Shown: piece by piece, positions 1 to 64,000 of the stretch
Numbering within the stretch: position 1 is the stretch's first letter
Layout of the letters: the number at the start of each line of letters is the position of its first letter
Source of the DNA: Patescibacteria group bacterium
GTDB taxonomy: Bacteria; Patescibacteriota; Doudnabacteria; UBA920; O2-02-FULL-48-8
Reading direction: 5' to 3'
NCBI GenBank assembly: GCA_036278915.1
Contig: DASUKB010000001.1
Location: 91,892 to 155,891, forward strand
Length of the DNA: 64,000 nucleotides
The notes under the pieces: generated by a model
Told to the model about the DNA's origin: nothing
Seen by the model: only the letters and a program-made list of their open reading frames with translations
The model's database searches: none
Program-made: the position numbers and the translations under genes

Positions 1-1863
1 ATCCTTTCCGTGGACGAAGTCAATGACCCAGACATCGTTGCCATAAATGCCGCATCCGCCGCTTTGTCCGGATCCAACATTCCGTTTGAAGGGCCGATTG
101 CAGCCGTGCGCGTGGGCCGGGTCAAGGGCGAATACGTCATCAATCCCAATTACCAGGAGCGCGAAGAAGGCGATTTGGATTTGGTAGTTTCCGGCACCAA
201 GGAGCACATTATGATGGTGGAAGCCGGCGCCAAACAAATCACCGAAGCCGATATGATAGGCGCCATTAAGTTTGCAAAAGATTACCTGTCGCAGCTTTTC
301 GATTTGCAGATGGAACTCATAAACAAAGTCAAAGTCCCCAAAGCCGAAGTCGTATATATTTTGCCGGACAAAGACATTTACGCCGAAGTAGAAAAATCTC
401 AAGCCAAACTTGAGCAGGCTTTGTATGGCACATTCAGCAAAGAGATCCGCGAAAAGCAGGTGGACGAAGTCAAAAAGACAATCGTAGCGGAAATTACCGA
501 AGCGTATAAAGAAAAGCCCGAGATGAACGGGGAGAAAAACGCGAAATTGTCCTTTGACAAACTTCTCAAAAAAACCATCCGCAAAAATATTTTGGAATCA
601 GACAAGCGCATTGATTTGCGCCCGCTCAATGTCACCCGACCCGTGTCTTGCGAAGTTGGGGTGCTCCCGCGCACGCACGGCAGCGCTTTGTTTAACCGCG
701 GCGAAACTCAGATACTTACCACAGTGACTTTGGGCTCGGCTGGCGATGCGCAGATTCTGGACGGCATGGAAGACTTTGGCGTGGACGGCACAGTCAAACG
801 CTACATCCATCACTACAATTTCCCGGGCTACTCCGTGGGCGAAGTTGCTCCTATCCGCGGACCTGGCCGGCGCGAAGTCGGCCACGGTGCTCTGGCTGAG
901 CGCGCGGTGGAAGTGGTCATACCTGACAAAGAAAAGTTCCCGTACACCTTGCGCCTTGTTTCCGAAGCCTTGGGCAGCAACGGTTCTACATCCATGGGTT
1001 CAACCTGCGGTTCAACTCTGGCGCTTATGGATGCCGGCGTGCCAATTACAGATATGATCGGCGGCGTGGCCATGGGACTCATCCTTGATCCTGCCAGCGG
1101 CAAATACAAAGTTCTTACAGACATTCAGGGTATAGAAGACGGCAATGGCGACATGGATTTCAAAGTTACCGGTTCGGACAAAGGCATTACCGCCCTTCAG
1201 ATGGACAACAAGACCAAGGGCCTCACTGTAGAAATTTTGGAAAAGGCTTTGGCGCAGGCGCGCGAAGGCCGCATGCACATTCTGGACGTTATGAAAAAGA
1301 CAATTGATAAGCCGCGCGCGGAAATGTCGCCTCTGGCACCTCGCATCGAGACCATGCAGATTAATCCGGAAAAAATCCGCGACGTCATAGGCTCCGGCGG
1401 CAAGATTATAAACAAAATCATTGCCGACACTGGAGTTAAGATTGACATTGAAGATTCCGGTCTTGTGATGGTTGCCTCAAATAACGCCGAGGGTATGAAA
1501 AAGGCGCTTGAGATAATTCACAATCTGACGCGCGAGATTAAAGTCGGAGAAGTCTTTCACGGCAAAGTCAACCGCATTATGGACTTCGGCGCGTTTGTGG
1601 AACTGACCCCGGGCCACGACGGCCTCTGCCACGTTTCGGAACTTGCCTGGACTCACGTCAACAAAGTTGAAGACGTCGTGCACATCGGCGACGAGCTGGA
1701 CGTCAAAGTCGTGGAAATCGACCACATGGGCCGCATCAACCTTTCGCACAAAGTTTTACTCCCGCGCCCAGAAGGCGGCAGCATCGACGAGAGGCCCAGA
1801 CCTCCGAGAGGACCAGGGCATGACCACGGCCACGGCGGCAGGCATTTTGCATCCAGGCATTAA
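1..1863 (+). CDS. pnp: Polynucleotide phosphorylase (PNPase), 3' portion; gene starts upstream of the window
   Basis: Open frame from base 1. Second RNase PH core ([22 protein letters not shown]) followed by KH ([11 protein letters not shown]) and S1 ([15 protein letters not shown]) domains. Gly/His/Arg-rich C-terminal tail. Confidence 0.9.
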
Positions 1864-1883
1864 ATTAATTGAAAGGCAATTAA

Positions 1884-2099
1884 GTGAAAAAAATTCTTTG
1901 TTCGAACCTGGGCGGGCCGGCAGACTGCACCACAGTCATCACCGGCAACACCGCACAGGAGATGATCGACAGCGGTTGGAAGCACCTCCAGGAAACGCAT
2001 CCGGAGCAGGCCGAAAACATTATGAAGAACCCAAAAGAAGCCAATGACAAATGGATGGCGGAGTTCAAAGAAAAGTTCGACACTTTGGAAGACATGTAG
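1884..2099 (+). CDS. DUF1059 small metal-binding protein
   Basis: 71 aa, MKKILCSNLGGPADCTTVITGNTAQEM... matches the DUF1059 pattern (C-x-D/N-x-G-x-x-C, then TxxGxTEEE-like). Followed by a hairpin terminator at 2110-2142. Confidence 0.6.
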   Translation: MKKILCSNLGGPADCTTVITGNTAQEMIDSGWKHLQETHPEQAENIMKNPKEANDKWMAEFKEKFDTLEDM

Positions 2100-2196
2100 C
2101 AAAATCCAAAACAGTCCAGCAATTTCGCTGGGCTGTTTTATTTGTTTGTTTGGGTTGTTTGTGCAATACTTTTGGCAACAGGAACTGGAGGGCTTT

Positions 2197-2493
2197 ATGT
2201 GGAAACTGCTGCTGTTTTGTTCGTGCCCTCTGCTTGCGTATTGGGCATATGCGTCAAAACGGGCGCAGGACGAAGCCATGGCGACGCAAATACGCGAATG
2301 CGAAGCCTTGATTCTGTGCCATGACATGACCAGCAAAATTTCCGAACTAGCCGACGATCCGGACATAACCGAAAGCACATGGCGGGAATGGTTGCCGGTA
2401 GTAGAGGCTGCTGATGCGGAAATCAGCGCCAAATGCCCACGTCTGGAAATGGCGTCAATTGCGGACTTGGTCTATGCGGTAGTCGCTCATTGA
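2197..2493 (+). CDS. Hypothetical membrane-anchored small protein (paralog 1 of a pair)
   Basis: The ORF-track entry 2044..2493 overlaps the DUF1059 gene, so the internal ATG at 2197 (GGAGGG SD 5 nt upstream) is the likely start. N-terminal TM segment. C-terminal motif EW..LP..EAAD shared with 2647..2976. Confidence 0.45.
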   Translation: MWKLLLFCSCPLLAYWAYASKRAQDEAMATQIRECEALILCHDMTSKISELADDPDITESTWREWLPVVEAADAEISAKCPRLEMASIADLVYAVVAH

Positions 2494-2505
2494 TTCTGGA
2501 GCGCA

Positions 2506-2536
2506 GGCACTTCGTTTGAAACGAGGTGCCTTTTGT
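2506..2536 (+). terminator. Intrinsic terminator, member of GGCACTTCG...CGAGGTGCC hairpin family
   Basis: GGCACTTCG-tttgaaa-CGAGGTGCC plus TTTT. Related copies at 2992-3021 and 4233-4266. Confidence 0.55.
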
Positions 2537-2646
2537 ATTTGCGGCAGTAATTTGGCGAGTTGAGATGTTTTTTTTGAAAGCTTGATTTTTGCAATCGTTA
2601 GTGGCAAAATAGGGCAGATCGGAGTCTGCGTACCCAAGGAGGAGAC

Positions 2647-2976
2647 ATGAGATTGCTTTACTATATTCTTGGCGTGTTCACAATCCCTTGTGCTGTCGTT
2701 GTAATCAACGGGCTTGCACGCCATTTTTTCCGGCGCGAGGACATCAGCGTCGAGGACGCGGTCAGGCTCAATGTGGCCATGAGCCGCCAGATTGAGGATT
2801 TCTTGGCTGACCTTGATATGACTGTAGAGGAATGGAAAGCCACACTCCCGTATTTCGAAGCAGCCGACAGGCTCATACAAGAGACTCTGGATGAGATGCC
2901 TACCCATGTTCGGATGGTTCGGGAAATCATCTCACAGATGGAGGATGGAGAGCTGACTTATCCCACACCCGCATAG
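2647..2976 (+). CDS. Hypothetical membrane-anchored small protein (paralog 2 of a pair)
   Basis: GGAGG SD upstream of the ATG and an N-terminal TM helix. TVEEWKATLPYFEAAD aligns with TESTWREWLPVVEAAD of the 2197 gene. The same GGCACTTCG...CGAGGTGCC terminator follows both genes. Confidence 0.5.
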   Translation: MRLLYYILGVFTIPCAVVVINGLARHFFRREDISVEDAVRLNVAMSRQIEDFLADLDMTVEEWKATLPYFEAADRLIQETLDEMPTHVRMVREIISQMEDGELTYPTPA

Positions 2977-3189
2977 GGCATTCCCGACCAAGGCACTTCG
3001 CGCAAACGAGGTGCCTTTTTGTTTGACGGAGCGCAAGCAAAGTGTATAATTTAAACAAGCGGCACAAGGCCGCTATTTTCTTTTTCATAAAACCCCCCCG
3101 ATTTCGGCAAAGCCGAAATCTGCCCCCTCTTTAATAAAGAGGGGGCGGGTCAGCCCAGGGTCAGCGGGGGAGTTTAGTAGAATTAATCC

Positions 3190-3714
3190 ATGCCAGAAAT
3201 AAATTTGGAATTTAAATCCGGAAAATCTTACCGCAGACTTGCGATTCGCGTCTTCCCCAGCGGCCGGGTGGTGGTCACCAAACCGCGCAGGCTTAGCGTT
3301 TCCCAGGCGCAATTTTTCGTAGACAAAAAGATGCACTGGATCCGCAAAAAACTGGAATTCTACAAATCCGCGCACGTCTACGACTGGAAAGATTATGTGC
3401 CGGATTTGCCCAAATCCCTGGAATTCGTAAAGGGGAGGCTTGCGCACTTCAACCAGCACTACCAATTTGCCTACGGCATGGTGCGGGTAAAAAATCAGAA
3501 ATCCGTGTGGGGCACGTGCTCTGCCCGCAAAAATCTCAACTTCAATGCCAAAATAATTGCCCTGCCGCCAGAGCAGGCGGACTACATCATAGTCCACGAG
3601 CTTTGCCACACTCGCGAACTAAACCATTCGCAGAAATTTTGGGATTTGGTAGCCGAGCAAATCCCAGACTACAAACGCATCAAACAAGAGCTAAAACTAT
3701 ACTCTTTCGACTGA
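3190..3714 (+). CDS. YgjP-like/WLM (DUF45) HExxH metal-dependent hydrolase
   Basis: 174 aa. HELCH motif near the C-terminus (IIVHELCHTRELNHSQKFW) is typical of the YgjP/M48-like zinc hydrolase family. Confidence 0.65.
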   Translation: MPEINLEFKSGKSYRRLAIRVFPSGRVVVTKPRRLSVSQAQFFVDKKMHWIRKKLEFYKSAHVYDWKDYVPDLPKSLEFVKGRLAHFNQHYQFAYGMVRVKNQKSVWGTCSARKNLNFNAKIIALPPEQADYIIVHELCHTRELNHSQKFWDLVAEQIPDYKRIKQELKLYSFD

Positions 3715-3809
3715 TTTTCAGGCAGCCTGTCCGCCGAAGCTCGATAAGTTGGAAGCTTTACGCGAAGGCGGATTCGTGGCAAACTATGCCGGCAAGGAGG
3801 ATTTAGTAT

Positions 3810-4220
3810 ATGGCTACTCCGGAGTGGGATAAGCTGCTTTCTGCAGCCAACAAGGCGAGATTCAACGCCTATGCGCCTTACTCGGAATTTCTGGTGGGCG
3901 CTTCGGTACAGACAGTCGGCGGCGAAATTTTTTCCGGCTGTAACGTGGAGAACGCTTCCTACGGCCTCACCATCTGTGCCGAGCGCACGGCGCTGGTGAA
4001 AATGGTGTCCGAGATTGCCTTTCCGGTACTTGCGGCTGTCTGCGTCGTACTCAAGGGTGGCCACATGAAAGGCGGATCCCCTTGCGGCGCCTGCCGGCAG
4101 TTTATATGGGAGTTCTGCCGAGGCAACGAGGATGTGCCGGTGCTTATGACCGATCCGGATGACACCGGCAGAAGGTACAGCACTATCGGCCAACTGCTCC
4201 CCGAAGCGTTTGTGTTGTAA
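3810..4220 (+). CDS. cdd: Cytidine deaminase
   Basis: CAERTA (H/C-A-E zinc site) and PCGACRQ motifs. 136 aa, typical of homotetrameric Cdd. Confidence 0.85.
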   Translation: MATPEWDKLLSAANKARFNAYAPYSEFLVGASVQTVGGEIFSGCNVENASYGLTICAERTALVKMVSEIAFPVLAAVCVVLKGGHMKGGSPCGACRQFIWEFCRGNEDVPVLMTDPDDTGRRYSTIGQLLPEAFVL

Positions 4221-4801
4221 AACAACCCTAAGGGCACTTCGTCTCAGACGCGGTGCCTCTTTTATTTGGGTCAAAAAAATTTACAATTTATCATTTATAA
4301 TTTCTAATTTCTCATCTTTCGTCTGCACGAGGTACAAAAAAACAGTCCAGGCTTTCGCTGAACTGTTATCATGTTTTCGCAATCCTCGTTTGTTGCGCTG
4401 CGGCCGGGCAGTAGGAGGCCTTATTCACCTCAACAGGTGCTTTTTGTCACGGGACTAGGTAGTCATTCCTCGGTCCCCACGACATCCATCCGATCCACTT
4501 CCCGGATGTTTTGACAAAAATGAGCTCTAGGCGATTTTTCACGCCATACCCTCCAACCCGGCCCCAAGCGCTTTGTTCACAAATATGTTACCTCGAAATC
4601 CCAAACTCCGCAACGAAAGCTTATCAGGTTAATTCCCCACACCCGTATGGGGCGCTAAAAACGAGTTGACAGTGGATGCTTTTAGATGTAGGATCAGGGT
4701 GTTCGAAATCCACAAGGAGATCATAGCTAGGTCACGCAGACCGAGGTTATTCAGGTTCTTCCTGTGAAATCCTTGATGGGTTTCACTAAAAAGGAGGAGT
4801 T

Positions 4802-5044
4802 ATGAGTTACTCTCCGGTCTCAATATGCATCTATTGCATGTTGCGTAGATTTTGGCAGGTGGATCGTCGCGGGCTGAACAAGCTCGAGGCGATGGGCATC
4901 CTCACGGTTGCCACCATTTGTCAAAAGACTCGCCGCGACCTCAGGCAGATACGAGGTGTGGGCAATCTGACGATTGCGGAGGTTGAGCGAATACTCGCCA
5001 TCTTCAACGAGAAGTTGAAAGAAGATCTTCCACTCTTCAGATAA
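4802..5044 (+). CDS. Small helix-hairpin-helix DNA-binding protein (RNAP alpha-CTD-like)
   Basis: 80 aa. The DLRQIRGVGNLTIAEVERIL motif is HhH-like. Strong AAGGAGGAG SD. GC-rich hairpin terminator at 5056-5087. Confidence 0.45.
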   Translation: MSYSPVSICIYCMLRRFWQVDRRGLNKLEAMGILTVATICQKTRRDLRQIRGVGNLTIAEVERILAIFNEKLKEDLPLFR

Positions 5045-5159
5045 CCCTACCCGAAGGCGCTCGCCCTTTGAGCGCCTTTTTCTTTTTGTGTCAAGAGACT
5101 AGGGTCTTGACCTTAGGATTGCTCAGGTCTACGTTTTAGTTGTAATTAACAATAACCAT

Positions 5160-5720
5160 ATGAGTCCCTATAGTCCCCAATATCATAATAGTTCTTGGTT
5201 TGGTGACTGGTGGTGGGTGATAGTCCTTGTGATTGTAGGAATTGCTGCCGCAATATATTTAATTTACACGGAGCTTGGCCGACGACATTCAACACGTTTA
5301 TTTTTGCGGAACCAAAAAGTACCACAAATAATGAAAGACCTCACTCCCTTGTCCTTTGAAATTTGGGTGAGGGGATTATTTATAAATATTGGAGCAGACG
5401 CCATACTTTCCAAACGAGAATCAAAAACCGGTTTTGATCACGGGATTGATTTAGTCGCGCATTACAAAGGTCAGAAAATTTGTATTCAATGCAAGAAATA
5501 TTTCCCGAACAGATTGGTCGATGAAACAATTTTGCGAGATTTATATGGAGCAATGGAGTATGGCAAATACGACAAAGCGGTACTTGTCACCACCAGCAGT
5601 TTTACTCGCCGCGCGCGAGAGTGGGCGGAGAAGGCTGATGATATGATTTTGATAAACGGTGAACTCCTCCAAAAGATGCGAGACAATACAGGAATCCTGA
5701 TAAACCTTTTAAATAAATAA
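5160..5720 (+). CDS. Membrane-anchored Mrr_cat (restriction-endonuclease-like) domain protein
   Basis: N-terminal TM helix (WWWVIVLVIVGIAAAIYLIY). The Mrr_cat pattern follows: LSFEIW..., ...GFDHGIDLVA..., ...ICIQCKKY..., ...VLVTTSSFTRRAREWA. Located in the AT-rich island. Confidence 0.6.
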   Translation: MSPYSPQYHNSSWFGDWWWVIVLVIVGIAAAIYLIYTELGRRHSTRLFLRNQKVPQIMKDLTPLSFEIWVRGLFINIGADAILSKRESKTGFDHGIDLVAHYKGQKICIQCKKYFPNRLVDETILRDLYGAMEYGKYDKAVLVTTSSFTRRAREWAEKADDMILINGELLQKMRDNTGILINLLNK

Positions 5721-5884
5721 CGCCCCACACTCCTATGGGGCGTTAAAATTTGACAAAATGCCCATTTGGCTATAAACTTTAGGAAAGATATAATTTTTTA
5801 GAGCGGCTTTTGCCGCTTTTTTTGTCTTAATTCCATATTGCCCTTGACGTCTTTTTTTGCCTATAGTAATATTTTATTACCTAT

Positions 5885-6211
5885 ATGCAAATAAGTAAAC
5901 TAGTCAAAAATTTAAGAGACCAAAGTGAGTTCACACTCGACGTTCTAGCAAAGAAGACCGGGTTATCTGCAGGTTTTCTATCTAGATTAGAAAAGGGCAA
6001 TTACGATAACAAGAACATACAATTGGAGACAATTATACGCTTGGCGAATGGTTTGGGACAAAAGTTAAAAGATTTTTTGGACAACTTGCAGATTATAGAC
6101 CAGAATGAATTACCTCCTTTGAATCTATACCTGAGAGAAAAGTATAAGATAAAAAAAGATTCAGATATAAAAACTATCGAAGACATAATTAATAAGTTTA
6201 CTGATGAGTAA
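5885..6211 (+). CDS. XRE-family helix-turn-helix transcriptional regulator
   Basis: FTLDVLAKKTGLSAGFLSRLEKGN is a canonical Cro/C1 HTH. Overlaps the next gene by 8 nt. Confidence 0.8.
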   Translation: MQISKLVKNLRDQSEFTLDVLAKKTGLSAGFLSRLEKGNYDNKNIQLETIIRLANGLGQKLKDFLDNLQIIDQNELPPLNLYLREKYKIKKDSDIKTIEDIINKFTDE

Positions 6212-6776
6212 TTCCATAATACAAACTATAAATTCTGATGCAGAAAAAATCGCTGCAGCAATAATAGACTCGATCAATTATGGAGAAAATCCGCCACTTG
6301 GAAAGTTAATTGGTTGGTTAGAAGATAATCTACGCTCTCAGATTGATCTTAAACATATCGATTTGGGTTCTACTCCTGTTTGCGGTCTCACGTATCATGT
6401 TTTTTCAAAAGATATGTATGTGGTCCGTGTTGACAAAACCAATCCATACACAAGACAAAAATTTACGGTTGCTCACGAACTAGGACACATAATAGGAGAC
6501 TTGCAGTTAACAGCTATAGCTGGTTATTTCGACGGCGAATTGGAAAATGTAAAAAGTGGTTTGGAAAGATTTTGCAATAGATTTGCCGCAGCTTATTTAA
6601 TGCCACCAGAAATATTTAAAAGGATTTGGTCCATGTCTGGAGATAAGAATTCAACACAAATAACGAAGATGCTTTATGTTGCTTCAAGATTTGGTGTTTC
6701 CGAAGAGGCGGCCAGGTATAGAGCTATCGAACTTGGATTACTAAATTACAGTAAACGGGACAACGACCGAAATTAG
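6204..6776 (+). CDS. ImmA/IrrE-family metallopeptidase (DUF955)
   Basis: HEXXH in FTVAHELGHIIGD. Classic XRE+ImmA/IrrE pair arrangement. Confidence 0.75.
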   Translation: MSNSIIQTINSDAEKIAAAIIDSINYGENPPLGKLIGWLEDNLRSQIDLKHIDLGSTPVCGLTYHVFSKDMYVVRVDKTNPYTRQKFTVAHELGHIIGDLQLTAIAGYFDGELENVKSGLERFCNRFAAAYLMPPEIFKRIWSMSGDKNSTQITKMLYVASRFGVSEEAARYRAIELGLLNYSKRDNDRN

Positions 6777-6800
6777 CGTTGTAGAAAGGACGAAACAAAA

Positions 6801-7091
6801 ATGATCAGAATTACTTGTATCAACAAAGATAACGGTAATCATGAAAACCCACATTTGGCCATTACCTACTTAGGTTGGATAGAAGACGGTACTAATGCGG
6901 TAGGAAAATGGGCTCGATTACAGTTATATAGATGGATCAAGGAGCAAGGCGGGATTGCGTATGTTATGGATGCTATTAAGAACCGCGTATACGTAAAACC
7001 TGCCGTTTCTGTAATGGGGAATCCTTATGTTCGGACTGAATCCGATGGCAAGGTTACAAATAATTTACTCTCGTTAATTGAGTGTAAATAG
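6801..7091 (+). CDS. DUF3892 domain protein
   Basis: 96 aa. The C-terminal ...VRTESDGKVTNNLLSLIEC matches the conserved DUF3892 signature (T..D....NNLL.LP.C). Confidence 0.55.
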   Translation: MIRITCINKDNGNHENPHLAITYLGWIEDGTNAVGKWARLQLYRWIKEQGGIAYVMDAIKNRVYVKPAVSVMGNPYVRTESDGKVTNNLLSLIECK

Positions 7092-7190
7092 CAAAGACCC
7101 GAATATAATTCGGGTCCATACTCGAATTATATCACAAAAAGCGGCACTAGTGCCGCTTTTTGCTTTTTTGAATTAAAAATGTCAAAATAA

Positions 7191-8042
7191 ATGAAAGATT
7201 TAAATCAACTAGCCTTGAAATTAAAGACCAAAATTGACGCCCAGCCCTTTATAAAGTGGGCTGGCGGTAAAAGACAGCTTTTAGATGAGCTTGAGAAGCA
7301 CAAGCCTAAATGGTTCAATAGATACTTTGAACCATTTGTTGGCGGTGGAGCTTTATATTTTCGGATTCAGCCAGGGCAAAGTTTTCTGTCGGATATAAAT
7401 CCTGAATTAGTAAATCTATATTTAATAATTCAAAGTAAAGTTGATGAATTAATTTCTGAACTCAAAAAATTAAAAGTATCGGAGAAAGAATTTTATAAAA
7501 TAAGAAATATTGACAGAAAACCGGAATATAGAGAATGGAATAACATAAAAAAAGCTGCAAGATTTATATATCTAAATAAAACTTGCTTTAATGGATTGTA
7601 CAGAATGAACTCCAAAGGCCATTTTAATGTTCCTTATGGTAACCAAAACAATCCAAAAATTCTTGACGAATATAATCTCCGGCAAGTAAATAAATTATTG
7701 CAAAATTCTGATATCAAATGTCAATCCTATTCTGGAATAGAAAAAAATGTAAAGAAAGGTGACTTTGTCTACTTTGATCCTCCTTATGCTCCATTAAACA
7801 AATCTTCTTTTACGAAGTACTTTAAAGACGATTTTGATATTAAAATGCAGGTTGATCTACGAGATTTATGCGACCGTTTAGATAAAAAGGGTGTTTATTT
7901 TATGATTTCAAATTCTCATACATCCTTGATTTTTGGATTGTATAAAAACTATGATATCAAGGTAGTTGACGCAATCAGAGCTATCAACTGCAAGGGTTCT
8001 GGTAGAGGAAAAGTGAAGGAAGTCTTAATAACGAATTACTGA
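7191..8042 (+). CDS. Dam-family (D12 class) N6-adenine DNA methyltransferase
   Basis: The N-terminal SAM motif (KWAGGKRQLL, FEPFVGGGALYF) and the catalytic DPPY (VYFDPPYAP) match the alpha-group m6A MTases of the Dam/DpnM/T4Dam family. Confidence 0.85.
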   Translation: MKDLNQLALKLKTKIDAQPFIKWAGGKRQLLDELEKHKPKWFNRYFEPFVGGGALYFRIQPGQSFLSDINPELVNLYLIIQSKVDELISELKKLKVSEKEFYKIRNIDRKPEYREWNNIKKAARFIYLNKTCFNGLYRMNSKGHFNVPYGNQNNPKILDEYNLRQVNKLLQNSDIKCQSYSGIEKNVKKGDFVYFDPPYAPLNKSSFTKYFKDDFDIKMQVDLRDLCDRLDKKGVYFMISNSHTSLIFGLYKNYDIKVVDAIRAINCKGSGRGKVKEVLITNY

Positions 8043-8043
8043 A

Positions 8044-9297
8044 ATGTCCAACCGAGAACTATGGTCAAAGGTGTTTGAAATAAAAAAATTTGATCTAAAT
8101 AAAGATATTCATTTTATTACCGCAAAGGAGATAAAGCAGATCACTGGCCAAGAGCCAAGGAATATGGCTAAGATGGATAGCACTGCAGATCTGCCGTCTA
8201 TTTTCAAAAATAACGGTTATTTTTTATTACCAATTGAAAATGGGAGATATGAAATTATACGAGGTGAGGGATATCATAAATTAGAAAAAAATAAAAAGAC
8301 AGGTGAATATGATGCAGATATTAAATTTTCTATTACGACTGCTGCCAGGGGTGCAAGTGAGATGGAATATTTAGATTACTCAATTTATACAGGAGTGCTT
8401 GAGAAAATTTTGGGTCTAGGTTCCATGTACCCATCCATCCGAGGGCGTGGCCGAAGCCGAAGTTTTAATTTTTTTGTTAACCGTCATCAAGTGGATGTTT
8501 CAGGTGTCCAACTGGAAGTAGATTCAGGTTTAGAAGCGGAGCATGCCATAGTTCTTATTGAAGCCAAAATGGAGACTCCTGAGGATTTTATTGTCCGACA
8601 ACTTTATTATCCATATAGACATTTTGGCTTGATCTCGCCTTATAAAAAAATTGTCCCAACTTTTTTTACTTATGATTTAGGCAATAAAGTTTATAAATAT
8701 TGGGTTTATGATTTTAAAAACGATGTAGATTACAATTCTATATATTTAAAATCCGTCCATGCTTTTAAAATCATAAGTACCGAACCAGTGGAACTAAGCG
8801 AGCTAAAACCTTTGGAAAACACGCAGATCGCTGATATTCCACAGGCCAATGATCTTGATAAAATTATAACTATGGTTTTTGGTGTTAATGAAAAGATTGA
8901 TGATTATAAAAAAATTGCAAAATATTTTGAGTTTAATGAGCGTCAGAGTAGCTACTATAGACAGGCTGCTGAGTCTTTAGGGTTAATCTCTTCTCATAAA
9001 GGTAAGTATTATCTTACCGATAAAGGGCAGAAATTGATTAAATTGTCTACTTCTGAGAGAAATATATTTTTTATTAAGCTCATCTCGGAATACGAGCTTG
9101 TGAAAAGTAGTTTGGATATTCTTCAGCATAAGTCGGTTTTGACCGATGGAGATTTAGTTAAGCTTGTCCGCCAAAACCATAAAATAAGTGGCAGCACTGT
9201 TATCCGACGCGCTCAATCATTGAAATCTTGGTTAAATTGGATCGCTGAGAGGACAAATACGTTTATAAAAGAAGATAACAAATTTATAGTCTCATAA
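8044..9297 (+). CDS. Putative PD-(D/E)xK restriction-endonuclease-like protein with C-terminal winged-helix domain (probable partner of the Dam-family MTase)
   Basis: Start codon 1 nt after the MTase stop (translational coupling). Candidate nuclease motif ...QLEVDSG...AIVLIEAKME (D...ExK). The C-terminal ~130 aa look wHTH-like (YYRQAAESLGLISSHKGKYYLT). No family can be assigned without a search. Confidence 0.4.
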   Translation: MSNRELWSKVFEIKKFDLNKDIHFITAKEIKQITGQEPRNMAKMDSTADLPSIFKNNGYFLLPIENGRYEIIRGEGYHKLEKNKKTGEYDADIKFSITTAARGASEMEYLDYSIYTGVLEKILGLGSMYPSIRGRGRSRSFNFFVNRHQVDVSGVQLEVDSGLEAEHAIVLIEAKMETPEDFIVRQLYYPYRHFGLISPYKKIVPTFFTYDLGNKVYKYWVYDFKNDVDYNSIYLKSVHAFKIISTEPVELSELKPLENTQIADIPQANDLDKIITMVFGVNEKIDDYKKIAKYFEFNERQSSYYRQAAESLGLISSHKGKYYLTDKGQKLIKLSTSERNIFFIKLISEYELVKSSLDILQHKSVLTDGDLVKLVRQNHKISGSTVIRRAQSLKSWLNWIAERTNTFIKEDNKFIVS

Positions 9298-9319
9298 TTT
9301 TATCCAATAATTTAAATCT

Positions 9320-9649
9320 ATGTCCAATTTGATGTATTTGGTTATCGGAATTGTGGTTGGGTATGTGATTGCCAGGGTTCAGCGCAATTTTGCTGCAAGA
9401 AAAGATTCTTCGCCTGCGGCTCAGAATGATAATTCTCTCAATCAACAACGGGCCGTGGAGCATCAGGCACATCTCGATAAAATTCTTGCAAGTTTCAATT
9501 CTGGAGATGAGATTACCAATGACAAAGTCCAGGCGTTGCTTGGGGTTTCTGATACAACTACTGGTAGATATTTGGAAGAACTAGAGAAGCAGGGGAAGCT
9601 GCAACAGATCGGTACTTTGGGGAAATATGTTAAATATCGAAAAATCTAA
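9320..9649 (+). CDS. Small membrane-anchored winged-helix protein
   Basis: N-terminal TM helix (LVIGIVVGYVIARV), then a predicted helical region ending in a wHTH-like segment (ALLGVSDTTTGRYLEELEKQGKLQQIGTLGKYVKY). Confidence 0.4.
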   Translation: MSNLMYLVIGIVVGYVIARVQRNFAARKDSSPAAQNDNSLNQQRAVEHQAHLDKILASFNSGDEITNDKVQALLGVSDTTTGRYLEELEKQGKLQQIGTLGKYVKYRKI

Positions 9650-9787
9650 CGCCCCATACGGGTGTGGAGAGTTAGAAGAAAAAAATCACTGATTTAAATT
9701 ACTTTCATTTTTATTAAATATACAAATTCAATTGATGAAGCAGATTACACCACATCTTTGGTACGATAAGCAGGCAAGAGGAGTATT

Positions 9788-10288
9788 ATGAACATACTAT
9801 ATGATGTAGCGGCGTGGGGGGCATTCTTTATGGCTGTAGCCGGAGCCGGGGCGGCTCTCACCGGACTTGTATTTGTAAGTATCACTTTGAATTTACAAAA
9901 AATCGTGGGGTCCGCCCGGTTGGTGGGGCGCGCAGAAGAAGCAGTGCTGCATTTGCTCTCAACTGTTATACTTTCTCTCGTCTGTCTTATGCCTGGCATA
10001 TCGGCTAAGCTTACCGGCATATTTGTACTCATACTTATAATCCCGACGTGGATTTTCTTAACTGACCTGCACCGCCGGGCTTACGCGGAGCAAAAGCAGG
10101 AAAACATGCGCTCGTTTATGTCGCGGTTCGTGCCAGCGCAGGTGGCGCTGGTGCCGATTATAATTTCTGGCATAAGCCTTATGGCGCATGGCGGCGGCGG
10201 TTTGGGCTGGCTGGCATTTGGACTTATGGCATCGGTGACAGTGGGCGTGGTGGATGCCTGGGTTTTGACTATAGAGATCATAAGATAA
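9788..10288 (+). CDS. Hypothetical polytopic membrane protein
   Basis: 166 aa with about 5 hydrophobic segments. No recognisable family. Confidence 0.4.
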   Translation: MNILYDVAAWGAFFMAVAGAGAALTGLVFVSITLNLQKIVGSARLVGRAEEAVLHLLSTVILSLVCLMPGISAKLTGIFVLILIIPTWIFLTDLHRRAYAEQKQENMRSFMSRFVPAQVALVPIIISGISLMAHGGGGLGWLAFGLMASVTVGVVDAWVLTIEIIR

Positions 10289-10290
10289 GC

Positions 10291-10548
10291 ATGAGCCCGT
10301 TTTTTGTATACATTATCAAGTGCAAAGACGGGACGCTTTATACCGGCATCACTACGGATTTGGACCGAAGGATTGCGGAGCATAATTCGTCCAAGCTTGG
10401 CGCCAAATACACCCGCGCGCGCCGGCCCGTAAAACTGGCTTATTCCCAAAAATTCCTCACTCGCTCTGCTGCCTGCCGGCAAGAAGCGAGAATCAAGCAA
10501 TTTACGCGTGTGGAAAAGCTTGCGCTCATAAAAAAGAAAAGGCGATAA
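10291..10548 (+). CDS. GIY-YIG nuclease superfamily protein (YhbQ/UPF0213-like)
   Basis: FFVYIIKCKDGTLYTGITTDLDRRIAEHN...AKYTRARRPVKLAY is the GIY-YIG core. Confidence 0.75.
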   Translation: MSPFFVYIIKCKDGTLYTGITTDLDRRIAEHNSSKLGAKYTRARRPVKLAYSQKFLTRSAACRQEARIKQFTRVEKLALIKKKRR

Positions 10549-10620
10549 TTAGAAATTTTTATGGTTATTCGTTGACATGCGTGGTGGTTTTGCTAGAATT
10601 CTCTTTGTGAAGGAGGGTTC

Positions 10621-10830
10621 ATGCAACAGGTCCATTATTTCCACAGCCGAAAGCTTATGGAAGCTTTGGAATTTGCGCGCAAGTCCGGATTCCCCGTAAG
10701 GCTGGCTCCGGCGTGCGCGTACGGTGGATGGGTGAAGCTTGCGGACAACGAAGAAGAGTTCAAGACCCTGTTCAAGAAGGCGGCCCGCAGGTCGCCCGGC
10801 AACGAAGTCGAGGTGCAAATCCTCGCATAG
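10621..10830 (+). pseudogene. Isolated ATP-grasp domain fragment (GC-rich, own promoter/SD/terminator)
   Basis: 69 aa. FPVRLAPACAYGGWVKLADNEEEF...NEVEVQ resembles the B-domain of ATP-grasp carboxylases. The rest of the enzyme is absent. Promoter-like TTGACA-16-TAGAAT at ~10572-10600, a GAAGGAGG SD, and a terminator at ~10841-10875. Confidence 0.3.
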
Positions 10831-10949
10831 ACCAATTTCTGGAAGGTGTCCACCGTGGGCGCCTTCCTTTTTATTTGTGGAAATTACAATTGTCAGTGAA
10901 TTATTTTCTTTGTATGATAAACACAAGCAATTAAGCTGAAGGGATATAT

Positions 10950-11252
10950 ATGTATATAGTGCGCGAAGTGTTTACGGCCAAACCGGGCAATGCGTCCAAA
11001 ATGGCCAAACTTATGAAAAAAGCATTTAAAGCCGACGCTAAAGCTCGCGTGATGACCGACATGGTGGGTCCATACAATACCGTGGTGGTGGAGACAGAAG
11101 TCAAAACCCTGGCGGAGTGGGAACAAACAATGCTGGACATGAAGGCGGGCAAGCCGGACCCAAACATGGACGAGGAAGCCATGAAGGAGATGGCCAACTA
11201 CACCGAGATGTATATGAAAGGCCGACGCGAAATTTATCAGATCCTGGAATAA
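10950..11252 (+). CDS. Small dimeric alpha+beta-barrel-like protein (NIPSNAP/ABM-like)
   Basis: 100 aa. The N-terminal MYIVREVFTAKPG motif resembles NIPSNAP/ABM-fold stress proteins. Weak assignment. Confidence 0.3.
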   Translation: MYIVREVFTAKPGNASKMAKLMKKAFKADAKARVMTDMVGPYNTVVVETEVKTLAEWEQTMLDMKAGKPDPNMDEEAMKEMANYTEMYMKGRREIYQILE

Positions 11253-11256
11253 TTTT

Positions 11257-11619
11257 ATGATTGCAGATTTGGGACGATACGCCAGTCTAGGGTTTTGGGT
11301 GATGCAGGCCGTGGTCGGCATAATTTTTATATACCACAGCGGGTTTAAGATAAAACATCCGTCGCAGATTGCCTCGGCTTACGGCGCACCGGCGTTTGTG
11401 GGCTTGGCCCACGGATTGGTGGAATTGGTAGGCGGGGCTTTGCTGGTGGTAAACTTTTACGCGCAGCCTGTGGCGTTTATATTTGGGCTCATCATGCTTG
11501 GGGCCATATACATGAAGATGTTCAAATGGAACGTCGGGTTCTTCGCGCACGACAAAACCGGCTGGGAATTTGACCTCATCCTGCTGGCCTGTTGTGTGGC
11601 CATAGTCACCAGAGTTTGA
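11257..11619 (+). CDS. DoxX-family membrane protein
   Basis: 120 aa. The hydrophobic pattern with GLVELVGGALLV and the terminal MKMFKW is typical of DoxX. Confidence 0.6.
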   Translation: MIADLGRYASLGFWVMQAVVGIIFIYHSGFKIKHPSQIASAYGAPAFVGLAHGLVELVGGALLVVNFYAQPVAFIFGLIMLGAIYMKMFKWNVGFFAHDKTGWEFDLILLACCVAIVTRV

Positions 11620-11660
11620 TTTACAATTGACAAATCATGTTTGCTTGTTAAAATAAATTT

Positions 11661-12245
11661 ATGATTACGTGGTTTAAAGTAATTGTGTTCTTGCATATAA
11701 TTTCTGCTATCATCTGGATCGGCGCGGTGATCGTGTTGGAAATTTTGGAATGGCAAACCGTGCACGCCACCAGGCGCGAGCAGATCGCATCGCAAACTCA
11801 CCGCCAGAATTGGTTTGGCAAGCGCGTGTTTGCTCCGGCATCTATAGCAACCATTGTGACTGGACTTATTGCTGTGGCTATAGGCAATCCGGCCTTTAAA
11901 CAGTTTTGGGTGATAGTGGCTTTGGTGGGCGTGGCTGTGGCTTTGGGACTTGGCGCGGGCGTCATCGGCCGCACCATGGGTAAGATTTCACAGATGCTGG
12001 CGAATCCGGCCACCACAGATGAACAAATTGAACAGCAGTTTCAGTTCCTTAAGCCGTTTACGTTTCTGGATCTGGCGGTGCTCATATATATTTTGTTTGA
12101 TATGGTTATGCGGCCGGCAACTGCAAACACCGGATTCCTGGGTGTGACTGTCGTATACTTTGCGATCGTGCTTGTATCCATCGCTCTTGCCCGCGCAAAA
12201 TCCCACAGACCAAAAATAGAATTTCACGACCAACCGCACACCTAA
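11661..12245 (+). CDS. Hypothetical integral membrane protein (DUF2269-like)
   Basis: 194 aa with 4-5 TM helices. Terminator hairpin at ~12231-12258. Confidence 0.35.
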   Translation: MITWFKVIVFLHIISAIIWIGAVIVLEILEWQTVHATRREQIASQTHRQNWFGKRVFAPASIATIVTGLIAVAIGNPAFKQFWVIVALVGVAVALGLGAGVIGRTMGKISQMLANPATTDEQIEQQFQFLKPFTFLDLAVLIYILFDMVMRPATANTGFLGVTVVYFAIVLVSIALARAKSHRPKIEFHDQPHT

Positions 12246-12321
12246 CGTGCGGTTTTTTTGACACCCTAAGCGCTTTTTATATTTGTTTGCCAAGCCCTAG
12301 CAATGGTATAATTTTATCAGT

Positions 12322-12588
12322 ATGAAGAAGAATACATTAGTTCTAATAGTTCTCATAATTCTGCCGGTTTTTTTGATAAATGTACTTCAAAACCTAAACA
12401 ATAAATATAAATTCGTATTACTAATAGTTTCTATCTTGTCCAGCTTATGGATTGTTATAAGATCAGCAAGATTTACGAATATAAGAGGTAAGATTATTTG
12501 GATGTCTGTAGGGGGAATATTAGCAGCCTTATTGATTCTATATTTTTGGATTGCTTATTCCTGGGTTCACGCTAATTTTATTTTATAA
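12322..12588 (+). CDS. Small 3-TM protein, tandem paralog 1 (type A, C-term WVHANFIL)
   Basis: MKKNTLVLIVLIILPV... Preceded by a TGgTATAAT extended -10 (12305-12312) and TTGCCA (12287-12292). No SD; likely a leaderless or short-leader mRNA. Confidence 0.55.
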   Translation: MKKNTLVLIVLIILPVFLINVLQNLNNKYKFVLLIVSILSSLWIVIRSARFTNIRGKIIWMSVGGILAALLILYFWIAYSWVHANFIL

Positions 12589-12627
12589 TTATTTGCCAAG
12601 CCCTAGCAATGGTATAATTCTATCTGT

Positions 12628-12906
12628 ATGAAGAAGAATACATTAATCCTTTTATTTTTGATCCTTCTGCCAGTGGGTTTGGGTTTTGCCTATGACGCTT
12701 CTGGTATGTATGACCATACTACTGGAACTAAATTTACGCTCTTATCCATAGCGCTACTTTCTAGCATTTATTTATTTTTTAGATCTTTATCATTAGAAAA
12801 AAGTAACGTCAAGAACTTTTGGGTTGCCATTTCATGTATCTTAATTGCTACTTTATTACTTTTCATTATGGCAGGATATTCGTTTACTAGCCTAGAAATT
12901 GGATAA
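12628..12906 (+). CDS. Small 3-TM protein, tandem paralog 2 (type B, C-term SLEIG)
   Basis: Its 60-nt upstream region is nearly identical to that of paralog 1 (TTGCCA 12593-98, TATAAT 12613-18). Body diverged. Confidence 0.55.
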   Translation: MKKNTLILLFLILLPVGLGFAYDASGMYDHTTGTKFTLLSIALLSSIYLFFRSLSLEKSNVKNFWVAISCILIATLLLFIMAGYSFTSLEIG

Positions 12907-12948
12907 ATGTAAATAATTATTTCGCCACCTAGGGTATATTCTATTGGC

Positions 12949-13221
12949 ATGAAGAAGAATATAATCATATTAATATTTCTTGTTGTGCTACCTACTGTAC
13001 TAGAATTGTTGCCGTTAAACCCAACGGATTATAGCAATAGGACCGCATACAGCCTTTTGACTGTGTCGTTGGTATCGAGCATATGGATATTTGTGCGTAC
13101 ATTAGCATATGAAAAATCTTGGACTAAGTACGCATGGGTAACTGTTTCAGTTATATCAATATTATTTTTTGTAACTTGGATATATATTGGCTACTCGCTG
13201 TCCCATATAGAAATAGGATAA
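12949..13221 (+). CDS. Small 3-TM protein, tandem paralog 3 (type B, C-term HIEIG)
   Basis: MKKNIIILIFLVVLPTV... Upstream GGTATATT -10-like box. Confidence 0.5.
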   Translation: MKKNIIILIFLVVLPTVLELLPLNPTDYSNRTAYSLLTVSLVSSIWIFVRTLAYEKSWTKYAWVTVSVISILFFVTWIYIGYSLSHIEIG

Positions 13222-13273
13222 ATTAAAAAAACAAAATAGCCGAAGGACTTTTTCTAAATTGATATCTAATATT

Positions 13274-13546
13274 ATGAAAATGAAAAGGAATATCTTGATT
13301 TTTATCTTTTTGGTAGTTCTGCCACTCGTTTTGGTAAAAATTATACCAAATCTTAGTAACGAATATAGCTTTGTTGCATTATCGATATCCATATTAGCGA
13401 GTATTTGGATAGTAATAAGGTCTATAAAATTACCAAGTTCCAAAATTAGAATTACTTGGATAATTATAGGAGCATTATTGGTAATTGTATTGAGTTTATA
13501 TTTTTGGCTTGCGTATGCTTGGGTCCATGCAGACTATATTTTATAA
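13274..13546 (+). CDS. Small 3-TM protein, tandem paralog 4 (type A, C-term WVHADYIL)
   Basis: The ORF-track start (13259) is a TTG. The ATG at 13274 (MKMKRNILIF...) aligns with the other copies. Confidence 0.5.
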   Translation: MKMKRNILIFIFLVVLPLVLVKIIPNLSNEYSFVALSISILASIWIVIRSIKLPSSKIRITWIIIGALLVIVLSLYFWLAYAWVHADYIL

Positions 13547-13624
13547 AATTTCATTAAATCATAAATAAAATAGCCATAGGGTCGGTTGTTTGACAAGCCC
13601 CAGCAATGGGTATATTTTATCGAT

Positions 13625-13873
13625 ATGAAGAAAAAGTTGATTATATTTCTAAGTTTGGTAGTACTACCCGATTTAATTGGTTATTGGTTTTATAATACAA
13701 GAATTTATACTGTAACTTCATGGGTTTCGATTCTGGCGTCACTGTGGTTGTTAGTTTTAAGTATTAAAGAGAGAAATTGGGTTCATTTTAGTATTTTTCT
13801 TTTAATCTTTGTTGCGGCAGTAATGTATTTCTTAATTGGTATATCGATTAGTCACATAGAAATAGGCGGATAA
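13625..13873 (+). CDS. Small 3-TM protein, tandem paralog 5 (type B, C-term HIEIGG)
   Basis: The ORF-track start at 13586 lies inside the promoter (TTGACA 13589-94, 16-nt spacer, TATATT 13611-16). The ATG at 13625 (MKKKLIIF...) aligns with the family. Terminator ~13896-13925. Confidence 0.5.
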   Translation: MKKKLIIFLSLVVLPDLIGYWFYNTRIYTVTSWVSILASLWLLVLSIKERNWVHFSIFLLIFVAAVMYFLIGISISHIEIGG

Positions 13874-13945
13874 AATACCGAAAACAAAAAACCAAAACAA
13901 AAATAGCCACAGGGGCTATTTTTTTCGTAATTAATTTCTAATTTT

Positions 13946-16690
13946 ATGAAACATACTTTGAAAATATTAATACCAGCAGTTTTTGTATGTTTGTTTTTTG
14001 CCCACACTGCCAACGCGCAAGTCAACTTCCGTATCCATAGCTTCGGCATGATCTTGCAGCCAAATGACGCGCCAGGCCAGTACACCTTTTTGATTAAACA
14101 AAAGATTAATGGCGAGTATGTGGACCTTATAAACAAGCCCTTGGATGTTCACCTTACTGATCTTGTAAGCTTGTTCGCATCTCTTGATAATGAAGATTAC
14201 CTTATTACGATGGATTTGCCGCCCGGTGCGGTGCTGGACAGCGTGGATTGTACGGATTCGAATTCTTTAAGTACGTTCATCCCAATCCCGGGAGGTGTAC
14301 ACGCGCTCCCGCAAGGTACGGGTAATCTTCTTTGTACTTTTACTACTTCAAAAGCTGCGACAAGCAAGACACCTGTTCTAATCGTTCCAGGAGTACTTGG
14401 AACTAATATTAAAAAAGGTGACGATGTCCTATGGCTAAATCCACTTAAGTCAATAGTGGATCCAGCTGATCATTTCATGAATTCTTTGTCTTTCAGCACT
14501 GATTTAAATCCGGTCGATCCCGATGTAACCTTTGGATCTGTCATAGGTAAGGTTGGCGTGGGTAGAATTAGTTATGATTACACTCAAAGTTTACGGCAAG
14601 AGTTGATAGACCAGCATTATACCGAAGGTGTTGATCTGTTTACCTTTCCATATGATTGGCGTTATGGCGTTTCTGGTAAAGATTCAAGTGGAGATTTTGT
14701 AAATCTCAAGGCATTTGAGGGCCAGATGAATTATATTTTGACACAGACCGGTGCGGGCAGGTCAGCTGGTAAGGTGGATGTAATTGCCCATTCAACAGGC
14801 GGTTTAATCGTTAAGTAGTATATTCAAGAACATCCGTCGGATAATCATATAGATAAGGCTGTTTTTGTGGGTACCCCAAACTTAGGCGCACCCAAAGCTT
14901 ACAAAGTTCTTATCGCTGGAGATAACTTTACTATACAGGGATTGAGCGATAGTGAGATGAAATTTTTGGCTCAAAACATGCCAGTAGTTTACGATTTAGC
15001 CGCAGACCAGAATTATTATAATCTGGCGGGTAGTCCAATGACTATCCATTTCGACCCAGCGTTAGGTAAACCAGATACTCAGGATACTCTAACCGAAATG
15101 ACTAACCAGTTAGAAAATAATGATCTAATTAACTCATTGGCGATGTCGGATAGTCAGGTCTTACATGACTCTTTGGATAATTTGGATATTTCTAGCACGA
15201 ATGTGGATACTTACAATATTATTGGTTGCAAAACAGGTACTTTTGGAAGTTTTACAGCAAATTTGGGTATAAATAATGATATAGAATCGTTTGATTTTCC
15301 TAAAATCACGCCTGGTGATGGGACGGTCCCGCTTTTGAGCGCTAAAAGTATAAATGCTTCCGATGATCATACCTTTTATGCGCCGGGGGTTCAGCATAGT
15401 AGTTTACTTTCTGCTGATGGACCAATGCAGGAGATCGTAAATATTGTAAGCGGCAGTAATTTGGATGTCGGCAAGGTTGTATCGCAATCCAGCCTTAATG
15501 ATGACCCTTCTCAATGCCAACTCAAGAAAGGGAAATTTTTGGGAATCTTCAGCCCTGTTTCTATAAGCATTACGGATCAGGAAGGGCAGATTTCGCAAGT
15601 TCTAGATGACGGCAGCATAGAAAATGACATTCCCGGAGCAGATTATGAAGTCTGGGGCGAACATAAGTATATTTATCTTCCCACAGATGCCGGCCAGCAG
15701 TATTCGATTGAACTGACAGGCACAGGAACCGGGACTTTTACTCTCAAGGATGAGGATATTGAAGATAATAATGTTACTGGAACGGAGGTGTTCAGTAATC
15801 TGCCAGTGACGACCAGCCTCAAAGGCCAGGTCGTGTTAGCTGATACCTCTTCGCTTGAATTGGATAACAATGGGGATGGTGTATTTGATCAAACACTCTT
15901 GCCGACTTCGGTTGTAAATGGCGAGCAATCCGACGATATAACTCCTCCCATTACCTCGGCGGATATTTCTGGCATCCAAGGACAGCCAAATTATTTCCGC
16001 AGTAACGTTGCTATCAAATTATCCGCGCAGGATTTTGTGGATCCGGCCAAGCCAAATCAAACCTCCGGCATGCTGAATACGCACTTCAGTTTAGACGGAT
16101 CAGAGATAGAAAATTACCAAGTACCAATTACCGTTTCTTCGGAAGGCGCGCACACAATCCGATTTTTCTCAACGGATCGGGCAGGGAACAATGAGCCCGA
16201 GCAAACAATCAACTTTGTTGTGGACAAAACTGCGCCTGAATTTAGTATCCAATTTGATCCCAGCAGCCAAGATATTAAATTTACGGGCACAGACAATTTG
16301 ACTCCGGCTGAAAATGTAAGCCTCCAGGACAATGATGATCAGATAATAATTAGCGATCAAGCCGGCAACACTTCAGAAATTATCCTGTCGAGCAAGGATC
16401 GCAAGAAAAAAATGACTGCCGAGATTGAAGGACTTTTGTATAACGGCGTGGCGGCGGATTTGAGCAAAAATAAATTTAGTTTCAGCTGGCAGTACGACAA
16501 ACAAGGCCAGCTCAAAAAACTTACGCAAAGCGCGCAGGATAAGAAAAACTTTAGAATTGATGCCACTTTCGACGGGCAGCAAACCCGTTTTCGCGGAAAT
16601 GGCAACCAAGGAAAAATAAACGAGCTGCGGCCTGGACTAGTCTCCCTAAAAATTCGCACGCAGACAGGGGATCTGATGTGGTCGTATTAA
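13946..16690 (+). pseudogene. Secreted LCAT/PGAP1-like alpha/beta-hydrolase (lipase/acyltransferase) with C-terminal beta-rich domains, interrupted by one in-frame TAG (14816-14818)
   Basis: Signal peptide MKHTLKILIPAVFVCLFFAHTANA. PVLIVPGVLGTNIKKGDDVLWLNP (the LCAT-family PVvLvPG motif). Nucleophile elbow AHSTGGLIVK, then TAG, then YIQEHP...KAVFVGTPNLGAPKAYK in the same frame. Later GDGTVPLLSAKS and HSSLLS. The two ORF-track entries (13946..14818, 14867..16690) share one frame. Confidence 0.6.
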
Positions 16691-16762
16691 TTGCTTGCGT
16701 AAATATTTGAATAAAAACATCTGCTTGACCGCGGGTGTTTTTATTTGTGCTAATATAAATGT

Positions 16763-18010
16763 ATGCTGAGCAAACAAAAACAAATTCTTACATTTGACCA
16801 AAGGCTGGAGGCGCTCAAACCCAGTGCGCAGGAATTGCTGCTCAAAAACCGCCGGTTTGAAGGCGAGCACCAGTACACCGTGCCGTCGCCTGCGACATAT
16901 CCGTACCAGTGGCTCTGGGATTCGTGTTTCCATGCCATAGTCCTCACGCATTTCAATGCCGAGGATGCCAAAAAAGAATTATTATCCCTGGTGGCGCGGC
17001 AGTTTCCAAACGGCATGATCCCGCATATGATCTACTGGAAAATGGCGGAAGTTATACGCGTGGCGTGGGGCACGGAGGGCACTTCAAGCATCACCCAGCC
17101 GCCGCTTCTGGCCCAGGCTGTGGAGCGCATTTGGAATTTGGACCACGACAAAGCATTTTTGGAAAATATCTACCCGCATCTTTATCATTTTTACAATTAT
17201 CTGCTCACTGACCGCGACCCCAGGCACCATCACCTTATCGGCATTATAAATCCGGATGAGTCGGGGGAGGATAATTCGCCGCGGTTTGACATACCGCTGG
17301 GCATGGGGCCGAAACAGACGCTGGAGGAAAATTTCCAAAGGCGCATGGAGCTTATAGACAAAAATAAAGATTGCAAATTTGACGCGCCGTTCTGCATGAA
17401 GAATTTTTTCTGGGTCAAGGATGTGCCGTACAATGCGATTATGATAGTAAATTTGCGCGCTCTGGCTTCGCTTGCAGCCGCGCTGGGCAATGCTGATGAC
17501 GAAGTTTACTTCGGCCAGCAGGCCGACGAGGTGGCGCTCTCCATGCGCGCGCGCATGTTTGAAGATGGTTTGTTCTGGTCCACGTATGGCCAGGATTACA
17601 AAAAAATTAAAGTCAAAACCTGGGCCATATTTGCGCCATTGATTGCCAAAGTCCTCACGCAGGATGAGGCGGAAAAACTTGTGACCGAATATTTGTTTAA
17701 TCCCCGCGAATTTGGCGCCAGGTTTGGCGTGCCTACAGTGTCCAAGTCCGAACCCTCGTATGACCCGAAGGGTTTTTGGCGCGGCCCCACGTGGATAGCC
17801 ATAAATTGGTTTATCTATCACGGCCTGCTGAATTATAATTTTCAGGCAGCGGCAGACCGCGTGCGAGACGCAAGCTTGCGGCTGGTGGAGGCTTCGGGAT
17901 TCCGCGAACAATTCCACCCGGACACAGGCGAGGGGGCCGGCGCTTTGGAATTCACCTGGGGCACTTTGGTTTTGGATATGACTCCAAAAATTAATCCAAA
18001 CACTTTATGA
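16763..18010 (+). CDS. (alpha/alpha)6-barrel glycoside hydrolase, GH63-like (mannosyl-/glucosyl-glycerate hydrolase family)
   Basis: YPYQWLWDSCFHAI is the WDSxF motif of GH63/MGH-type enzymes. 415 aa. Confidence 0.5.
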   Translation: MLSKQKQILTFDQRLEALKPSAQELLLKNRRFEGEHQYTVPSPATYPYQWLWDSCFHAIVLTHFNAEDAKKELLSLVARQFPNGMIPHMIYWKMAEVIRVAWGTEGTSSITQPPLLAQAVERIWNLDHDKAFLENIYPHLYHFYNYLLTDRDPRHHHLIGIINPDESGEDNSPRFDIPLGMGPKQTLEENFQRRMELIDKNKDCKFDAPFCMKNFFWVKDVPYNAIMIVNLRALASLAAALGNADDEVYFGQQADEVALSMRARMFEDGLFWSTYGQDYKKIKVKTWAIFAPLIAKVLTQDEAEKLVTEYLFNPREFGARFGVPTVSKSEPSYDPKGFWRGPTWIAINWFIYHGLLNYNFQAAADRVRDASLRLVEASGFREQFHPDTGEGAGALEFTWGTLVLDMTPKINPNTL

Positions 18011-18486
18011 ACATTGCCATAGATCTTATAGCTGCCGTACTTATAATTTTCGGCACCATAGGTTCAGTGTTGCCGTTTCTGCCAGGGCTGCCTCTGGCCT
18101 GGCTCGGGCTTTTGGTGTACGCCTGGTACTGGGACTTTGCCCGCATCGGGGCTTTGGGACTTTTGGTGTTTGCGATTCTTATAATCTTAAGCCTGGTGGT
18201 GGACGTGGCGGCTCCAGCAATTGCAGCTCGCGGCCATAGGGCCTCGCGTTACGGCTTGGTAGGTGCAAGTTTGGGCGGAATTCTCGGCGTAATTTTCCTG
18301 GGACCGATCGGCGTGCTGTTTGGGCCGTTTGTGGGATCGTTTGTGGGCGAGGTAATGCATGCCAAAACCACAAAACAGGCTTTGCGCGTGGCTTGGGCAT
18401 CCCTGGGCGGGCTCATTATAAGTTCCGGCTTTAAATTGATCATCGGTTTCAGCATGCTGGTGTATTTTGTAATCAAACTTTTTTGA
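18007..18486 (+). CDS. DUF456-family membrane protein
   Basis: IIFGTIGSVLPFLPGLPLAWLGLLVYAW matches DUF456. 4 TM segments. Confidence 0.65.
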   Translation: MNIAIDLIAAVLIIFGTIGSVLPFLPGLPLAWLGLLVYAWYWDFARIGALGLLVFAILIILSLVVDVAAPAIAARGHRASRYGLVGASLGGILGVIFLGPIGVLFGPFVGSFVGEVMHAKTTKQALRVAWASLGGLIISSGFKLIIGFSMLVYFVIKLF

Positions 18487-18487
18487 G

Positions 18488-19093
18488 ATGGAACTTTCGG
18501 CCAGGGAACAGCGGATATTTAAAAAATTAAATACGCCGGCAAAAATTCAGGATTTTGTGCATCGGATTCCCACCAATTTTGAAAAGCACGGGCAGACGCT
18601 GCATTCTCCTCGAGTTTTGCTGGAGAAAAATGTGGCCCACTGCATGGAGGCCGCGCTTTTTTCCGCCGCCGTGCTTTGGTATCATGGGCAGCCGCCGCAG
18701 CTTTTGGATTTGCGCACCATCAAAGGCGACTTCGACCACGTGGTGGCGCTGTTTCGTTATCGGGGCCGGTGGGGCGCGATAAGCAAATCCAACCACGCGG
18801 TCCTGCTTTATCGCGATCCTATATACAAAACGGTGCGCGAGCTGGCCGTGTCGTATTTCCATGAATATTTCCTGCAGGACGGCCGCAAGACTCTGCGCGA
18901 ATATTCTGATGCCTTTAATTTGCGCCGATTTGGGCAGGATTGGATTACGGCCGAAGACGACCTTTGGCATTTGGACCGCGCGCTGGATAAATCTCCCCAT
19001 CATAAGCTTTTGGACCGCGACCATATACTACAACTTCGGCCAGCGGACCGAATTCAAATCCGCGCCGGAAATTTGGAAATATTCCATAAATAA
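18488..19093 (+). CDS. Transglutaminase-like cysteine-peptidase-fold protein
   Basis: Putative Cys-His-Asp triad: C in NVAHCMEAALFSAAVL, H/D in DFDHVVALFRYRGRWGAISKSN. Confidence 0.45.
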   Translation: MELSAREQRIFKKLNTPAKIQDFVHRIPTNFEKHGQTLHSPRVLLEKNVAHCMEAALFSAAVLWYHGQPPQLLDLRTIKGDFDHVVALFRYRGRWGAISKSNHAVLLYRDPIYKTVRELAVSYFHEYFLQDGRKTLREYSDAFNLRRFGQDWITAEDDLWHLDRALDKSPHHKLLDRDHILQLRPADRIQIRAGNLEIFHK

Positions 19094-19162
19094 AGCGGTG
19101 GTTCATTCTCCGGAAATTTGTTATGATACTTTTGGGTTTAGTATTAAAACGGAGAATTTTCT

Positions 19163-19882
19163 ATGAAATACAAGATAAAGCTCGTAAAAAAAGAAGAGGT
19201 GGCTGAAGGCACGATGGCGTTTTTTTATACCAAACCAGAAGGGTTTGTTTTTAAGTCCGGACAGACCATGGATTTAACTCTTATAAATCCGGCGGAAACG
19301 GATGCGGAAGGCAACACCCGCACTTTTTCCATAATCCAAACTCCGCTTGAAGAGACGCTCGGCAATGCCACGCGCATGCGCGACACGGCATTTAAGCGCG
19401 TGCTCAAAAATATGCCGGAAGGTACGGAGCTCGAGATGGAAGGGCCGTTTGGATCGTTTACGCTGCACAATGATTCCAGCAAACCGGCCGTGATTTTGGC
19501 CGGGGGAATCGGAATTACGCCTTTTTATAGCATTGCCAAATTTGCCGCGGCCCAAAAATTACCCCACAAAATTTATCTGTTTTATTCCAATCGCAGGCCC
19601 GAGGACTCAGCGTTCCTGTCGCAGCTGCAAGAACTGCAAACGCAGAACCCCAACTTCAAGCTTGTCGCAACCATGACCGATATGGAAAAAAGCTCGCAGA
19701 AGTGGGACGGGGAAACGGGTTACATAACCAAAGAAATGATCGCAAAATATGTACCGGATTTGCCAAGCGCTATTTCTTACATCGCCGGGCCGCCGAGCAT
19801 GGTGGCCGCTATGCGCAAAATTCTAAACGATGCGCAAGTTAACGACGACAACATCCGAACCGAGGAATTTACCGGCTACTAA
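19163..19882 (+). CDS. FAD/NAD(P)-binding oxidoreductase (ferredoxin-NADP reductase-like)
   Basis: RTFSI (the RxYS FAD motif), ILAGGIGITP (the NAD-binding GGxGxxP) and a C-terminal EEFTGY. Confidence 0.7.
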   Translation: MKYKIKLVKKEEVAEGTMAFFYTKPEGFVFKSGQTMDLTLINPAETDAEGNTRTFSIIQTPLEETLGNATRMRDTAFKRVLKNMPEGTELEMEGPFGSFTLHNDSSKPAVILAGGIGITPFYSIAKFAAAQKLPHKIYLFYSNRRPEDSAFLSQLQELQTQNPNFKLVATMTDMEKSSQKWDGETGYITKEMIAKYVPDLPSAISYIAGPPSMVAAMRKILNDAQVNDDNIRTEEFTGY

Positions 19883-19896
19883 TTTTAAGGAGGAGT

Positions 19897-20784
19897 ATGG
19901 AAAGTATGGAACACGAACCTAAACGAGATTTTGCAACAGAGTTTGCCAATTACGAAAAAAAGAAAGAGCAGCAAGCGCAGTCAGCGGAAATCCCCGGATA
20001 CAAAACGGAGCAAGATAATTCCGCCAAGTTTGACGTGGAGCCGATAGGCAACAGCTGGACGCGGAAACTCTATGACGGTGATTTTTTCCAGATGCGCGCG
20101 GACTCCAAATTTCCCGCTTTGAATACGGTGTTTGTGCAGACGCGAGATCTCAATACCGGTGCGGACAATCCCGGTGATCTGGGCGGCGGGGAGACGGATA
20201 AGCACCTCATCTACGAAGGGCTGTCTCGCGTGGCTGCGGATGCGGTCATGGCCGGCGCCAACACGATCCGCGGCTCCGGAGTGGTGCTTTCGGTTTGGCA
20301 TCCGGAACTGGTGGCCTTGCGACGCGAATTGGGATTGCCCAGGCATCCGGCGCAAATCGTGGTCACGGAGTCAGGCAGAGTTGATATGGATTCGGAGCTG
20401 ATGTTCAATATCCCGCAGGTGCCGGTGTACGTGCTCACGTCATCCCGTGGCGCGGAAGTGCTCAAACCATATGTGGAGTCCCGGCCATGGGTACGCGTCT
20501 ATTCCGATGAAACGGTAGACATGAGCAAGCTGCTGGCGCAATTATCTGCCGAACAGAAGATTTCCAGAATTTCGGTAATCGGCGGCCGGACTCTGACATC
20601 TTCTCTTATCGATGGCGGGTTGGTGAAGGATTTGTATCTCACGACTTCGGCCATCAACGGGGGCGAACCGCACACTCCGTTTTACATCGGCCAGAAGATA
20701 CTCCGGATGGACCGGGTACTGCGCAAAACTGGACTTGGCAAAGAAGAAGGCGTGGTGTTTGAACACCTTTCACTTGTTCCCTAA
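19897..20784 (+). CDS. RibD C-terminal domain (dihydrofolate-reductase-like) protein
   Basis: The pattern ...GRTL.SSLIDGGLVKDLYLTTS...G resembles the RibD_C/DHFR-like reductase fold. Weak. Confidence 0.4.
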   Translation: MESMEHEPKRDFATEFANYEKKKEQQAQSAEIPGYKTEQDNSAKFDVEPIGNSWTRKLYDGDFFQMRADSKFPALNTVFVQTRDLNTGADNPGDLGGGETDKHLIYEGLSRVAADAVMAGANTIRGSGVVLSVWHPELVALRRELGLPRHPAQIVVTESGRVDMDSELMFNIPQVPVYVLTSSRGAEVLKPYVESRPWVRVYSDETVDMSKLLAQLSAEQKISRISVIGGRTLTSSLIDGGLVKDLYLTTSAINGGEPHTPFYIGQKILRMDRVLRKTGLGKEEGVVFEHLSLVP

Positions 20785-20857
20785 TACTTCCAACTGGCCG
20801 CAAGAACCTATCTCTTGCGGCTTTTCTTTTTGTCATATAAAAGTTAGAATAAGCATT

Positions 20858-22003
20858 ATGAGTTTTGAAATTTCCAAAAAAGATGAAAGCACTAAGGCCC
20901 GGACCGGAATTATTCACACCGCGCATGGAGACGTGCATACGCCCGTGTTTTTGCCCATCGGCACCAAGGGCGCCATCAAATCCATAGCCGCCGAGGAGCT
21001 CAAGTTTTGGGGCGCAGAAATGATTCTGGCAAACACTTACCATCTCTGGCAGCGTCCAGGAGACGCACTTATTGCCAAAGCAGGCGGCCTGCATAAATTT
21101 ATGAACTGGAAAGGGGCTATATTCACGGACTCCGGCGGGTTTCAGGTTTTTTCACTTGCCAAAATGGTAAAAGTCACAGACACCGGCGTAACGTTCCAAT
21201 CCGATATCGACGGTTCTACGCATACGCTTACGCCAGAGTCATCGGTACAGATCCAGCTCAATTTGGGATCAGATGTGGCACTCGTGCTGGATGAATTTCC
21301 CGGATTTCCCGCCACCGAAAAACACGTAAAAGAAACCGTAGCCAGGACCACGGCCTGGGCAAAGCGCGCCGCGCTGGAACACAACAAGCTTGCTGGCTCT
21401 TCGCTTAATCCCGGCCAGATGCTGTGGGGCATAATACAAGGCGCGACTTTCAAAAAACTGCGCAAACAATCCGCGGAAGAAATTTCTGCCATCGGTTTCC
21501 CAGGATTCGCCATAGGCGGCGTGGCTGTGGGGGAACCGCCCGAAAAAATGTACCAAGCCGTGGAGGACTCAATTCCTTATCTGGATGAAGATAAACCAAA
21601 GCATTTGCTGGGCGTGGGCACGCCGGAACAAATTGTGCAAGGGGTTGCCCGTGGCTGCGACAGTTTTGACTGCGTCATCCCCACGCGCGAAGCCCGCCAC
21701 GGCAAACTTTATATAAACCTCAAACCAGGCGAAGGCGAAGGTTATACTACCATCAATATCGATAATGAAAAATTCAAAGAAGATTTTTCCGCGGTAGACA
21801 ACACCTGCAATTGTTATTTGTGCATGAATTTCACGCGAGCGTACTTGCGGCATTTGTTTGCCACCAAAGAGCCTTTGGGAATTCGCCTGGCGACCATGCA
21901 CAATCTGCGGTTTTATTTAAACCTTATGCAGACCGTGCGCACGGCCATCGAAACCGGAGGCTTTGACCACTTGCACAAGAGTTATAAGGAGCATAATATT
22001 TAG
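20858..22003 (+). CDS. tgt: Queuine tRNA-ribosyltransferase
   Basis: ARTGIIHTAHGDVHTPVFLPIGTKGAIKS, zinc site CNCYLC, and LGIRLATMHNLRFY. The ATG at 20858 (MSFEISKK) is preferred over the extended ORF-track start at 20735. Confidence 0.9.
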   Translation: MSFEISKKDESTKARTGIIHTAHGDVHTPVFLPIGTKGAIKSIAAEELKFWGAEMILANTYHLWQRPGDALIAKAGGLHKFMNWKGAIFTDSGGFQVFSLAKMVKVTDTGVTFQSDIDGSTHTLTPESSVQIQLNLGSDVALVLDEFPGFPATEKHVKETVARTTAWAKRAALEHNKLAGSSLNPGQMLWGIIQGATFKKLRKQSAEEISAIGFPGFAIGGVAVGEPPEKMYQAVEDSIPYLDEDKPKHLLGVGTPEQIVQGVARGCDSFDCVIPTREARHGKLYINLKPGEGEGYTTINIDNEKFKEDFSAVDNTCNCYLCMNFTRAYLRHLFATKEPLGIRLATMHNLRFYLNLMQTVRTAIETGGFDHLHKSYKEHNI

Positions 22004-22024
22004 GTCAATAAGGAGGTTGCTGAT

Positions 22025-22402
22025 ATGCGCGTTGACTGGGACCGCTACAACGGGCTCGTGTCTATGACTATCACCGGCAAACTCGGTCGGGAAACGGATC
22101 CGCAGCAAAAGGATTTATCGGAATATGTTTCCGACCTTTCCGAAGCAGACCGCAAGGCTCTGGTGTTTGATCTATCCAATGTGACCGGCATCGATACCTA
22201 CGGCATAGGCCAGATGATCTACTGTCAGCAGCTGATTCTCGAATCCGGCGGGAAATCCTGCTGGGTCCTGCCCAAAGAATCAGCCTCGTACGCCAAACTC
22301 CGGCATTTGTTGGACCGGATGCAACTATCAAAGGTGTTCATCTTCTGCGACACCATCCAAGACGGCTACCAGAAGATGTCTGCCAACAAAGGAACCGCTT
22401 AG
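22025..22402 (+). CDS. STAS-domain protein (anti-sigma-factor antagonist-like)
   Basis: VFDLSNVTGIDTYGIGQMI is the SpoIIAA-like STAS core. Terminator at 22393-22433. Confidence 0.6.
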   Translation: MRVDWDRYNGLVSMTITGKLGRETDPQQKDLSEYVSDLSEADRKALVFDLSNVTGIDTYGIGQMIYCQQLILESGGKSCWVLPKESASYAKLRHLLDRMQLSKVFIFCDTIQDGYQKMSANKGTA

Positions 22403-22525
22403 GCCCCTAAGGAGCAGAAGCGGTTTTATTTTTCTGTCGTACATGTTAGACTATATGCAAATAAGAAGTGGCGCAGCCAGCCTGGCTTAAAGTCAGGCAA
22501 CCAGTGTCATATTCAAAAGGAATTT

Positions 22526-22642
22526 ATGCAAGAATCAAAATTTGATCTGATGGACAAAGTAATCTCGCTTGCCAAAAGACGGGCCGCCCACAAATCTAAT
22601 CCTTTGACGGGCGAGCCTCGTCTTTTTGTTTTTAAAAAATAA
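22526..22642 (+). other. 38-codon upstream ORF re-encoding the GlyRS N-terminus, followed by a terminator hairpin
   Basis: MQESKFDLMDKVISLAKRR... versus GlyRS MKQEQKFDLMDKVISLAKRR... Ten synonymous differences and one nonsynonymous over 18 aligned codons. A hairpin plus T-run lies at ~22598-22635. Confidence 0.4.
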
Positions 22643-22647
22643 ATTTT

Positions 22648-23982
22648 ATGAAACAAGAACAAAAATTCGACTTGATGGATAAAGTGATTAGTCTAGCAAA
22701 AAGGCGGGGTTTTATTTTTCCTGGAAGCGAAATTTATGGAGGGCTAGCCAACAGCTGGGACTACGGCCCGCTTGGCGTAGAGCTGAAAAATAATATCAAA
22801 AAACTTTGGTGGAAAATGTTTGTGCAGGAGCGCAGCGATATGGTAGGCATAGACGCAAGCTTGATTATGAACACAAAAGTCTGGGAAGCTTCGGGACACC
22901 TTCAAAACTTTACCGATCCGCTGGTGGAATGCAAAAAATGCCATACTCGATATCGGGAAGATCAGAAACCAGACGAATGTCCGGTTTGTGGTTTCAGCGA
23001 ATTCACACCAGCCCAGCAATTTAATTTGATGCTCAAAACATTTTTAGGACCAACGGAAGAGAAAGCCAATGAAGTCTTTTTTCGCCCGGAAACGGCTCAG
23101 GCGATTTTTGTAGACTTCAAACAGATTTTGGAAACTTCCCGCCAAAGAATTCCTTTCGGCGTGGCGCAGATTGGTAAAGCTTTCCGAAACGAAATCACTC
23201 CAGGCAACTTTATATTTCGCACGCGCGAATTTGAGCAGATGGAAATAGAATACTTCATCCAGGCTGAAGAATGGGAAAAACATTTTGAAAATTGGCTGAC
23301 GGAACTCAAAAAATGGATTAAGGCTGTGGGAATCGACGAGAAAAAAGTCCATTATGAAGAAATTGGCGAGGCTGACCGTGCATTTTATAGCAAGCGCACT
23401 ATAGACGTAGAATTTGAATACCCGTTTGGACAAAAGGAATTGTACGGCTTGGCTTATCGTACCGATTATGACCTGACTCAACATCAGAAATTTTCCGGCA
23501 AGGATTTGTCTTTCTTGGACCCAACGACAAACGAAAAATTCATACCGCACGTCATAGAGCCTTCGCTGGGCGTAGATCGTACTGTTTTGGCGGTATTGCT
23601 TTCATGTTATTCCGAATCCGAAGCGCGATCAGGCAAAGAAGATGCCGTGCACGAGACAGAAGTGACTTTGAGATTGCCGAAAAAAATTGCGCCAATCAAA
23701 ATCGCCGTGCTGCCGCTTTCCAAAAAAGACGAATTAACGGGTCCCGCGCACGAAATTGTAAATAGCTTGCACAAAACTTGGATGTGCCAGTATGATGAGA
23801 CAGCCTCAATCGGCAAGCGCTACCGAAGGCAGGACGAAATCGGCACGCCGTACTGCGTGACAGTGGATTTCGAAACCGCCAAAGATGAGTCGGTAACGGT
23901 GCGCGACCGCGACACCATGCAGCAGGATCGAATCAAAATTTCTGACTTGGAAAAATATTTTAAAGATAAATTGCAGCGCTGA
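22648..23982 (+). CDS. glyQS: Glycyl-tRNA synthetase, alpha2 (eukaryote/archaeal-like) type
   Basis: 444 aa, a single-chain class II aaRS with the FRNEITPGNFIFRTREFEQMEIEYF motif 2 region. Confidence 0.9.
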   Translation: MKQEQKFDLMDKVISLAKRRGFIFPGSEIYGGLANSWDYGPLGVELKNNIKKLWWKMFVQERSDMVGIDASLIMNTKVWEASGHLQNFTDPLVECKKCHTRYREDQKPDECPVCGFSEFTPAQQFNLMLKTFLGPTEEKANEVFFRPETAQAIFVDFKQILETSRQRIPFGVAQIGKAFRNEITPGNFIFRTREFEQMEIEYFIQAEEWEKHFENWLTELKKWIKAVGIDEKKVHYEEIGEADRAFYSKRTIDVEFEYPFGQKELYGLAYRTDYDLTQHQKFSGKDLSFLDPTTNEKFIPHVIEPSLGVDRTVLAVLLSCYSESEARSGKEDAVHETEVTLRLPKKIAPIKIAVLPLSKKDELTGPAHEIVNSLHKTWMCQYDETASIGKRYRRQDEIGTPYCVTVDFETAKDESVTVRDRDTMQQDRIKISDLEKYFKDKLQR

Positions 23983-24118
23983 ACTTGCATCCGCACCATT
24001 CGCTCGGCAAACTGTTTTTTCTGCGGCACGTCCGATTAACGGACTAAATTCTCTGCCTTTGGAATGGCCTCGAAGTTGCCTTGGAAAGAACAGTTTACCT
24101 CGCTGATACAGATTATTT

Positions 24119-25399
24119 ATGTCTATACCTTCTTTATATACCAAAAAGGTTCTCCAAAATGGTTTAACCTTGCTCATGGTGCCCATAGAGACGGCCTCGT
24201 CTGTAACGATGTCGATTTTTGTGAAAGTCGGCTCGCGCTACGAAGAAAAAAAGCTAAGCGGCATTTCTCATTTTTTGGAACACTTGCACTTCAAAGGTTC
24301 GCAAAAATTCCCTAGCGCCAAAAAACTTTCGGAGATCGTGGACTCAATCGGCGGCGAATTTAACGCCAACACTGGCAAGGAGCATACTCAATACTATATC
24401 CGCGCCGCATATGAGCATATGGATTTGGTGTTTAACGTGCTCACCGACATGCTTCAGCATCCGCTGTTTGCGGAAAAAGAAATCAACCGCGAGCGGGGAG
24501 TCATCATTGAAGAAATCAACATGTACAAAGACAATCCGCAGTTTAGCGTGGATACATTGTTTGAAGAAATGCTCTGGCCCAACCAGCCGCTGGGCCGCGA
24601 CATTCCCGGTACCGCTGATGTCATCTCTGCCATTTCGCGCAAAGATATTTTGCAGTACCGCGAAAAGTTTTATACGCCGGGGAATATGATTATTGCCGTG
24701 GCCGGACAATTTGACACACGCAAACTGGAAGATCTTGTGGCCAAATACTGGACCAAACTTCCCGGACACAAGAGCGCGACATTCAAACCCGCGGCGTCAA
24801 ATCAAAAACTGCCGCAGATACAGATTCAAACCAAAACTACGGAGCAGGCGTATATGATGCTTGGCTTCCATGGCTACTCGTACCGCAGTCGCAACAATGC
24901 AGCCCTAAGGATTCTATCCGCGGTTTTGGGCGGCGGCATGAGTTCCAGGCTTTTTTTGCGCATCCGCGAGCGCTTGGGTTTGGCTTACTATATCAGCACC
25001 TCCTTTAACAATTATTTGGATGCGGGTAATTTTGCAGTATCCGCAGGACTCAAAATCCAAAACGTCAATCAGGCCCTGCAAATTACGCTTGAGGAGTTGC
25101 GCAAAGTCCGCGATCACGGCATTTCCCGCGCGGAATTGGCCAAGGCCAAAGATTACATTAAGGGTAAAATCGCACTGGCTATGGAGGACCCGCACGACAA
25201 ATTGGAATGGTATCTCGGCCAGGAAGCATTCAATGGCAAAATCAAAACTATCAAGCAGTCGTTTGAAGAGCTGGATCGCGTAACGCTTCAACAGGTGGCC
25301 AAAGTTGGGCATGACATTATCCGCAATGAATGTATGAATTTGGCGTTGGTCGGACCATTTGAAGATAAATCCATTTTTGAAAAGAAACTAAAACTATAA
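24119..25399 (+). CDS. M16-family (insulinase/pitrilysin-like) zinc peptidase
   Basis: The inverted zinc motif HFLEHLHFKGS (HxxEH). Confidence 0.85.
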   Translation: MSIPSLYTKKVLQNGLTLLMVPIETASSVTMSIFVKVGSRYEEKKLSGISHFLEHLHFKGSQKFPSAKKLSEIVDSIGGEFNANTGKEHTQYYIRAAYEHMDLVFNVLTDMLQHPLFAEKEINRERGVIIEEINMYKDNPQFSVDTLFEEMLWPNQPLGRDIPGTADVISAISRKDILQYREKFYTPGNMIIAVAGQFDTRKLEDLVAKYWTKLPGHKSATFKPAASNQKLPQIQIQTKTTEQAYMMLGFHGYSYRSRNNAALRILSAVLGGGMSSRLFLRIRERLGLAYYISTSFNNYLDAGNFAVSAGLKIQNVNQALQITLEELRKVRDHGISRAELAKAKDYIKGKIALAMEDPHDKLEWYLGQEAFNGKIKTIKQSFEELDRVTLQQVAKVGHDIIRNECMNLALVGPFEDKSIFEKKLKL

Positions 25400-25404
25400 C
25401 TGGC

Positions 25405-27864
25405 GTGATTATCGTCATCCCAACATATAATGAGCGGGAAAATATCGAACCCACAGTTCGGGGAATCCGCAGCACCGTTCCTGATTCCCAGATTTTGTTT
25501 GTGGACGACGCCTCTCCGGACGGCACGGCCGAAGAAATTAAAAGAATCCAAAACACGGATCCAAAAATCTTGCTTCTGGAACGCAGCGGCAAGCTTGGCT
25601 TAGGTTCGGCGTACGTGGAGGCCTTCGAAAAAATTTTAGCGGACAATTCCACCGACGTGATTGTGACCATGGATGCCGATTTGTCCCATCCGTTTGAAAC
25701 GCTCATCGCTTTTGAGGAAAAAATTAAGAATTACGAGCTTGTGGTAGGTTCGCGGTATGTACGCGGTGGAAGCATTTCCAACTGGAGCTTCATCCGGCGG
25801 GTGATTAGCCGCGTGGGCAACTGGTACGAACGCACGTTTAATAACTTGCCGCTTCGAGATGTATCGTCGGGGTTTATGTGCATCCGGACCGAAACTTTGG
25901 CTCGGACAAATTATCGCAAAATCCGAGCGCGCGGGTATGCATTTTTGGTGGAACTCAAACATGTCTTGGTGCGCGCAGGCGCGAGTACATGCGAGGTGCC
26001 AATTACGTTTTCAGAACGCCGCGCCGGCCATTCTAAATTCTCGATCAAAATTATGGTCGAAGCGATGTTTTTGCCGGCGCGTTTGAATCCAAAAACTCTG
26101 TTTGGCGCGTTTGTGTTCTTGTTCAGCCTGGCGGTGTACATTCAAACGGCGCCGCGAACGATCTTTCTGAATGACAACGCCGAATTTATAACCGCGGGCA
26201 AGGTTTTGGGCATACCGCACCCGACTGGGTATCCGCTGTATGTTATGCTTTCCAAACTTTTTAGCTACCTGCCCATAGGGCCTTTGCCGTTTAGGATTAA
26301 CTTTCTTTCTATTCTTGCCGCGAGTTTTTCGCTGCTGGTGCTTTTTTTGTGGCTATGCAAAGTCCTCAAAAAGTTAAGCCGGGACCCGCAAGGGGTTTGG
26401 GTTTGGCTGGTGGCCGCGGCAACTTCTTTATCTGCCGGATTTTCGCTTATGTTTTGGTCGCAGGCTGTGAGTGCCAAAACCTACACCCTTCATTTTTTAA
26501 TTTTGTCCTGCATCCTGCTAGCGCTTTGGCAATGGTGGGAGACCGCCGAACATAAATATTTTTACTGGGTTTGTTTTTTGACGGCCTTAGGCGTGGCAAA
26601 CCACCTGCTTATGCTCGCGTTTGCTCCCGCAATTTTTTTGGGCTTGCTGTATGACATCAAACGTACCAATTGGAAAATCTGGCTCAAAGGATTTTTATTT
26701 GTGATTTTGGGTTTGAGTCCGTTTTTGTACTTGCCAATCCGTGCCGCACAGAATCCAATTTACGCCTGGGCTCCAGGAGTCAGCTCCCTGCGTTCCTTCT
26801 GGGATTATATTTTTCCCGCGCATTATTATGGTTTGGGTACCGGACTAAACTTGAGCGGACGTTTGGCATTTTTGTCGGACTTCGGGTCCCAGCTTGCAAG
26901 GGAATTGGGGTTGTTACTCGTTATGTCCTTAGTCGGAATTATTTGGATAGCGCTCAAGCATAAAAAATTATTTTTTGTCCTAGCTTTGGCCGTGCTGGGA
27001 AATATTTCTGGAATTTTATTCTTGCGCCACTTTGGATTTTCGCTGGAGAACGCTTATTTTTACTCCTTTTATTACTTGTCGGCTATTGTGCTAATGTTTG
27101 TCTTTATGGGATTCGGACTTTACTTTATCTATGATTTGCTCAAAAACAGAATTGGTCCCAAGGTGAGTGCTTTAGTACTGGTCTATATTTTGATTCCCGT
27201 ACTGCTTCTGGCAGTAAATTTTGGATCCAGTAATTTACGCGGATTTGATTTCGTGGAAAATTATACTAAGAGTATGCTCGAAAGCCTGCCACCAAACGCG
27301 GTGCTGATTTTTTCTGCTGACGGACCGGGCGAGGATACGGAAATTTTTGGTCTGCTTTATCAGCAAGTTGCGGCCAAAATTCGGCCCGACGTAAAAATTA
27401 TTGGTTTGCCAGGAGTGGTGGTGGTGCCGGATCCCCAAAAACTTACAGATGTGTATAGGCAGCCGGATCTGGAAAAGATGCGCGAAGGGCTAATTGAGTA
27501 TGCGCTCAACGAGCCGAGCCTGGCGAACCGGCCGATCTATACGACTTATTTGGCAGTGGGTCCGGAAATTTCTGTTCATAGCTTTTCGAACGGCTTGGCG
27601 TACAAGCTGGAAACTGGAAATGCGGATCCTTATAATTTACCCGAAACTGTAAACTTAAGTCCGCAAGATGAGAAAATTCTCAATGCTGATTTGGCCGGAT
27701 CCGATATGCTGGCCGGATATTATTACGCGCAGGCCGCCTATTTTCTGGATCATGGGGACAGCAAACAATCCGAAAATAATTTCATCCAGGGGATTAATTA
27801 CGATTATAATGTTTATGGTTTAGACAAGACTAACTTTATGAGTTATAGGAATTCAAAAAAATGA
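25405..27864 (+). CDS. GT2 (DPM1-like) glycosyltransferase fused to a large polytopic membrane domain (GT-C/DUF2723-like)
   Basis: GTG start. IVIPTYNE...DADLSHP is the GT-A DxD region over ~230 aa. The following ~590 aa contain many TM helices. Confidence 0.7.
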   Translation: MIIVIPTYNERENIEPTVRGIRSTVPDSQILFVDDASPDGTAEEIKRIQNTDPKILLLERSGKLGLGSAYVEAFEKILADNSTDVIVTMDADLSHPFETLIAFEEKIKNYELVVGSRYVRGGSISNWSFIRRVISRVGNWYERTFNNLPLRDVSSGFMCIRTETLARTNYRKIRARGYAFLVELKHVLVRAGASTCEVPITFSERRAGHSKFSIKIMVEAMFLPARLNPKTLFGAFVFLFSLAVYIQTAPRTIFLNDNAEFITAGKVLGIPHPTGYPLYVMLSKLFSYLPIGPLPFRINFLSILAASFSLLVLFLWLCKVLKKLSRDPQGVWVWLVAAATSLSAGFSLMFWSQAVSAKTYTLHFLILSCILLALWQWWETAEHKYFYWVCFLTALGVANHLLMLAFAPAIFLGLLYDIKRTNWKIWLKGFLFVILGLSPFLYLPIRAAQNPIYAWAPGVSSLRSFWDYIFPAHYYGLGTGLNLSGRLAFLSDFGSQLARELGLLLVMSLVGIIWIALKHKKLFFVLALAVLGNISGILFLRHFGFSLENAYFYSFYYLSAIVLMFVFMGFGLYFIYDLLKNRIGPKVSALVLVYILIPVLLLAVNFGSSNLRGFDFVENYTKSMLESLPPNAVLIFSADGPGEDTEIFGLLYQQVAAKIRPDVKIIGLPGVVVVPDPQKLTDVYRQPDLEKMREGLIEYALNEPSLANRPIYTTYLAVGPEISVHSFSNGLAYKLETGNADPYNLPETVNLSPQDEKILNADLAGSDMLAGYYYAQAAYFLDHGDSKQSENNFIQGINYDYNVYGLDKTNFMSYRNSKK

Positions 27865-28718
27865 GAATTGGAACCCATGTTTCTATCGCCAAAGGCGTTT
27901 GGAATGCTCCGGGCAATGCGGCTAAAGTAGGCGCGGAGGTTTTCCAGATTTTCAGCCGGTCGCCTCACGGCGGTGCTGTTGTACCCATCACCAAGGATAT
28001 ACAAAACAAGTTTGCCCAAGAAATGGACAAATATAAGTTTGATACATTTTACATCCACGCGCCGTACTTTATAAATTTTTCGTCGGTGAAGGGCAATATT
28101 TATTACGGTTCCATTTCGGTGGTTCGGCAAGAATTGGAGCGAGGCACGCTGCTCGGGGCAAAAGCTTTGATGACGCATTTGGGCAGTTTCGGCGAACTGA
28201 CGGACGAGGAGGGCATCGAACGGCAGGTGAAAGCAATTATTAAAGTCATGGAAGGCTACCATGGCACCACCCAATTGCTTTTGGAAATCTCCGCTGGCGC
28301 CGGACGGGTGGTGGGCGATACCTTCGAGGAACTGGCATGGATTTTGGACGACAAGCGACTTAAAGATTTTGACCTTGGCGTTTGTCTGGACACATGCCAC
28401 TTGTTTGCTTCTGGCTACGACATCCGCGATAAAAAATCCGTGGACAAAATGACCAAACAGCTGGAGAAAGTCTTGGGACTTAAACGAGTAGTCCTTTTGC
28501 ATGCCAACGATTCCAAAGGCGATTTCGGCAATCATTTAGACAGGCACGAAAACATTGGTGAGGGAAAAATCGGACTTGAAGGATTTAAAGCTTTGGCATC
28601 GCAGAAATTTTTTAGCCAATTGGATTGGATTTTGGAAACTCCGAAAGATAACCCGGCGGATGACCCCAAAAATATAGCGGTCCTTACAAATTTACGAAAA
28701 ATTAGTAAAAATAAATGA
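27861..28718 (+). CDS. nfo: Endonuclease IV (AP endonuclease family 2)
   Basis: MRIGTHVSIAKG...FQIFSRSPHGG...HAPYFINFS. Overlaps the flanking genes by 4 nt on each side. Confidence 0.85.
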   Translation: MRIGTHVSIAKGVWNAPGNAAKVGAEVFQIFSRSPHGGAVVPITKDIQNKFAQEMDKYKFDTFYIHAPYFINFSSVKGNIYYGSISVVRQELERGTLLGAKALMTHLGSFGELTDEEGIERQVKAIIKVMEGYHGTTQLLLEISAGAGRVVGDTFEELAWILDDKRLKDFDLGVCLDTCHLFASGYDIRDKKSVDKMTKQLEKVLGLKRVVLLHANDSKGDFGNHLDRHENIGEGKIGLEGFKALASQKFFSQLDWILETPKDNPADDPKNIAVLTNLRKISKNK

Positions 28719-30400
28719 AATTTCAAAATCTCAAGGCGCTGCTGCTCTTTATTGTGTTGGTTGTGGCGTTCACATGGCCGCTTACTCCGCATATGGCCAC
28801 GCATTACCCATCCACGCTTTGGTACGAAGGCGGTGACCCCAACCTCTACATCTCTGTAATGAATCTTGTCGCGCAAAAAGCGGCTAATTGGCATTTCCAC
28901 CCCAGCCAAATGATTTATTACCCGGCCGGTATGAATTTTTTGGCCGGGTATGAGGCGCCGCTGATCTTTGTCGTGAGCACGCCTGTAATTCTGGTTTCTC
29001 ATAATCCGATATTGGCTTATAACATCATCCTCCTGCTGGCGTTTGTGCTGACCTGTTATGCGGCTTACGCTTTGATCCGGTATCTTACGAAATCGTACTT
29101 TGCGGCGTTGATTGCGGGCGGAAGTTTTGGACTTTCGCCGTATATGATGGTCCGTGGTACGCAGCATCTCGATTTGCTCCTGTTGTTTTGCGTGCCGTTT
29201 TCCATACTGCTTGGTTTTAAATTTGTCGAAAATCCGAACTGCCGCAATGCTATCCTGCTGGCGCTGTCCGTGCTCATTGCATCGCTTACGGCCTGGTATT
29301 ATCTGCTGGGGATCCTGATTTTCCTGGGGTTGCTGTTTCTTTTTAATATTCGCAAAGCCGAGCCTTACAAAAAACAATATTTATTCGCCATGATTTTGGT
29401 TTTTTTTGCCGTAGCTATTCCGGCCTTGCCAATGTTTATATACCGGAATCCGGATTCGTTTAAATACGTAAGTTATTTGGTGGATACGCGCGGCGCTGAC
29501 CCTTTGAATTTTTTTATACCACATCCATATATGCAGCCGTGGACTGGAAATATTTACAATTATTTTATCTCGCCATATGAAGCCACAAGTTATTATGGAA
29601 TTATCGGGATAATCGCGATTTTGGTGCTGGTGCTTATGCGCCGCCGAATTGTAATTCCATACCGGAGGTTATGGATCACCACGATTATTTTGTTTATCGT
29701 CATTGCCATGGGTAATTATTTTTCAGCGTTTCATCATCAGATTAAGCTGCCGTTTTATTATCTGAGCCGGTTTTTGCCCTTTGATCGTTTGCGCGCCCCA
29801 AACAGATTCTTTATATTTTCTTACCTCGGAGTTACGGTTGTATTTGGGTACTTCCTGGCATATATGCGGAATTGGTTCCAAAAGATCAGCGGGCTTGCCA
29901 TGTTTACTATTCCGCTGCTTGCATTGCTTTGTGCGGAGCGGATGATCATTCCGTATCCTGTCATACAGCTTTCAGTGCCTAAATTCTACATGGACATTGG
30001 CCAGGATAATTCCAATTATGCCATCGCTGACATACCATTCGTGGATCCAGGATTGAGTATTTATAATTTTTACCAAATCTACCACAAAAAGCCGATTGCC
30101 GACGGAGAATATTTTTGGACGGCATACAATTACGATACGTTTGATTTTGCGCGCAGCAACGCACTGCTCGTCAATTCGGTCCCGACCTTAAACGATATCC
30201 GCCCGCCCGCACCAGTGGACGCGAAGCTTGCGCTCAAGCAGCTGGCGTACGCCAATATCAAGTACGTCGTCGTGCACAATCTCATACTCCATGCGGATAA
30301 AGACGAGGCACTCACGGCTTTTATCCATAATTTTTTCCGAGACCAAAAATCAGTCTACGCCGACGGGGCGATTACAGTTTATTCCACCAGTCCAGAATAA
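28715..30400 (+). CDS. Large polytopic membrane protein, putative GT-C-fold glycosyltransferase (YfhO/ArnT-like)
   Basis: 561 aa with more than 10 TM helices. Operonic with nfo and the GT2 fusion. No specific family can be recognised from the sequence alone. Confidence 0.4.
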   Translation: MKFQNLKALLLFIVLVVAFTWPLTPHMATHYPSTLWYEGGDPNLYISVMNLVAQKAANWHFHPSQMIYYPAGMNFLAGYEAPLIFVVSTPVILVSHNPILAYNIILLLAFVLTCYAAYALIRYLTKSYFAALIAGGSFGLSPYMMVRGTQHLDLLLLFCVPFSILLGFKFVENPNCRNAILLALSVLIASLTAWYYLLGILIFLGLLFLFNIRKAEPYKKQYLFAMILVFFAVAIPALPMFIYRNPDSFKYVSYLVDTRGADPLNFFIPHPYMQPWTGNIYNYFISPYEATSYYGIIGIIAILVLVLMRRRIVIPYRRLWITTIILFIVIAMGNYFSAFHHQIKLPFYYLSRFLPFDRLRAPNRFFIFSYLGVTVVFGYFLAYMRNWFQKISGLAMFTIPLLALLCAERMIIPYPVIQLSVPKFYMDIGQDNSNYAIADIPFVDPGLSIYNFYQIYHKKPIADGEYFWTAYNYDTFDFARSNALLVNSVPTLNDIRPPAPVDAKLALKQLAYANIKYVVVHNLILHADKDEALTAFIHNFFRDQKSVYADGAITVYSTSPE

Positions 30401-30443
30401 GCTATTGCGTGATTAATGCTTTGGCTTTACACTTAATATATAT

Positions 30444-31451
30444 ATGAAGGACGAGAAAATAGTCAACATCTCCACCATTACCGTGCTGAAAGTGCTGTTT
30501 ATCGTGCTTTTGGTGTGGTTTTTGTTTGCCATCCGCGAGATCCTATTGCTATTTATTATCGCTATCATTATCTCCGCGGCCATGGATCCGATCGCCGATT
30601 ATTTCAGCAAATGGAAAATTCCCCGTGGAATCTCCGTGCTTTTGGTTTATGTTTTGCTCCTAAGTTTGATCGGACTCATCGGTTATCTGCTAGTGCCGAC
30701 TATGGTGGACCAGTTTCAGGCTGTACAGTCTGGAAACTTCGTGAGCGCAATCCAATCCAAAATTGGCCCTTACCAGCAGACGCTGGACCGTTTCGGCGTA
30801 TCCAAGAGCTTCAACGATACCATAAATGAATTTCGCTCGGGTCTTGCCGGCAATCTCTTCCGCACCACCAAAGGCGTGGTTACGGGTATTGTCTCGTTCA
30901 TTACAATCCTTGTGATTTCTTTTTACCTCACGGCCGAAGAGGCGGGCATGAAAAATTTTATCCGGCATTTGGCGCCATACAAACACCAGACCTACATCAC
31001 GGGCTTGGTTACAAAAATTCAGCGCAAAATGGGTTATTGGCTTCTGGGACAGCTGATTTTATCCGTAGTGATTTTTGGCATTGTCTATATTGGCCTGACA
31101 GTACTTCATGTCCAGTACGCGCTGCTTTTGGCGCTCATTGCCGGAGTATTGGAAATTATCCCATACATAGGTCCGTTTATCGCGGGAGCGGTTACGGCAT
31201 TCTTTGCTTTTTTGCAAAGCCCTGGTCTGGCGCTGGCCGCAGTAATATTTTTTATAATTGTCCAGGAATTGGAAGGTCATGTGCTGGTGCCAGTCATTAT
31301 GAGCAAAAGCGTAGGTCTGAATCCGGTCATGGTCATTTTGGCAATTCTCATCGGCGGCTCTTTGGGTGGAATCACAGGCGCACTCATTGCTGTGCCGATT
31401 GCCTCTGGCGTTTCTGTTTTCGTGACGGACATCATGGAACAATACACTTAG
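30444..31451 (+). CDS. AI-2E family transporter (UPF0118/PerM-like)
   Basis: TM topology and the N-terminal ...LFIIAIIISAAMDP motif typical of PF01594. Confidence 0.7.
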   Translation: MKDEKIVNISTITVLKVLFIVLLVWFLFAIREILLLFIIAIIISAAMDPIADYFSKWKIPRGISVLLVYVLLLSLIGLIGYLLVPTMVDQFQAVQSGNFVSAIQSKIGPYQQTLDRFGVSKSFNDTINEFRSGLAGNLFRTTKGVVTGIVSFITILVISFYLTAEEAGMKNFIRHLAPYKHQTYITGLVTKIQRKMGYWLLGQLILSVVIFGIVYIGLTVLHVQYALLLALIAGVLEIIPYIGPFIAGAVTAFFAFLQSPGLALAAVIFFIIVQELEGHVLVPVIMSKSVGLNPVMVILAILIGGSLGGITGALIAVPIASGVSVFVTDIMEQYT

Positions 31452-31516
31452 ATAAAAAATTCGACCCCGGCTCTGTAAAAGAGTCGGGGTCTTTTCATTC
31501 CTCAAATCGTTAGGCT

Positions 31517-31885
31517 TCAGGCACGTTTGTCACGGATCTGGTCGCCGAGCGGAAACATCGGGGGTTTTGGCTGTTCGGGCTTCTGATCAGTCTCCTGTTT
31601 TCTCACCAGTGTGGGCAGCTCGATCTCAGCGCGCTTGCGGAAGTAATTCCCCAGATAAAAGGCGACACGGTTGCCGAGTTCTCCTTTGCGGTTGATCCGG
31701 ACCTTGACCTGAACCCGGAATGGCCCACTTGTGCGCGGCAGATTCCGAATCTCCAACAGCTGGAGATCGAACCCTTGGGAGCGCAACAGGGATTTGACAT
31801 CATGTTCCGTGACTGGCGCTTCGGGTCTGCTCGTCAGGGAAATGAGGGTAATCGGCAGGATCCTGTCCGGAAAATCGTCTGGCAT
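31517..31885 (-). CDS. Hypothetical protein in a GC-rich insert
   Basis: 122 aa. AAGGAGG SD 8 nt upstream of the ATG (read on the minus strand). Composition looks clearly more GC-rich than the flanks. No family recognised. Confidence 0.4.
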   Translation of the reverse strand: MPDDFPDRILPITLISLTSRPEAPVTEHDVKSLLRSQGFDLQLLEIRNLPRTSGPFRVQVKVRINRKGELGNRVAFYLGNYFRKRAEIELPTLVRKQETDQKPEQPKPPMFPLGDQIRDKRA

Positions 31886-32053
31886 TACGCATGCCTCCTT
31901 GAATGTAGGGTGATTATAACAGATTGGCCGCGTTAGGCAACTGCCAGCAAATTATGGTACAATTATTTGGCTGAAAGGGCTTTTTTATTAAGAAACCTAG
32001 CCGCCTCACCCTCTTATCCCTCTCCTAAAAGGAGAGGGAAGTTCTAAAATTGT

Positions 32054-33490
32054 ATGGATATTGAACGCAAGAAATTTTATATTACAACTCCGATTTATTA
32101 TGTGAACGACAAACCGCACATAGGACACGCCTATACGACTATAGCCGCGGATGTTTTGGCGCGCCTTCACAGAAGTTTGGGCGAAGACGTTTTTTTCCTG
32201 ACCGGGACCGACGAGCATGGAGCCAAAATTGCCGCGTCCGCCGAAAAGGCAGGCAAATCGCCACAGGAATTTGTAGATGAAATCTCAGCGAAATATTCGC
32301 TGACCTGGGACCAGCTGGGTATTGCGCCCGACAAATTTATAAGGACCACCGATCCGGAACATTTGGACGCCGTAAAAGTCTTTTTGGAAAAACTGAAAGC
32401 TTCAGGCAAATTATATGAAGGCGAATACGAAGGCCTATACTGCATCGGTCACGAAGCATTTATCAAGGAATCGGAGCTGGTGAATGGCCTTTGCCCGGAG
32501 CATAAGACCAAACCTGAATTGGTCAAGGAGCAGAATTGGTTTTTTAAACTGTCCGATTACCAAAAAATTCTTGCGGAAAAAATTGAAGATGATGATATAT
32601 TGATCCGGCCGCAAACTCGAAAAAACGAAGTTTTGTCTTTCATACGACAAGGTTTGGAAGATATCGCAATTTCTCGCCCGAACGTAAAGTGGGGGATTCC
32701 TCTTCCCTGGGACGATAAGCAAACTGTCTACGTTTGGGTGGAGGCGTTGTTCAATTACTGCTCGGCCATAGGGTACGTCTCGGATCCCGAACAGTTCCAA
32801 AAATACTGGCCCGCCGACCTGCATATGGTTGGTAAAGAAATAATTAAATTCCATTGCATCATATGGCCGGCTTTACTTCTGGCCATAAAAGAAGAATTGC
32901 CCAAAGCAATTTTTGCAAACGGGTTTTTTACGATCAACGGCGAAAAAATCAGCAAAACAATCGGCAATGTCATAGACCCTACAGATTGGGCAGCCAAATA
33001 CGGCGCGGATGCTGTGCGCTACTTCGTGCTGCGCGAAGTGCCGTTTGGTCAGGATGGCGACGTCAGCGAAGACAAACTCAAGGCTCGCTATAACGGAGAT
33101 TTGGCCAATGGTTTGGGTAATTTGTTTTCGCGCACGACAAACATGATAGAGAAATATCTGGATGGCGATGTTGAGTCTTTGCAGAAGTCGCCGAAAGATC
33201 TGAATGATGCCTGGGAGGCATTCAATTCGCTGAATTTTTCCGAAGGCTTGGCCAGAATTTGGGAAGAGATTGCCTGGGCCAACCAGCTTATTGATCGTGC
33301 TAAGCCCTGGGACTTGGCGAAAACTGACCTGGAGAAAGTCAAAGAGTTGCTGGTGAATTTGGCGTCGTTGCTTTATGATATCGCGCAAAAACTGTCGCCG
33401 ATTATGCCGGAGGCTTCAAACAAGATCCGACAGGTCCTGGAGTCCGGCGATATAAAAAAGCCCGAACCGTTGTTTGCAAAAATTGATTAG
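32054..33490 (+). CDS. metG: Methionyl-tRNA synthetase (short form, no C-terminal dimerisation domain)
   Basis: HIGH-type motif PHIGHAYTTIAADVLAR, KMSKS-type motif KISKTIGN, and an anticodon-binding helical domain. Confidence 0.9.
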   Translation: MDIERKKFYITTPIYYVNDKPHIGHAYTTIAADVLARLHRSLGEDVFFLTGTDEHGAKIAASAEKAGKSPQEFVDEISAKYSLTWDQLGIAPDKFIRTTDPEHLDAVKVFLEKLKASGKLYEGEYEGLYCIGHEAFIKESELVNGLCPEHKTKPELVKEQNWFFKLSDYQKILAEKIEDDDILIRPQTRKNEVLSFIRQGLEDIAISRPNVKWGIPLPWDDKQTVYVWVEALFNYCSAIGYVSDPEQFQKYWPADLHMVGKEIIKFHCIIWPALLLAIKEELPKAIFANGFFTINGEKISKTIGNVIDPTDWAAKYGADAVRYFVLREVPFGQDGDVSEDKLKARYNGDLANGLGNLFSRTTNMIEKYLDGDVESLQKSPKDLNDAWEAFNSLNFSEGLARIWEEIAWANQLIDRAKPWDLAKTDLEKVKELLVNLASLLYDIAQKLSPIMPEASNKIRQVLESGDIKKPEPLFAKID

Positions 33491-33519
33491 ACAATCGGGT
33501 CCTGCCACGTTCGTATAGG

Positions 33520-33627
33520 GCTCGGGTCAGCATTTTTTCTCGGACACGTCCGCCTTGGCGGCGGATTAAAGTGCTCGACATTGGAAAGTCTCGCACGTTG
33601 TCCTCGAAAAATATGCCGACCCTCGCT
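33520..33627 (+). repeat. Conserved ~105-nt structured intergenic element, copy 1 (upstream of tatD)
   Basis: About 80-85% identical over ~105 nt to 43046-43148 and 51765-51872. Shared core TAAAGTGCTCGACATTGGAAGGTCTCGCACGTTGTCCTC. T6/A6 outer arms. An inner hairpin varies between copies with compensatory changes. Confidence 0.6.
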
Positions 33628-33640
33628 AATTAAATTTTTT

Positions 33641-34396
33641 ATGCTATTTGATACCCATACACATGTAAATTTTCCGGAATTTGACGCGGATCGAGAGGAA
33701 ATTTTAACGAAAGCTCAAGCGGGCGGACTTTGGATCACCAACGTCGGCTGTGATTTTGCATCGTCCAAATCTGCGGTAGAACTTGCTGCAAAATTTGAAA
33801 AAGGAGTCCTTGCCACTGTTGGCCAGCATCCGACTGATTCCAAAGAAGAATTTGATGAAGAAAAGTACGCTCAACTTATCACACCCAAAGTTGTGGCAGT
33901 AGGCGAGTGCGGACTGGATTATTACCATGAGAAGCAGGAAGAAGGAATCCGCAAGCAAAAATCAGAATTCGTAAAGCAAATCCATTTTGCGCAAAAATTG
34001 AACTTGCCGCTCGTGATCCATTGTCGTGAGGCCTACGGTGATTTGATTGAGATTATGAAATCCGAATATAATGGTCTGGCAATTATTCATTCATTTACGG
34101 ATTCCTGGGACACAGCCAAAAAGTTTTTGGACATGGGTTACTATATTGCTCTAAACGCGATTTTGATATTTGATAAAACGGGGAAATTGCCGGAAGTGGC
34201 AAAGCTTGCGCCTTCTGATAGAATACTTATAGAAACCGACGCGCCATTTTTGTCCCCCGTGCGCGGCAGAAGGAACGAACCAAGTAATGTAGTTAAGGTT
34301 GCAGAAAAAATCGCCGAATTGCGAGGAGAAAGCTTGGAACAGGTTTCGGAATATACATTCAATAATGCGTTGAAGATTTATGGCCTACGATCATAA
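33641..34396 (+). CDS. tatD: TatD-family metal-dependent DNase/hydrolase
   Basis: MLFDTHTHVNF...ECGLDYY...HCR...ETDAPF. The ORF-track start at 33581 overlaps the repeat element; the ATG at 33641 is preferred. Confidence 0.85.
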   Translation: MLFDTHTHVNFPEFDADREEILTKAQAGGLWITNVGCDFASSKSAVELAAKFEKGVLATVGQHPTDSKEEFDEEKYAQLITPKVVAVGECGLDYYHEKQEEGIRKQKSEFVKQIHFAQKLNLPLVIHCREAYGDLIEIMKSEYNGLAIIHSFTDSWDTAKKFLDMGYYIALNAILIFDKTGKLPEVAKLAPSDRILIETDAPFLSPVRGRRNEPSNVVKVAEKIAELRGESLEQVSEYTFNNALKIYGLRS

Positions 34397-36800
34397 AGAA
34401 ATAGAAAGCAAATGGCAGGGAGCTTGGGATAAAGCAGCGAATTTTTCCCAGGACTTTTCGGATAAGCCCAAAAAATACATTTTAGTAGAATTTCCGTATC
34501 CGTCCGGGGCAGGATTGCATATGGGTCACTTGCGTTCATATGTGGCAGCGGATGTCATTTCGCGTTTTCTGCGCGCGGGCGGGTCCAACGTTATGTTTCC
34601 AATCGGCTGGGATGCGTTTGGCCTCCCGGCAGAAAATTACGCTATCAAAATGGGAGTCAAACCACAGGCATCTATTGCGGAGAATATTGGAAATTTTCGG
34701 AAACAGCTGGACGCGTTGGGTTTAAGTTTTGACTGGTCACGAGAAGTAAACACCACTGACCCCGATTATTACAAATGGACCCAGTGGATCTTTTTGCAGT
34801 TCTTCAAAGCTGGTTTAGCTTACGAAGCCACTGGGTTTATCAACTGGTGTCCCAAAGACAAAACCGGCTTGGCCAATGAGGAAGTCATAGACGGCCGGTG
34901 CGAGCGCTGCGGTACGCTGGTGGAAAAAAAGGAACTGCGCCAGTGGTATCTTAAAATCACCGCATATGCAGACAAACTGCTTGACGGGCTTAAAGATCTG
35001 GACTGGCCAGACGCGGTAAAACTCCAGCAGCAAAATTGGATTGGTAAATCTGAGGGGGCCGAAATTGATTTTAAATTGGTCTTTAAGAAAAACCCCGGCG
35101 ACAATTCTTGGGTCGATAAGGACGGAAATCCTGCTCACATAAGCGTATTCACCACGAGACCCGATACAATTTTTGGCGCAACTTATTTGGTGCTGGCACC
35201 CGAGCATCCGTGGGTTCGGCTGGCCACAGATGCGGATCACGATGCGCTCCTCAACAGAAAAAAAGTTTTGGATTTTATCGAAAGCGTCAGAAATAAACCT
35301 GAAATGGAGCGTATAGCGCAAGATCGTGAAAAATCCGGCGTGGAGCTGGAAGGGGTTACAGCTATCAATCCTGCCACAGGCAAGGAAATATCGGTTTGGA
35401 TTGCCGACTACGTCTTGGCAAATTACGGCACGGGCGCGGTCATGGCTGTGCCGGCGCATGACGAGCGTGATTTCTCATTCGCCAAAAAATACAATCTGGG
35501 AATAATCAAAGTCATAAAGCCCGACCATGAGATAGACGAGTGCTACAGCGGAGAAGGAATGCTCATCGATTCGGGTGAATTTACATCCATAAGTTCGTCC
35601 ACGGCCAAATCTGAGATGGCGGCAAAATTTGGACGGGTAAAAGTTTTCTACAAACTACGAGATTGGGTATTCTCGCGCCAGCGCTACTGGGGCGAGCCGA
35701 TTCCGCTCATTCACTGCAAGCAATGCGGCATTGTGCCCGTGCCCGACAATCAATTGCCTGTTAAATTGCCTGACGTCGATAAATACGAGCCCACCGGAAC
35801 TGGTGAGTCGCCGCTTGCATCTATTGCTGATTGGGTAAATATAAAGTGTCCGAAATGCGGGGGAGAGGCTAAACGCGAGACCAACACCATGCCCCAATGG
35901 GCGGGCAGTTCTTGGTATTGGCTGCGTTATACCGATCCCAAAGATGCCGAGCAGTTTGCGGCTAAGAAAAACCAGGAGTACTGGACCCCAGTGGACACAT
36001 ACTTCGGCGGCATGGAGCACACGACTTTGCACTTGCTGTATGCGCGTTTTTGGAATAGATTTTTATTTGACCAGGGATTTGTAAGCGCTCCCGAGCCATT
36101 TCTTAGACGCATTCCGCACGGCATCGTGCTGGCATCAGACGGCGAGAAAATGAGCAAGTCGCGCGGCAATGTCGTAAATCCCGACGATCTGATATCAAAA
36201 TTTGGCGCGGATGCCACGCGCATGTACGAAATGTTCCTTGGACCGCACGAACTTTCTGTGTCGTGGAATGAGCGGGGCATCGTGGGCGTCAAAAGATTTT
36301 TGGACAAAATCTACCGTTTCGGAGAATCCGGCGAGTTCGGCGCGGATAATGCCAAGATCCATAAATTGGTCCAAAAAATTACATCCGACATAGAGCATAT
36401 TAAATTCAATACCGCGGTGGCCGCGTTTATGGAATTTTTCAATGACTTTGGCACTATGAGCCGCGCTGATTGGGAAAAGTTTCTGAAACTTTTGTCGCCC
36501 TTCGCACCTTATATTACCGAAGAGCTCTGGCACATGCTGGGCCACACGGATTCTGTGCACACGCAACCTTGGCCGCAATACGACGAAAGCTTGATCAAGG
36601 ACGAAACAGTGGAAATCGTGATTTCGGTTAATGGCAAGAAGAGGGGAACTATAAGGCTTCCTGCGGGTCTGGAAGGCAATGACTTGAAGCAAGCCGTAGA
36701 CAGCTCGGAGCTTTACGCAAAGCTTGGTTTAAAGGATAAGAAAAAAGAAAAAATTATCACGGTTCCAGACAAATTAGTTAACTTTGTGATCAAAGAATGA
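34380..36800 (+). CDS. leuS: Leucyl-tRNA synthetase
   Basis: 806 aa. HMGH (HIGH) at PYPSGAGLHMGHL and KMSKS at EKMSKSRGN. Overlaps the tatD stop. Confidence 0.95.
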   Translation: MAYDHKEIESKWQGAWDKAANFSQDFSDKPKKYILVEFPYPSGAGLHMGHLRSYVAADVISRFLRAGGSNVMFPIGWDAFGLPAENYAIKMGVKPQASIAENIGNFRKQLDALGLSFDWSREVNTTDPDYYKWTQWIFLQFFKAGLAYEATGFINWCPKDKTGLANEEVIDGRCERCGTLVEKKELRQWYLKITAYADKLLDGLKDLDWPDAVKLQQQNWIGKSEGAEIDFKLVFKKNPGDNSWVDKDGNPAHISVFTTRPDTIFGATYLVLAPEHPWVRLATDADHDALLNRKKVLDFIESVRNKPEMERIAQDREKSGVELEGVTAINPATGKEISVWIADYVLANYGTGAVMAVPAHDERDFSFAKKYNLGIIKVIKPDHEIDECYSGEGMLIDSGEFTSISSSTAKSEMAAKFGRVKVFYKLRDWVFSRQRYWGEPIPLIHCKQCGIVPVPDNQLPVKLPDVDKYEPTGTGESPLASIADWVNIKCPKCGGEAKRETNTMPQWAGSSWYWLRYTDPKDAEQFAAKKNQEYWTPVDTYFGGMEHTTLHLLYARFWNRFLFDQGFVSAPEPFLRRIPHGIVLASDGEKMSKSRGNVVNPDDLISKFGADATRMYEMFLGPHELSVSWNERGIVGVKRFLDKIYRFGESGEFGADNAKIHKLVQKITSDIEHIKFNTAVAAFMEFFNDFGTMSRADWEKFLKLLSPFAPYITEELWHMLGHTDSVHTQPWPQYDESLIKDETVEIVISVNGKKRGTIRLPAGLEGNDLKQAVDSSELYAKLGLKDKKKEKIITVPDKLVNFVIKE

Positions 36801-37399
36801 AATCAGGACTCAGACAAGCTCTTGAGGTTCTCAAATCGGGCGGTGTGGTGGTTTGTCCCACTGACACCGCTTATGGTATGGCGGTGGATGCCACCAATCC
36901 TTCTGCCGTCAAAAAATTATACCAACTCAAAGGCCGCGATTTCAAAAAACCCATTCATGTGATTCCTCCTACTAAGGCCTGGGTGGAAAAGTTGGTTAAA
37001 TTAAATTCTCCAGCCAAACTTCTTATCGACGAGTTAATGCCGGGTCCGATTACTCTCGTGCTGCCGCTAAAAGCCAAGGGAGAAGTTTATAAATTGTTAT
37101 CCGCCGGAACAAAGTCCTTGGGAATTCGCAGGCCAAAAAATAAAATAGCTTTAGATCTTGCCATGCTTTGCGGCAAGCCCATAACCGCCACTTCGGCCAA
37201 TGTTTCGGGTCAGCCAAATTGCTATTCGGTAGCACAAGTAAAGAAACAATTTGGGAAAAAGGCTTCAGAATTATATTTTTTGGATGCCGGGAAGCTTCCA
37301 AAAGTTGCTCCATCCACAGTTGTGGCAATCCGCGGTAAAAATGTTACAATACTCAGAGAAGGTCCAGTGTCCAAAGCGGCGATAATGAAAGCAATATGA
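36797..37399 (+). CDS. tsaC: L-threonylcarbamoyladenylate synthase (YrdC/Sua5 family)
   Basis: VVVCPTDTAYGMAVDATNPSAV is the YrdC fold core. 200 aa. Confidence 0.8.
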   Translation: MKSGLRQALEVLKSGGVVVCPTDTAYGMAVDATNPSAVKKLYQLKGRDFKKPIHVIPPTKAWVEKLVKLNSPAKLLIDELMPGPITLVLPLKAKGEVYKLLSAGTKSLGIRRPKNKIALDLAMLCGKPITATSANVSGQPNCYSVAQVKKQFGKKASELYFLDAGKLPKVAPSTVVAIRGKNVTILREGPVSKAAIMKAI

Positions 37400-38631
37400 G
37401 TTTAAAATCAAATGACCCCGAAATATATGATTTGATCGGCAAGGAACGGAAGCGCCAGGCCGATTGTTTGGAATTGATAGCATCCGAAAACTACGCCTCC
37501 GAGGAAGTTTTGGAAGCTCTGGGGTCAATCCTCAACAACAAATATGCCGAAGGCTACGCCGGCCGCAGGTATTATGCTGGCAACGAAATCATAGACCAGG
37601 TAGAGCGCCTGGCTATAGATCGCACGAAAGAAACATTTCGCCTGCCGGAGAACTGGCACGTGAATGTACAGCCCTACTCGGGCAGTCCTATGAATTTGGA
37701 AGTTTATTTTGCCTTACTTGAACCTGGTGCCACCGTGCTTTCGCTGGATCTAGCCCACGGCGGACATCTTACCCATGGTTCACGGGTAAATGCGTCGGGT
37801 AGGACATACAACTTTGTACATTACGGCGTAGATGCCAAAACCGAGCGGCTGGACTACACAGAAATTCTCAAAATCGCGGACAAGGTTAAACCCAAACTTA
37901 TAGTCTCGGGCTTTACTGCTTATCCGCGCGAAATTGACTTCAAAAAATTCCATGAAATCGCGGAAAAAGTCAATGCTGTTTCCATGGCCGACATTTCGCA
38001 CATCGCGGGTTTGGTCGCGGCAGGAGTGCACCAGTCACCGATTCCTTTTTTTGACGTCGTCACGACAACAACTCACAAAACTTTGCGCGGCCCCAGAGGT
38101 GGCATCATAATGTGCAAAGACAAGTTTGCCACGACCATAGACAAAGCTGTATTTCCGGGCATGCAGGGTGGTCCGCACGAAAACGCCATTGCTGGCATTG
38201 CGGTGGCTCTGAAGGAAGCCAATACGCCCGCGTTTCGCAAGTACGCTGAACAGATCGTAAAAAATTGCAAAGCGCTGGCTAAATCCTTGCAGGACTTCGG
38301 GTTCCGCGTGGTCTCCGGCGGCACGGACAATCATCTTATGCTTGTGGATTTGACCAACAAAAACATCGGCGGCAAAGATGCGCAAAACCTTTTGGAATCC
38401 GCAGGTATAGTGCTCAACCGCAACATGGTCCCGTTTGACAAACGCAGCCCTATGGATCCATCCGGCCTGCGCATCGGCACCGCGGCCGTCACCAGCCGCG
38501 GTATGAAAGAAAAAGAAATGAGCAAAATCGCGTCTTGGATTGCAGCTGTAATTACCGACCAGACGGTTGCACCGCAAGTGAAAGAGGAAATCAAAAGATT
38601 TACCAAAAATTTCCCAGCTCCGGGAATTTGA
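37396..38631 (+). CDS. glyA: Serine hydroxymethyltransferase
   Basis: VQPYSGSPMNLEVYFAL and TTTTHKTLRGPRGG, with the PLP lysine in THKTLRG. Confidence 0.95.
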   Translation: MSLKSNDPEIYDLIGKERKRQADCLELIASENYASEEVLEALGSILNNKYAEGYAGRRYYAGNEIIDQVERLAIDRTKETFRLPENWHVNVQPYSGSPMNLEVYFALLEPGATVLSLDLAHGGHLTHGSRVNASGRTYNFVHYGVDAKTERLDYTEILKIADKVKPKLIVSGFTAYPREIDFKKFHEIAEKVNAVSMADISHIAGLVAAGVHQSPIPFFDVVTTTTHKTLRGPRGGIIMCKDKFATTIDKAVFPGMQGGPHENAIAGIAVALKEANTPAFRKYAEQIVKNCKALAKSLQDFGFRVVSGGTDNHLMLVDLTNKNIGGKDAQNLLESAGIVLNRNMVPFDKRSPMDPSGLRIGTAAVTSRGMKEKEMSKIASWIAAVITDQTVAPQVKEEIKRFTKNFPAPGI

Positions 38632-38647
38632 GGTTATATTTAAAATT

Positions 38648-39163
38648 ATGACTTTAGATCACAATTTATTCCTAACTATCAATGGTTGGGCCGGCCATTC
38701 GGCGATACTCGATAAAATCGGCACATTTGTCGGCGGCGATTATTTTTTGTATTTGTTCGGTTTGGCGGTAATACTTTTATGGTTTAACAAAAGGCTGCGC
38801 AAAAATGTTTATTTGGCAATTGTTTCGGGCATTCTAGCGCGCGGAATTATTGCCGAGGTTCTTAAACGATTGGTGCACCGGCCAAGGCCATTCCAAGTGC
38901 TCAAGGTCCACCAACTGATTGTAGACAACGAAGCTGGAAATTCGTTTCCATCCGGGCACGCTGTGGCGTACTTTGTATTTGCGTTTGCATTCTTAGGCAC
39001 CGAATATTTCTGGCCATTTTTCGTGGCCGCATGCATCGGCTCTCTGGGCCGGGTGTTTGTGGGTGTGCATTATCCGCTGGATGTGATTGCTGGGGCAATT
39101 ATCGGAGCCGCTATTACTTGGATAATACAAAAGTCCTTTAAATATTTTTCTAAGCCAAATTAA
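38648..39163 (+). CDS. PAP2-family phosphatase (undecaprenyl-diphosphatase-like)
   Basis: PAP2 motifs KRLVHRPRP, SFPSGHA and GVHYPLDVIAGAIIG. Confidence 0.8.
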   Translation: MTLDHNLFLTINGWAGHSAILDKIGTFVGGDYFLYLFGLAVILLWFNKRLRKNVYLAIVSGILARGIIAEVLKRLVHRPRPFQVLKVHQLIVDNEAGNSFPSGHAVAYFVFAFAFLGTEYFWPFFVAACIGSLGRVFVGVHYPLDVIAGAIIGAAITWIIQKSFKYFSKPN

Positions 39164-39188
39164 AAAGCCCGAACTTCCGGGTTTAATT

Positions 39189-39273
39189 TGGTGGCCGAGG
39201 AGGGAGTCGAACCCTCATGAGGAAACCTCGCGCGATTTTGAGTCGCGTGCGTCTGCCATTCCGCCACTCGGCC
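39189..39273 (-). tRNA. tRNA-Leu (anticodon CAA), class II with long variable arm, CCA encoded
   Basis: The reverse complement folds as acceptor GGCCGAG/CTCGGCC, an anticodon stem CGCGA/TCGCG with loop CTCAAAA, a long variable arm, a T-loop GTTCGACTC, and a terminal ACCA. Confidence 0.85.
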
Positions 39274-39364
39274 ATTTGTAAACGTATTATGTAAAAAGTC
39301 CGAACAGCAGTATTTTAGCGGAAAAAACCTTTTTTGGAAAGAGCTAAGACTTTGCAAAAACACA

Positions 39365-40090
39365 ATGCCTAGAAACCTAAACCGATTTAAAATTTATAAA
39401 AACCGAGCGCATGTTGCGGCCACGATTGCCATTGTCGCCCTGCCATTTTTATTTTTGCTGCTGTTTTCGCAAGTTGCAAAAATCGCGTCCAGCGAGCTTT
39501 TTTATGATGTATTCATCTCCGTCTTTCGTCTGGCTATAGCCTACGCAGTGGCCGCGGCCACGGGCTGGCTTCTGGCTGTTTGGTTTTATCACGGCCAAAG
39601 GTCGCATATCGCTCTACCGCTCTTTGACGTATTGCAGAGTTTCCCGACATTTGCCGCAGTACCGCTGGCCACGCTCTACTGGGGAGCCACGGATTTTACT
39701 GTTATATTTTTTTTGGCAGTTACTATCATCTGGCCCATTTGCTTCAATGTCATATCGTCGCTTAGGTCCGCGCGCCGCGACTGGACCGAGGCTGTGGAAA
39801 TGTCCAGGCTTACCGGCTGGAATTATTTGAGATATTACCTCTGGCCTGTGACTGTGCCGGGATTTGTCACGGGATCTATAATTTCTCTTGGCGAAGGCTG
39901 GGAAGCGCTGGTGGCCACGGAAATTATTATCCAAGTAAAACCCGGGCTGGGGAATTTTTTCCAGGCTTACTCGGTACACCCGGGAATAATCTTTTTTGGC
40001 ATCCTCGCCCTTTTGCTCATAGTTTTTTCGCTTAACAAAATTATCTGGAGTCCGTTGCTTGAAAAAAGCCACCTTATGACCGAAGAATAA
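39365..40090 (+). CDS. ABC transporter permease (NitT/TauT-family-like)
   Basis: 241 aa with 6 TM segments and an EAA-like loop region (SLRSARRDWTEAVEMSRLTGW). Confidence 0.7.
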   Translation: MPRNLNRFKIYKNRAHVAATIAIVALPFLFLLLFSQVAKIASSELFYDVFISVFRLAIAYAVAAATGWLLAVWFYHGQRSHIALPLFDVLQSFPTFAAVPLATLYWGATDFTVIFFLAVTIIWPICFNVISSLRSARRDWTEAVEMSRLTGWNYLRYYLWPVTVPGFVTGSIISLGEGWEALVATEIIIQVKPGLGNFFQAYSVHPGIIFFGILALLLIVFSLNKIIWSPLLEKSHLMTEE

Positions 40091-40837
40091 ATGAAACCAA
40101 TCATTAAAATTTCCAACTTAACTAAATTTTACGAGGAGGCGCCGCGTAAGCACCTTTTGGCTTTGGAAGATGTATCGCTCAATATAAATGAGGGAGAATT
40201 TTTCGTAATCTTGGGGCCGTCCGGTTCCGGCAAATCCACGCTCCTGCGCTCAATTTCCGGCCTGGACCGGGAATTTGAAGGACAAATTTACATTGCGCCA
40301 TCGATTAATCCGTCGGATTTGAGCTTTGTGTTCCAACAGTTTGCACTTCTGCCATGGCTGACTGTGCGCGAAAATATCGAACTCGGTTTAATCGGCCGGA
40401 ACGCGCCCGTTTCGCATCGTCGCGAAATAGTCAAACGCGAACTGGATCAGTTCGGCTTGCATAAATTTGCCGCGAGTTTTCCGCACGAGCTTTCTGGCGG
40501 CATGCGACAGCGAGTGGGGATTGCGCGAGCGCTGGCTACGGATCCCAAAATTATTTTTTTGGATGAGCCGTTCTCGGAACTGGATTTCTTCACCGCCGAA
40601 ACGCTCCGGCACGAACTTTTGGACATCTGGCGGGAGCGGAACTTAACTGTAATTATGGTCTCGCATATCATTCAGGAGGCGCTGGAATTGTCCGACCGCA
40701 TGGCTGTGCTCACGGCCCGGCCCGGCCGTATCAACAAAATTATCAAAAACACTCTGCCCCGGCCGCGCAATATGCGCACCGAGGAGTTCTTTAAGCTGGA
40801 GGATTATGTTTACCATCTGCTCAAAGCCCAAAGTTAA
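40091..40837 (+). CDS. ABC transporter ATP-binding protein
   Basis: Walker A GPSGSGKST, ABC signature LSGGMRQRVGIARAL, and Walker B IIFLDEPFS. Confidence 0.9.
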   Translation: MKPIIKISNLTKFYEEAPRKHLLALEDVSLNINEGEFFVILGPSGSGKSTLLRSISGLDREFEGQIYIAPSINPSDLSFVFQQFALLPWLTVRENIELGLIGRNAPVSHRREIVKRELDQFGLHKFAASFPHELSGGMRQRVGIARALATDPKIIFLDEPFSELDFFTAETLRHELLDIWRERNLTVIMVSHIIQEALELSDRMAVLTARPGRINKIIKNTLPRPRNMRTEEFFKLEDYVYHLLKAQS

Positions 40838-40858
40838 ACTGTGGTATAATCTTTAAGT

Positions 40859-41791
40859 ATGGACGAAATTCAAGACCCAACCCAAATTCCGAATCAGATA
40901 AGTCCCGAAGCAGTCAGCAATGTCACAACCGAACCCGAAGCTCCGGTAACTATGACCCAGGCTCCTGTGACGTCCGACATTCCGCTTTTGCCCGCGCATT
41001 TTACGGAAATAGACATCAATCTCATAAAGCCCAATCCCTGGCAGCCGCGCAAAATTTTTAAGGAACAGGAATTAGCCGAGCTTTCTGCATCCATAAAAGA
41101 GCATGGCATCCTTCAGCCATTGGTGGTGGTGCCTGACACGGAGGGCACTTACCAGCTTATAGTGGGGGAGAGGCGATTGCGCGCGTCCAAACTGGCCGGA
41201 CTGACCATGGTGCCGGTGATCATCCGTGATGCTATGGAAGAGCGCCAAAAGTTGGAATTGGCGCTTATTGAGAATATTCAGCGGCACAACCTTGACCCCA
41301 TCGAAGAAGCCACGGCCTACCAGCAGCTCATAGACTCCTACCAACTGACGCAAGACCAGGTGTCGCAGAAAGTCGGCAAGAACCGCACCACTGTCACCAA
41401 CACGCTCCGGCTTCTCAATTTGCCGCTCAAAATTCAGCGTGCCATAGCAGAAGAAATAATTTCCGAAGGACACGGACGGGCTATTCTAGGCGTCACCGGC
41501 ATGGAGCGCCAATTGGCTTTGTTTGATGAAGTTGTGGCCGGCGGGTTTACGGTGCGACAAGTAGAGGCGCGCGCCCGCGAAATTATGCAGCGGCCCAAGA
41601 TGCTAAAGATGCCCAAGGCCGTGGCTCCCAAAGACGCCGAAACCGAAGCGCTGGAAAACGAACTTCGCGGCAAGCTTGGGACCAAGGTCAAAGTCCAAAA
41701 AAGCGGCGAGACCGGCAAAATTATGATTGAATTTTTCACAGCCGAGGAACTCAATAATTTTTTGGATAAGGTCCACCGTTTGGAAAATTGA
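40859..41791 (+). CDS. parB: ParB/Spo0J-family partition protein (with ~50-aa N-terminal extension)
   Basis: GILQPLVVVP...YQLIVGERRLRASKLAGL and the Spo0J-type C-terminus GKIMIEFFTAEELNNFLDKV. No parA next to it. Confidence 0.85.
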   Translation: MDEIQDPTQIPNQISPEAVSNVTTEPEAPVTMTQAPVTSDIPLLPAHFTEIDINLIKPNPWQPRKIFKEQELAELSASIKEHGILQPLVVVPDTEGTYQLIVGERRLRASKLAGLTMVPVIIRDAMEERQKLELALIENIQRHNLDPIEEATAYQQLIDSYQLTQDQVSQKVGKNRTTVTNTLRLLNLPLKIQRAIAEEIISEGHGRAILGVTGMERQLALFDEVVAGGFTVRQVEARAREIMQRPKMLKMPKAVAPKDAETEALENELRGKLGTKVKVQKSGETGKIMIEFFTAEELNNFLDKVHRLEN

Positions 41792-41976
41792 CTTGACTAA
41801 ACTTTTTGGTAGGGCTAAACTATCTGTGTTATGAATCTAACCTCTCACATTAACTACTGGTTTATTCTTCGCTCCACTGGTGTGGCTGGGTAGGTTCGTA
41901 TTGCGATTTTGACCCGGCCGCACGTGGCCGGTTTTTTGTTGAGTACATCGTTTGAAAGTTTCCAGGAGGAGACAGA

Positions 41977-42174
41977 ATGGAGATCAGGCCCGAGAACCAT
42001 CCGCAGGTAAAACGGCTCCTTCGCAAAATCGAAGTTGCCCAGAAGCACCCGGAGACACCCCAAGTGCTGGCGGCGATTGCCCGGCATCAGGACGAAATCC
42101 GCCGGCATCTGGGACTGCCGAGACTTCCCCGGCCGGTTCCGACGACCGACAGGGAATACCGCTTGTTCGTGTAG
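41977..42174 (+). CDS. Small hypothetical protein, GC-rich cassette gene 1
   Basis: 65 aa. Strong SD CCAGGAGGAGACAGA before the ATG. Upstream terminator at ~41912-41940. Confidence 0.35.
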   Translation: MEIRPENHPQVKRLLRKIEVAQKHPETPQVLAAIARHQDEIRRHLGLPRLPRPVPTTDREYRLFV

Positions 42175-42183
42175 GAGCCCAAG

Positions 42184-42456
42184 GTGTGCGTGCATAACTT
42201 CCTCCAGCAAGCACTGGATAAGCTCCGAGCAGCCGGCCGCCGTGCGGTCATCAATCTCACTCATGTTCCGAACCTGAATCAACCCGAGATGACCGTAGCC
42301 CTCTATCTTGACGAGCTGAGGTATTATTTCCTCGGCGAAGACTTTCGTCCTTCGTGCTCGGAAATTGCAAGTCGCCGGACGATAGTGTTGGCTATTTTCC
42401 CCCAGAGCATCACGGTAAGGGGAGTTGTCAGCATGGCAGAAAAGAAAGTTGCCTAA
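42184..42456 (+). CDS. Small hypothetical protein, GC-rich cassette gene 2
   Basis: 90 aa. GTG start with a TAGGAG SD 6 nt upstream. Confidence 0.35.
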   Translation: MCVHNFLQQALDKLRAAGRRAVINLTHVPNLNQPEMTVALYLDELRYYFLGEDFRPSCSEIASRRTIVLAIFPQSITVRGVVSMAEKKVA

Positions 42457-42469
42457 GGAGGCAGATCAA

Positions 42470-42631
42470 ATGGAAGAGAAGAAAGAGGAGCAGCCCGACA
42501 AGCTTGTGCCCGCGAAATTCCCGAATGTGGAACCGCCGCAGCGCACAGACGTGCCAATCAACTACGGCAGGCCGGTGAAGTTCGATCCGGATCCGGCTCC
42601 CAAGCCCACGACCCGCACCTTCCGCTCGTGA
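42470..42631 (+). CDS. Small hypothetical Pro/Lys-rich protein, GC-rich cassette gene 3
   Basis: The ATG at 42470 (AAGGAGG 9 nt upstream) is preferred over the ORF-track start at 42425. Followed by a perfect 14-bp-stem terminator at 42644-42687. Confidence 0.35.
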   Translation: MEEKKEEQPDKLVPAKFPNVEPPQRTDVPINYGRPVKFDPDPAPKPTTRTFRS

Positions 42632-42643
42632 ACGGCACCGAGG

Positions 42644-42687
42644 CCTGGAACTTATGCTATCGCATAAGTTCCAGGTCTTTTATTTTT
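42644..42687 (+). terminator. Intrinsic terminator closing the GC-rich three-gene cassette
   Basis: A 14-bp perfect stem CCTGGAACTTATGC / GCATAAGTTCCAGG, then a T-run. Confidence 0.7.
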
Positions 42688-42965
42688 GGCAAACAAAAAG
42701 ACCATGCACAAATTACGTTGCATGGCCTTTGGGCAATTGCTTGGGAGTGATACGTACTTCCGTGATTTTTTTGCCGTCGGGTGTGCGGAAATCAAGGAAT
42801 ACTCCCGGATTGTTGCGGTAAGCTTCCCTTACGAATTCAATATCCATTTCTTGCCTGTGCCACCGATGCCAGAAAACAATTCTCGTCTCCACAGAATCCT
42901 CCTTGCAGGTTAAATATAGTCATTTCACAAAAATTGTAAAGGCTAGTACAATACTTTCGGATCGG

Positions 42966-43039
42966 CGGGGTGTAGTATACCGGTAGTACGCGCCCATGGG
43001 GTGGGTGTAGACCGGGTTCAATTCCCGGCATCCCGACCA
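42966..43039 (+). tRNA. tRNA-Pro (anticodon GGG), CCA encoded
   Basis: Acceptor CGGGGTG/CATCCCG (C1:G72, typical of bacterial tRNA-Pro). U8 A9. D-arm GTAT/GTAC. Anticodon stem CGCCC/GGGTG with loop ATGGGGT. T-arm CCGGG-TTCAATT-CCCGG. Discriminator A plus CCA. Confidence 0.75.
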
Positions 43040-43045
43040 AAATAC

Positions 43046-43148
43046 GCTCGGACATCAGTTTTTTTCGGACACGGCCGCTTCGGGCGGCCTAAAGTGCTCG
43101 ACATTGGAAGGTCTCGCACGTTGTCCTCAAAAAACTGCTGTCCTCGCT
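43046..43148 (+). repeat. Conserved ~105-nt structured intergenic element, copy 2 (downstream of tRNA-Pro)
   Basis: Aligns with the 33520-33627 and 51765-51872 copies. The inner hairpin GGCCGC-ttcgg-GCGGCC has a UUCG-like loop. A classical terminator (43154-43180) follows directly. Confidence 0.6.
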
Positions 43149-43153
43149 TCTAG

Positions 43154-43180
43154 AAAAAAACCACTTCGGTGGGTTTTTTT
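43154..43180 (+). terminator. Intrinsic terminator with UUCG tetraloop (potentially bidirectional)
   Basis: AAAAAAACCAC-TTCG-GTGGGTTTTTTT. Confidence 0.7.
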
Positions 43181-43244
43181 CGTTTGCAAGCAATTATGTT
43201 TTCGTTTATACTTAAACAAAGGAAAATTAACCTAAACCTCTCAA

Positions 43245-43994
43245 ATGGACACACAAAATCCGGGCCAAATGCCCGCAAGCAGTCCCGAGACACCCAATCC
43301 GGAGCCTGCAAAAAATTGGTTTGCAGCTCACAAGGCTCTCGTGATTATAATTGTGGTCGCGGTTCTTGCCGCCGCAGGAGCGTCTGCGTACTTTATCATG
43401 ACTAGCAAGGTTAGTCCTATAGCTCTGCAACCAGTGGTGCACCAGGAGAAAGCAGACACGTCTGCGAAAGTTTATACAAATTCCAAATATGGTTTTGAAT
43501 TTTCGTATCCCGGAAAGTATTTCCTAGCAAGTCCATTGATTGAACAACCGAACGGCCAGCTGGATTTCGATGCCCAGACAAAACAGCTTAACAGCGGGCT
43601 TCCGGAAAATGCGGAATTTCTTAATGTAGAAACTCAAGATTACGCAGAATTGAAGCCTGCCGTCTCGTGTAGCGCCGGTGAATTATGTGAAGCATCCCAA
43701 ACTGATTTTAATTCCAATATTAAGATTATAAATAACGCACAATTGGGTGATACGGTTAATATGCAACAAATTAACGGTACGGTGGTTTCGATTGGTGGCC
43801 AGAAGGGGTTGCGTACTAACTATTTCAATCCCACTGGCGGAGATTGGGATTTAGCAGTCATCCTATATGATAAAAACAAAAATCAGATTTGGCTGAGCTT
43901 TAGCATCCCAGCGGCTAGCAAAGAAGAAGCCTTAGCCAGTGCGGAATACAAAGATATGACTTCGATAATTTCCACCTTCAAATTCACAAACTAA
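43245..43994 (+). CDS. Hypothetical signal-anchored/secreted protein
   Basis: Pro-rich N-terminus, then the TM segment ALVIIIVVAVLAAAGASAYFIM. No family recognised. Confidence 0.4.
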   Translation: MDTQNPGQMPASSPETPNPEPAKNWFAAHKALVIIIVVAVLAAAGASAYFIMTSKVSPIALQPVVHQEKADTSAKVYTNSKYGFEFSYPGKYFLASPLIEQPNGQLDFDAQTKQLNSGLPENAEFLNVETQDYAELKPAVSCSAGELCEASQTDFNSNIKIINNAQLGDTVNMQQINGTVVSIGGQKGLRTNYFNPTGGDWDLAVILYDKNKNQIWLSFSIPAASKEEALASAEYKDMTSIISTFKFTN

Positions 43995-44020
43995 TTAAGT
44001 ATGTTGTTTAGTACGTTGTT

Positions 44021-44206
44021 ATGGCTAGACCTATAAATAACATTCGCAAACTTACAAAAGTTTCCAGAACTTCATTGGCCGTAGTGATCCCGTCTGATCT
44101 CATCCGGCAGCTTGGGTGGAGGGAGCGGCAGCGGGTGATAGTAAAAAAGATGCCGCGGGGGATACAGATAATTGATGCAATAACGAAAGTTAGAAGTAAG
44201 AAGTGA
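44021..44206 (+). CDS. AbrB/MazE/SpoVT-type swapped-hairpin DNA-binding protein
   Basis: 61 aa. The KVSRTSLAVVIPSDLIRQLGW...RVIV pattern. Its 3' end runs into an AGAAG-rich low-complexity tract. Confidence 0.45.
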   Translation: MARPINNIRKLTKVSRTSLAVVIPSDLIRQLGWRERQRVIVKKMPRGIQIIDAITKVRSKK

Positions 44207-44279
44207 GAAGGCGGAAGAAAGTTGGAAGTTGATGTGAGAAGTCAGAAGAATTAAAAGTTATAATTCAGAAGGCAGAAGC

Positions 44280-44522
44280 ATGCAGAATGGCAGATATAAA
44301 ACGGATTTGCGTCAAAGGTGCTATCAATTTGGTTTAGCTGTTCTAAAATTGACCGACAATTTGCCCAATAAACGTAGCGCTTGGGTCATCCAAGATCAAG
44401 TGATCAGATCAGCTACATCCATTGGAGCAAATCTGGTTGAAGGTATTCTAACTTCTAACTTATCACTTCTAACTTTATGTTCAAGGAATTTAAAGAATTT
44501 GCTGTCAAAGGCAATGCCATAG
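44280..44522 (+). pseudogene. Truncated four-helix-bundle protein (23S rRNA intervening-sequence protein family, PF05635)
   Basis: LRQRCYQFGLAVLKLTDNLPNKRSAWVIQDQVIRSATSIGANLVEG matches the family N-terminal half. The frame then diverges and overlaps mscL, and the expected C-terminal half is missing. Confidence 0.45.
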
Positions 44523-44869
44523 ATTTGGCTGTGGGCATAGTGATCGGCGCGGCGTTTACGCAAGTTGTAAATTCGCTGGTGTCGGACGTCATCTCACCGC
44601 CGTTGGGCGCCATTACCGGCCGGGTGAATTTTGCCAATCTGAAGATTCACCTTTACGGCGGCACGTTTTTAACTTACGGAGCGTTTTTGAACACGATCAT
44701 AAATTTTGTTATCGTGTCTTTTGCCATATTCCTCATTGTCCGGCAAATAAATCGCTTCCGCCGCAAGCCAAATGCTTTGCCCACGGAAAAAACGTGCCCG
44801 TTCTGCCAGACTTTGATCCCGATTGCCGCGGTTAAGTGTCCGAACTGCACGTCTAATCTCCAGCAATAA
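44477..44869 (+). CDS. mscL: Large-conductance mechanosensitive channel MscL with C-terminal CxxC...CxxC zinc-ribbon-like tail
   Basis: MFKEFKEFAVKGNAIDLAVGIVIGAAF is the canonical MscL N-terminus. The C-terminus reads TCPFCQTLIPIAAVKCPNCTSNL. Confidence 0.8.
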   Translation: MFKEFKEFAVKGNAIDLAVGIVIGAAFTQVVNSLVSDVISPPLGAITGRVNFANLKIHLYGGTFLTYGAFLNTIINFVIVSFAIFLIVRQINRFRRKPNALPTEKTCPFCQTLIPIAAVKCPNCTSNLQQ

Positions 44870-45027
44870 AAAATTTTTGTGTAAACTGCACAAATTGTCG
44901 TACGTTTATCCGCAAGTTTTTGTGCATCATCTTTGTAGGAATTTCCGCTTGGTAAGTCTATATTTTCTAGGTGGCTTGGAAGACCTCTAAATTAACCTCT
45001 CCGAATTCCAGGCTTTTTTAAAGACTT

Positions 45028-47574
45028 ATGTTTGAAAATAAAGAAATTGCTGATTCACAGTTTGACTTTGACCAGTTTTTCAACAAATCAAATCTCAACC
45101 CACATCTCTACGAAATTTTGCAGGCCCTTACAGACGGGGTTATAGTTCAGGATCGCATGCGAAAGGTTTTGTTTGCCAACGAAGCCGGCGCGCATATGAT
45201 GGGCTTTCGAACAGCCAATGAAATTTTGGAGCGGCCGGTTTCCAATTCCGTGGGCAAGTTTGAAATCATGGATGAAAATGGCAACGCGCTGGATCTGGAT
45301 CATCTGCCGGCGCAAGTGGTGCTAGACGGCGCCGAAATTTGCACCAAAATTATGTTTAGCAAAAACCGAGAGACAGGCGTGGGGATCTGGTCGGAAGTTA
45401 AGGCACGTGCCATCCGCGACGAGGACGGATCGGTGAAGTTTGCCGTAAGTTTGTTTCGCGACATCACCTCGGAGAAGCTAATCCAAGCCGAATACGAACG
45501 CAGCAACCGCCGGAGCCAGCACATTTTGGAAAGCATTACCGACGGCTTTTTTGCGTTTGATAAAAATTGGAATTTCACTTACATCAACAAAGCCGCGGAG
45601 CAGTTTCTGGACCGGTTGCGCGAACAACTCTTGGGTAAAAATCTTCTGGAAGAATTCAAAAATGTCGGACAGAACGAGGCATTTATAAGACTCAAAACGG
45701 CGGCGGAAAAGGGAGAAACCATCCGGTTTGAGCAGCAGTCGCGGCAAGGATTGTGGTTTGAGTTGTCGCTTTATCCGTCCCGGGACGGATCTTCGGTGTA
45801 TTTCCGCGAAATTACGGACAAGAAAAAATCCGAAGAGTATAACCTCAAGCTCCTGGCAAGCGAGGAGCGCTACCGGGCCATGATTGAGAATTCATCCGAC
45901 GGCATTGTTATGCTTAATGCCGATGGCACTATAACTTATGTTACGCACCCAATCGAACGAATTTTGGGATTTTCCGAGCAGGAAATCGTCGGTATGGTGG
46001 CTTTTGATCTCATCCACCCAGAGGATTTACCTCTGGTAATGGAAATTTTTGGCAACATGCTAAGAGCCCCGAATGCTACTAGTTCGGCGCAATTCCGCGC
46101 CCGACACAAAGATGGCACCTACCGCTGGATTGAGGGCGTGGGAACTAATCTTTTGCAGCATCCGAGCATTCAGTCTATAGTTGCCAATTTCCGCGATGTT
46201 TCGCAGCGCAAAAAAGCCGAGGACACGCTTGCTTACCATTACCAGCACGATGTACTTACGGATTTGCCCAACCGGACGTATCTGACGTCCAGGTTTGCAG
46301 AAAGCCTGCAGGAGTCCGATCGTGCGCGCAAGTCCGTGGCGCTTATGCTCATTGATTTGGACAGATTTAAGCAGATCAACGAATCTCTGGGGCACGCCCT
46401 CGGTGACCGCCTGATCCAGGAGGTAAGTTTGCGGCTTCGGGCGTGCATGAGTGAATCATGCGTTTTGGCGCGCTTGGGCGGAGATGAATTTGGCATTCTG
46501 ATCTGCAACCTGGAGCGGGAAGAGGATGAAGTGGCGAAACTTTGCAACAAGATTCTGGAGGATTTCAAGCCAGCATTTTATTTGGATGCGCACGAACTTT
46601 ATATAAGCCCCTCGATTGGCATTTCGCTGTACCCTTACGATGGCCGCGAGCCGGCTATGCTTTTCAAAAACGCAGAGACCGCGCTCTACCGCGCCAAAGA
46701 TTACGGCCGCAACACGTACCAGTTCTACACGCAAACTATGAACGCCACGGCCTACGAACGCCTGGCTATGGAGTCTAAACTTCGACATGCCATAGAGAAT
46801 AATGAGTTGGTGCTGTTTTATCAACCGCAAATTGAAGTGGTCTCGGGCAAAATTGTGGGCGCTGAAGAACTTATCCGCTGGCAGCAGCCGGACGGAAGAT
46901 TGGTGGCGCCGGATCGGTTCATACCTCTGGCCGAAGCCAATGGACTCATCGAACCCATAGGCGAATTTGTCTTGCAACAATCTTTAATCCAGGCAAAAAT
47001 TTGGCATGACGCTGGGTTTAAGCTGATTATCGCGATCAATCTTTCCGCGCGGCAGTTTAAGCAGAAAAATTTTGAAAAAATTCTCACAAATATAATTGAA
47101 GAATCGCAGCTTGATCCAAAGTTCATCGAGCTTGAGCTGACAGAAACCGTGCTGGCGGAAAACCAAGACACCGTGTTTGGAATTATGAACGGCTTGCGCG
47201 GCCGCGGCGTGCGGTTCTGCCTGGATGATTTTTCAACCGGTTACTCGTCGCTTAAATACCTCAAACAGTTTCCGGTGGACATGCTCAAAATCGAGCGCAA
47301 CTTTATGAAGGGCATCCCAGGCGACATCCAAAACGCGGCCATCGCCAAATCAATCATTACGCTTGGCCAGTCACTCGGCATGGAAGTCACGGCCGAGGGA
47401 GTGGAATCCAAACGCCAGCTGGAATTTTTGCGCGATAATCTTTGCAACCGCGCGCAAGGGTATCTTTTCAACGGCGCCATGCCGGCGCATAGCCTGTCTG
47501 AAATCCTCGGAGAACACCGGTATTTGTCCGTGGTAAAAAATTTGGACAACCAACCCAAGGCTGGACGCCCCTGA
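45028..47574 (+). CDS. Multi-PAS sensor diguanylate cyclase/phosphodiesterase (PAS-PAS-PAS-GGDEF-EAL)
   Basis: GGDEF site RLGGDEFGIL. EAL domain motifs (EELIRW, QPQIE, ELTE, DDFSTGYSSL, KIERNF). Confidence 0.85.
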   Translation: MFENKEIADSQFDFDQFFNKSNLNPHLYEILQALTDGVIVQDRMRKVLFANEAGAHMMGFRTANEILERPVSNSVGKFEIMDENGNALDLDHLPAQVVLDGAEICTKIMFSKNRETGVGIWSEVKARAIRDEDGSVKFAVSLFRDITSEKLIQAEYERSNRRSQHILESITDGFFAFDKNWNFTYINKAAEQFLDRLREQLLGKNLLEEFKNVGQNEAFIRLKTAAEKGETIRFEQQSRQGLWFELSLYPSRDGSSVYFREITDKKKSEEYNLKLLASEERYRAMIENSSDGIVMLNADGTITYVTHPIERILGFSEQEIVGMVAFDLIHPEDLPLVMEIFGNMLRAPNATSSAQFRARHKDGTYRWIEGVGTNLLQHPSIQSIVANFRDVSQRKKAEDTLAYHYQHDVLTDLPNRTYLTSRFAESLQESDRARKSVALMLIDLDRFKQINESLGHALGDRLIQEVSLRLRACMSESCVLARLGGDEFGILICNLEREEDEVAKLCNKILEDFKPAFYLDAHELYISPSIGISLYPYDGREPAMLFKNAETALYRAKDYGRNTYQFYTQTMNATAYERLAMESKLRHAIENNELVLFYQPQIEVVSGKIVGAEELIRWQQPDGRLVAPDRFIPLAEANGLIEPIGEFVLQQSLIQAKIWHDAGFKLIIAINLSARQFKQKNFEKILTNIIEESQLDPKFIELELTETVLAENQDTVFGIMNGLRGRGVRFCLDDFSTGYSSLKYLKQFPVDMLKIERNFMKGIPGDIQNAAIAKSIITLGQSLGMEVTAEGVESKRQLEFLRDNLCNRAQGYLFNGAMPAHSLSEILGEHRYLSVVKNLDNQPKAGRP

Positions 47575-47616
47575 ATTACTCTGTTACAATTGGGCGGACA
47601 TTAATCGTCTGACTTC

Positions 47617-48330
47617 ATGAAAAACTATATTAAAACTATTATTCTGGTCGTGGTGCTTTTGGCAGTGGGGTATTTCCTCTTGCCTTATGTCAAAAATTAT
47701 CCCAAACATCCAACTCCAAGCTCGCAGACCTCCAGCACCTCAGGCACCAATTCGTCATCTTCTAATTCTTCAAGCTCTACAAGTTCCAGCAATGGCATTC
47801 AGACTTTTACGTCCAGCAATTTGGGCGTAAGTTTTCAGTATAATCCGGATCAGGACGGCGACGGCACAGCTGACACCACAGCAGCCGAATCGGGCGACAA
47901 GGTTTATGTTTACTACACTGCAAGCCCGATGGAGCAGGGACAATGGGTTGAGAAATTTACGAAGGATCCGTCCATGAGTTTGGCCGATGCGATTCAAAAA
48001 CAATTCTTGTCCGGCGTCTCAAGCACTGATTGCTTCGTTGCGGATATGGATTCTTTCTACACCCAGTATGGCGCGCAGGCGCCGGCTTCACCGCAGAACT
48101 TTGAGCGGGACATAATTGCGTATCCGTTTCCCACAGACCCCAACCAGCCGTTTGATGCCAATGCCAGCAAATGCCCGGCCACATACAGCCTAAGCAGCAG
48201 CGGATTGAGCTACTTTGCGATGGACAAAAATCACCCGGATCAATACTATTTCTTCAACATAGGGCAGTACGCGATAACTGCCGACACACAAGGTCAGCTG
48301 GCTTGGCAGGACACATTTGAGATAAAATAA
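47617..48330 (+). CDS. Hypothetical secreted protein with Ser-rich low-complexity linker
   Basis: Signal/TM segment IILVVVLLAVGYFLL, then SSTSGTNSSSSNSSSSTSSSNG, then a globular C-terminal domain. Confidence 0.4.
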   Translation: MKNYIKTIILVVVLLAVGYFLLPYVKNYPKHPTPSSQTSSTSGTNSSSSNSSSSTSSSNGIQTFTSSNLGVSFQYNPDQDGDGTADTTAAESGDKVYVYYTASPMEQGQWVEKFTKDPSMSLADAIQKQFLSGVSSTDCFVADMDSFYTQYGAQAPASPQNFERDIIAYPFPTDPNQPFDANASKCPATYSLSSSGLSYFAMDKNHPDQYYFFNIGQYAITADTQGQLAWQDTFEIK

Positions 48331-48404
48331 TCAGAGTCCAAAAAATGGATACCAACATTGAATTTTGGGAATTAAAAAACTCTTCTGGTTTCCAGAAGAG
48401 TTTT

Positions 48405-48590
48405 TTACTTGGTGGCCATGGCCAATTTATGGTTGCGGGTCCGGATGCACTTGGTGCAGGCGCGGATTCTACCGTGTTCAACTTTAAGCCATTGGAGATT
48501 GGGATAGAGTTTGACTTTGGTAGCGCGCATGGAGTGGGAGCGCCGGACAGAGTTGAGGTAGCCTTTGCCGCAGATTTCACATTTTCGCAT
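48405..48590 (-). CDS. rpmB: 50S ribosomal protein L28
   Basis: MRKCEICGKGYLNSVRRSHSMRATKVKLYPNLQ...CTKCIR matches the L28 zinc-ribbon pattern. The ORF-track start at 48635 is an upstream extension. Confidence 0.7.
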   Translation of the reverse strand: MRKCEICGKGYLNSVRRSHSMRATKVKLYPNLQWLKVEHGRIRACTKCIRTRNHKLAMATK

Positions 48591-48659
48591 ATGCGTTCCT
48601 TTTGCTACAATTAAGGTACTGACAAAGTTTAGCATTAAATTGACCGCAAGTCAACCTTT

Positions 48660-49301
48660 ATGGATCTTTTGAGCATTGTGATTTTAATTTTGATTTTGCT
48701 TTTTTCCGTGATATTCCACGAGGTGGCGCACGGCGTGGTCGCAGAACATTTGGGCGACCCAACCGCGCGGTATGCCGGAAGGCTCACGCTTAACCCTATC
48801 CCGCACATTGATTTGTTTGGGTCCATCTTGCTTCCTGCTATCTTGCTTATCTTCCATTCGCCGTTTTTGTTTGGCGCGGCCAAGCCCGTGCCAGTCAATT
48901 ACCAGAATTTGCGCAACTTCCGGAAGGACATGATACTCGTGGCGTTTGCAGGCCCGGCCACGAATTTCCTGCTTGCGATTATGGCCGCTATTGCGTACCG
49001 GCTGTTTCCCAATACATCGCCCCTGGCCGGGTCTATACTTTTGGAAGTCGTCATTCTCAATTTGGTGCTAGCCGTGTTTAACCTTATACCAATCCCGCCG
49101 CTGGACGGGTCCAAAATTTTGGCCTCGCTTCTGGGATTCGTGGACCGGGGGATTATGTACTGGATTTTGGAACTGGAACGCTACGGATTTATATTGATCA
49201 TATTGTTTTTATTTACGGGATTGTTCACGGCAATTTTGATTCCAACCGTGTCGTTCTTTGCCGGCCTCCTACTGGGCACCGGAGTAAATCTGGGATTTTA
49301 G
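48660..49301 (+). CDS. Site-2-protease-family (M50) intramembrane metalloprotease, small form
   Basis: HExxH in IFHEVAHGVVAEHLGD within a TM helix. LDGS(K) motif in the second half. Confidence 0.75.
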   Translation: MDLLSIVILILILLFSVIFHEVAHGVVAEHLGDPTARYAGRLTLNPIPHIDLFGSILLPAILLIFHSPFLFGAAKPVPVNYQNLRNFRKDMILVAFAGPATNFLLAIMAAIAYRLFPNTSPLAGSILLEVVILNLVLAVFNLIPIPPLDGSKILASLLGFVDRGIMYWILELERYGFILIILFLFTGLFTAILIPTVSFFAGLLLGTGVNLGF

Positions 49302-49360
49302 AAATAAAAAAGACCCACAAGCGGCACACACTTTCGTGTGTACACACTCATGGGACGTGA

Positions 49361-49762
49361 TTACGACCGGGTCTTCGGGAAAATTCCGGTCTCGATGCGT
49401 ACGAAGCCTTCTTCGGTCTGCTTCAGTATCAAATCGCAATGTTTGGACTTCTCCAGTCCTCCGAAGTAGGTCATAATTCCGATGGCCACCAGCTCTTCCG
49501 GTGTTGTCTTGCATCTGGTTGACAAGTCCGCCAGCATATCCGCCGCTTCATTCTTCACGTTGACCAGGATCGTGGTATCACCCGTGCTTGGGTGTAGCAG
49601 GAAGGGAAAAATTTCATCGCTATCCCGATCTTCCCAGTACAAGGGCTTGCCTACGATTTCCTGTTGCTTGCCGAGCAGGACAGCGCTCATAGCGTTCGAG
49701 ATTGTTTTTGAATCTCGGAGTTTGGCTTTCTGTTCCTGAGAAACTGCCACAACAAGTCTCAT
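49361..49762 (-). CDS. Hypothetical protein, GC-rich two-gene cassette, gene B
   Basis: The internal ATG (M19 of the ORF-track entry) carries a GGAGG SD. The longer ORF start would overlap the upstream repeat/terminator. No family recognised. Confidence 0.4.
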   Translation of the reverse strand: MRLVVAVSQEQKAKLRDSKTISNAMSAVLLGKQQEIVGKPLYWEDRDSDEIFPFLLHPSTGDTTILVNVKNEAADMLADLSTRCKTTPEELVAIGIMTYFGGLEKSKHCDLILKQTEEGFVRIETGIFPKTRS

Positions 49763-49834
49763 ATCTTCCTCCGTTAAAGAAAGACCCGCAAGCGGCACAC
49801 ACTTTCGTGTGTACACGCCTGCGGGTCGCGATCG

Positions 49835-50464
49835 TCAGATCAGGCTGCGGAATGCATCCGCTTCCTGCTTGCGCCGTTCCAGCATCAGCTGACGCTGATT
49901 CGTTGTATGCTGCAGGTTGCGCTCCGTGGCCTCGGCGTCGGCCTGGTTCTTCATCGCCCGCCTGTTGTTCTCAGCGATTACGGCACGCTTCCTGTCGCGC
50001 TTCTTCTGTTCGTCATCGGCCGCTTTGAGCGCATCGTGGACCATCGTGTAGGCCTCGACGCGGTTTTCAAACGTGCCGTTGGTCTCGGTGTGCACCGCTT
50101 CGACCGCCTTATTGAACTTCGACTTGAGGCCGGCGAGAAGGTCTTCGTCGTACTTCTCTCCTTCACGCTCTTCGAGCTGACGAGAGAAGTAGGATTTTCG
50201 CGAGATCTCGATGCCGTTGTCCGACACGACACGATCGAGAAATGCGTTGCGTATGAAAGCACCGAAGATGGCGTGGAGACCGTTGATGGCCTCGTTTGCC
50301 GCCCGAACCGCGTTCTGCTCGTCGCCCTTTTCGAGGTGGGAGGCGGTCATGTTGATGTTGGTCCTCACCGTGTCCGGGATACGGAACGATTCGATCTTCT
50401 TGACGGTTCCCAGGAGGGTTACGAGTTGTTCTTTCGCGTCTTGGATCGTGGTGGCTTTGGCCAT
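49835..50464 (-). CDS. Hypothetical helical/charged protein, GC-rich two-gene cassette, gene A
   Basis: 209 aa with an AAGGAG SD. A basic C-terminal stretch (KKRDRKRAVIAENNRRAMKNQ). No family recognised. Confidence 0.4.
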   Translation of the reverse strand: MAKATTIQDAKEQLVTLLGTVKKIESFRIPDTVRTNINMTASHLEKGDEQNAVRAANEAINGLHAIFGAFIRNAFLDRVVSDNGIEISRKSYFSRQLEEREGEKYDEDLLAGLKSKFNKAVEAVHTETNGTFENRVEAYTMVHDALKAADDEQKKRDRKRAVIAENNRRAMKNQADAEATERNLQHTTNQRQLMLERRKQEADAFRSLI

Positions 50465-50640
50465 CGCAATAACTCCTTGAAATTGTGTGAAAATCCCGCT
50501 AGGGCAGAATTGTCCCTTTTGGGAGGATTGGACTAGCTTTCTAGTCTAATTCTTCCAAAAGCGACCCAGTCTTATCCAGACAATACAGATTAGCATAAAA
50601 TATGGCATTTGTCAATAGCTTGGGTTTGATTTATACAGAG

Positions 50641-50669
50641 TTGACGCGCGATGCAAAACCTGTTATTAT
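50641..50669 (+). promoter_or_regulatory. Sigma70-like promoter of the str operon (TTGACG-17-TATTAT)
   Basis: Consensus-like hexamers with a 17-nt spacer, ~90 nt upstream of rpsL. Confidence 0.5.
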
Positions 50670-50713
50670 TTGCCAGTACAAGATATTTTAGTATTTAAGT
50701 CCGTTAGAGTTGC

Positions 50714-50740
50714 AACGGCAAGCCTTGCCGTTTTGTTTTG
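50714..50740 (+). promoter_or_regulatory. Terminator-like hairpin in the rpsL 5' leader (possible attenuator)
   Basis: AACGGCAAG/CTTGCCGTT stem, then TTTTGTTTTG, between the promoter and the rpsL ATG. Confidence 0.4.
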
Positions 50741-50756
50741 TAAGAATGTAATAATC

Positions 50757-51170
50757 ATGCCTACCATAAATCAGCTTGTCCGACACGGACGCACCAAATC
50801 AGTATATAAATCAAAGTCTCCAGCCCTGGAGCGCGTTTATAATTCGCTCAAAGGCGAGAACTACAACGTCGCCAAAGGTTCGCCGTTTAAGCGCGGCGTC
50901 TGTATAAAAGTCTCTACTATGACGCCGAAGAAGCCAAACTCGGCTATCCGCAAATTCGCCCGTGTGCGCTTGAGCAACGGCATGGAAGTCAACGCCTACA
51001 TCCCAGGGATAGGCCACAACTTGCAGGAGCACAGCGTGGTTATGATCCGCGGCGGCCGCGTGAAAGATTTGCCAGGTATGCGCTACCACATCGTAAGAGG
51101 CAAACTTGATGCCGGCGGAGTAGAAGGAAGAAAGAGATCAAGATCTAAATACGGAGCAAAGAAAAGTTAA
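50757..51170 (+). CDS. rpsL: 30S ribosomal protein S12
   Basis: [12 protein letters not shown]...[18 protein letters not shown]. The ORF-track start at 50670 is an upstream extension. Confidence 0.95.
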
Positions 51171-51245
51171 ATTGACCTAACTACTAATTGATCTAATTTC
51201 TAAACTTTAGGTCAATTAGAAATTAGTAATTAGAAATTTTATTTT

Positions 51246-51764
51246 ATGCCACGCAAAGCCAGATCATATGACCGCCATCCAGTGGATGCGGATCACAAAT
51301 ACAACAGCGTTAAGCTGTCTAAGTTTATAAACTACGTTATGACTCGCGGCAAAAAGACTGTTGCCGCTAAAGTCGTGTACGATGCCTTGGATATAATCGC
51401 AAAAGGAGCAACTCCCGCCGAAGGCGGATCCGCCTCCGGCGGAAAAGCCGACCCAAAGGTTTTGTTTGAACAGGCGGTACGGAATGTCTCGCCGATTTTG
51501 GAAGTTAAAGGCCGCCGCATCGGCGGTGCCAACTACCAGGTGCCTATGGAAGTTCAGGAGCCGCGCAAAACTACGCTTGGTATGAAATGGATTATAGACG
51601 CGGCCCGCGCCAAAAAGGGAAAACCCATGGCGGAAAAATTGGCATCCGAACTTATGGAAGCCTACAACAAAACCGGTTCGGCCATCAAAAAGCGCGAAGA
51701 CGTACACAAAATGGCTGAAGCCAACAAGGCTTTTGCGCATTTCGCAAGATTCCAGAGACGGTAG
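51246..51764 (+). CDS. rpsG: 30S ribosomal protein S7
   Basis: [22 protein letters not shown]...; carries an internal insertion ([17 protein letters not shown]). Confidence 0.9.
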
Positions 51765-51872
51765 ATCGCTCGGTCAGAAATTTTTTGTCGGACACGCCCG
51801 CTTAGGGCCGGCTAAAGTGCTCAACATTGGAAGGTTTCGCACGTTGTCCTCCAAAAAATTTCTGCCCTCGCT
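51765..51872 (+). repeat. Conserved ~105-nt structured intergenic element, copy 3 (rpsG-fusA spacer)
   Basis: Aligns with the other two copies. It carries the GAC:GTC to AAC:GTT compensatory change in the central helix and fills the usually short rpsG-fusA spacer. Confidence 0.6.
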
Positions 51873-51893
51873 AATAAACAATTTTAAAATTAC

Positions 51894-54026
51894 ATGGCCA
51901 GAGAATACTCATTAGAAAAAACCAGGAATATCGGAATTATTGCCCATATCGACGCCGGTAAGACCACGACTACCGAGTCTATTTTGTTTTACACGGGAAA
52001 AATTCACAAGATCGGCGAAGTCCACGAAGGCAACACGGCTATGGACTGGATGGAACAGGAACGCGAGCGCGGCATTACTATTACCGCGGCGGCCACGACT
52101 TCGTTTTGGTCCACCTCATTACAAAACGGCGGGGCTTCGCCTGACACACACCGCATAAACATCATAGATACTCCCGGCCACGTGGACTTTACGGTGGAAG
52201 TGGAACGGTCTTTGCGCGTGCTCGATGGCGCGATCGTAGTATTTGACGGCAAAATGGGTGTGGAGCCGCAGTCGGAGACCGTCTGGCGGCAGGCGGATAA
52301 ATATTCCGTGCCCCGTATGTGCTTTATAAATAAAATCAACCAAACTGGCGGGGATTTTTACAAGTCTCTGGATGCCATCCATAAGCGCTTGTCACCGAAC
52401 GCCTTTCCAATCCAACTTCCTATCGGATTTGAAAAAGACATCGTCGGCATTGTGGATTTGGTGAAGATGAAATCCTACACCTACAAAGAACATAAAGATA
52501 AGGGATTCACCGAGGGCGAAGTGCCGGCGGACATGGCTGAAAAAACAAAAGAGTATCGCATCAAACTCGTGGAAAAAGTCGTGGAAACCGATGACGCGCT
52601 TATGGAAAAATATCTGGCGGGACAGGAAATTTCAAATGACGAACTTATGAAAGCTATCCGCGCCGCAACCCTCACCGGCAAATTTTACCCGGTGCTGGGA
52701 GGTGATGGTCGGGGACTTATCGTAACCACGCTTCTGGACGGGGTAGTAAATTATTTGCCATCACCGTTGGACAAGCCTCCGGTTAAAGCCGTTGACATCA
52801 AAACCGGCGAGGAAATTTTACTGACGCCCAAAGACAGCGACAAATTTGTTGCGCTGGCGTTTAAGATTGCCACTGACCCATTTGTCGGGAAACTGGCGTT
52901 CTTCCGTGTTTACACAGGCACTCTTTCAGCCGGGTCATACATCCTCAACACTCGCTCTGGTAACAAGGAGCGTGTTGGACGATTGGTGCGTCTGCACGCG
53001 GACTCGCGCGAAGAAGTTAAGGAAGTTTATTCCGGAGATATTGCCGCACTAGTCGGGCCGAAAGATACTTTCACTGGCGACACGCTTTGCGACGCGGAGC
53101 ATCCGATCCAGCTAGAATCCATTAAATTTCCGGAGCCGGTTATTTCTGTCGCAATTGAGCCTAAGACCAAAGCCGACCAGGAAAAAATGGGCTTGGCTTT
53201 GCAGAAATTGGCGGAAGAAGATCCAACTTTCCGCGTCTCAACTGATGAGGAAGTCCAACAGACACTTATATCCGGAATGGGCGAATTGCATTTGGAAATT
53301 CTGGTGGATCGTATGAAACGAGAATTTAAAGTGGAAGCTAACGTCGGTAAACCGCAAGTGGCGTACAAAGAAACGATCAAGGGAAAATCCGAAGCCGAAG
53401 GCAAATACATCCGTCAGACCGGCGGCCGCGGCCAATATGGCCATGTTTATATTCGCATTGAACCGCAGGATGATCCCACCAAAGGCAATGAGTTTGTAAA
53501 CGAAATCGTGGGCGGTGTAATTCCCAAAGAATACATCAAACCGGTCGAAAAAGGCATTGCCGAAGCTGAAGACCGCGGGGTTATCGCAGGATTTCCGGTG
53601 CTCAATATCAAAACAACATTGTACGATGGTTCTTACCACGAAGTTGACTCCTCCGAAATCGCGTTTAAAATCGCAGGCTCAATGGCTTTCCAGGATGCAG
53701 TTAAAAAAGCCAACCCGATACTGCTGGAGCCGATTATGAAAGTTGAGGTCACAACTCCGGAGTCGTCCATGGGCGACGTTATTGGCGACCTTAACGCCAA
53801 GCGCGGCAAGATTTTGGAAATGACAGACCGCGGCAATCTCAAAATTATAGACGCAGAAGTGCCTTTGGCTGAAATGTTTGGCTACGCTACGCAGATTCGA
53901 TCCATGTCGCAAGGCCAGGCTTCCTATACCATGGAATTTCACCATTACGAAGAAGTTCCGCGCAATGTGGCGGAAAAAATCATTGGCGAGTCAGGTAAGA
54001 TCCGCGTCGGACAAGTTGGGAAATAA
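51894..54026 (+). CDS. fusA: Elongation factor G
   Basis: [23 protein letters not shown] and the domain IV/V motifs. 710 aa. Terminator at 54038-54062. Confidence 0.95.
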
Positions 54027-54037
54027 TTGTTAAATTA

Positions 54038-54062
54038 TCCCCGCGAAAGCGGGGATTTTTTT
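54038..54062 (+). terminator. Intrinsic terminator after fusA
   Basis: TCCCCGC-gaaa-GCGGGGA plus TTTTTTT. Confidence 0.75.
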
Positions 54063-54125
54063 GTCTTACCAGACGAGTGTCTATTTCTTTTCTAGAAAAG
54101 AAATAGACGAAAGAAAAGTCGCGAC

Positions 54126-54692
54126 CTAACGAAAAATTTCCGGGATTTCTATTGAGGAGATTGTTTCGCTTATAAATTTCGCTGCCTCTTGGACGGATTT
54201 TTCCAAGCCGCCGGGCTTAAAAGAATTTTTGATTACCAAATCAAATTGCAGATTGGATTGTTTTTCGCGTTCGTCATCCGCCTTTTCGCGCACCAGACTG
54301 CGGTCCAATTCCCAATCGCGGTCCGGAATAACTTTTATAAGCACCAGATGATAACCTTGAGCTCGCAGTGTGGGCACAGTGCTTTCTATGATTGCAAATA
54401 TGCCACAGTGGGAAATCAAACATTCGTCCAGGTTTTGTCTTTCGTATATGTAATGGTTGCCGCTATAGATTTCGTGGCTCAAGAATCCTGCTTGGTTTTG
54501 CCGGTCTTGCGCATACGCTTCGTCCACAAATTTATAAAAAAGATCATCGTAGTCGTCGCGTCTGGGCCTGGTGGACGTGGATTTAATAATTTGTAGGTGC
54601 GGTAAAAAGTTCAGAAGCTCTATCATAATGGTGGTTTTGCCAGAGCCGGATGCGCCTATAAACGCAAAAATTATATGTTTTTGGTTAGTCAT
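54126..54692 (-). CDS. Guanylate-kinase-like P-loop NTPase
   Basis: Walker A GASGSGKTT. STSTRPRRDDYDDLFYKFVDEAY...YSGNHY resembles the GMP-binding region of Gmk. Inserted between fusA and tuf on the opposite strand. Confidence 0.5.
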   Translation of the reverse strand: MTNQKHIIFAFIGASGSGKTTIMIELLNFLPHLQIIKSTSTRPRRDDYDDLFYKFVDEAYAQDRQNQAGFLSHEIYSGNHYIYERQNLDECLISHCGIFAIIESTVPTLRAQGYHLVLIKVIPDRDWELDRSLVREKADDEREKQSNLQFDLVIKNSFKPGGLEKSVQEAAKFISETISSIEIPEIFR

Positions 54693-54774
54693 ATAATATT
54701 TATAGCAAAAAGAAAACGGCTCGGATAGCTCGAGCCGTTAATAACGGCGAGTCCGGTCGGATTCGCTGTATTCG

Positions 54775-54963
54775 TTAGATCTTCTGGCCGAATTTTGCCA
54801 GGTACTTCTGGCGGCAATCACTGCAACCGCCGCGCAGATCACGGACGTGAGTGACGGCCCTGCCAGGAAGCACTGGCTTGAGGCCGTAGTAGCGCGGGCA
54901 CTTCTCGGTGAACTTCACGAGAGCAGTAAGCTTCGCGGAATTCAGGCCAGGCTCGTGATCCAA
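54775..54963 (-). CDS. Small hypothetical protein (possibly longer, non-canonical start) in GC-rich insert
   Basis: The open frame extends upstream to ~55080 without an ATG/GTG. The Cys-containing C-terminus reads CPRYYGL...GGCSDC. Confidence 0.2.
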   Translation of the reverse strand: MDHEPGLNSAKLTALVKFTEKCPRYYGLKPVLPGRAVTHVRDLRGGCSDCRQKYLAKFGQKI

Positions 54964-55104
54964 GACAGCGTCTTCGTCCTTTTTGTAGGTCTCCTGTTCC
55001 TGCTGTTTCAGGATTTCCAGGTAGACATTACTACTTTGGCTCCGAAAGTTCTTGAGCCTCGTACGAGCACTGCTGATATCAGTTTGTCTCGACAGATGAT
55101 CCTC

Positions 55105-55305
55105 CTATTGGAATGAAAGCCGGGCAGCGTACCCGAGGGCTGCTGCTGTGATCAGTAGGGAGAAGTAGAACGCCCTGATGATCAATCGGGGATGTTGAAC
55201 GTAGAAGTCGCGGCCAGCGGTCCCCAGGTGTGCCATGTGATAAAGCACAAATCCCAAAAGGATCATGACCGAGGCTGGGATAACGATAAGACAAACCCTT
55301 GCCAT
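55105..55305 (-). CDS. Small 2-TM hypothetical protein in GC-rich insert
   Basis: 66 aa with a GGAGGG SD. GC-rich relative to the flanks. Confidence 0.3.
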   Translation of the reverse strand: MARVCLIVIPASVMILLGFVLYHMAHLGTAGRDFYVQHPRLIIRAFYFSLLITAAALGYAARLSFQ

Positions 55306-55626
55306 AAACCCTCCGGTCCTACTTGTTTAAATAATTATGTTACCACCTGGAGGATTAGTCAAACGAGTATTCCGACAAGACTTTATCCACAACCCTTGAG
55401 GGACTTTACAATGTTAGTCAAATGCTTTATAATCTTAAAGCGTTTCAAATTAATTTATTAGCAGTTTTAAGCTCGGCGTCATCCTGATCTTGGCCAAATA
55501 CCAAAGTCGATAGGGTATTGGGCTAAGGATTCGGGAAGACTGGATACCACTTAGAGACTGCTTAAAAGGGATTTAGCCCTTCACTCCAAGGTTGAGAGAG
55601 GTTATAGTCCTGAAAGGAAGAAGCAA

Positions 55627-56814
55627 ATGGCGGAAAAATTTGACCGTTCCAAGCCGCACATCAACGTCGGTACCATTGGTCACGTCGACCATGGCAAAAC
55701 CACGCTGACTGCAGCCATCACCACTGTCTTGTCCAAGCAAGGCAAAGCCAAAGCGCGCGCTTATGATTCCATCGACAACGCTCCGGAAGAAAAGGCTCGC
55801 GGCATCACTATTAACACCTCCCACGCCGAATACGAAACCGACAAGCGTCACTACGCTCACGTCGACTGCCCGGGTCATGCTGACTATGTCAAAAACATGA
55901 TCACTGGCGCGGCCCAAATGGATGGTGCGATTTTGGTTGTGTCTGCAGCTGACGGCCCAATGCCCCAGACCCGCGAGCACATCTTGCTGGCCAAACAGGT
56001 CGGCGTGCCATACATTGTCGTTTATATGAACAAAGTGGATATGGTGGACGACAAAGAACTTCTGGACCTCGTGGAAGAGGAAATTCGCGATCTTTTGACC
56101 AAAAATGGATTTCCAGGAAAAGATACGCCTATCATCCGCGGTTCGGCATTGAAGGCTTTGGAAGGCGATACGTCAGAAATCGGCGAACCGTCGATCCTCA
56201 AGCTCGTGGACGCACTTGATACATACATCCCAGAACCAAAGCGCGAAACCGACAAGCCATTCCTCATGCCTATCGAAGACATTTTCTCAATTGAAGGCCG
56301 CGGCACCGTAGTTACCGGCCGTATTGAACGCGGTATCATCAAAGTCGGCGAAGAAATCGAAATTGTCGGCATCCGCCCAACCGTCAAGACTGTCGTCACT
56401 GGAATTGAAATGTTCAACAAGCAGTTGGATGAAGGTCGGGCTGGCGACAATGCAGGCATTCTGCTCCGCGGTACCAAGAAAGACGAAGTTGAACGCGGCC
56501 AGGTTTTGTGCAAGCCGGGTTCTGTGACCCCGCACACCGAATTTGACGCCGAAGTCTACATCCTCACCAAAGAAGAGGGCGGACGACACACCCCGTTCTT
56601 TAAAGGTTACAAGCCGCAGTTCTACATCCGTACCACAGACGTGACCGGAGAAGTTGAATTGCCAGCCGGCCAGGAAATGGTTATGCCGGGCGATACGGTA
56701 AGCTTGAAGATTAAACTCATCACCCCAGTAGCTATGGAAGACAAGATGCGGTTTGCTATCCGCGAAGGCGGACACACCGTGGGCGCGGGCGTGGTGCTCA
56801 AGATTACAAAATAA
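55627..56814 (+). CDS. tuf: Elongation factor Tu
   Basis: [27 protein letters not shown]. 395 aa. Confidence 0.97.
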
Positions 56815-57054
56815 GCCAAAAGCTACTTATCGAAAGATAGGTAGCTTTTTGTGCGAACTGAAAGATTTCTGGGCGGGTCCCCGCAAATTTGCCACCCGCC
56901 TGAAATTGGCCGTCGCAGTCCACGGGCTAGTTTGCCGCCAGGGCTCGCTCCAAGTCCTGAACCGCACCACCTAAAATGCTCTTGACTTTAGCTCCCAAAT
57001 TCGCTAATATATCCAAGTTGCTTAATAATTAGTCGTTATTTATTTACCAATTGA

Positions 57055-57378
57055 ATGCCCGCTGAAAAGACAGAAACTGCCAGAATCCGGATTAAGATTC
57101 GAGCCTATGACCACAAACTCATAGACCAGTCCGCCCGATCTATAGTAGATACTGCCAAACGCACAGGCGCCGAAGTTATAGGCCCAGTGCCGCTGCCTAC
57201 TGAAAAATCCAAGGTTACCGTGAATCGCTCGACATTCGTGCACAAGAATGCCAGAGAGCAGTTTGAAATGCGCATTCATAAGCGGCTTATCGATATTGCC
57301 TCTCCCACACCCAAAACAATTGATGCGCTTTCAAACCTCAATTTGCCAGCAGGCGTGGATATAGAGATTAAAATGTAA
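57055..57378 (+). CDS. rpsJ: 30S ribosomal protein S10
   Basis: [39 protein letters not shown]. Confidence 0.95.
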
Positions 57379-57430
57379 ACATGGTTTAGATTGGATTGAT
57401 CCCCGAGGATATCGCCAGTCACACGAAGCA

Positions 57431-57475
57431 CCATTCAGGCTTCTTGTTTCCGGGATCCTGAATGGTTTTTTGTTT
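57431..57475 (+). promoter_or_regulatory. Terminator-like hairpin between rpsJ and rplC (possible S10-operon attenuator)
   Basis: CCATTCAGG...CCTGAATGG 9-bp stem, then TTTTTTGTTT. Confidence 0.4.
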
Positions 57476-57488
57476 AAAGAAGTATCAA

Positions 57489-58097
57489 ATGTCAAAATTT
57501 CTGATGGCTGAAAAACTGCATATGTCGCAAATCTTTACCCCCGACGGTAAGGTTGTTCCGGTCACAATTCTTAAGGCTTCACCAAACAAGGTAACTCTTG
57601 TACGAAGTTTGGAAAAAGACAAGTATCAGGCAGTGCAGGTCGGATTTGGGCGCCGCAAAAAAGCTACCAAAGCTTTAGCTGGCCACACTAAGGAGCTTGG
57701 CAAATTTGCGCACCTTTCCGAATTCCGCGTGGATGATTCTTCCAAATTCAGCCGCGGCCAGGAGATTACAGTGGCGACATTTGCTGTGGGTGATAAGGTT
57801 AAAGTAACCGGCGAAATGAAAGGCCGGGGATTTGCCGGACCGATTAAGCGCCACGGTTTCCACGGAGCACCGGCTTCGCACGGTCACGATCACCCGCGAG
57901 CCGTGGGAGCAATCGGCGGCAGGTTTCCGCAGCACGTGCGCAAAGGCTTGCGCATGGCGGGGCACATGGCAGGTATTCGTACCGTTAAAAATTTGGAAGT
58001 CGTGGAAATAGACGCCAAGCGCAACCTCATAGCGGTCAAGGGCGCGGTGCCGGGCGCGCCGGGAAATGTTGTCAGGATACAGTTGTCCCTAAAGTAA
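57489..58097 (+). CDS. rplC: 50S ribosomal protein L3
   Basis: ...MSQIFTPDGKVVPVTIL...; the ATG at 57489 is preferred because the ORF-track start at 57462 lies inside the hairpin. Confidence 0.9.
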   Translation: MSKFLMAEKLHMSQIFTPDGKVVPVTILKASPNKVTLVRSLEKDKYQAVQVGFGRRKKATKALAGHTKELGKFAHLSEFRVDDSSKFSRGQEITVATFAVGDKVKVTGEMKGRGFAGPIKRHGFHGAPASHGHDHPRAVGAIGGRFPQHVRKGLRMAGHMAGIRTVKNLEVVEIDAKRNLIAVKGAVPGAPGNVVRIQLSLK

Positions 58098-58774
58098 TGT
58101 TTATAATTGCGCATCGCGGGGCTTCGGGACTTGAACCTGAAAACACCCTCCGTTCCTTCAAAAAAGCCGAAGAACTCGGCGCCGATCTCATCGAACTCGA
58201 TGTGCGAATTTCCAAAGACGGTGAATTGGTCATAAGCCACGATGCTGATATGTTGCGGCTGTTTGGTGATCCAAGATTGCTCAAACAACTTCCGCTTTCC
58301 GAGATCAAGCGAATAAGCGCTTTGCACAACCGGGAAATCCCAACACTTGCGGACGTAATTGCAAACGTAAATCGCGATTTGAATATTCATATCAAAAATC
58401 ACGGTATCGAGCGCCAAGTCTTGGAAGCTATAAAAAGTTTTCCGCACAGGGTCCTGATTTCCTCCACCTTTCCAGGGGTGCTTAAGAAGATCAGAGCTTT
58501 GGATGGAAAAATTGATCTGGGATTGATTATCGGACGAGGGGAACTCCACCTTTTGCCGGTTGCCAATTTCCTGACCCGAAATATCGGACTTTACTCAATT
58601 CATCCAAAAGCCACAATTATATCTTTGCCTATCGTAAAATTATTTAAACTTTCCGGACGCAAGGTTAATGTGTGGACAGTGAATACAAAAGAAGAATTTA
58701 TAAGAATGCAACGCTTGGGCGTGGACGGCATTATCACCGACCACCCGGAGCTTATGAAAATTTATGGCAATTAG
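58097..58774 (+). CDS. Glycerophosphodiester phosphodiesterase (GDPD family) inserted in the S10 operon
   Basis: IIAHRGASGLEPENTLRSFKKAEELGADLIELDVRISKDGELVISHD. Overlaps the rplC stop by 1 nt (TAATG) and rplD by 11 nt. Confidence 0.8.
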   Translation: MFIIAHRGASGLEPENTLRSFKKAEELGADLIELDVRISKDGELVISHDADMLRLFGDPRLLKQLPLSEIKRISALHNREIPTLADVIANVNRDLNIHIKNHGIERQVLEAIKSFPHRVLISSTFPGVLKKIRALDGKIDLGLIIGRGELHLLPVANFLTRNIGLYSIHPKATIISLPIVKLFKLSGRKVNVWTVNTKEEFIRMQRLGVDGIITDHPELMKIYGN

Positions 58775-59411
58775 AACCGCAGTCTACAATCAATCCGGAG
58801 AAAAGATTTCCGAGTTGGATCTCAATCCCAAAATTTTTGGTTTGGAAGATTTGGATGCGCATTTGGTGCATACTGCCGCAGTAGCGCAAGCCACCAATGC
58901 CCGCCATTCTATAGCCCACACCAAAAATCGCGGCGAAGTTGCCGGTTCCGGTAAAAAGCCTTGGAAACAGAAGGGTACCGGACGCGCACGCGCCGGTTCG
59001 GTTCGTTCCCCAATTTGGCGCCACGGCGGCATCACATTTGGCCCGAGAAATCAGGCCGACTGGTCCGTGAAGTTAAATCGCAGCGCATTCCGCAAGGCTC
59101 TATTTACGATTCTGACCGACAAGATGCGTGACAATAAATTAACTATTATTGATAAGCTGCCACAGGTTGAAAAAACTCGAGAATTGGCGGGGATTTTGGC
59201 TCGGATTGCCGCAAACGCCGGACTTGGCAAAAATTATTCATTGATTTTGGCTGTAAAGAATGCCGAGGTCGTGCGTGCGGGACGAAATCTTTCTCACGTG
59301 AAGATTATGTTTGCCGACCAGCTCAATATTTTGGACCTTGTGCAGTATGATCCAATTATCACTCAGGACGCGCTGGCTGTTATAGAGAAAATTTATTTAA
59401 AGAACTCCTAA
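58764..59411 (+). CDS. rplD: 50S ribosomal protein L4
   Basis: GSGKKPWKQKGTGRARAGSVRSPIWRHGG. Confidence 0.95.
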   Translation: MAIRTAVYNQSGEKISELDLNPKIFGLEDLDAHLVHTAAVAQATNARHSIAHTKNRGEVAGSGKKPWKQKGTGRARAGSVRSPIWRHGGITFGPRNQADWSVKLNRSAFRKALFTILTDKMRDNKLTIIDKLPQVEKTRELAGILARIAANAGLGKNYSLILAVKNAEVVRAGRNLSHVKIMFADQLNILDLVQYDPIITQDALAVIEKIYLKNS

Positions 59412-59415
59412 GAAT

Positions 59416-59856
59416 ATGAGTATTATAGACCGCATCAAAGGCAAGAAGGACGAAGCTCCGAAGAAAGCTTCCAAGAAATCCCCGAAAAAGCAAGAGGATG
59501 TTTTGTCCATGGTTCAGGAAGAAACTCCGACTGCGGAAAAAACCGAGACGGTGCTAAAAGAGGACACCGGCCGCGCGCATCATATCCTTTTAAATTATCA
59601 CTTGTCGGAAAAATCCAACCTTTTGTCTACTTTCGGTCGCTATGTGTTTAAGGTTTCGCGACATGCCAACAAGCTTGAGGTTCGAAAGGCGGTGGAAAAG
59701 GTATATGATGTACATGTCGTGAGCGTAAATATCGTTCGCAGCCGCGGCAAGGTTCGCAGATCGGGACGAGTTGTCGGCAAAACTTCCGACTGGAAAAAAG
59801 CTTATGTGACTCTTAAAGAAGGAGAAAAGATCAGCGGGTTAGCAGAAGGAGTATAA
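59416..59856 (+). CDS. rplW: 50S ribosomal protein L23 with ~50-aa Lys-rich N-terminal extension
   Basis: The core HILLNYHLSEKSN...KLEVRKAVEKVYDVHVVSVNI follows the extension KGKKDEAPKKASKKSPKKQ. Confidence 0.85.
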   Translation: MSIIDRIKGKKDEAPKKASKKSPKKQEDVLSMVQEETPTAEKTETVLKEDTGRAHHILLNYHLSEKSNLLSTFGRYVFKVSRHANKLEVRKAVEKVYDVHVVSVNIVRSRGKVRRSGRVVGKTSDWKKAYVTLKEGEKISGLAEGV

Positions 59857-59882
59857 ACAGTTTTTAATTACTAATTTCTAAG

Positions 59883-60713
59883 ATGGCTATCAAGATTTAC
59901 AAACCAACTTCAGCAGGACGCAGAATCCACTCGGTGACTGACTATTCCGTACTGACTAGAAACGCGAAGGCTCCGCGGAGTTTGGTTGTGTCCCAGAAGA
60001 ACTCTGCCGGACGAAACAACCAGGGCAAAATCACTATACGCCATCGCGGCGGCGGACATAAAACCCGCACACGGATAATTGATTTTATGCGCGAGAAGAT
60101 GAACATTCCGGCCCGTGTCCAGACTTTGGAATACGACCCGGGACGATCGGCTTTTATCTCGCTTTTGGCTTATAAAGATGGTGAGAAGCGCTATATTTTA
60201 GCACCCGACGGCACCAAAATCGGCGAAGTTTTGATGACTTCCGAACGCGCAGACATTAAACCCGGCAACCGGATGATGATGAAAAATATCCCGGTCGGCA
60301 CCAACATTCACAACATTGAACTGATCCAAGGCCGCGGCGGCCGCATGGCTCGCGCTGCTGGGACTTATGCTATAATTCAGTCTTCCGAAGGGGATTATGT
60401 GACTTTGAAGATGCCTTCAGGAGAAATTCGCAAAATTGCTTCGAATTGCTATGCTACTGTCGGTCAGGTTTCAAACACCGACTGGATGTACGTTCGTATC
60501 GGCAAAGCGGGCCGTACCAGGCATATGGGAATTCGCCCTACTGTGCGCGGCAAAGCCATGAACCCGATAGATCACCCGCATGGCGGCGGCGAAGGACACA
60601 ACCCGATTGGTTTGAAATATCCAAAAACGCCTTGGGGCAAACACGCATTGGGCGTGCGCACCCGCAACCCGAAGAAAGCTTCCGGCAAATTTATACTCCA
60701 GCGGAGAAAGTAA
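59883..60713 (+). CDS. rplB: 50S ribosomal protein L2
   Basis: GGGHKTRTR..., ...GRNPIDHPHGGGEG. Confidence 0.97.
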   Translation: MAIKIYKPTSAGRRIHSVTDYSVLTRNAKAPRSLVVSQKNSAGRNNQGKITIRHRGGGHKTRTRIIDFMREKMNIPARVQTLEYDPGRSAFISLLAYKDGEKRYILAPDGTKIGEVLMTSERADIKPGNRMMMKNIPVGTNIHNIELIQGRGGRMARAAGTYAIIQSSEGDYVTLKMPSGEIRKIASNCYATVGQVSNTDWMYVRIGKAGRTRHMGIRPTVRGKAMNPIDHPHGGGEGHNPIGLKYPKTPWGKHALGVRTRNPKKASGKFILQRRK

Positions 60714-60714
60714 T

Positions 60715-61179
60715 ATGAAATTTTTAATCTCAATTGTCGCTATATTGTTAGTTTCTGCCGCTTGCAACCAGCAGCCCACAGTAAGTCAGCAGAATAATTC
60801 AGATACGACTGCTGTTACTACAACGCAATCTACCCAAACATCTCAGCAATCTTCCGAGTCGTCCAACCAGACTAATGACCAAGGCCAAGCTTCTTCCGCC
60901 ACTGTCAGAATTGATTCACTTGCTCCAACTTCCGCAGCCATAGGAGCACAAGTTGCGGTCAAAGGCGCTGGATTTACCGAAACCGATAATACGATCAATG
61001 AAGGCGGTATAGAACTGACAGGAATTACTTCCAATGGCACCTCGCTTGTATTTACAGTTTCCAGCTGTCCGACCTACGCGCCAAGATGTCCAGGACATTT
61101 ATTGGCTGGGCCAATCCAAATATCTATTACAAACGCAAATGGCAATTCTAATTCAGTAACCCTCAACGTAACCGAATAA
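60715..61179 (+). CDS. Predicted lipoprotein with Ser/Thr/Gln-rich linker and IPT/TIG-like beta domain, inserted between rplB and rpsS
   Basis: Signal peptide with a lipobox-like LVSAAC. Low-complexity QQNNSDTTAVTTTQSTQTSQQSSESSNQTNDQ. A C-terminal beta-strand-rich domain. Confidence 0.55.
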   Translation: MKFLISIVAILLVSAACNQQPTVSQQNNSDTTAVTTTQSTQTSQQSSESSNQTNDQGQASSATVRIDSLAPTSAAIGAQVAVKGAGFTETDNTINEGGIELTGITSNGTSLVFTVSSCPTYAPRCPGHLLAGPIQISITNANGNSNSVTLNVTE

Positions 61180-61182
61180 TTT

Positions 61183-61506
61183 ATGTCACGATCACTTAAA
61201 AAAGGACCGTTTATAGATCCCAAGCTCTGGGAAAAAGTCAAAAATGCCAAACCGGGCATGAATACGCAGATTAAAACCTGGTCGCGCGATTCTACTATTT
61301 TCCCGGAAATGGTCGGCATGAGTTTTTTGGTGCATAACGGCAAGACTTTTATCACCGTCAGCTGCAGTGAAAATATGGTTGGACACAAGCTTGGTGAATT
61401 TTCCCCAACACGCAAATTTATCCGACACGGCGGCAAGATGGCCAAAGAAGAGGCTCAAGCCGCTGCGGCCAAGGAAGCTCCGGCTCCGGCAGCTCCCAAG
61501 AAATAA
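61183..61506 (+). CDS. rpsS: 30S ribosomal protein S19 with Ala/Lys-rich C-terminal extension
   Basis: [15 protein letters not shown]...HNGKTFITV...[13 protein letters not shown]. Confidence 0.95.
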
Positions 61507-61518
61507 TTTTTAATTTTT

Positions 61519-62133
61519 ATGGCACAAGAGGCAAGACTTAAAACCAATACCGCAACCTCCAAGACTGCTCCGATTGAAAAACAGCAGGTCAAGGCTTTTG
61601 CGCGTTTCATCCAGGTTTCGCCGCAGAAGATGCGGCTCTTGGCTGACATGGTGCGCAATACACCAGTGTCTTATGCTTTAGAACAGCTGGAATTTTCTCC
61701 TAAGAAAGCCTCCGTGCCAATGATTAAAGTTATAAATTCCGCGATTGCCAACGCCGTACACAACTTTAGTCTCCGTAAGGAAGATTTATTTATCAAAACC
61801 TTGACCGTGGATGGCGGACCGGTGCTCAAACGGTTCCGACCGCGCGCGCAGGGGCGTGCAGGTGCTATCCATAAACGAACCAGCCACATTAATGTTGTAT
61901 TGGAAGAGCGTGCTGGCGGCAAGCGCACAGCCAGATCAATATTTGCCCGTATCCGTCCAACCAAAACGACCCGCACACAGGAACACAAGCACGATCACGA
62001 TACGGAAGTTGAAGAAGGACAGACCTCCGCGCCAAAACAGCAGCACACTCAAGCTCCTAAAACTGGTGAAGCTAAAAAGACGCAGAAGATTTCACTCAAG
62101 CGAAGATTATTTAACCGCAAATCAGGACAATAG
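61519..62133 (+). CDS. rplV: 50S ribosomal protein L22 with ~85-aa C-terminal extension
   Basis: Core AKAFARFIQVSPQKMRLLADMVRN... plus a basic tail. Confidence 0.9.
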   Translation: MAQEARLKTNTATSKTAPIEKQQVKAFARFIQVSPQKMRLLADMVRNTPVSYALEQLEFSPKKASVPMIKVINSAIANAVHNFSLRKEDLFIKTLTVDGGPVLKRFRPRAQGRAGAIHKRTSHINVVLEERAGGKRTARSIFARIRPTKTTRTQEHKHDHDTEVEEGQTSAPKQQHTQAPKTGEAKKTQKISLKRRLFNRKSGQ

Positions 62134-62138
62134 ACTAT

Positions 62139-62801
62139 ATGGGACAGAAGGTTAACGCCAACAGCTTAAGACTTAACATTACCGATACTTGGAAATCCAG
62201 GTGGCTTTCCAAAACCAACTTTTCCAAATTTTTGGAAGAGGATACGCGAATCCGGGCATTCCTGTCAAAGGAACTTAAAAAAGCCGGACTGGTCAGAATT
62301 GATATCGAGCGTTTTGCCAATACTACTGCCATCACCATAAAGACTACAAAGCCAGGCATGATTATCGGCAAAGGCGGCGGCGGGATTGAAGACCTCAAGA
62401 AAAAGTTGGCCAAACACCTTGGTTACAAGCTAGATGTTAAGATCAATATTGAAGAAGTGCGGGACGTCAACTTGCAGGCACAGGTAATCGCCCAAGACAT
62501 AGCAGACCAGATCGAGCGCCGTATAGCATTTCGCCGCGCCATGAAGCAGTCTATTGAACGGATAATGGAAGCCGGTGCTTTGGGAGTGAAGATTGAATGC
62601 GCGGGCCGCCTGGGAGGCGCAGAAATTGCGCGCACTGAGCGGTTGTTTAAGGGAAAGCTGCCTTTGCATACCCTGCGGGCCAATATTGACTTTGCTCGGA
62701 TCACAGCCTACACCACTTATGGAACAATAGGTGTGAAGGTTTGGATCAATAAAGGCGAAGTGTTTGCACAAGGAAAGCCCGGAAAAATTTCTAATTCCTA
62801 A
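62139..62801 (+). CDS. rpsC: 30S ribosomal protein S3
   Basis: MGQKVNANSLRLNITDTWKSRW... and the KH-like and C-terminal domains. Confidence 0.97.
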   Translation: MGQKVNANSLRLNITDTWKSRWLSKTNFSKFLEEDTRIRAFLSKELKKAGLVRIDIERFANTTAITIKTTKPGMIIGKGGGGIEDLKKKLAKHLGYKLDVKINIEEVRDVNLQAQVIAQDIADQIERRIAFRRAMKQSIERIMEAGALGVKIECAGRLGGAEIARTERLFKGKLPLHTLRANIDFARITAYTTYGTIGVKVWINKGEVFAQGKPGKISNS

Positions 62802-62818
62802 TTTCTAATTGACCGATT

Positions 62819-63232
62819 ATGTTAATCCCCAAGAAAGTTAAACATCGCAAACAGCACCGCGGACGCTCGACTGGCAAAGCTATGTCCGGCAATTTCGTGG
62901 CGTTTGGGAGTTTCGGACTCAAGTCTATGGAAAATTCTTGGATTACAAGTCGGCAGATTGAAGCCGCGCGCCGCGCAATGACCCGCTATATTCAGCGTGG
63001 CGGCAAGGTTTGGATACGTATTTTTCCGGATAAATCTGTGACTTCGCACGGCAATGAATCTCCTATGGGCACCGGCAAAGGCGCGGTGGACCACTTTGTG
63101 GCTGTGGTGCAGAAAGGCCGGATACTATTTGAGATGGACGGCGTGACTGCCGAACAGGCCGCTGAAGCCATGCGATTAGCTTCTCACAAGCTGCCGGTGA
63201 AGACGAAATTTATACTCAGGAGTCAGCAATAA
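62819..63232 (+). CDS. rplP: 50S ribosomal protein L16
   Basis: [16 protein letters not shown]... Confidence 0.97.
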
Positions 63233-63233
63233 T

Positions 63234-63437
63234 ATGAAGATGAAAGAACTGCGAGCCCGAAACCAGAATGAACTGATTAAAACACTTTCGACCTTACGCG
63301 AACAGGTGCGCGACCTCAAATTTAAAGTCCATTCCAAGGAAGTTAAGGATTCCCACCGGCTGAAAAATGTCCGGCAGGATATTGCCAGAATTTTGACGAT
63401 TTTAAACGAGCCTGAATCGGACTCGCAGAAGGCATAA
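63234..63437 (+). CDS. rpmC: 50S ribosomal protein L29
   Basis: MKMKELRARNQNELIKTLSTLREQVRDLKFK. Confidence 0.9.
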   Translation: MKMKELRARNQNELIKTLSTLREQVRDLKFKVHSKEVKDSHRLKNVRQDIARILTILNEPESDSQKA

Positions 63438-63442
63438 ATTTT

Positions 63443-63682
63443 ATGAGCAAACGAACACTAATCGGCATAGTAGAATCCGCTAAAATGACCCAAACCGTGA
63501 TTGTGAAAGTGGGATCGATAAAAGTCCATCCCAAATACCACAAACGGTTCCAGGTCACGAAAAAATACCCGGCGCACAACGAACTTGCCGACATTAAAGC
63601 CGGAGACCGCGTGGAAATCGAGGAAAGCAAGCCGTACTCCAAAACAGTTAATTGGAACGTAGTTAAAAAGTTAGAAAGTTAA
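63443..63682 (+). CDS. rpsQ: 30S ribosomal protein S17
   Basis: [20 protein letters not shown]...HPKYHKR...HNE. Confidence 0.95.
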
Positions 63683-63734
63683 AAAGTTAGAAAGACTTTT
63701 AAACCTTCGAACTTTCAAACCTTTAAACATTCAT

Positions 63735-64000
63735 ATGATTCAGCTTAGAACCAGATTAAAAGTAGCAGACAACACTGGCGCCAGAGAATTGGCAGTGTTC
63801 GGCGTGTCCGGCAAGAATCACCGCCGCTGGGCTCGTTTGGGCGATGTTGTGGCCGCTTCCGTAAAGATCGCAAGCCCAAAAGGCCAGGTTAAAAAAGGCG
63901 ACAAAGTCTATGCTGTTATTGTCCGCACTCATAAAGAAGTTCGCCGACCCGACGGATCATATATACGGTTTGACGATAACGCTGCAGTGCTCGTGGCCAA
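63735..64000 (+). CDS. rplN: 50S ribosomal protein L14 (5' part; continues past window end)
   Basis: [19 protein letters not shown]... The open frame runs to the window edge. Confidence 0.9.

Follow-up and report, generated by a model that had tools for sequence, protein, structure and literature searches.

Between parB and a tRNA-Pro gene, the 64-kb stretch of DNA analysed here (hereafter the window) carries a short leader element, three small ORFs and an intrinsic terminator, followed by a flanking 59-aa gene which is convergent on this cassette and lies outside the operon. The coordinates of these features are given in Table 1. The leader promoter begins 2 nt past the parB stop codon, with 9 nt between the end of its -10 box and the leader ATG, while ORF1 starts 45 nt after the onset of the T-run of the leader terminator. 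The gaps between ORF1 and ORF2 and between ORF2 and ORF3 are just 9 and 13 nt, and the SD sequences of ORF2 and ORF3 overlap the stop codons of ORF1 and ORF2, respectively. The closing terminator, which a preliminary description of this DNA had presented as a perfect 14-bp stem, is present, but its stem (42640-42679) comprises 17-18 pairs and is 94% complementary. Further downstream, an orphan MazE-like gene is located 1.4 kb from the cassette (44021-44206).

Table 1. Features of the parB to tRNA-Pro interval (positions in the window)
Feature	Position	Strand	Details
Sigma-70-like promoter	41793-41821	+	TTGACT, 17 nt, TAAACT; promoter scan
Leader ORF, 20 codons, probably leaderless	41831-41893	+	MNLTSHINYWFILRSTGVAG; aromatic codon run Y-W-F
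Predicted antiterminator, 5' strand	41880-41891	+	GTGTGGCTGGGT; last leader-ORF codons and first base of the stop codon
Predicted antiterminator, 3' strand	41912-41923	+	ACCCGGCCGCAC; overlaps the terminator 5' arm and part of its loop
Intrinsic leader terminator	41914-41937	+	CCGGCC, loop GCACGT, GGCCGG (stem-loop 41914-41931), then TTTTTT
ORF1, 65 aa	41977-42174	+	SD AGGAGG at 41964-41969, 7 nt upstream of ATG
ORF2, 90 aa, GTG start	42184-42456	+	SD TAGGAG at 42172-42177, 6 nt upstream of GTG
ORF3, 53 aa	42470-42631	+	SD AAGGAGG at 42455-42461, 8 nt upstream of ATG
Intrinsic terminator closing the operon	42640-42689	+	17-18 bp stem (42640-42679), then T-run TTTTATTTTT; inverted repeat I6
Flanking 59-aa gene, outside the operon	42713-42892	-	Convergent on the cassette; own SD AAGGAGG and promoter-like site
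tRNA-Pro (GGG), downstream landmark	42966-43039	+	ARAGORN, Rfam

The three ORFs of 65, 90 and 53 aa had been placed behind AGGAGG-type SDs by the preliminary description, and they are there as described, with spacings of 7, 6 and 8 nt. The stored gene calls of a public Logan contig correspond to the same three ORFs. As for the NCBI annotation, ORF1 is called, ORF2 appears only as a 55-aa form starting at 42289, and ORF3 is apparently uncalled, its sole database entry coming from a Logan assembly. The start of ORF2, at 42184 or at the 42289 of the 55-aa form, is uncertain; according to the codon model, the coding signal of its first 35 codons is weak to absent. ORF1 and ORF2 share one frame, with a TAG between them. 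Read-through or recoding of this stop codon was considered and rejected, because ORF2 possesses its own SD, which overlaps the ORF1 stop.

Antisense ORFs overlap the cassette, as had been reported, among them a 142-aa frame (41854-42282), a stretch over which the codon model prefers the plus strand weakly. Long frames in several registers, together with the lack of homologues for ORF2 and ORF3 and the low codon-model frame margins of ORF1 (0.08) and ORF2 (0.02), against 0.21 for ORF3 and 0.16 ± 0.08 for native genes, could indicate that the ORFs are GC-rich noise and the region a non-coding 3' extension or a decaying remnant. We consider this very unlikely. The codon model prefers the frames of the three ORFs and rejects the other plus-strand frames, and the ORFs are packed with minimal gaps behind three successive strong SDs at 6-8 nt spacing, two of which overlap the preceding stop codon. 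As a rough estimate, SD-like pentamers occur once per 570 nt on the plus strand (112 over the 64 kb). All the relatives carrying the leader element show SD-led ORFs packed in this way, and one of them encodes a protein homologous to ORF1 (see below).

Concerning base composition, the cassette had been described as visibly GC-rich. Positions 41950-42690 indeed reach 56.3% GC, which is the 99.4th percentile among 741-bp windows (window mean 46.8%, sd 5.0%), and only 0.1% of the equal-size windows elsewhere exceed the 57.1% found at 41940-42640, the window as a whole having 46.6%. The contrast with the surroundings is nevertheless milder than had been implied: parB, which adjoins the cassette, has 52% GC with a GC3 of 0.60, and GC peaks of up to 57.5% are also present elsewhere in the window. 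It also holds that most native genes have no SD, a core of at least 5 nt being found in only a handful of the ~65 long ORFs of the window. The strong SDs are, however, no sign of foreignness, because the cytidine deaminase, STAS protein and RibD_C protein genes of the window carry strong SDs as well. The codon usage of the cassette fits the native model.

The locus was compared with that of related genomes, among which the five closest distinct relatives (L003 to L007) have a parB 68-74% identical to that of the window; L006/L032 and L007/L033 are near-identical contig pairs, with 0-2 differing positions. A 150-nt element located 3' of parB is kept in the window and in L003 to L007 (nhmmer E-values from 1e-23 to 2e-30), each locus having a single full copy, and the same architecture is found at the same place: a promoter, a tiny ORF, a terminator and an array of SD-led small ORFs, the first of which, from a reading of the alignment, lies close behind the leader terminator in the relatives too. 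Their cargo arrays consist of 3-9 unrelated small ORFs, all SD-led and on the same strand and without conserved pairs, and have a GC content above that of any same-size window of their locus. Between parB and tRNA-Pro, the gene content is different in every genome compared. L012, L013, L015 and L020 have no island at all, tRNA-Pro being found within about 100-130 nt of parB. As to presence or absence in related genomes, a check proposed in the preliminary description, the architecture is shared by L003 to L007 and absent from these four more distant genomes, whereas ORF2 and ORF3 are unique to the window and have no counterpart in any relative compared. In L005, the gene that opens the cargo array is homologous to ORF1 (38 aligned aa with 47% identity; pairwise E-value 5e-8), and a profile search for ORF1-like proteins across the islands gave L003 8503-8760 (E-value 0.18) and L007 6109-6426 (E-value 1), as suggestive ranks only. 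A homologue of the 59-aa gene adjoins tRNA-Pro in L004 (8843-9031; pairwise E-value 7e-8). The orientation of this tRNA-Pro/59-aa-gene unit in the window is inverted relative to L004, so the locus has undergone rearrangement.

Compared with the more distant relatives, an insertion did indeed occur between parB and tRNA-Pro, as had been proposed. The proposal was further that it is recent and mobile. On such a view, foreign GC-rich DNA of a host, a phage or an integrative element would have entered at a tRNA-Pro hot spot, and the upstream hairpin would simply be the parB terminator. The raised GC and GC3, the isolation of ORF2 and ORF3, the gene content varying from genome to genome, the direct neighbourhood of tRNA-Pro and parB in distant relatives and the inversion relative to L004 are all in line with such a history. 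This part of the claim was not supported, and we regard it as unlikely. Within about 8 kb to either side, no integrase or transposase was found, and Pfam revealed no integrase or recombinase among the ORFs scanned from ~6 kb upstream to 9 kb downstream, a span in which four ORFs of 100-210 aa matched no family. No convincing flanking or att-like repeats were found, the sole tRNA-like match (15/18 nt; D3) being inside ORF1. As stated in the preliminary description, the cassette lies 5' of tRNA-Pro, but it is not immediately adjacent to it, the 59-aa minus-strand gene standing between the two. No donor or homologue was found in libraries of 5.8 and 1.8 billion proteins, phages, plasmids and IMG/VR. 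Moreover, the islands of the close relatives share the site, the leader, the raised GC and the SD-led small ORFs, ORF1 is conserved with L005, and the codon usage is compatible with that of native genes. A GC-rich segment with SDs in an SD-poor genome should thus not be equated with recent horizontal transfer; here, these characters are a stable trait of a conserved locus type.

The cargo proteins had been called unrecognisable, and they have remained so. ORF1, ORF2, ORF3 and the 59-aa gene have no match in Pfam, PHROGs, PADLOC or NCBIfam. When the 28 small ORFs of the relatives were added (32 in total), Pfam and PHROGs returned marginal single matches with E-values of at least 0.0015. In a word-indexed search of 5.8 billion proteins, ORF1, ORF2 and ORF3 matched only themselves, and a full HMMER scan of ORF2 against 1.84 billion representatives gave one match beyond itself (E-value 1e-5), a tandem-repeat protein with a pairwise E-value of 2 that was judged spurious. 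IMG/VR contained no matches to ORF1 or ORF2 and no exact match to either of two DNA patterns derived from the leader motifs of the relatives, and neither blastn nor tblastn found any match in the phage (INPHARED) and plasmid collections. ORF1 is a basic protein with a Pro/Arg-rich tail, predicted to form a helical hairpin (helices 9-22 and 28-45; single-sequence AF2, pLDDT 72), for which Foldseek returned only generic helical hairpins from the PDB, at E-values of at least 3 and with no significant structural match. The AF2 model of ORF2 (pLDDT 41) shows no confident fold. ORF3 has an acidic N-terminus and is proline-rich (~23% Pro, counted from the translation).

The preliminary description had also suggested a toxin-antitoxin-like or phage-derived module, in which ORF2 would form a pair with the small ORFs beside it. 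In its favour are the small size, adjacency and translational coupling of the genes, and the nearby orphan MazE-like gene mentioned above. A toxin-antitoxin-like or anti-phage role is nonetheless extremely improbable and the suggestion was not borne out, since ORF1 to ORF3 have no toxin, antitoxin or defence domain (Pfam, NCBIfam and PADLOC, as well as PHROGs, E-values up to 1) and no phage, plasmid or defence-system homologues, the two structural models provide neither a confident fold for ORF2 nor a significant PDB match for the ORF1 hairpin, and the arrays of the relatives are series of unrelated ORFs instead of conserved pairs.

The leader element itself is more informative. Its six copies, referred to as type 1 (window, L003, L004, L005, L006 and L007, the last two standing also for L032 and L033), are related by descent. 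The -35/-10 promoter is conserved in 6/6, and the leader terminator in all the relatives with the element. The type-1 leader ORFs have 18-20 codons, differ by in-frame indels and share the motif N[FY]WF[YFI][FLI] (NYWF/FWFYF runs), with 3-6 consecutive or near-consecutive aromatic codons around a Trp codon that is invariant in all six. These ORFs have no SD, and the -10 box is located 7-9 nt before the ATG in every one of the six, which suggests a transcript start near the ATG and a leader ORF that is probably leaderless. In the window, 10 of 49 native starts have a -10 box 5-12 nt upstream, against ~3.7 expected; general leaderless initiation is not claimed, because this enrichment is only moderate. 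Between the leader terminator and ORF1, the promoter scan of the window revealed no promoter-like site; the cargo would therefore be transcribed by read-through. The upstream hairpin is a terminator (41914-41931, followed by a T-run), as the preliminary description had it, but not a mere boundary, being the predicted terminator of a conserved leader attenuator. The leader gave no Rfam match at permissive thresholds, and no further convincing unit made of a terminator followed by an SD-led ORF was found within the 64-kb window.

The end of the leader ORF is complementary to the terminator. According to RNAfold and duplexfold, 41880-41891 pairs with 41912-41923 through a 12-bp core, and the whole antiterminator duplex has a predicted dG of -27.5 kcal/mol vs. 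-12.8 kcal/mol for the terminator; the two predicted folds are mutually exclusive. Across the elements, the values range from -12.6 to -27.5 kcal/mol for the antiterminators and from -6.3 to -15.5 kcal/mol for the terminators, and the antiterminator 5' strand lies in every case within the last ~25 nt of the leader ORF. For the window copy, folding predicts that the terminator forms with a probability of 0.99 if a ribosome occupies the stop codon, and of 0.00 if it is stalled at the W codon. The same holds for all six type-1 elements: ~0 when the RNA is masked through the W codon plus 15 nt, and 0.95-0.99 with the ribosome at the stop. With dinucleotide-shuffled spacers, the mean terminator probability is 0.66-0.94, and values of 0.05 or less are reached in only 0-13% of the shuffles; spacer shuffling thus removes the antiterminator in most trials.

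Paralogous leaders (type 2) were found inside the islands of L003, L004, L006 and L007, and these four sequences are likewise related by descent. Their ORFs are longer (31-37 aa) and encode a peptide with an Ile/Leu/Phe-rich core and the motif TQIIxG...VPVxVGS..RKR. A different pair of strands, GTCGGTTCA and TGAACCGAC, is predicted to form the antiterminator with the same switch logic. For the two copies folded (L003 and L004), the shuffle means are 0.97-0.99, and in the L006 and L007 copies complementary antiterminator strands are visible by sequence. As a whole, the predicted antiterminator is both energetically favoured and correctly placed in 8/8 elements folded (six type-1 elements, together with the type-2 elements of L003 and L004).

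Another reading would make the tiny ORF a stand-alone microprotein gene, or the element a small RNA, with an independent cargo and incidental complementarity. The conserved peptide motifs (FWFYF in type 1, TQIIxG...VPVxVGS..RKR in type 2) fit a microprotein, and with such a motif the type-2 ORFs could be functional microproteins; the element also has its own promoter and terminator. In line with this reading, covariation is not significant, column pairing in a MAFFT alignment of the six sequences (63.9% of the cells pair vs. 21-46% in slid registers) being equalled by 141 of 500 shuffles. The antiterminator helix core is GGCCGG/CCGGCC-like and self-similar, and its conservation could be partly due to the C-terminal Ala/Val-Gly of the peptide. 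Against a stand-alone unit, the antiterminator is found in 10/10 elements (eight of them folded), including type 2 with its different flanking pairs, and is rarely reproduced by shuffles; no promoter-like site precedes the first SD-led ORF in the window, and there is scant room for one in the relatives. As to a small RNA, the lack of an Rfam match speaks against it, and a purely non-coding RNA is disfavoured because the indels of the leader ORF are in-frame. A stand-alone unit therefore appears improbable. Some segments of the leaders show conservation of the nucleotide sequence itself (e.g. a 21-nt identical block in type 2), which could reflect an RNA or DNA motif instead of codon sensing.

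We therefore favour, with a probability of roughly 60%, the interpretation of the cassette as cargo under the control of a ribosome-mediated leader-peptide transcription attenuator conserved in a Doudnabacteria-like CPR subclade. From the promoter right after parB, an essentially leaderless transcript would be produced, whose first 20 codons (41831-41893) contain the aromatic run. If translation proceeded smoothly to the stop codon, the ribosome would cover the 3' end of the ORF, the terminator at 41914-41937 would form and transcription would end. If the ribosome stalled at the Tyr-Trp-Phe codons, through a scarcity of charged aromatic tRNAs or some other translation stress, or if the leader were not translated, the 3' end of the ORF would pair with the 5' arm of the terminator, and RNA polymerase would read into ORF1 to ORF3. 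Translation of these would start from their strong SDs, that of ORF2 and ORF3 being coupled to the stop codon of the ORF before, and would yield small, fast-evolving products unmatched in the databases: the basic helical hairpin of ORF1, the 90-aa ORF2 protein and the Pro-rich ORF3 peptide. Expression of the cargo would thus be induced by stress or starvation. Concerning a link between the cargo and amino-acid supply, ORF1 to ORF3 and the 28 small ORFs of the relatives match no family meaningfully; the system would therefore work like the known attenuators but outside the class of amino-acid operons.

A bolder extension, offered as a tentative and rather doubtful possibility, is that of a CPR-specific module in which paralogous stall-sensing short-ORF attenuators, of which type 1 is probably leaderless, would gate hypervariable arrays of SD-led small proteins. 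Since episymbionts rely on their hosts for amino acids, such arrays could serve as effectors switched on by starvation or as regulators of host interaction; attenuation would thereby gain a cargo class, and a biological use, that are both new.

A full-text literature search returned no report of leader-peptide attenuation in CPR/Patescibacteria, and gene regulation in these bacteria remains, to our knowledge, little explored. If the attenuator proposed here is real, it would amount to a concrete and testable means of sensing translation or amino-acid status in organisms relying on a host for their amino acids, tied to rapidly evolving small proteins which are partly missed by annotation (ORF2 truncated and ORF3 apparently uncalled).

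The closest parallels are the classical leader-peptide attenuators of amino-acid operons, such as trpL, pheL/pheA, pheM/pheST, hisL and leuL of E. coli. As in these, a short ORF carrying successive codons of one amino-acid class (NFWFYF here; pheM also has such a run) overlaps the 5' strand of an antiterminator competing with a terminator upstream of the regulated genes, and the position of the ribosome is predicted to decide between the two. Unlike them, the cargo is not a biosynthetic or tRNA synthetase gene but a variable array of small proteins without homologues, the leader ORF is seemingly leaderless and has no SD, and only some copies (e.g. the type-2 copy of L004) show a clear "1:2" pause or anti-antiterminator hairpin. 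The host is also different, being a CPR bacterium, and CPR bacteria are, as far as we know, generally thought to lack amino-acid biosynthesis.

The arrest-peptide leaders ermCL and tnaC, which are drug- or metabolite-dependent, resemble the present leaders by their length (~19-24 aa) and their conserved hydrophobic or aromatic core, and by stalling that turns on the downstream genes, as proposed here. TnaC contains KWFNID, to be compared with KWFFIH in the L005 leader, a length too short for a test of relatedness. However, tnaC works via Rho and its ribosome stalls on the stop codon, a position which in the present leader is predicted to promote termination, and the cargo includes neither a resistance gene nor a tryptophanase.

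With tRNA-linked islands and integron arrays, the locus shares same-strand promoterless small ORFs, a variable content, a tRNA neighbour and an atypical composition. Contrary to tRNA-linked islands, it has no integrase, att sites or flanking direct repeats and lies 5' and not 3' of the tRNA. Contrary to integron arrays, it has neither an integrase nor attC sites or inverted repeats in the 9-13 nt gaps between its ORFs, and it is headed by a conserved promoter and a predicted attenuator instead of a Pc promoter.

Finally, the polycistronic transcripts controlled by the mycobacterial polycysteine attenuators open with a leaderless short ORF, whose codon run senses amino-acid supply, and the stalled ribosome remodels the downstream mRNA (Canestrari et al., bioRxiv 10.1101/834739). 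The present leader would have in common with them a leaderless short ORF as first cistron, a codon run and a stall-driven remodelling of the mRNA, with the difference that the structure remodelled here would be an intrinsic terminator, which places the control at the level of transcription.

In the Doudnabacteria window, three small ORFs (ORF1, ORF2 and ORF3, of 65, 90 and 53 aa) form a cassette between parB and tRNA-Pro. Upstream lie the genes for Sua5, SHMT, PAP2, an ABC permease and ATPase, then parB; downstream come a 59-aa gene that has an AAGGAGG and a promoter-like site of its own, tRNA-Pro(GGG), a 249-aa membrane-anchored protein, an orphan MazE-like gene, a truncated four-helix-bundle ORF, mscL, a PAS-GGDEF-EAL protein and rpsL/rpsG/fusA. 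The cassette is therefore not directly beside tRNA-Pro as the preliminary description had it, since the 59-aa gene intervenes. NCBI proteins VFX17_00745 and VFX17_00750 (Patescibacteria MAG, 386-kb contig) correspond to ORF1 and a shortened ORF2, respectively, a 7.4-kb Logan contig is identical to the locus, and the best-matching parB locus comes from a Candidatus Doudnabacteria MAG.

The claimed GC richness was confirmed, with 56.3% GC at 41950-42690 vs. a window mean of 46.8% (99.4th percentile of 741-bp windows; sd 5.0%) and 57.1% at 41940-42640, but the contrast is less sharp than claimed: parB has 52% GC (GC3 0.60), and values up to 57.5% occur in a few regions elsewhere. The three SD-led ORFs were found exactly as described, bar small coordinate details, with gaps of 9 and 13 nt between them and the SDs of ORF2 and ORF3 each overlapping the preceding stop codon; a terminator scan recovered both flanking terminators. 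Most long ORFs in the window do lack an SD. Since the cytidine deaminase, STAS and RibD_C protein genes nevertheless carry strong ones, an SD does not single out foreign DNA here. Strong AGGAGG-type sites occur in a minority of window genes, where GC3 tends to be higher (0.59-0.77), and because this minority mixes ordinary genes (the three just named) with small ORFs lacking database homologues, two kinds of translation-initiation region seem to coexist in the genome. A TAATTTCTAA-like motif recurs just 5' of several SD-less native starts (13946, 44477, 59883 and 62819; reverse complement at 51246), possibly as a promoter element or an alternative signal for translation initiation.

GGAGG or AGGAG pentamers number 112 on the plus strand of the 64 kb, and a rough estimate makes it very unlikely that three successive starts would each have an SD-like pentamer at 6-8 nt by chance. 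Trained on 43 native genes, a codon-usage model placed the annotated frame first of six for ORF1, ORF2 and ORF3, with margins of 0.08, 0.02 and 0.21 nats per codon, respectively (native 60-codon chunks: 0.16 +/- 0.08). The model rejected alternative plus-strand ORFs and disfavoured a 142-aa antisense ORF, but only weakly; the plus-strand assignment rests mainly on SDs, terminators and synteny. As the first 35 codons of ORF2 are without coding signal, its start is uncertain (42184 vs. 42289 at NCBI). ORF1 and ORF2 share a frame, separated by TAG and three codons (TAG GAG CCC AAG GTG, 42172-42186); stop read-through or recoding was considered and translational coupling preferred.

Neither ORF1-3 nor the 59-aa neighbour matched Pfam, PHROGs, PADLOC or NCBIfam, and among 5.8 billion clustered proteins ORF1-3 found only themselves. 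When ORF2 was run by HMMER against all 1.84 billion representatives, one further match emerged, a tandem-repeat protein dismissed as spurious. The AF2 model of ORF1 is a helical hairpin (helices 9-22 and 28-45; pLDDT 72) with a Pro/Arg tail predicted to be disordered and no specific PDB structural neighbour; that of ORF2 is uninformative. No similarity to the cassette was found in IMG/VR contigs, GenBank phages or PLSDB plasmids. The initial reading of a mobile, toxin-antitoxin or phage-derived module is not supported, there being no integrase, no att repeats and no donor found.

Forty-five parB loci were retrieved from genomes and metagenomes. In the five closest distinct ones (L003, L004, L005, L006=L032 and L007=L033; parB identity 68-74%), the gap after parB spans 1.4-2.7 kb (the L006 contig stops before it can be measured) and holds an island of 35-120-aa ORFs, all on the same strand and nearly all behind AAGGAGG-type sites. 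In L012, L013, L015 and L020 (parB ~50%), tRNA-Pro follows parB after ~100-130 nt of empty gap. Island GC exceeds that of any same-size window of its own locus in L003, L004, L005 and L007, those that could be delimited. The relatives' island ORFs gave no family matches and differ from genome to genome, with two exceptions: ORF1 has a homologue at the head of the L005 array (47% over 38 aa; pairwise E 5e-8), and a homologue of the 59-aa gene adjoins tRNA-Pro in L004 (E 7e-8), none being detected in L003. L003 and L007 possibly encode ORF1-related proteins. The tRNA-Pro and the divergent 59-aa gene form a two-gene unit, inverted in L004 with respect to parB; in L003, too, tRNA-Pro lies on the minus strand. 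As the five relatives share an island with differing ORFs, the locus type is conserved in the subclade; its content turns over or diverges fast, and ORF2 and ORF3 are unique to the window's genome. The recent insertion at a tRNA first proposed is not supported, given this conserved architecture and the position of the cassette, on the wrong side of tRNA-Pro. An ancient insertion into the gap from parB to tRNA-Pro is compatible with the data, as is recent turnover of ORF2/ORF3. For L004, L006, L007 and other MAGs, the parB loci are clearly of the same CPR lineage and the records say Saccharibacteria, Binatia or Verrucomicrobiia, a sign of mistakes in binning or taxonomy among public assemblies.

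The ~180-nt spacer from parB to the first SD-led ORF is alignable in six genomes (nhmmer E-values 1e-23 to 2e-30; one full copy per locus), and its anatomy is conserved: a -35/-10 promoter, the ATG of an 18-20-codon ORF constantly 7-9 nt past the -10 box, and an intrinsic terminator 3' of this ORF, whose indels are all multiples of three. The hairpin upstream of the cassette is part of this conserved leader. In the window, a promoter scan found nothing promoter-like from this terminator to ORF1; in the relatives' alignment, the first SD comes soon after the terminator T-run.

Six leaders were folded with nucleotides masked to imitate ribosome positions. Placing the ribosomal A site on the Trp codon (mask to +15) brings the predicted terminator probability to ~0 in all six, the 3' end of the leader ORF pairing with the terminator 5' arm; for a ribosome placed on the stop codon, the same probability is 0.95-0.99. 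Ribosome-free RNA is predicted to favour the antiterminator in four and the terminator in two. In the window, the antiterminator strand GTGTGGCTGGGT, spanning the last leader codons and the first base of the stop codon, pairs with ACCCGGCCGCAC, the extended duplex reaching -27.5 kcal/mol vs. -12.8 for the terminator. Dinucleotide-shuffled spacers gave mean terminator probabilities of 0.66-0.94, with 0-13% of shuffles at <=0.05. By column count on a MAFFT alignment, the proposed register pairs best (63.9% vs. 21-46% when slid); covariation was not above the shuffle control, with few sequences, helices shifting register and a conserved core, and this test is the main weakness of the attenuator case.

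A second, paralogous leader (type 2) lies inside the islands of L003, L004, L006 and L007 and is absent from the window and L005. Besides a promoter and an ORF of 31-37 codons (motif TQIIxG...VPVxVGS..RKR), it comprises a terminator and an antiterminator (GTCGGTTCA / TGAACCGAC), and additional SD-led ORFs lie downstream of it. The L003 and L004 copies, which share an identical 21-nt block (CTCACCCAAATTATTTTGGGC), were the two folded and give the same predicted switch (shuffle means 0.97-0.99). Over ten related elements, thermodynamic prediction and positional conservation together suggest alternative RNA structures.

Features of the locus, its relatives and the rest of the window
Feature	Coordinates	Strand	Remarks
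parB	40859-41791		upstream of cassette
Leader peptide, window	41831-41893		MNLTSHINYWFILRSTGVAG
Leader peptide, L003			MKIHSANSFWFYFYTDALAG
Leader peptide, L004			MLINQTANYFWFYFNHRTMV
Leader peptide, L005			MNSVRHLICKWFFIHTTPVG
Leader peptide, L006			MKSVISQNFWYHFTDTRVG
Leader peptide, L007			MKLAHRNFWFYFTDYMAG
Antiterminator core	41880-41891 with 41912-41923		GTGTGGCTGGGT with ACCCGGCCGCAC
ORF1 start	41977	+	ATG; AGGAGG, 7 nt spacing
ORF2 start	42184	+	GTG; TAGGAG, 6 nt spacing
ORF3 start	42470	+	ATG; AAGGAGG, 8 nt spacing
59-aa gene	42713-42892	-	between cassette and tRNA-Pro
tRNA-Pro/59-aa unit	42713-43039; L004 8678-9031
tRNA-Pro, L003	9404-9477	-
Type 2 leaders	L003 7895-8112; L004 7554-7753; L006 7224-7445; L007 4966-5182
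MazE/AbrB-like gene	44021-44206		Pfam E 1.6e-5
TIGR02436 ORF	44280-44522		truncated
Intergenic repeats	43042-43158; 33515-33633; 51763-51882; 24000-24111		last copy weaker
tRNA-Pro 3'-half duplicate, L013	7097-7138		81% over 42 nt
Strong-SD genes	2647-2976; 3810-4220; 4802-5044; 10621-10830; 19897-20784; 22025-22402
Strong-SD genes	31517-31885; 49835-50464; 55105-55305	-

Concerning the surroundings, the MazE/AbrB-like antitoxin gene has no obvious toxin partner. The TIGR02436 ORF after it is flanked on both sides by 25-nt inverted repeats (88% complementary) and also bracketed by GAAGTNAGAAG direct repeats at ~30 nt spacing. Structured intergenic repeats of ~105-120 nt, one directly 3' of tRNA-Pro, share the invariant core TAAAGTGCTCGACATTGGAAGGTCTCGCACGTTGTCCTC; RNAalifold on three copies gave 36 pairs, 8 with compensatory double changes (-42 kcal/mol). 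They had no Rfam match and are not present in the relatives' parB loci. In L013, the partial duplicate right after tRNA-Pro resembles an att-type scar left by integration. A 15/18-nt match between ORF1 (42080-42097, CCCGGCATCAGGACGAAA) and the tRNA-Pro 3' end (43024-43041, CCCGGCATCCCGACCAAA) was judged to be chance, as it lies inside a coding frame without a partner boundary.

The model with the best support has a ribosome-mediated transcription attenuator gating the operon, at a probability of roughly 0.6. Smooth translation of the tiny leader ORF would terminate transcription, and a ribosome stalled at aromatic codons, or an untranslated leader, would allow read-through into ORF1-3; we infer the cargo to be small stress- or starvation-induced proteins. 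The mode of action would be that of trp/phe leaders. As nothing links the cargo to the amino acids that would be sensed, unlike in classical amino-acid attenuators, the leader is classed as a variant acting like them rather than as a member, and its likely leaderless form resembles the mycobacterial polycysteine short ORFs (10.1101/834739).

Follow-up and report, generated by a model that had tools for sequence, protein, structure and literature searches.

Phage morons, as described by Hendrix, carry a promoter and a terminator of their own, have a deviant GC content and lie in hot spots (PMC2920897). The TraY protein of the F plasmid is a monomer whose single chain forms an entire ribbon-helix-helix dimer fold (PMC12117103), and the VirC2 protein of Ti plasmids is of related interest here. 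Other points of comparison are intrinsic terminators, the intercistronic attenuating hairpins that set unequal expression within operons, the attC sites of integron cassette arrays, and structured 5' untranslated regulators such as riboswitches, ribosomal protein leaders and RNA thermometers. The locus reported here shares some features with each of these systems and differs from each in others.

Within the window, by which we mean the whole 64-kb stretch that was analyzed, a minus-strand insert of 1.34 kb (49302 to ~50637) fills the spacer between an M50 protease gene and the str-operon promoter (Table 1). The sequence belongs to the metagenome-assembled genome (MAG) of an uncultured, Doudnabacteria-like member of the Patescibacteria, and lies on a 386-kb contig; gene B has rpmB, M50, gene A and rpsL-rpsG-fusA as its neighbors. 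On the left, the insert is delimited by the M50 stop codon, and on the right by the native str promoter and leader region, which includes a hairpin at 50714-50732 ahead of the rpsL start at 50757. The reading that we favor, with a probability of roughly 55%, is that two independent accessory units have been stacked head to tail in a variable M50/str spacer.

Table 1. Features of the insert and of its flanks, in window coordinates
Feature	Position	Strand	Basis
Left flank: native M50 peptidase gene	48660..49301	+	Pfam PF02163; synteny with rpsL in relatives
Hairpin copy 2: stem-loop 49356-49312 and U-run 49311-49303	49303..49361	-	covariance model, 79 bits
Gene B, 133 aa from ATG	49361-49762	-	ORF and GGAGG ribosome-binding site
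Gene B Shine-Dalgarno GGAGG, 5 nt ahead of ATG	49768..49772	-	sequence
Hairpin copy 1: stem-loop 49827-49783 and interrupted U-run 49782-49774	49774..49832	-	covariance model, 87 bits
Gene A, 209 aa	49835-50464	-	ORF and AAGGAG ribosome-binding site
Gene A 5' untranslated leader, ~115 nt	50465..50580	-	alignment with L001 leader
Gene A Shine-Dalgarno AAGGAG, 8 nt ahead of ATG	50473..50478	-	sequence
Conserved leader stem-loop	50513..50564	-	minimum-free-energy fold, RNAalifold
Putative gene A promoter: TTGACA (50615-50610), 17-nt spacer, TGn-TAATCT (50592-50587)	50587..50615	-	sequence; L001 conservation
Right flank: native str-operon promoter (TTGACG-17-TATTAT) and leader	50641..50756	+	promoter scan; kept in L006-L010

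The synteny of M50 and rpsL was found in 24 related loci, with spacers that range from ~60 nt to 3.6 kb. In one of them (L006) the junction is uninterrupted and measures 187 nt, with the M50 stop codon ~15 nt from the conserved str promoter, while L007-L018 have unrelated genes in the same spacer, the majority of them on the minus strand. A tblastn search detected homologs of A or B in none of 80 related loci. These results agree with the original prediction, which had described a foreign module and proposed to look for an uninterrupted M50-rpsL junction in relatives; nor do homologs of the two genes recur at this position in the 80 loci. As judged from the sequences, the insert appears to be accessory DNA that has accumulated in a hot spot filled differently in each lineage. 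No integrase, transposase or relaxase is encoded by the genes that adjoin it.

Both genes that had been predicted are present as ORFs, each preceded by its Shine-Dalgarno sequence, and the length given for A was correct, while B has 133 residues rather than 134; the mechanical ORF of B is longer (151 aa) and begins at a GTG within a hairpin. Searches of Pfam, PHROGs, PADLOC and NCBIfam returned nothing significant for either protein. For A, a PDB sequence search gave no match, and neither a structural match in BFVD nor a toxin-like match was obtained. A similarity of A to UPF0147/PRK04330 (E ~0.02) was judged to be due to chance, because the other two members of the family do not show it. Indeed, the gene A family has three members in 5.8 billion clusters, two of which come with DNA, in differing genomic contexts. 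The protein is predicted to begin with an acidic domain of helices, followed by a beta-hairpin and a basic C-terminal helix of 77 residues, and is thus, according to the model, an orphan helical protein.

The composition of gene A is atypical. It has a GC content of 57.6% and a GC3 of 0.76 (z +2.9), the highest among 50 genes of the window, whereas gene B (50.5% GC, GC3 0.61) lies within the native range, so that the description of the insert as a GC-rich cassette is appropriate for A but not for B. In the NNY codons of gene A, the preference for C over T is 0.84, as compared to 0.70 for rpsL, 0.67 for tuf, 0.63 for rpsG and an average of ~0.43. The NNC preference thus resembles that of rpsL and tuf, while the G-ending codons for Lys, Glu and Gln do not. 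The homolog of A in L001 is a lone gene on the opposite strand that adjoins a tRNA-Gln gene and displays the same promoter and leader architecture, as well as a terminator of its own. Its GC3 is extreme (NNC 0.98, zero A-ending four-fold codons) and unlike that of its surroundings, its GC content being 64% versus ~48% around it; the two coding sequences are 57% identical at the nucleotide level. The high GC3 of A resembles neither a simple transfer from a high-GC donor nor ordinary expression-linked codon bias. In two hosts, the high GC3 of A lies beside an AT-rich, conserved leader.

An antisense ORF of 209 aa (49907-50536), open in the window and in L001 alike, was rejected as a gene; it scores 175 versus 398 for the sense frame and can be regarded as a by-product of GC3-rich coding. 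The coding sequence of A also displays a weak signal of additional RNA structure (z -2.2 and -2.35, 20 shuffles), and RNA structure was not retained as the cause of the high GC.

The possibility that A and B are native genes inherited vertically, the GC3 of A being due to very high expression and their absence elsewhere to the distance of the relatives, was considered in light of these data. The C preference of A in NNY codons does go in the same direction as in rpsL, tuf and rpsG, the promoter and leader are AT-rich and native-like, as is the composition of B, and even the nearest relatives share just 62-69% identity in M50. Nevertheless, the content of the spacer is different in every relative and one spacer is empty, the A family is exceedingly small and found in different contexts, and the L001 homolog departs strongly from its surroundings; we thus regard this possibility as improbable. 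That the insert is an assembly chimera or a contamination of the MAG is suggested solely by the departure of gene A from the composition of the rest of the contig, and we consider it extremely unlikely: the 1.34-kb segment is placed inside native genes of a 386-kb contig, its promoter, leader and gene B are native-like, and an independent assembly (L001) presents the same architecture of AT-rich leader, GC-rich coding sequence and terminator.

The putative promoter of gene A stands back to back with the str promoter. Its -35 element is consensus, while its -10 element matches at 3 of 6 positions and is preceded by an extended TG; a scan with the consensus promoter missed it due to this weak -10. 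The TTGACA-17-TATACT sequence found in L001 maintains the -35, the spacing and the position. The promoter-like site that had been reported is therefore present, and its position is conserved.

The leader that follows carries several blocks that are conserved in L001, namely TCGCTTTTGGAAG, CTCCCAAAAGGGA, ACAATT (twice) and GCCCT..GGGA. The two leaders have two collinear exact 13-mers in common, as compared to the 57% identity of the coding sequences; of 2000 shuffles, 2 gave a common 13-mer. Minimum-free-energy folding gives the same hairpin in both leaders, and RNAalifold, applied to these two sequences, yields 18 pairs, of which 3 are changed on both sides. The helix at the base (CUUUUGG/CCAAAAG) is invariant, while the apical helix is variable. 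The conserved halves are 26 nt apart in the window and 21 nt apart in L001, and the apex, although different in sequence and length, still pairs in both.

It is this apical helix that contains the palindrome (50531-50546) initially taken for an operator-like site. A palindrome is indeed present, but with arms of 6+6 (GACTAG, 50531-50536; CTAGTC, 50541-50546) rather than 7+7, and it is part of a longer RNA stem-loop. The 5-nt difference in spacing between the conserved halves fits an RNA element and does not fit a fixed DNA operator, and the operator interpretation was therefore abandoned. On the 3' strand of the stem lies a conserved CUCCC, with which the ribosome-binding site could pair. The stem-loop most likely acts in cis, as an RNA element through which translation or mRNA stability is controlled, a proposal based on comparison of the two leaders.

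In its location between promoter and ribosome-binding site, its invariant base, its covarying apex and its CUCCC sequence, the leader is similar to known structured 5' untranslated regulators; it differs from them in that it matches no Rfam family and is represented by two examples. In Rfam 15, neither leader came near any gathering score, and matches to a covariance model of the leader were confined to the window and L001. The exact leader pattern was absent from IMG/VR, and its two occurrences in JGI metagenomes, in a coding region of a high-GC contig and in a CRISPR repeat, were rejected as chance matches. With a low probability, the leader may represent a new cis-regulatory RNA class, perhaps one to which the A protein itself binds through its basic C-terminal helix.

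Gene A, with its own putative promoter, leader, ribosome-binding site and predicted terminator and its GC3 of 0.76, conforms to the prediction of a self-contained unit of atypical composition. Unit A is similar to a phage moron in its promoter, its factor-independent terminator, a GC content unlike that of its surroundings, its placement between two conserved genes where relatives have other inserts, and the existence of a related copy elsewhere (L001). Unit B, by comparison, has native GC and no promoter. Unit A differs from morons in that it is located in a bacterial chromosome, with a protease gene on one side and the str operon on the other, without homologs in phages, plasmids or IMG/VR, and in that it additionally possesses a conserved structured 5' leader. 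The moron-like anatomy set out in PMC2920897, together with the fold predicted for B, which is common among plasmid and phage regulators, could indicate that the insert is a phage or plasmid remnant, that is, a true phage moron or a plasmid fragment. We consider this very unlikely, given that homologs of A and B numbered zero in 50,697 phage records and 72,556 plasmids (tblastn) and in IMG/VR (protein-pattern scans), that neither PHROG matches nor a BFVD match for A were obtained, and that housekeeping genes lie on both flanks with no integrase adjacent.

The other conspicuous feature of the insert is a pair of hairpin modules. Copy 1 is placed between the A stop codon and the B ribosome-binding site, and copy 2 between the B stop codon and the convergent M50 gene; each begins no more than ~10 nt past the respective stop codon. 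The duplication of a ~50-nt module reported in the original prediction is real, with coordinates that we correct to 49306-49361 and 49777-49832: the repeats are 84% identical over 56 nt and have a 27-nt exact core, which was reproduced in 0 of 100 shuffles of the window. As had also been proposed, each copy forms, on the minus strand, a long hairpin with a U-run after it (UCUUUCUUU in copy 1, UCUUUUUUAUUU in copy 2). The folding energies are -46.3 and -32.2 kcal/mol (z -7.5 and -5.8), and the plus-strand folds are ~12 kcal/mol worse. Hairpins of this family also occur on either side of a B homolog in an unrelated contig (L002), in the order X, hairpin, promoter, B homolog, TM gene, hairpin, indicating that the hairpin travels with B. 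G.U pairs favor the sense over the antisense strand by 4-12 kcal/mol in all four copies, and the consensus stem of 18 bp has compensatory pairs among the copies and one extrahelical base. In the 64-kb window, a covariance model of the hairpin recovered the two copies, and its next matches (~20 bits) were generic terminators; two copies in 64 kb are also far from the many dispersed copies of REP-like elements.

The GC-rich stem, stable on the transcribed strand only, and the U-run right past a stop codon are those of intrinsic terminators, and copy 1, situated between co-oriented genes, is reminiscent of intercistronic attenuating hairpins. Based on these features, the twin hairpins are predicted to be strand-specific intrinsic terminators, as had been suggested. 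What distinguishes them from ordinary terminators is their sequence conservation: apart from the identity between the two window copies, these are ~76-80% identical to the hairpins of L002, and an 11-nt 3' arm (GTGCCGCTTG and the preceding T) is invariant between the two loci, although the B proteins are 39% identical. The invariance of this arm goes beyond what simple selection on a terminator or on structure predicts.

Such conservation raises the question of whether the hairpins could be recombination sites, hairpin-B-hairpin being a small mobile cassette that integrates at a hairpin and thereby duplicates it, in the manner of integron attC cassettes or of IS200/IS605 elements with their hairpin ends, and B being a TraY-like DNA-binding accessory of a recombinase or relaxase that acts in trans. 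The B unit has near-identical hairpins in direct orientation on both of its sides in two contexts that are not related, 11 nt of the 3' arm do not vary, B has TraY as its best structural match, and the insertion site is a hot spot. As in integron cassette arrays, similar imperfect palindromes with one extrahelical base are found in direct orientation around promoterless ORFs. However, there are no R''/R' core sites (RYYYAAC...GTTRRRY), the nearest pair, CTTTAAC/GTTAAAG beside copy 1, failing the consensus and having no counterpart at copy 2 or in L002; the copies are two in number, and neither an integron integrase with attI nor any transposase or relaxase was found among the adjacent genes. 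In addition, the B homolog of L003 has no hairpins, G.U pairs and U-runs point to selection as RNA on the transcribed strand, and a search with the exact hairpin pattern found no further copies in 185,579 GTDB species genomes or in IMG/VR. These observations, and the differences between the DNA-reading residues of B proteins described below, make recombination at the hairpins improbable. We attach an equally low probability to a broader version, in which the hairpin, besides being a terminator, would serve a minimal cassette as its terminus or attachment point and B would be the DNA-binding accessory, the cassette passing from one Patescibacteria genome to another; independently of this, the leader of A may be a new RNA class.

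The product of gene B is predicted to be a single chain with two beta-alpha-alpha (ribbon-helix-helix) units in tandem, which form a pseudo-dimer; the confident model was obtained in 1 of 5 AlphaFold2 runs with a 3-sequence alignment. Its best structural match is the relaxosome protein TraY. In its predicted fold, B is therefore like TraY and VirC2, which are single-chain tandem ribbon-helix-helix proteins, but differs from them in its sequence identity of 6-10%, in its extra beta-strands (41-53 and 109-122) and in the lack of relaxase, oriT or type IV secretion genes beside it. No Pfam or NCBIfam match was found for the three members of the B family or for their halves, the sole ribbon-helix-helix profile match is to the PutA domain (E 0.07), and no internal repeat between the halves was detected by hhalign. 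On the strength of the model, B is presumably a DNA-binding protein of this single-chain type, and through its predicted fold the insert may contain a repressor-like protein. The beta-strand residues that are expected to read DNA are not conserved between the B of the window and P0004.

An 8-mer, GCCGCTTG, occurs once in L003, where it overlaps the -35 element of the promoter of the B homolog; its background is 0.038 per kb and the observation was made post hoc. A promoter fragment of the L003 type contains CAAGCGGC. The hairpin as the operator of B was downgraded to a lead, because of the differences in the beta-strand residues.

The original prediction had considered A and B as one two-gene module. 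A and B could accordingly form a functional operon, either a regulator/effector or a toxin-antitoxin-like pair, in which B represses the promoter or leader of A through the palindrome. The genes are adjacent on the same strand, the fold of B is of a repressor type, and a promoter scan found no promoter-like site between hairpin copy 1 and B, which must thus be co-transcribed with A. On the other hand, the two families never co-occur outside the window: A is found without B in L001, gene calling gave no second gene for the contig of P0009, the third A member (Logan ERR3697022), and the B homologs of L002 and L003 have no A nearby. A very stable predicted terminator separates the two genes, in L001 the pairing of the palindrome is kept while its sequence and the spacing of its halves are not, and nothing connects B to the promoter of A. 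Moreover, PADLOC and Pfam gave no toxin-antitoxin or defense match, and A and B show neither the conserved pairing nor the toxin fold of type II systems. We thus consider a functional operon unlikely, and the occurrence of each gene without the other speaks for two stacked units rather than for a conserved pair. Overall, the initial interpretation holds for the lineage-specific insert, the self-contained nature of A and the terminators, but not for the operator palindrome, the conserved A-B module or a GC-rich gene B.

In the arrangement of two stacked units, unit A would be autonomous and moron-like, transcribed from its own sigma-70-type promoter in divergence from the str promoter. Its leader stem-loop would control translation or mRNA stability, with CUCCC competing for the ribosome-binding site, and the unit would be completed by a strong ribosome-binding site, the GC3-rich coding sequence and a very stable intrinsic terminator. 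Unit B would consist of a small gene for a predicted DNA-binding protein, with a member of the same hairpin family on each side. B would be made solely from transcripts that extend past copy 1, where the U-run is interrupted, while copy 2, given its better U-run, would end transcription ahead of the convergent M50 gene. The two hairpins would thus be expected to yield A in large and B in small amounts.

The genomes of Patescibacteria are tiny and streamlined. To our knowledge, little is known about how accessory genes are gained and controlled in this phylum, for which there is almost no genetics. The locus, as it stands, is a well-defined accessory insert. It defines a hot spot in the intergenic region from M50 to the str promoter, in which lineages place different small genes, and it adds two nearly unique families with predictions attached, namely a DNA binder with its ribbon-helix-helix units in a single chain, and a helical protein that ends in a basic helix of 77 residues. 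It also provides two conserved non-coding elements, the stem-loop in the 5' untranslated region and a sequence-conserved terminator hairpin that travels with B. If the hairpin were the end of a cassette, this would be a cassette system without integron-type core sites and without a recombinase encoded in cis. Should recombination turn out to occur at the hairpin, or regulation through the leader, either would bring new tools and concepts for Patescibacteria.

The proteins encoded by genes A and B, two orphan genes lying between an M50 peptidase gene and rpsL, are identical to the NCBI hypothetical proteins VFX17_00805 and VFX17_00800 (385,993-bp contig). Both ORFs are on the minus strand, while gene orientation in the window is plus nearly throughout, and the closest matches of the M50 peptidase gene are found in Candidatus Doudnabacteria MAGs (62–69% identity). 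M50 and rpsL keep their synteny in 24 of the 80 related loci that were retrieved, with spacers ranging from ~60 nt to 3.6 kb; in the relative L006, the spacer measures 187 nt and the str promoter lies ~15 nt from the M50 stop. Since a str promoter and leader pattern, TTGAC[AG]...TTGCCAGTA...GAGTTGCA-hairpin-TTTT, is common to the window and to relatives L006–L010, the insert could be delimited to 49302 to ~50637, almost exactly the range of the original prediction. That prediction, of a foreign module, is borne out by the short L006 junction, by the unrelated small genes, mostly on the minus strand, that occupy the spacer in other relatives, and by the absence of A or B homologs from all 80 loci. 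Native flanks on either side, together with an independent assembly that displays the same architecture, make an assembly artefact unlikely.

Features of the M50-rpsL region (window positions)
Feature	Position	Strand	Remarks
M50 peptidase gene	48660-49301	+	Pfam PF02163
56-nt direct repeat after B (hairpin copy 2)	49306-49361	-	84% identical to copy 1
Gene B	49361-49762	-	133 aa counted from ATG; ribosome-binding site GGAGG
56-nt direct repeat after A (hairpin copy 1)	49777-49832	-	84% identical to copy 2
Gene A	49835-50464	-	209 aa; ribosome-binding site AAGGAG
Leader palindrome GACTAG/CTAGTC	50531-50546	-	6+6
Gene A promoter-like site	TTGACA 50615-50610, 17 nt, TGn-TAATCT 50592-50587	-	read from sequence; -10 weak
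str leader hairpin	50714-50732	+	window copy
rpsL	start 50757	+	right neighbour of A/B insert

The small spacer genes of L007–L018 differ from one relative to the next and are mostly on the minus strand; those of L013 (289 aa) and L016 (232 aa) are mutually related (30% over 102 aa, E 5e-10). The str promoter and 5' leader (50641-50756, plus strand) are kept upstream of rpsL in Doudnabacteria-like relatives L006–L010, the conserved parts being TTGAC[AG]-17-TTAnnAT, TTGCCAGTA, then GAGTTGCA, a hairpin and a T-run just before rpsL. This element resembles an attenuator or an r-protein leader, and matched no Rfam family.

Among 5.8 billion protein clusters, gene A has two homologs, P0002 (40% identity) and P0009 (44%). 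P0002, whose true start is the ATG at 10115 rather than the called start, is a lone opposite-strand gene in a farmland-soil contig (L001), where it adjoins tRNA-Gln between an exo/endo-phosphatase gene and dnaX, with no B homolog nearby; gene calling on the 1,072-bp P0009 contig gave P0009 alone. When 1.84 billion representatives were searched exhaustively with phmmer, two credible B homologs emerged, P0004 and P0006, and A is absent from both of their loci (L002 and L003). As A occurs without B in L001 and B without A in L002 and L003, the two genes are stacked accessory units in the window and not a conserved operon, contrary to the two-gene module proposed. A toxin-antitoxin pair was also considered, but neither conserved co-occurrence nor a PADLOC match speaks for one. 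In L001, a TrwB/VirD4-like type IV coupling protein (842 aa) is encoded beside a giant protein of >2,315 aa (14433-20732, minus strand), ~4 kb from the A unit.

The description of the cassette as GC-rich holds for gene A (57.6% GC; GC3 0.76, top among 50 genes at z +2.9, with unremarkable GC1 and GC2) but not for gene B, whose GC3 of 0.61 falls inside the native range. The preference of gene A for NNC codons parallels that of rpsL, tuf and rpsG, whereas its G-ending Lys, Glu and Gln codons do not. The L001 homolog is likewise GC-rich (64%, the surrounding sequence ~48%), with an NNC of 0.98 and not one four-fold codon ending in A. A 209-aa antisense ORF (49907-50536, plus strand) covers gene A exactly and has an open counterpart in L001; it scores 175 versus 398 for the sense frame, and was rejected as a by-product of GC3-rich coding. 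Elsewhere in the window, a low-GC island (5160-9297, plus strand; 31–41% versus 47%) encodes a Mrr-type restriction endonuclease, an IrrE/M78 peptidase-domain protein, a D12-class Dam methyltransferase and a DUF6996/DUF6997/DUF7226 protein, and was probably acquired as a restriction-modification or defence island.

The A unit of L001 is laid out like that of the window throughout, with a TTGACA-17-TATACT promoter, a ~130-nt AT-rich leader, a GGAGG ribosome-binding site and its own hairpin terminator, different from that of the window. The promoter-like site predicted for the window is present, with a weak -10. While the two coding sequences are 57% identical (48% at third positions), both leaders contain two collinear exact 13-mers, TCGCTTTTGGAAG and CTCCCAAAAGGGA; a common 13-mer arose in 2 of 2000 shuffles. 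The 13-mers are mutually complementary, and the segment that they enclose, although unlike in sequence and 26 nt long in one leader but 21 nt in the other, is self-complementary in both cases. The same long hairpin is the minimum-free-energy fold of both leaders. RNAalifold gave 18 pairs, 3 changed on both sides and 2 changed one-sidedly with pairing kept. The palindrome noted earlier as an operator-like site exists, with 6+6 rather than 7+7 arms, and forms the apex of this stem; the stem's variable spacing and the covariation at its apex are as expected for an RNA element and not for a fixed-geometry DNA operator. ACAATT (twice or more) and GCCCT..GGGA are also conserved between the stem and the ribosome-binding site, to which a conserved CUCCC on the 3' strand of the stem is complementary. 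The leader matched no Rfam family, and a covariance model of the stem, run on the window and ~0.4 Mb of related loci, found no further copy. We infer that gene A is strongly expressed and post-transcriptionally controlled, and speculate that it regulates itself, a basic helix of the A protein binding its own leader. That the conserved leader is AT-rich speaks against A having simply been transferred from a high-GC donor. The leader pattern search also matched, by chance, a CRISPR array (L005, a metagenome contig, 1-600; repeat GAAACTCCCAAAAGGGAGTAGAAAG), which is unrelated to the insert.

The direct repeats share a 27-nt exact core that was never produced by window shuffles. Both form a long minus-strand hairpin that leads into a U-run (-46.3 and -32.2 kcal/mol; z -7.5 and -5.8), and the plus-strand folds are ~12 kcal/mol weaker because several pairs are G.U. 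In L002 (1,068 bp), two hairpins of the same family flank the B homolog and a gene for a 97-aa membrane protein. In all four copies the 18-bp stem is interrupted by a single bulge, G.U pairs are conserved and a U-run is present; compensatory changes (C-G/U-A, G-C/A-U) occur, and the sense strand is the more stable in each (4/4). The hairpins would act as intrinsic terminators, as was predicted. That they are cassette boundaries or recombination sites has a low probability: the 11-nt TGTGCCGCTTG of the 3' arm is invariant between window and L002, where the B proteins are just 39% identical, and a family-specific model finds only two copies in 64 kb (remaining ~20-bit matches being generic terminators), but attC core sites and a recombinase among adjacent genes are lacking, the L003 B homolog has no hairpins, and the strand asymmetry is of RNA type. 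The repeats did not qualify as integron attC sites or, within the 64 kb of the window, as REP-like repeats, and the exact pattern is absent from IMG/VR and from 185,579 species genomes.

The predicted structure of B consists of two tandem beta-alpha-alpha units (one of five models confident, from a 3-sequence alignment). As B matches no Pfam model and has no sequence repeat between its halves, it is filed as working like a single-chain ribbon-helix-helix protein, by predicted fold rather than sequence membership; its likeness to TraY and VirC2 would be in fold only. L002 carries a TTGACA-17-TAAAGT promoter after its upstream hairpin. In the window, the B ribosome-binding site directly follows hairpin copy 1 and no promoter is detectable between them, which suggests that B would be transcribed by read-through from A past this hairpin, whose U-run is interrupted; copy 2 would protect the convergent M50 gene. 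It is possible that B binds the hairpin arm sequence. CAAGCGGC, the reverse complement of the invariant arm GCCGCTTG, occurs once in the 8,964-bp L003 locus (2459-2466; background 0.038 per kb), overlapping the -35 in the promoter of the B homolog that lacks hairpins, and could be a B-family operator half-site or a coincidence; this post hoc hint is set against the lack of conservation of the B beta-strand residues.

With a predicted promoter and terminator of its own, a deviant GC content and a hot-spot location, unit A resembles a phage moron by anatomical criteria (PMC2920897), but it is not located in a phage, and no phage, plasmid or viral relatives were found. The original prediction stands as an observation and as regards a foreign or accessory, self-contained segment, but not for a conserved two-gene module or control by an operator palindrome. 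The insert comprises new, nearly unique components: a putative autonomous accessory transcription unit, a putative single-chain ribbon-helix-helix protein and duplicated predicted intrinsic terminators. Its two conserved non-coding elements are the leader stem-loop associated with A and the sequence-invariant hairpin linked to B.

Follow-up and report, generated by a model that had tools for sequence, protein, structure and literature searches.

The structured element lying between rpsG and fusA is best read as one copy of a mobile, co-transcribed repeat of the REP/Correia kind that would have a generic effect at the RNA level, and not as a device that sets the ratio of S7 to EF-G; we give this reading a probability of about 0.55. 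The element was analysed within a 64-kb window, i.e., the whole stretch of DNA under study. The S7 protein encoded in the window is 100% identical to that of a 'Patescibacteria group bacterium' MAG, and its nearest named relatives are Candidatus Doudnabacteria. The repeat is non-coding, dispersed and ~102–108 nt long; so far as the sampling extends, it is restricted to a small set of Candidatus Doudnabacteria-like Patescibacteria.

The spacer between the S7 and EF-G genes measures 129 nt (51765–51893), with the rpsG stop codon TAG at 51764 and the fusA ATG at 51894. The element, here called c3, accounts for 105 nt of the spacer (51768–51872), starts with GCTCGG, ends with CCTCGCT, and is separated by 3 nt from the rpsG stop and by 21 nt from the fusA ATG. 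A first-pass annotation of this DNA had described a spacer of ~130 nt holding a structured element, which agrees with these measurements; the interval that it delimited, 51765–51872, consists of c3 plus the 3 nt between the rpsG stop and the element. The 21-nt linker preceding the fusA ATG (51873–51893, AAUAAACAAUUUUAAAAUUAC) is unstructured, AU-rich and without a Shine–Dalgarno motif. The features of the locus are as follows.

50641–50669, plus strand: promoter-like site TTGACG-17-TATTAT with TG, upstream of rpsL (consensus match only)
50757–51170, plus strand: rpsL, the gene upstream of rpsG
51246–51764, plus strand: rpsG (ribosomal protein S7, PF00177), the gene 5' of c3
51768–51872, plus strand: c3, the rpsG/fusA copy of the repeat (119 bits), with the GCUCGG and CCUCGCU ends common to all copies
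51768–51787, plus strand: 5' strand of c3 helix P1 (GC, UC loop, GG, variable stem, U-tract), paired with 51852–51871 in the fold
51790–51794, plus strand: 5' strand of c3 helix P2 (GGACA), paired with UGUCC at 51845–51849
51796–51812, plus strand: c3 hairpin P3, variable in sequence and kept by compensatory changes among copies
51813–51816, plus strand: c3 three-way-junction linker UAAA, the same in 9/9 distinct copies
51817–51842, plus strand: c3 hairpin P4 (GUGC-UC-AAC / GUU-UC-GCAC, loop AUUGGAAG), from fold and alignment
51852–51871, plus strand: 3' strand of c3 helix P1 (A-tract, variable stem, CC, UC, GC), from fold and covariation
51894–54026, plus strand: fusA (EF-G), the gene 3' of c3, from the Pfam annotation of orthologues
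54037–54056, plus strand: terminator-like hairpin with a T7 run after fusA, from the terminator scan

The repeat is present in the window in four copies, designated c1 to c4. The first-pass annotation had called the rpsG–fusA element copy 3 of a conserved element; the other two copies that this implied do exist, and the count needed to be raised to four. Copies c1 and c2 were confirmed by repeat finding and alignment, a covariance model was then built from c1–c3, and the diverged fourth copy, c4, was found by this model (69 bits, E = 4e-15). The pattern GCTCGG-N80–110-CCTCGC matched the window five times, against 0.19 matches expected, and four of the matches are the copies. The fifth (45860–45979, minus strand) was rejected as a chance match within a coding region whose ends do not pair. 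In a 6.8-kb left extension of the source contig (L028), the covariance model found no additional copy. The three other copies and their neighbours are listed below.

22648–23982: class II aaRS gene, 5' flank of c4
24002–24104, plus strand: c4 (diverged), 19 nt past the class II aaRS stop and 14 nt ahead of the peptidase M16 ATG
24119–25399: peptidase M16 gene, 3' flank of c4
32054–33490: metG, 5' neighbour of c1
33520–33627, plus strand: c1, at the metG/tatD junction, 29 nt past the metG stop and 13 nt ahead of the tatD ATG (33641)
42966–43039, plus strand: tRNA-Pro(GGG), with a promoter-like site upstream (42924–42952), in a single unit with c2
43046–43148, plus strand: c2, 3' of tRNA-Pro(GGG), 6 nt past the encoded CCA and 5 nt ahead of a likely terminator hairpin
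43154–43181, plus strand: hairpin A7-CCAC-UUCG-GUGG-G-U7 downstream of c2, read from the sequence and absent from the simple terminator scan

The hairpin that follows c2 is likely a two-way terminator. Left of c4, a candidate tRNA 3'-end remnant (GCATCCGCACCA, compared with GCATCCCGACCA of tRNA-Pro) was dropped because 127 of 2000 shuffles scored as well.

One common minimum-energy fold was obtained for every copy. For c3, the minimum free energy was -38.2 kcal/mol, compared with -25.7 ± 3.3 in dinucleotide shuffles (z = -3.8; 0/200 shuffles as good). The outermost part of the fold comprises a 2-bp clamp, a symmetric UC:UC loop and GG/CC, which make up the invariant GCUCGG...CCUCGC (the CUCG/CUCG motif). 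Inward of the clamp lie a 7–9-bp stem of copy-specific sequence and a U5–6 tract paired with an A5–6 tract, followed by a second UC:UC loop (in c3, the UC before P2 opposes the UC at 51850–51851, giving a symmetric 2x2 loop) and the conserved helix P2 (GGACA/UGUCC). The core is a three-way junction formed by the P3 hairpin, the UAAA linker and the P4 hairpin, the stem of the latter being interrupted by a UC:UC loop and closed by a conserved AUUGGAAR cap. Together, P1 and P2 form a duplex of about 27–30 bp with 2x2 loops, and the element takes the shape of a rod.

The compensatory changes among copies indicate that this fold is under selection. In nine distinct sequences (alignment A4, which was fitted to the model), 94.3% of pair cells held standard pairs, against 79% after column shuffling and 40–50% when partners were slid by 1–3 columns. 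Changes on both sides were seen in 17 of the 36 pairs; in the P3 helix (helix 2) this was the case for four of seven, the variable portion of P1 covaries (columns 7–14 with 94–101), and P4 of c3, compared with c1 and c2, has a compensatory change from G-C to A-U. Two copies on a single contig, L008a and L008b, are told apart by five differences. Four of these make up two adjacent compensated P3 pairs (A-U to G-C and C-G to U-A), and at the fifth a C-G pair has become U.G. Little or no variation among copies is seen in the terminal motif, in the junction nucleotides or in P2. The number of differences per site was 0.07–0.11 in the P4 loop, 0.57 in the variable part of P1, 0.38 in the P3 stem and 0.31 in the P4 stems. 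The sample consists of nine distinct copies plus two, and the invariance of copies outside the window is partly a matter of ascertainment, as the termini, UAAA and UUGGAA were built into the patterns that retrieved them. For the window copies UAAA was not required; these four give the unbiased evidence of invariance, above all the diverged c4, in which every invariant position is kept.

The first-pass annotation had proposed that uniform read-through coverage, together with the same element at many unrelated loci, would point to a neutral repeat insertion. The element does occur at unrelated loci, but 'neutral' is too strong a word because compensatory changes conserve the fold. Covariation is evidence for a selected fold rather than for an RNA function: REPIN hairpins also commonly show compensatory changes (PMC3116915), and such changes therefore do not discriminate between REPIN hairpins and functional RNAs. 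Folding energies were likewise dropped as a guide to the strand under selection, since the antisense strand folds more stably in 11/11 copies, with tandem GA/AG loops in place of UC/CU. The strand argument thus rests on gene orientation and on the counts of G.U pairs, and the latter (seven G.U versus two A.C pairs on the sense strand) lend mild support to the sense strand as the selected one.

Copies outside the source genome were sought in genome and metagenome contig collections that did not include it. Strict core patterns gave no match in these collections; relaxed patterns followed by the covariance model yielded five more distinct copies. Doudnabacteria RIFCSPHIGHO2_12_FULL_48_16 has two copies, each on the minus strand like the genes around it: one between tpiA and rpiB (5 nt past the stop, 11 nt ahead of the ATG), and one after a ribonucleotide reductase gene (5 nt past the stop, 13 nt ahead of the next start). 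On a contig labelled Methylomirabilota, L008a lies 6 nt after tRNA-Pro(CGG) and L008b 5 nt after tRNA-Arg(CCU). These two are near-identical from G(C/U)UCGG to CCUCGCU and have unrelated flanks, and the copied unit is therefore defined end to end. The L014 copy is 7 nt away from the 5' end of a tRNA-Met gene on the opposite strand; its transcription, if any, is probably antisense. In total, four of the nine distinct copies are within 7 nt of a tRNA gene. In addition, L004, whose S7 shares 80% identity with that of the window, carries two elements whose termini and closed three-way-junction shape are those of the repeat and whose core is unrelated; one starts at the stop codon of fusA and the other 3 nt past rpsJ. 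The viral contigs and the phage and plasmid collections searched held no match to the repeat, and we found no description of the element in the literature searched on CPR or Doudnabacteria repeats and RNA motifs.

Among ten copies adjoining a same-strand gene or tRNA, nine are in sense orientation, whichever strand is concerned: L007 and L009 share the minus strand with their flanking genes, and the window copies occupy the plus strand. What lies 3' of a copy is tatD, a peptidase M16 gene, fusA, rpiB, a NUDIX gene or a tRNA gene, or else a terminator.

When orthologous junctions in the closest relatives were compared with those of the window, the element was missing at all three protein-gene junctions, where the relatives have overlapping genes or short or AT-rich spacers. 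Around c1 and c4, relatives keep the same gene order. At metG/tatD, the genes overlap (ATGA in L029, TAATG in L031-33), versus a spacer of 150 nt with c1 in the window; the aaRS/M16 spacer is 9 nt in L031 versus 136 nt with c4. The rpsG/fusA spacer without the element is 4 nt (L018–L025), 54 nt (L016/17) or 96–100 nt (L001–L006), the last group having AT-rich hairpins that are not the element. Beside these spacers of other Doudnabacteria, 'expanded', the word of the first-pass annotation, is a relative term. The covariance model found no copy at the relatives' orthologous junction loci, and the comparison of rpsG–fusA spacers that the same annotation had proposed found the element in none of the relatives fetched (20 related loci, L001–L006 and L016–L027 among them). 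On this comparative evidence, filled and empty sites show that new copies come from insertion into gene junctions where relatives have overlapping genes or a very short spacer, and also from insertion 5–7 nt from the ends of tRNA genes. Mobility is argued from the filled-versus-empty comparison, to which many independent losses would be an unlikely alternative.

The ends of the element are asymmetric. The flanks of 11 copies contain no target-site duplication or direct repeat, and terminal inverted repeats of at least 10 bp are absent: GCTCGG and CCTCGCT match in inverted orientation only at GC..GG, and the long stem inside the termini differs in sequence between copies. A Pfam scan of the ORFs adjoining copies detected no transposase. 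Being invariant and common to two subfamilies with different cores, the asymmetric ends are likely recognition sites for a copying or cutting factor.

The repeat is known in kind, as a small structured intergenic repeat of the REP/ERIC/Correia type, and the family falls outside MITEs and REPINs as these are defined. It resembles MITEs in being multi-copy, non-coding and polymorphic for presence (four copies per 64 kb, three junctions empty in relatives), but has neither their inverted termini nor their target-site duplication. Among its nearest known counterparts are the Correia elements of Neisseria (CREE, NEMIS), which are multi-copy intergenic insertions of roughly 100–150 nt with a long RNA hairpin and filled-versus-empty polymorphism. 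CREE are often co-transcribed with their neighbours, as the present repeat would be from its position. In contrast to the present repeat, CREE carry promoter and IHF sites, are bounded by 26-bp terminal inverted repeats, duplicate a TA target and occur in both orientations; the present repeat has asymmetric ends of 6–7 nt and, inside, a three-way junction, and nearly all its copies lie in sense. The CREE hairpin is bound by RNase III, which cleaves or protects it (PMC2649163). Reviews treat small bacterial repeats as 'small mobile sequences' whose structural and functional motifs are diverse (PMC2229807, PMC3049150).

Further known systems also bear comparison. ERIC/IRU, BOX and RUP are also non-coding intergenic repeats that are transcribed and have a predicted RNA structure, but they are families of Proteobacteria and Firmicutes without sequence relation to the present repeat, and none is described with a CUCG/CUCG-closed three-way junction or a placement 5–6 nt from a tRNA CCA. 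The RNase III signals of the T7 early region are, similarly, loop-interrupted hairpins between cistrons of one transcript, and once they are cut, the upstream mRNA keeps a 3' hairpin that protects it. These phage-encoded signals have fixed positions and do not move, and cleavage of the present repeat would be by analogy with them. At gathering thresholds, Rfam 15 reported only a tRNA in the whole window; at E <= 10 there was no match for c3, and the copies c4, L011 and L004 gave chance matches far below gathering. Several candidates were rejected: an integron attC site (R'' fits c3 only, and R', GTTRRRY, does not fit) and, among those suggested by the shape of the element, hammerhead and other ribozymes, Y RNA, SRP and 5S (no Rfam support), and a K-turn (the required 3-nt bulge is absent). 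P2 is only loosely like a Ro-binding helix, and we make no claim of such a relation.

What sets the family apart is the three-way junction with invariant unpaired nucleotides, the CUCG/CUCG loops, the near-uniform sense orientation and the placement within a few nucleotides of tRNA ends. It is possible, and we put this forward tentatively, that the repeat represents an undescribed class of structured element of the CPR with a three-way junction closed by invariant CUCG/CUCG loops, being either a functional module deployed at gene junctions and tRNA 3' ends or a mobile element that lacks inverted termini and target duplications and targets sites a few nucleotides away from tRNA-like stems. As a module, it could serve in processing or insulation, or it could be a stable, tRNA-linked RNA that has a protein partner of its own. 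Under either option, there would be a specific factor that recognises the conserved unpaired nucleotides; the invariant junction and loop nucleotides together with the conserved P2 do suggest a sequence-specific partner, beyond what a passive hairpin needs.

One alternative is that the repeat is purely selfish DNA of the REP/REPIN or IS200/IS605-derivative type, moved as a folded single strand by an HUH or tyrosine transposase encoded elsewhere, with a fold that serves transposition and has no RNA role. We consider this unlikely, though several observations fit it: the precise copy unit with asymmetric ends and no TIR or TSD, the two subfamilies that share ends only, the greater stability of the bottom strand with its tandem G.A/A.G motifs, the compensatory changes that are common in REPIN hairpins (PMC3116915), and L014, which is oriented against the neighbouring tRNA. 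The orientation bias could follow replication rather than transcription. Like REPs and REPINs, which occur at high copy number, the repeat is a multi-copy short extragenic palindrome with a hairpin kept by compensatory changes (PMC3116915) and without a TIR/TSD signature, and REPs and REPINs are believed to move as folded single strands. A REPIN, on the other hand, is built from two REPs in inverted orientation with a spacer between them; the REP has a conserved 5' motif, and there is one RAYT gene, which such elements flank. The present repeat has an asymmetric core, its P3 and P4 are unrelated in sequence, and it lacks a REP 5' GTAG-type motif. The DNA examined, which included 64 kb plus 7 kb of the source genome and was searched non-exhaustively, showed neither a RAYT nor a Y1 transposase, and a three-way junction with invariant unpaired nucleotides is foreign to known REP, REPIN and IS200 ends. 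The excess of G.U over A.C on the sense strand (7 vs 2) also speaks against this alternative, although DNA hairpins tolerate G.T as well.

It is less probable still that the tRNA-linked copy is the functional gene of a stable small RNA, freed by tRNA processing and binding a partner through the junction and the AUUGGAAR loop, with the intercistronic copies, including c3, as secondary duplicates. The arrangement at c2, a self-contained unit of promoter-like site, tRNA-Pro and terminator, fits such a gene, and in another genome L008 has the same order of tRNA-Pro, 6 nt and an element with nearly the same P1. The proportion of distinct copies within 7 nt of a tRNA gene (4/9) and the invariance of unpaired junction and loop nucleotides while stems covary are in line with this as well. 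Against it, the L004 subfamily keeps only the termini and architecture and not the core, Rfam gave no match (Y RNA, 6S and SRP models included), the invariance of the core stems partly from pattern-based retrieval, and insertions between overlapping genes are left unexplained.

Regulation specific to the str operon is very improbable. The first-pass annotation had suggested that the element might modulate the ratio of S12/S7 to EF-G/EF-Tu expression, or terminate or process the transcript. A cis-regulatory RNA in this place would tune EF-G translation or attenuate rpsG–fusA transcription, for example as an S7-binding autoregulatory site; in Escherichia coli, S7 regulates the str mRNA at an intercistronic site, and a ribosome terminating 3 nt from the element, with 21 nt to go to the fusA start, would melt the outer P1. 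The distribution of the element largely refutes this explanation: it is missing from the rpsG–fusA spacer of all relatives fetched, and the same element is found at metabolic, aaRS and tRNA loci. A leader for str-operon ribosomal proteins would keep its operon position in relatives, which this one does not, and a riboswitch or other leader is contradicted by the functionally varied downstream genes and by a start region that is not sequestered.

The promoter-like site upstream of rpsL would place c3 within an rpsL–rpsG–fusA transcript. No terminator was listed by the scan at any window copy, and no U-tract follows the stem (the sequence past P1 is AAUAAAC in c3, AAUUAAA in c1, GAUACAG in c4 and UCUAGAA in c2); the terminator-like site of the operon comes after fusA, at 54037–54056. 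The element is not an intrinsic terminator. Nor did folding it together with the fusA start-codon context, a check that had been proposed, reveal sequestration: opening the region from -15 to +12 was predicted to cost 4.2 kcal/mol with the element, 4.0 with the element deleted and 5.7 ± 2.0 with shuffled inserts, and no alternative pairing was found between the element and the start codon. The idea that the fold insulates the start was rejected for want of positive evidence, as the native opening energy is close to that of the deletion and only slightly below that of shuffled inserts; in five of six cases, 20–38% of shuffles were as good, and the native L009 was worse than the shuffled mean. 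The absence of a Shine–Dalgarno motif before fusA, to which the first-pass annotation had drawn attention, is real in that there is none in the 21 nt before the ATG, but it is not a special trait. Such a motif (GGAG/GAGG/AGGA at -20 to -4) precedes just 15 of the window's 59 ORFs, and starts without it are the rule here.

A small self-cleaving ribozyme or other catalytic RNA, spread like twister, hammerhead or hatchet, is as improbable as the operon-specific regulator, for all the compact three-way junction, invariant junction nucleotides, invariant ends and multiple copies, as no Rfam ribozyme model matched at E <= 10 save a chance CPEB3 match in an L004 copy (15 bits vs a gathering threshold of 35), and the junction strands (C, UAAA, GU) are unlike the hammerhead core.

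Returning to the reading we prefer, a mobile repeat with a generic RNA effect, position and orientation suggest that copies are transcribed within the host mRNA or tRNA precursor. As a self-contained closed rod, the element would do its neighbours no harm and would leave free the 11–21-nt AU-rich leader of the downstream gene, and it is because of this self-contained fold that it could be tolerated before an essential fusA that lacks a Shine–Dalgarno motif. Its effect would be a form of RNA punctuation: a stable hairpin 0–5 nt past a stop codon, or 5–6 nt past a tRNA CCA, may block 3'-to-5' exonucleases such as PNPase, much as REPs protect upstream mRNA from 3' exonucleases. The loop-interrupted duplex of ~27–30 bp, whose length and rod shape would suit the two or so turns of dsRNA expected of a processing hairpin, is also a plausible RNase III-type substrate, by analogy with Correia/CREE and T7. 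We infer both the exonuclease-barrier and the RNase III roles from such analogies. Of the effects named in the first-pass annotation, transcript processing is the one we would favour, as a generic property of a co-transcribed repeat and not an operon-specific one.

Genomes of CPR/Patescibacteria are small (~1 Mb) and densely packed, and many of their genes overlap. A wedge of 100–150 nt between formerly overlapping genes, even before fusA, suggests that such genomes tolerate or exploit structured insertions, and that initiation without a Shine–Dalgarno motif is robust to a very stable hairpin 11–21 nt upstream. If the repeat does act as a processing or stability signal, or as a tRNA-linked small RNA, it would be among the first lineage-specific structured RNAs in the CPR. 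The case also teaches that other copies should be looked for before operon-specific regulation is assigned to a structured spacer. PNPase, the exonuclease named above, is itself encoded in the window (10–1863).

A 156-nt structured repeat was found in another Doudnabacteria genome (RIFCSPLOWO2_01_FULL_44_21 lineage), unrelated to the GC-rich element, the ~105-nt structured repeat of the window's rpsG-fusA spacer. Its copies at locus L018 are 98% identical to each other and fill the spacers between the S19 and L22 genes and between the S3 and L16 genes, reaching the start codons. The insertion of structured repeats into ribosomal-protein operons therefore seems to be a recurrent habit of this Doudnabacteria group.

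The GC-rich element itself has a second subfamily at L004, the locus of a relative with 80% S7 identity to the window. The ends (GCUCGG...CCUCGCU) and the closed three-way-junction shape are the same, and the core differs. Of the two copies there, the one that overlaps the fusA stop codon has a terminator after it; the other lies downstream of rpsJ. Two copies of the Doudnabacteria-type element were also detected, together with nine tRNA genes, on an 11.9-kb contig labeled Candidatus Methylomirabilota (DATJFX010000024.1), which is probably mis-binned.

In the closest relatives, the place of the GC-rich element in the rpsG-fusA spacer is occupied by AT-rich intergenic hairpins. The motif underlying these hairpins is TAATTTCTAA / TTAGAAATTA; they recur 5' of many genes, rpsG and rplB among them, and may represent a second family of repeats or leaders, this one AT-rich.

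Repeats and hairpins in the window and in loci of relatives
L018 17890-18045 and 19272-19427: 156-nt structured repeat, also present in L019-L021 and L023
L004 12760-12866 and 16583-16692: second-subfamily copies of the GC-rich element
Window 51171-51245: AT-rich hairpin
Window 4282-4307, 59856-59881 and 62783-62808: further AT-rich hairpins
L001 2959-3055, L004 10538-10633 and L006 10517-10616: AT-rich hairpins in relatives

The rpsJ-rplC spacers of the window and L004 share a conserved sequence, GATCCCC.AGGA.ATCGCCAGTCA...GGCTTCTT...GGGATCC, that may be a conserved rplC leader; a search of Rfam at gathering thresholds returned no match to it. Within the S10 operon, a glycerophosphodiester phosphodiesterase (GDPD) gene separates rplC from rplD in the window and likewise in L001, L004, L006, and L016, but not in L018. 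The fusA-tuf interval of the window holds a guanylate-kinase-like gene and a non-coding stretch, and that of relatives holds small hypothetical ORFs on the minus strand. The tuf gene of the window is apparently served by promoter-like sites and a terminator of its own.

Features of the S10 operon and the fusA-tuf interval
Window 57379-57461 and L004 about 16720-16800: conserved rpsJ-rplC spacer sequence
Window 58097-58774: GDPD gene, between rplC and rplD
Window 54126-54692, minus strand: guanylate-kinase-like gene, between fusA and tuf
Window 54693-55626: 934-nt non-coding stretch, between fusA and tuf

The window S7 (51246-51764) comprises 172 aa, compared with 161 aa in most Doudnabacteria, with the extra residues stemming from a low-complexity insert; S7 of close relatives ranges from 171 to 183 aa.

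Further repeats were observed elsewhere. A 56-nt repeat containing the palindrome GGCACACACTTTCGTGTGTAC is present at window 49306-49361 and 49777-49832 (84% identical), adjoining two minus-strand hypothetical genes without a Pfam match. At window 12262-13311, four units, each roughly 306-331 bp long, lie in tandem, and every one opens with a similar start of a small ORF (ATGAAGAAGAATA...); the arrangement resembles an array of paralogues encoding small proteins of secreted or membrane type. The metG-tatD spacer of one relative (L030 9923-10000) holds a duplicated tatD 5'-end fragment, ATGTTGTTTGATACTCATACTCACGT, upstream of the real start.
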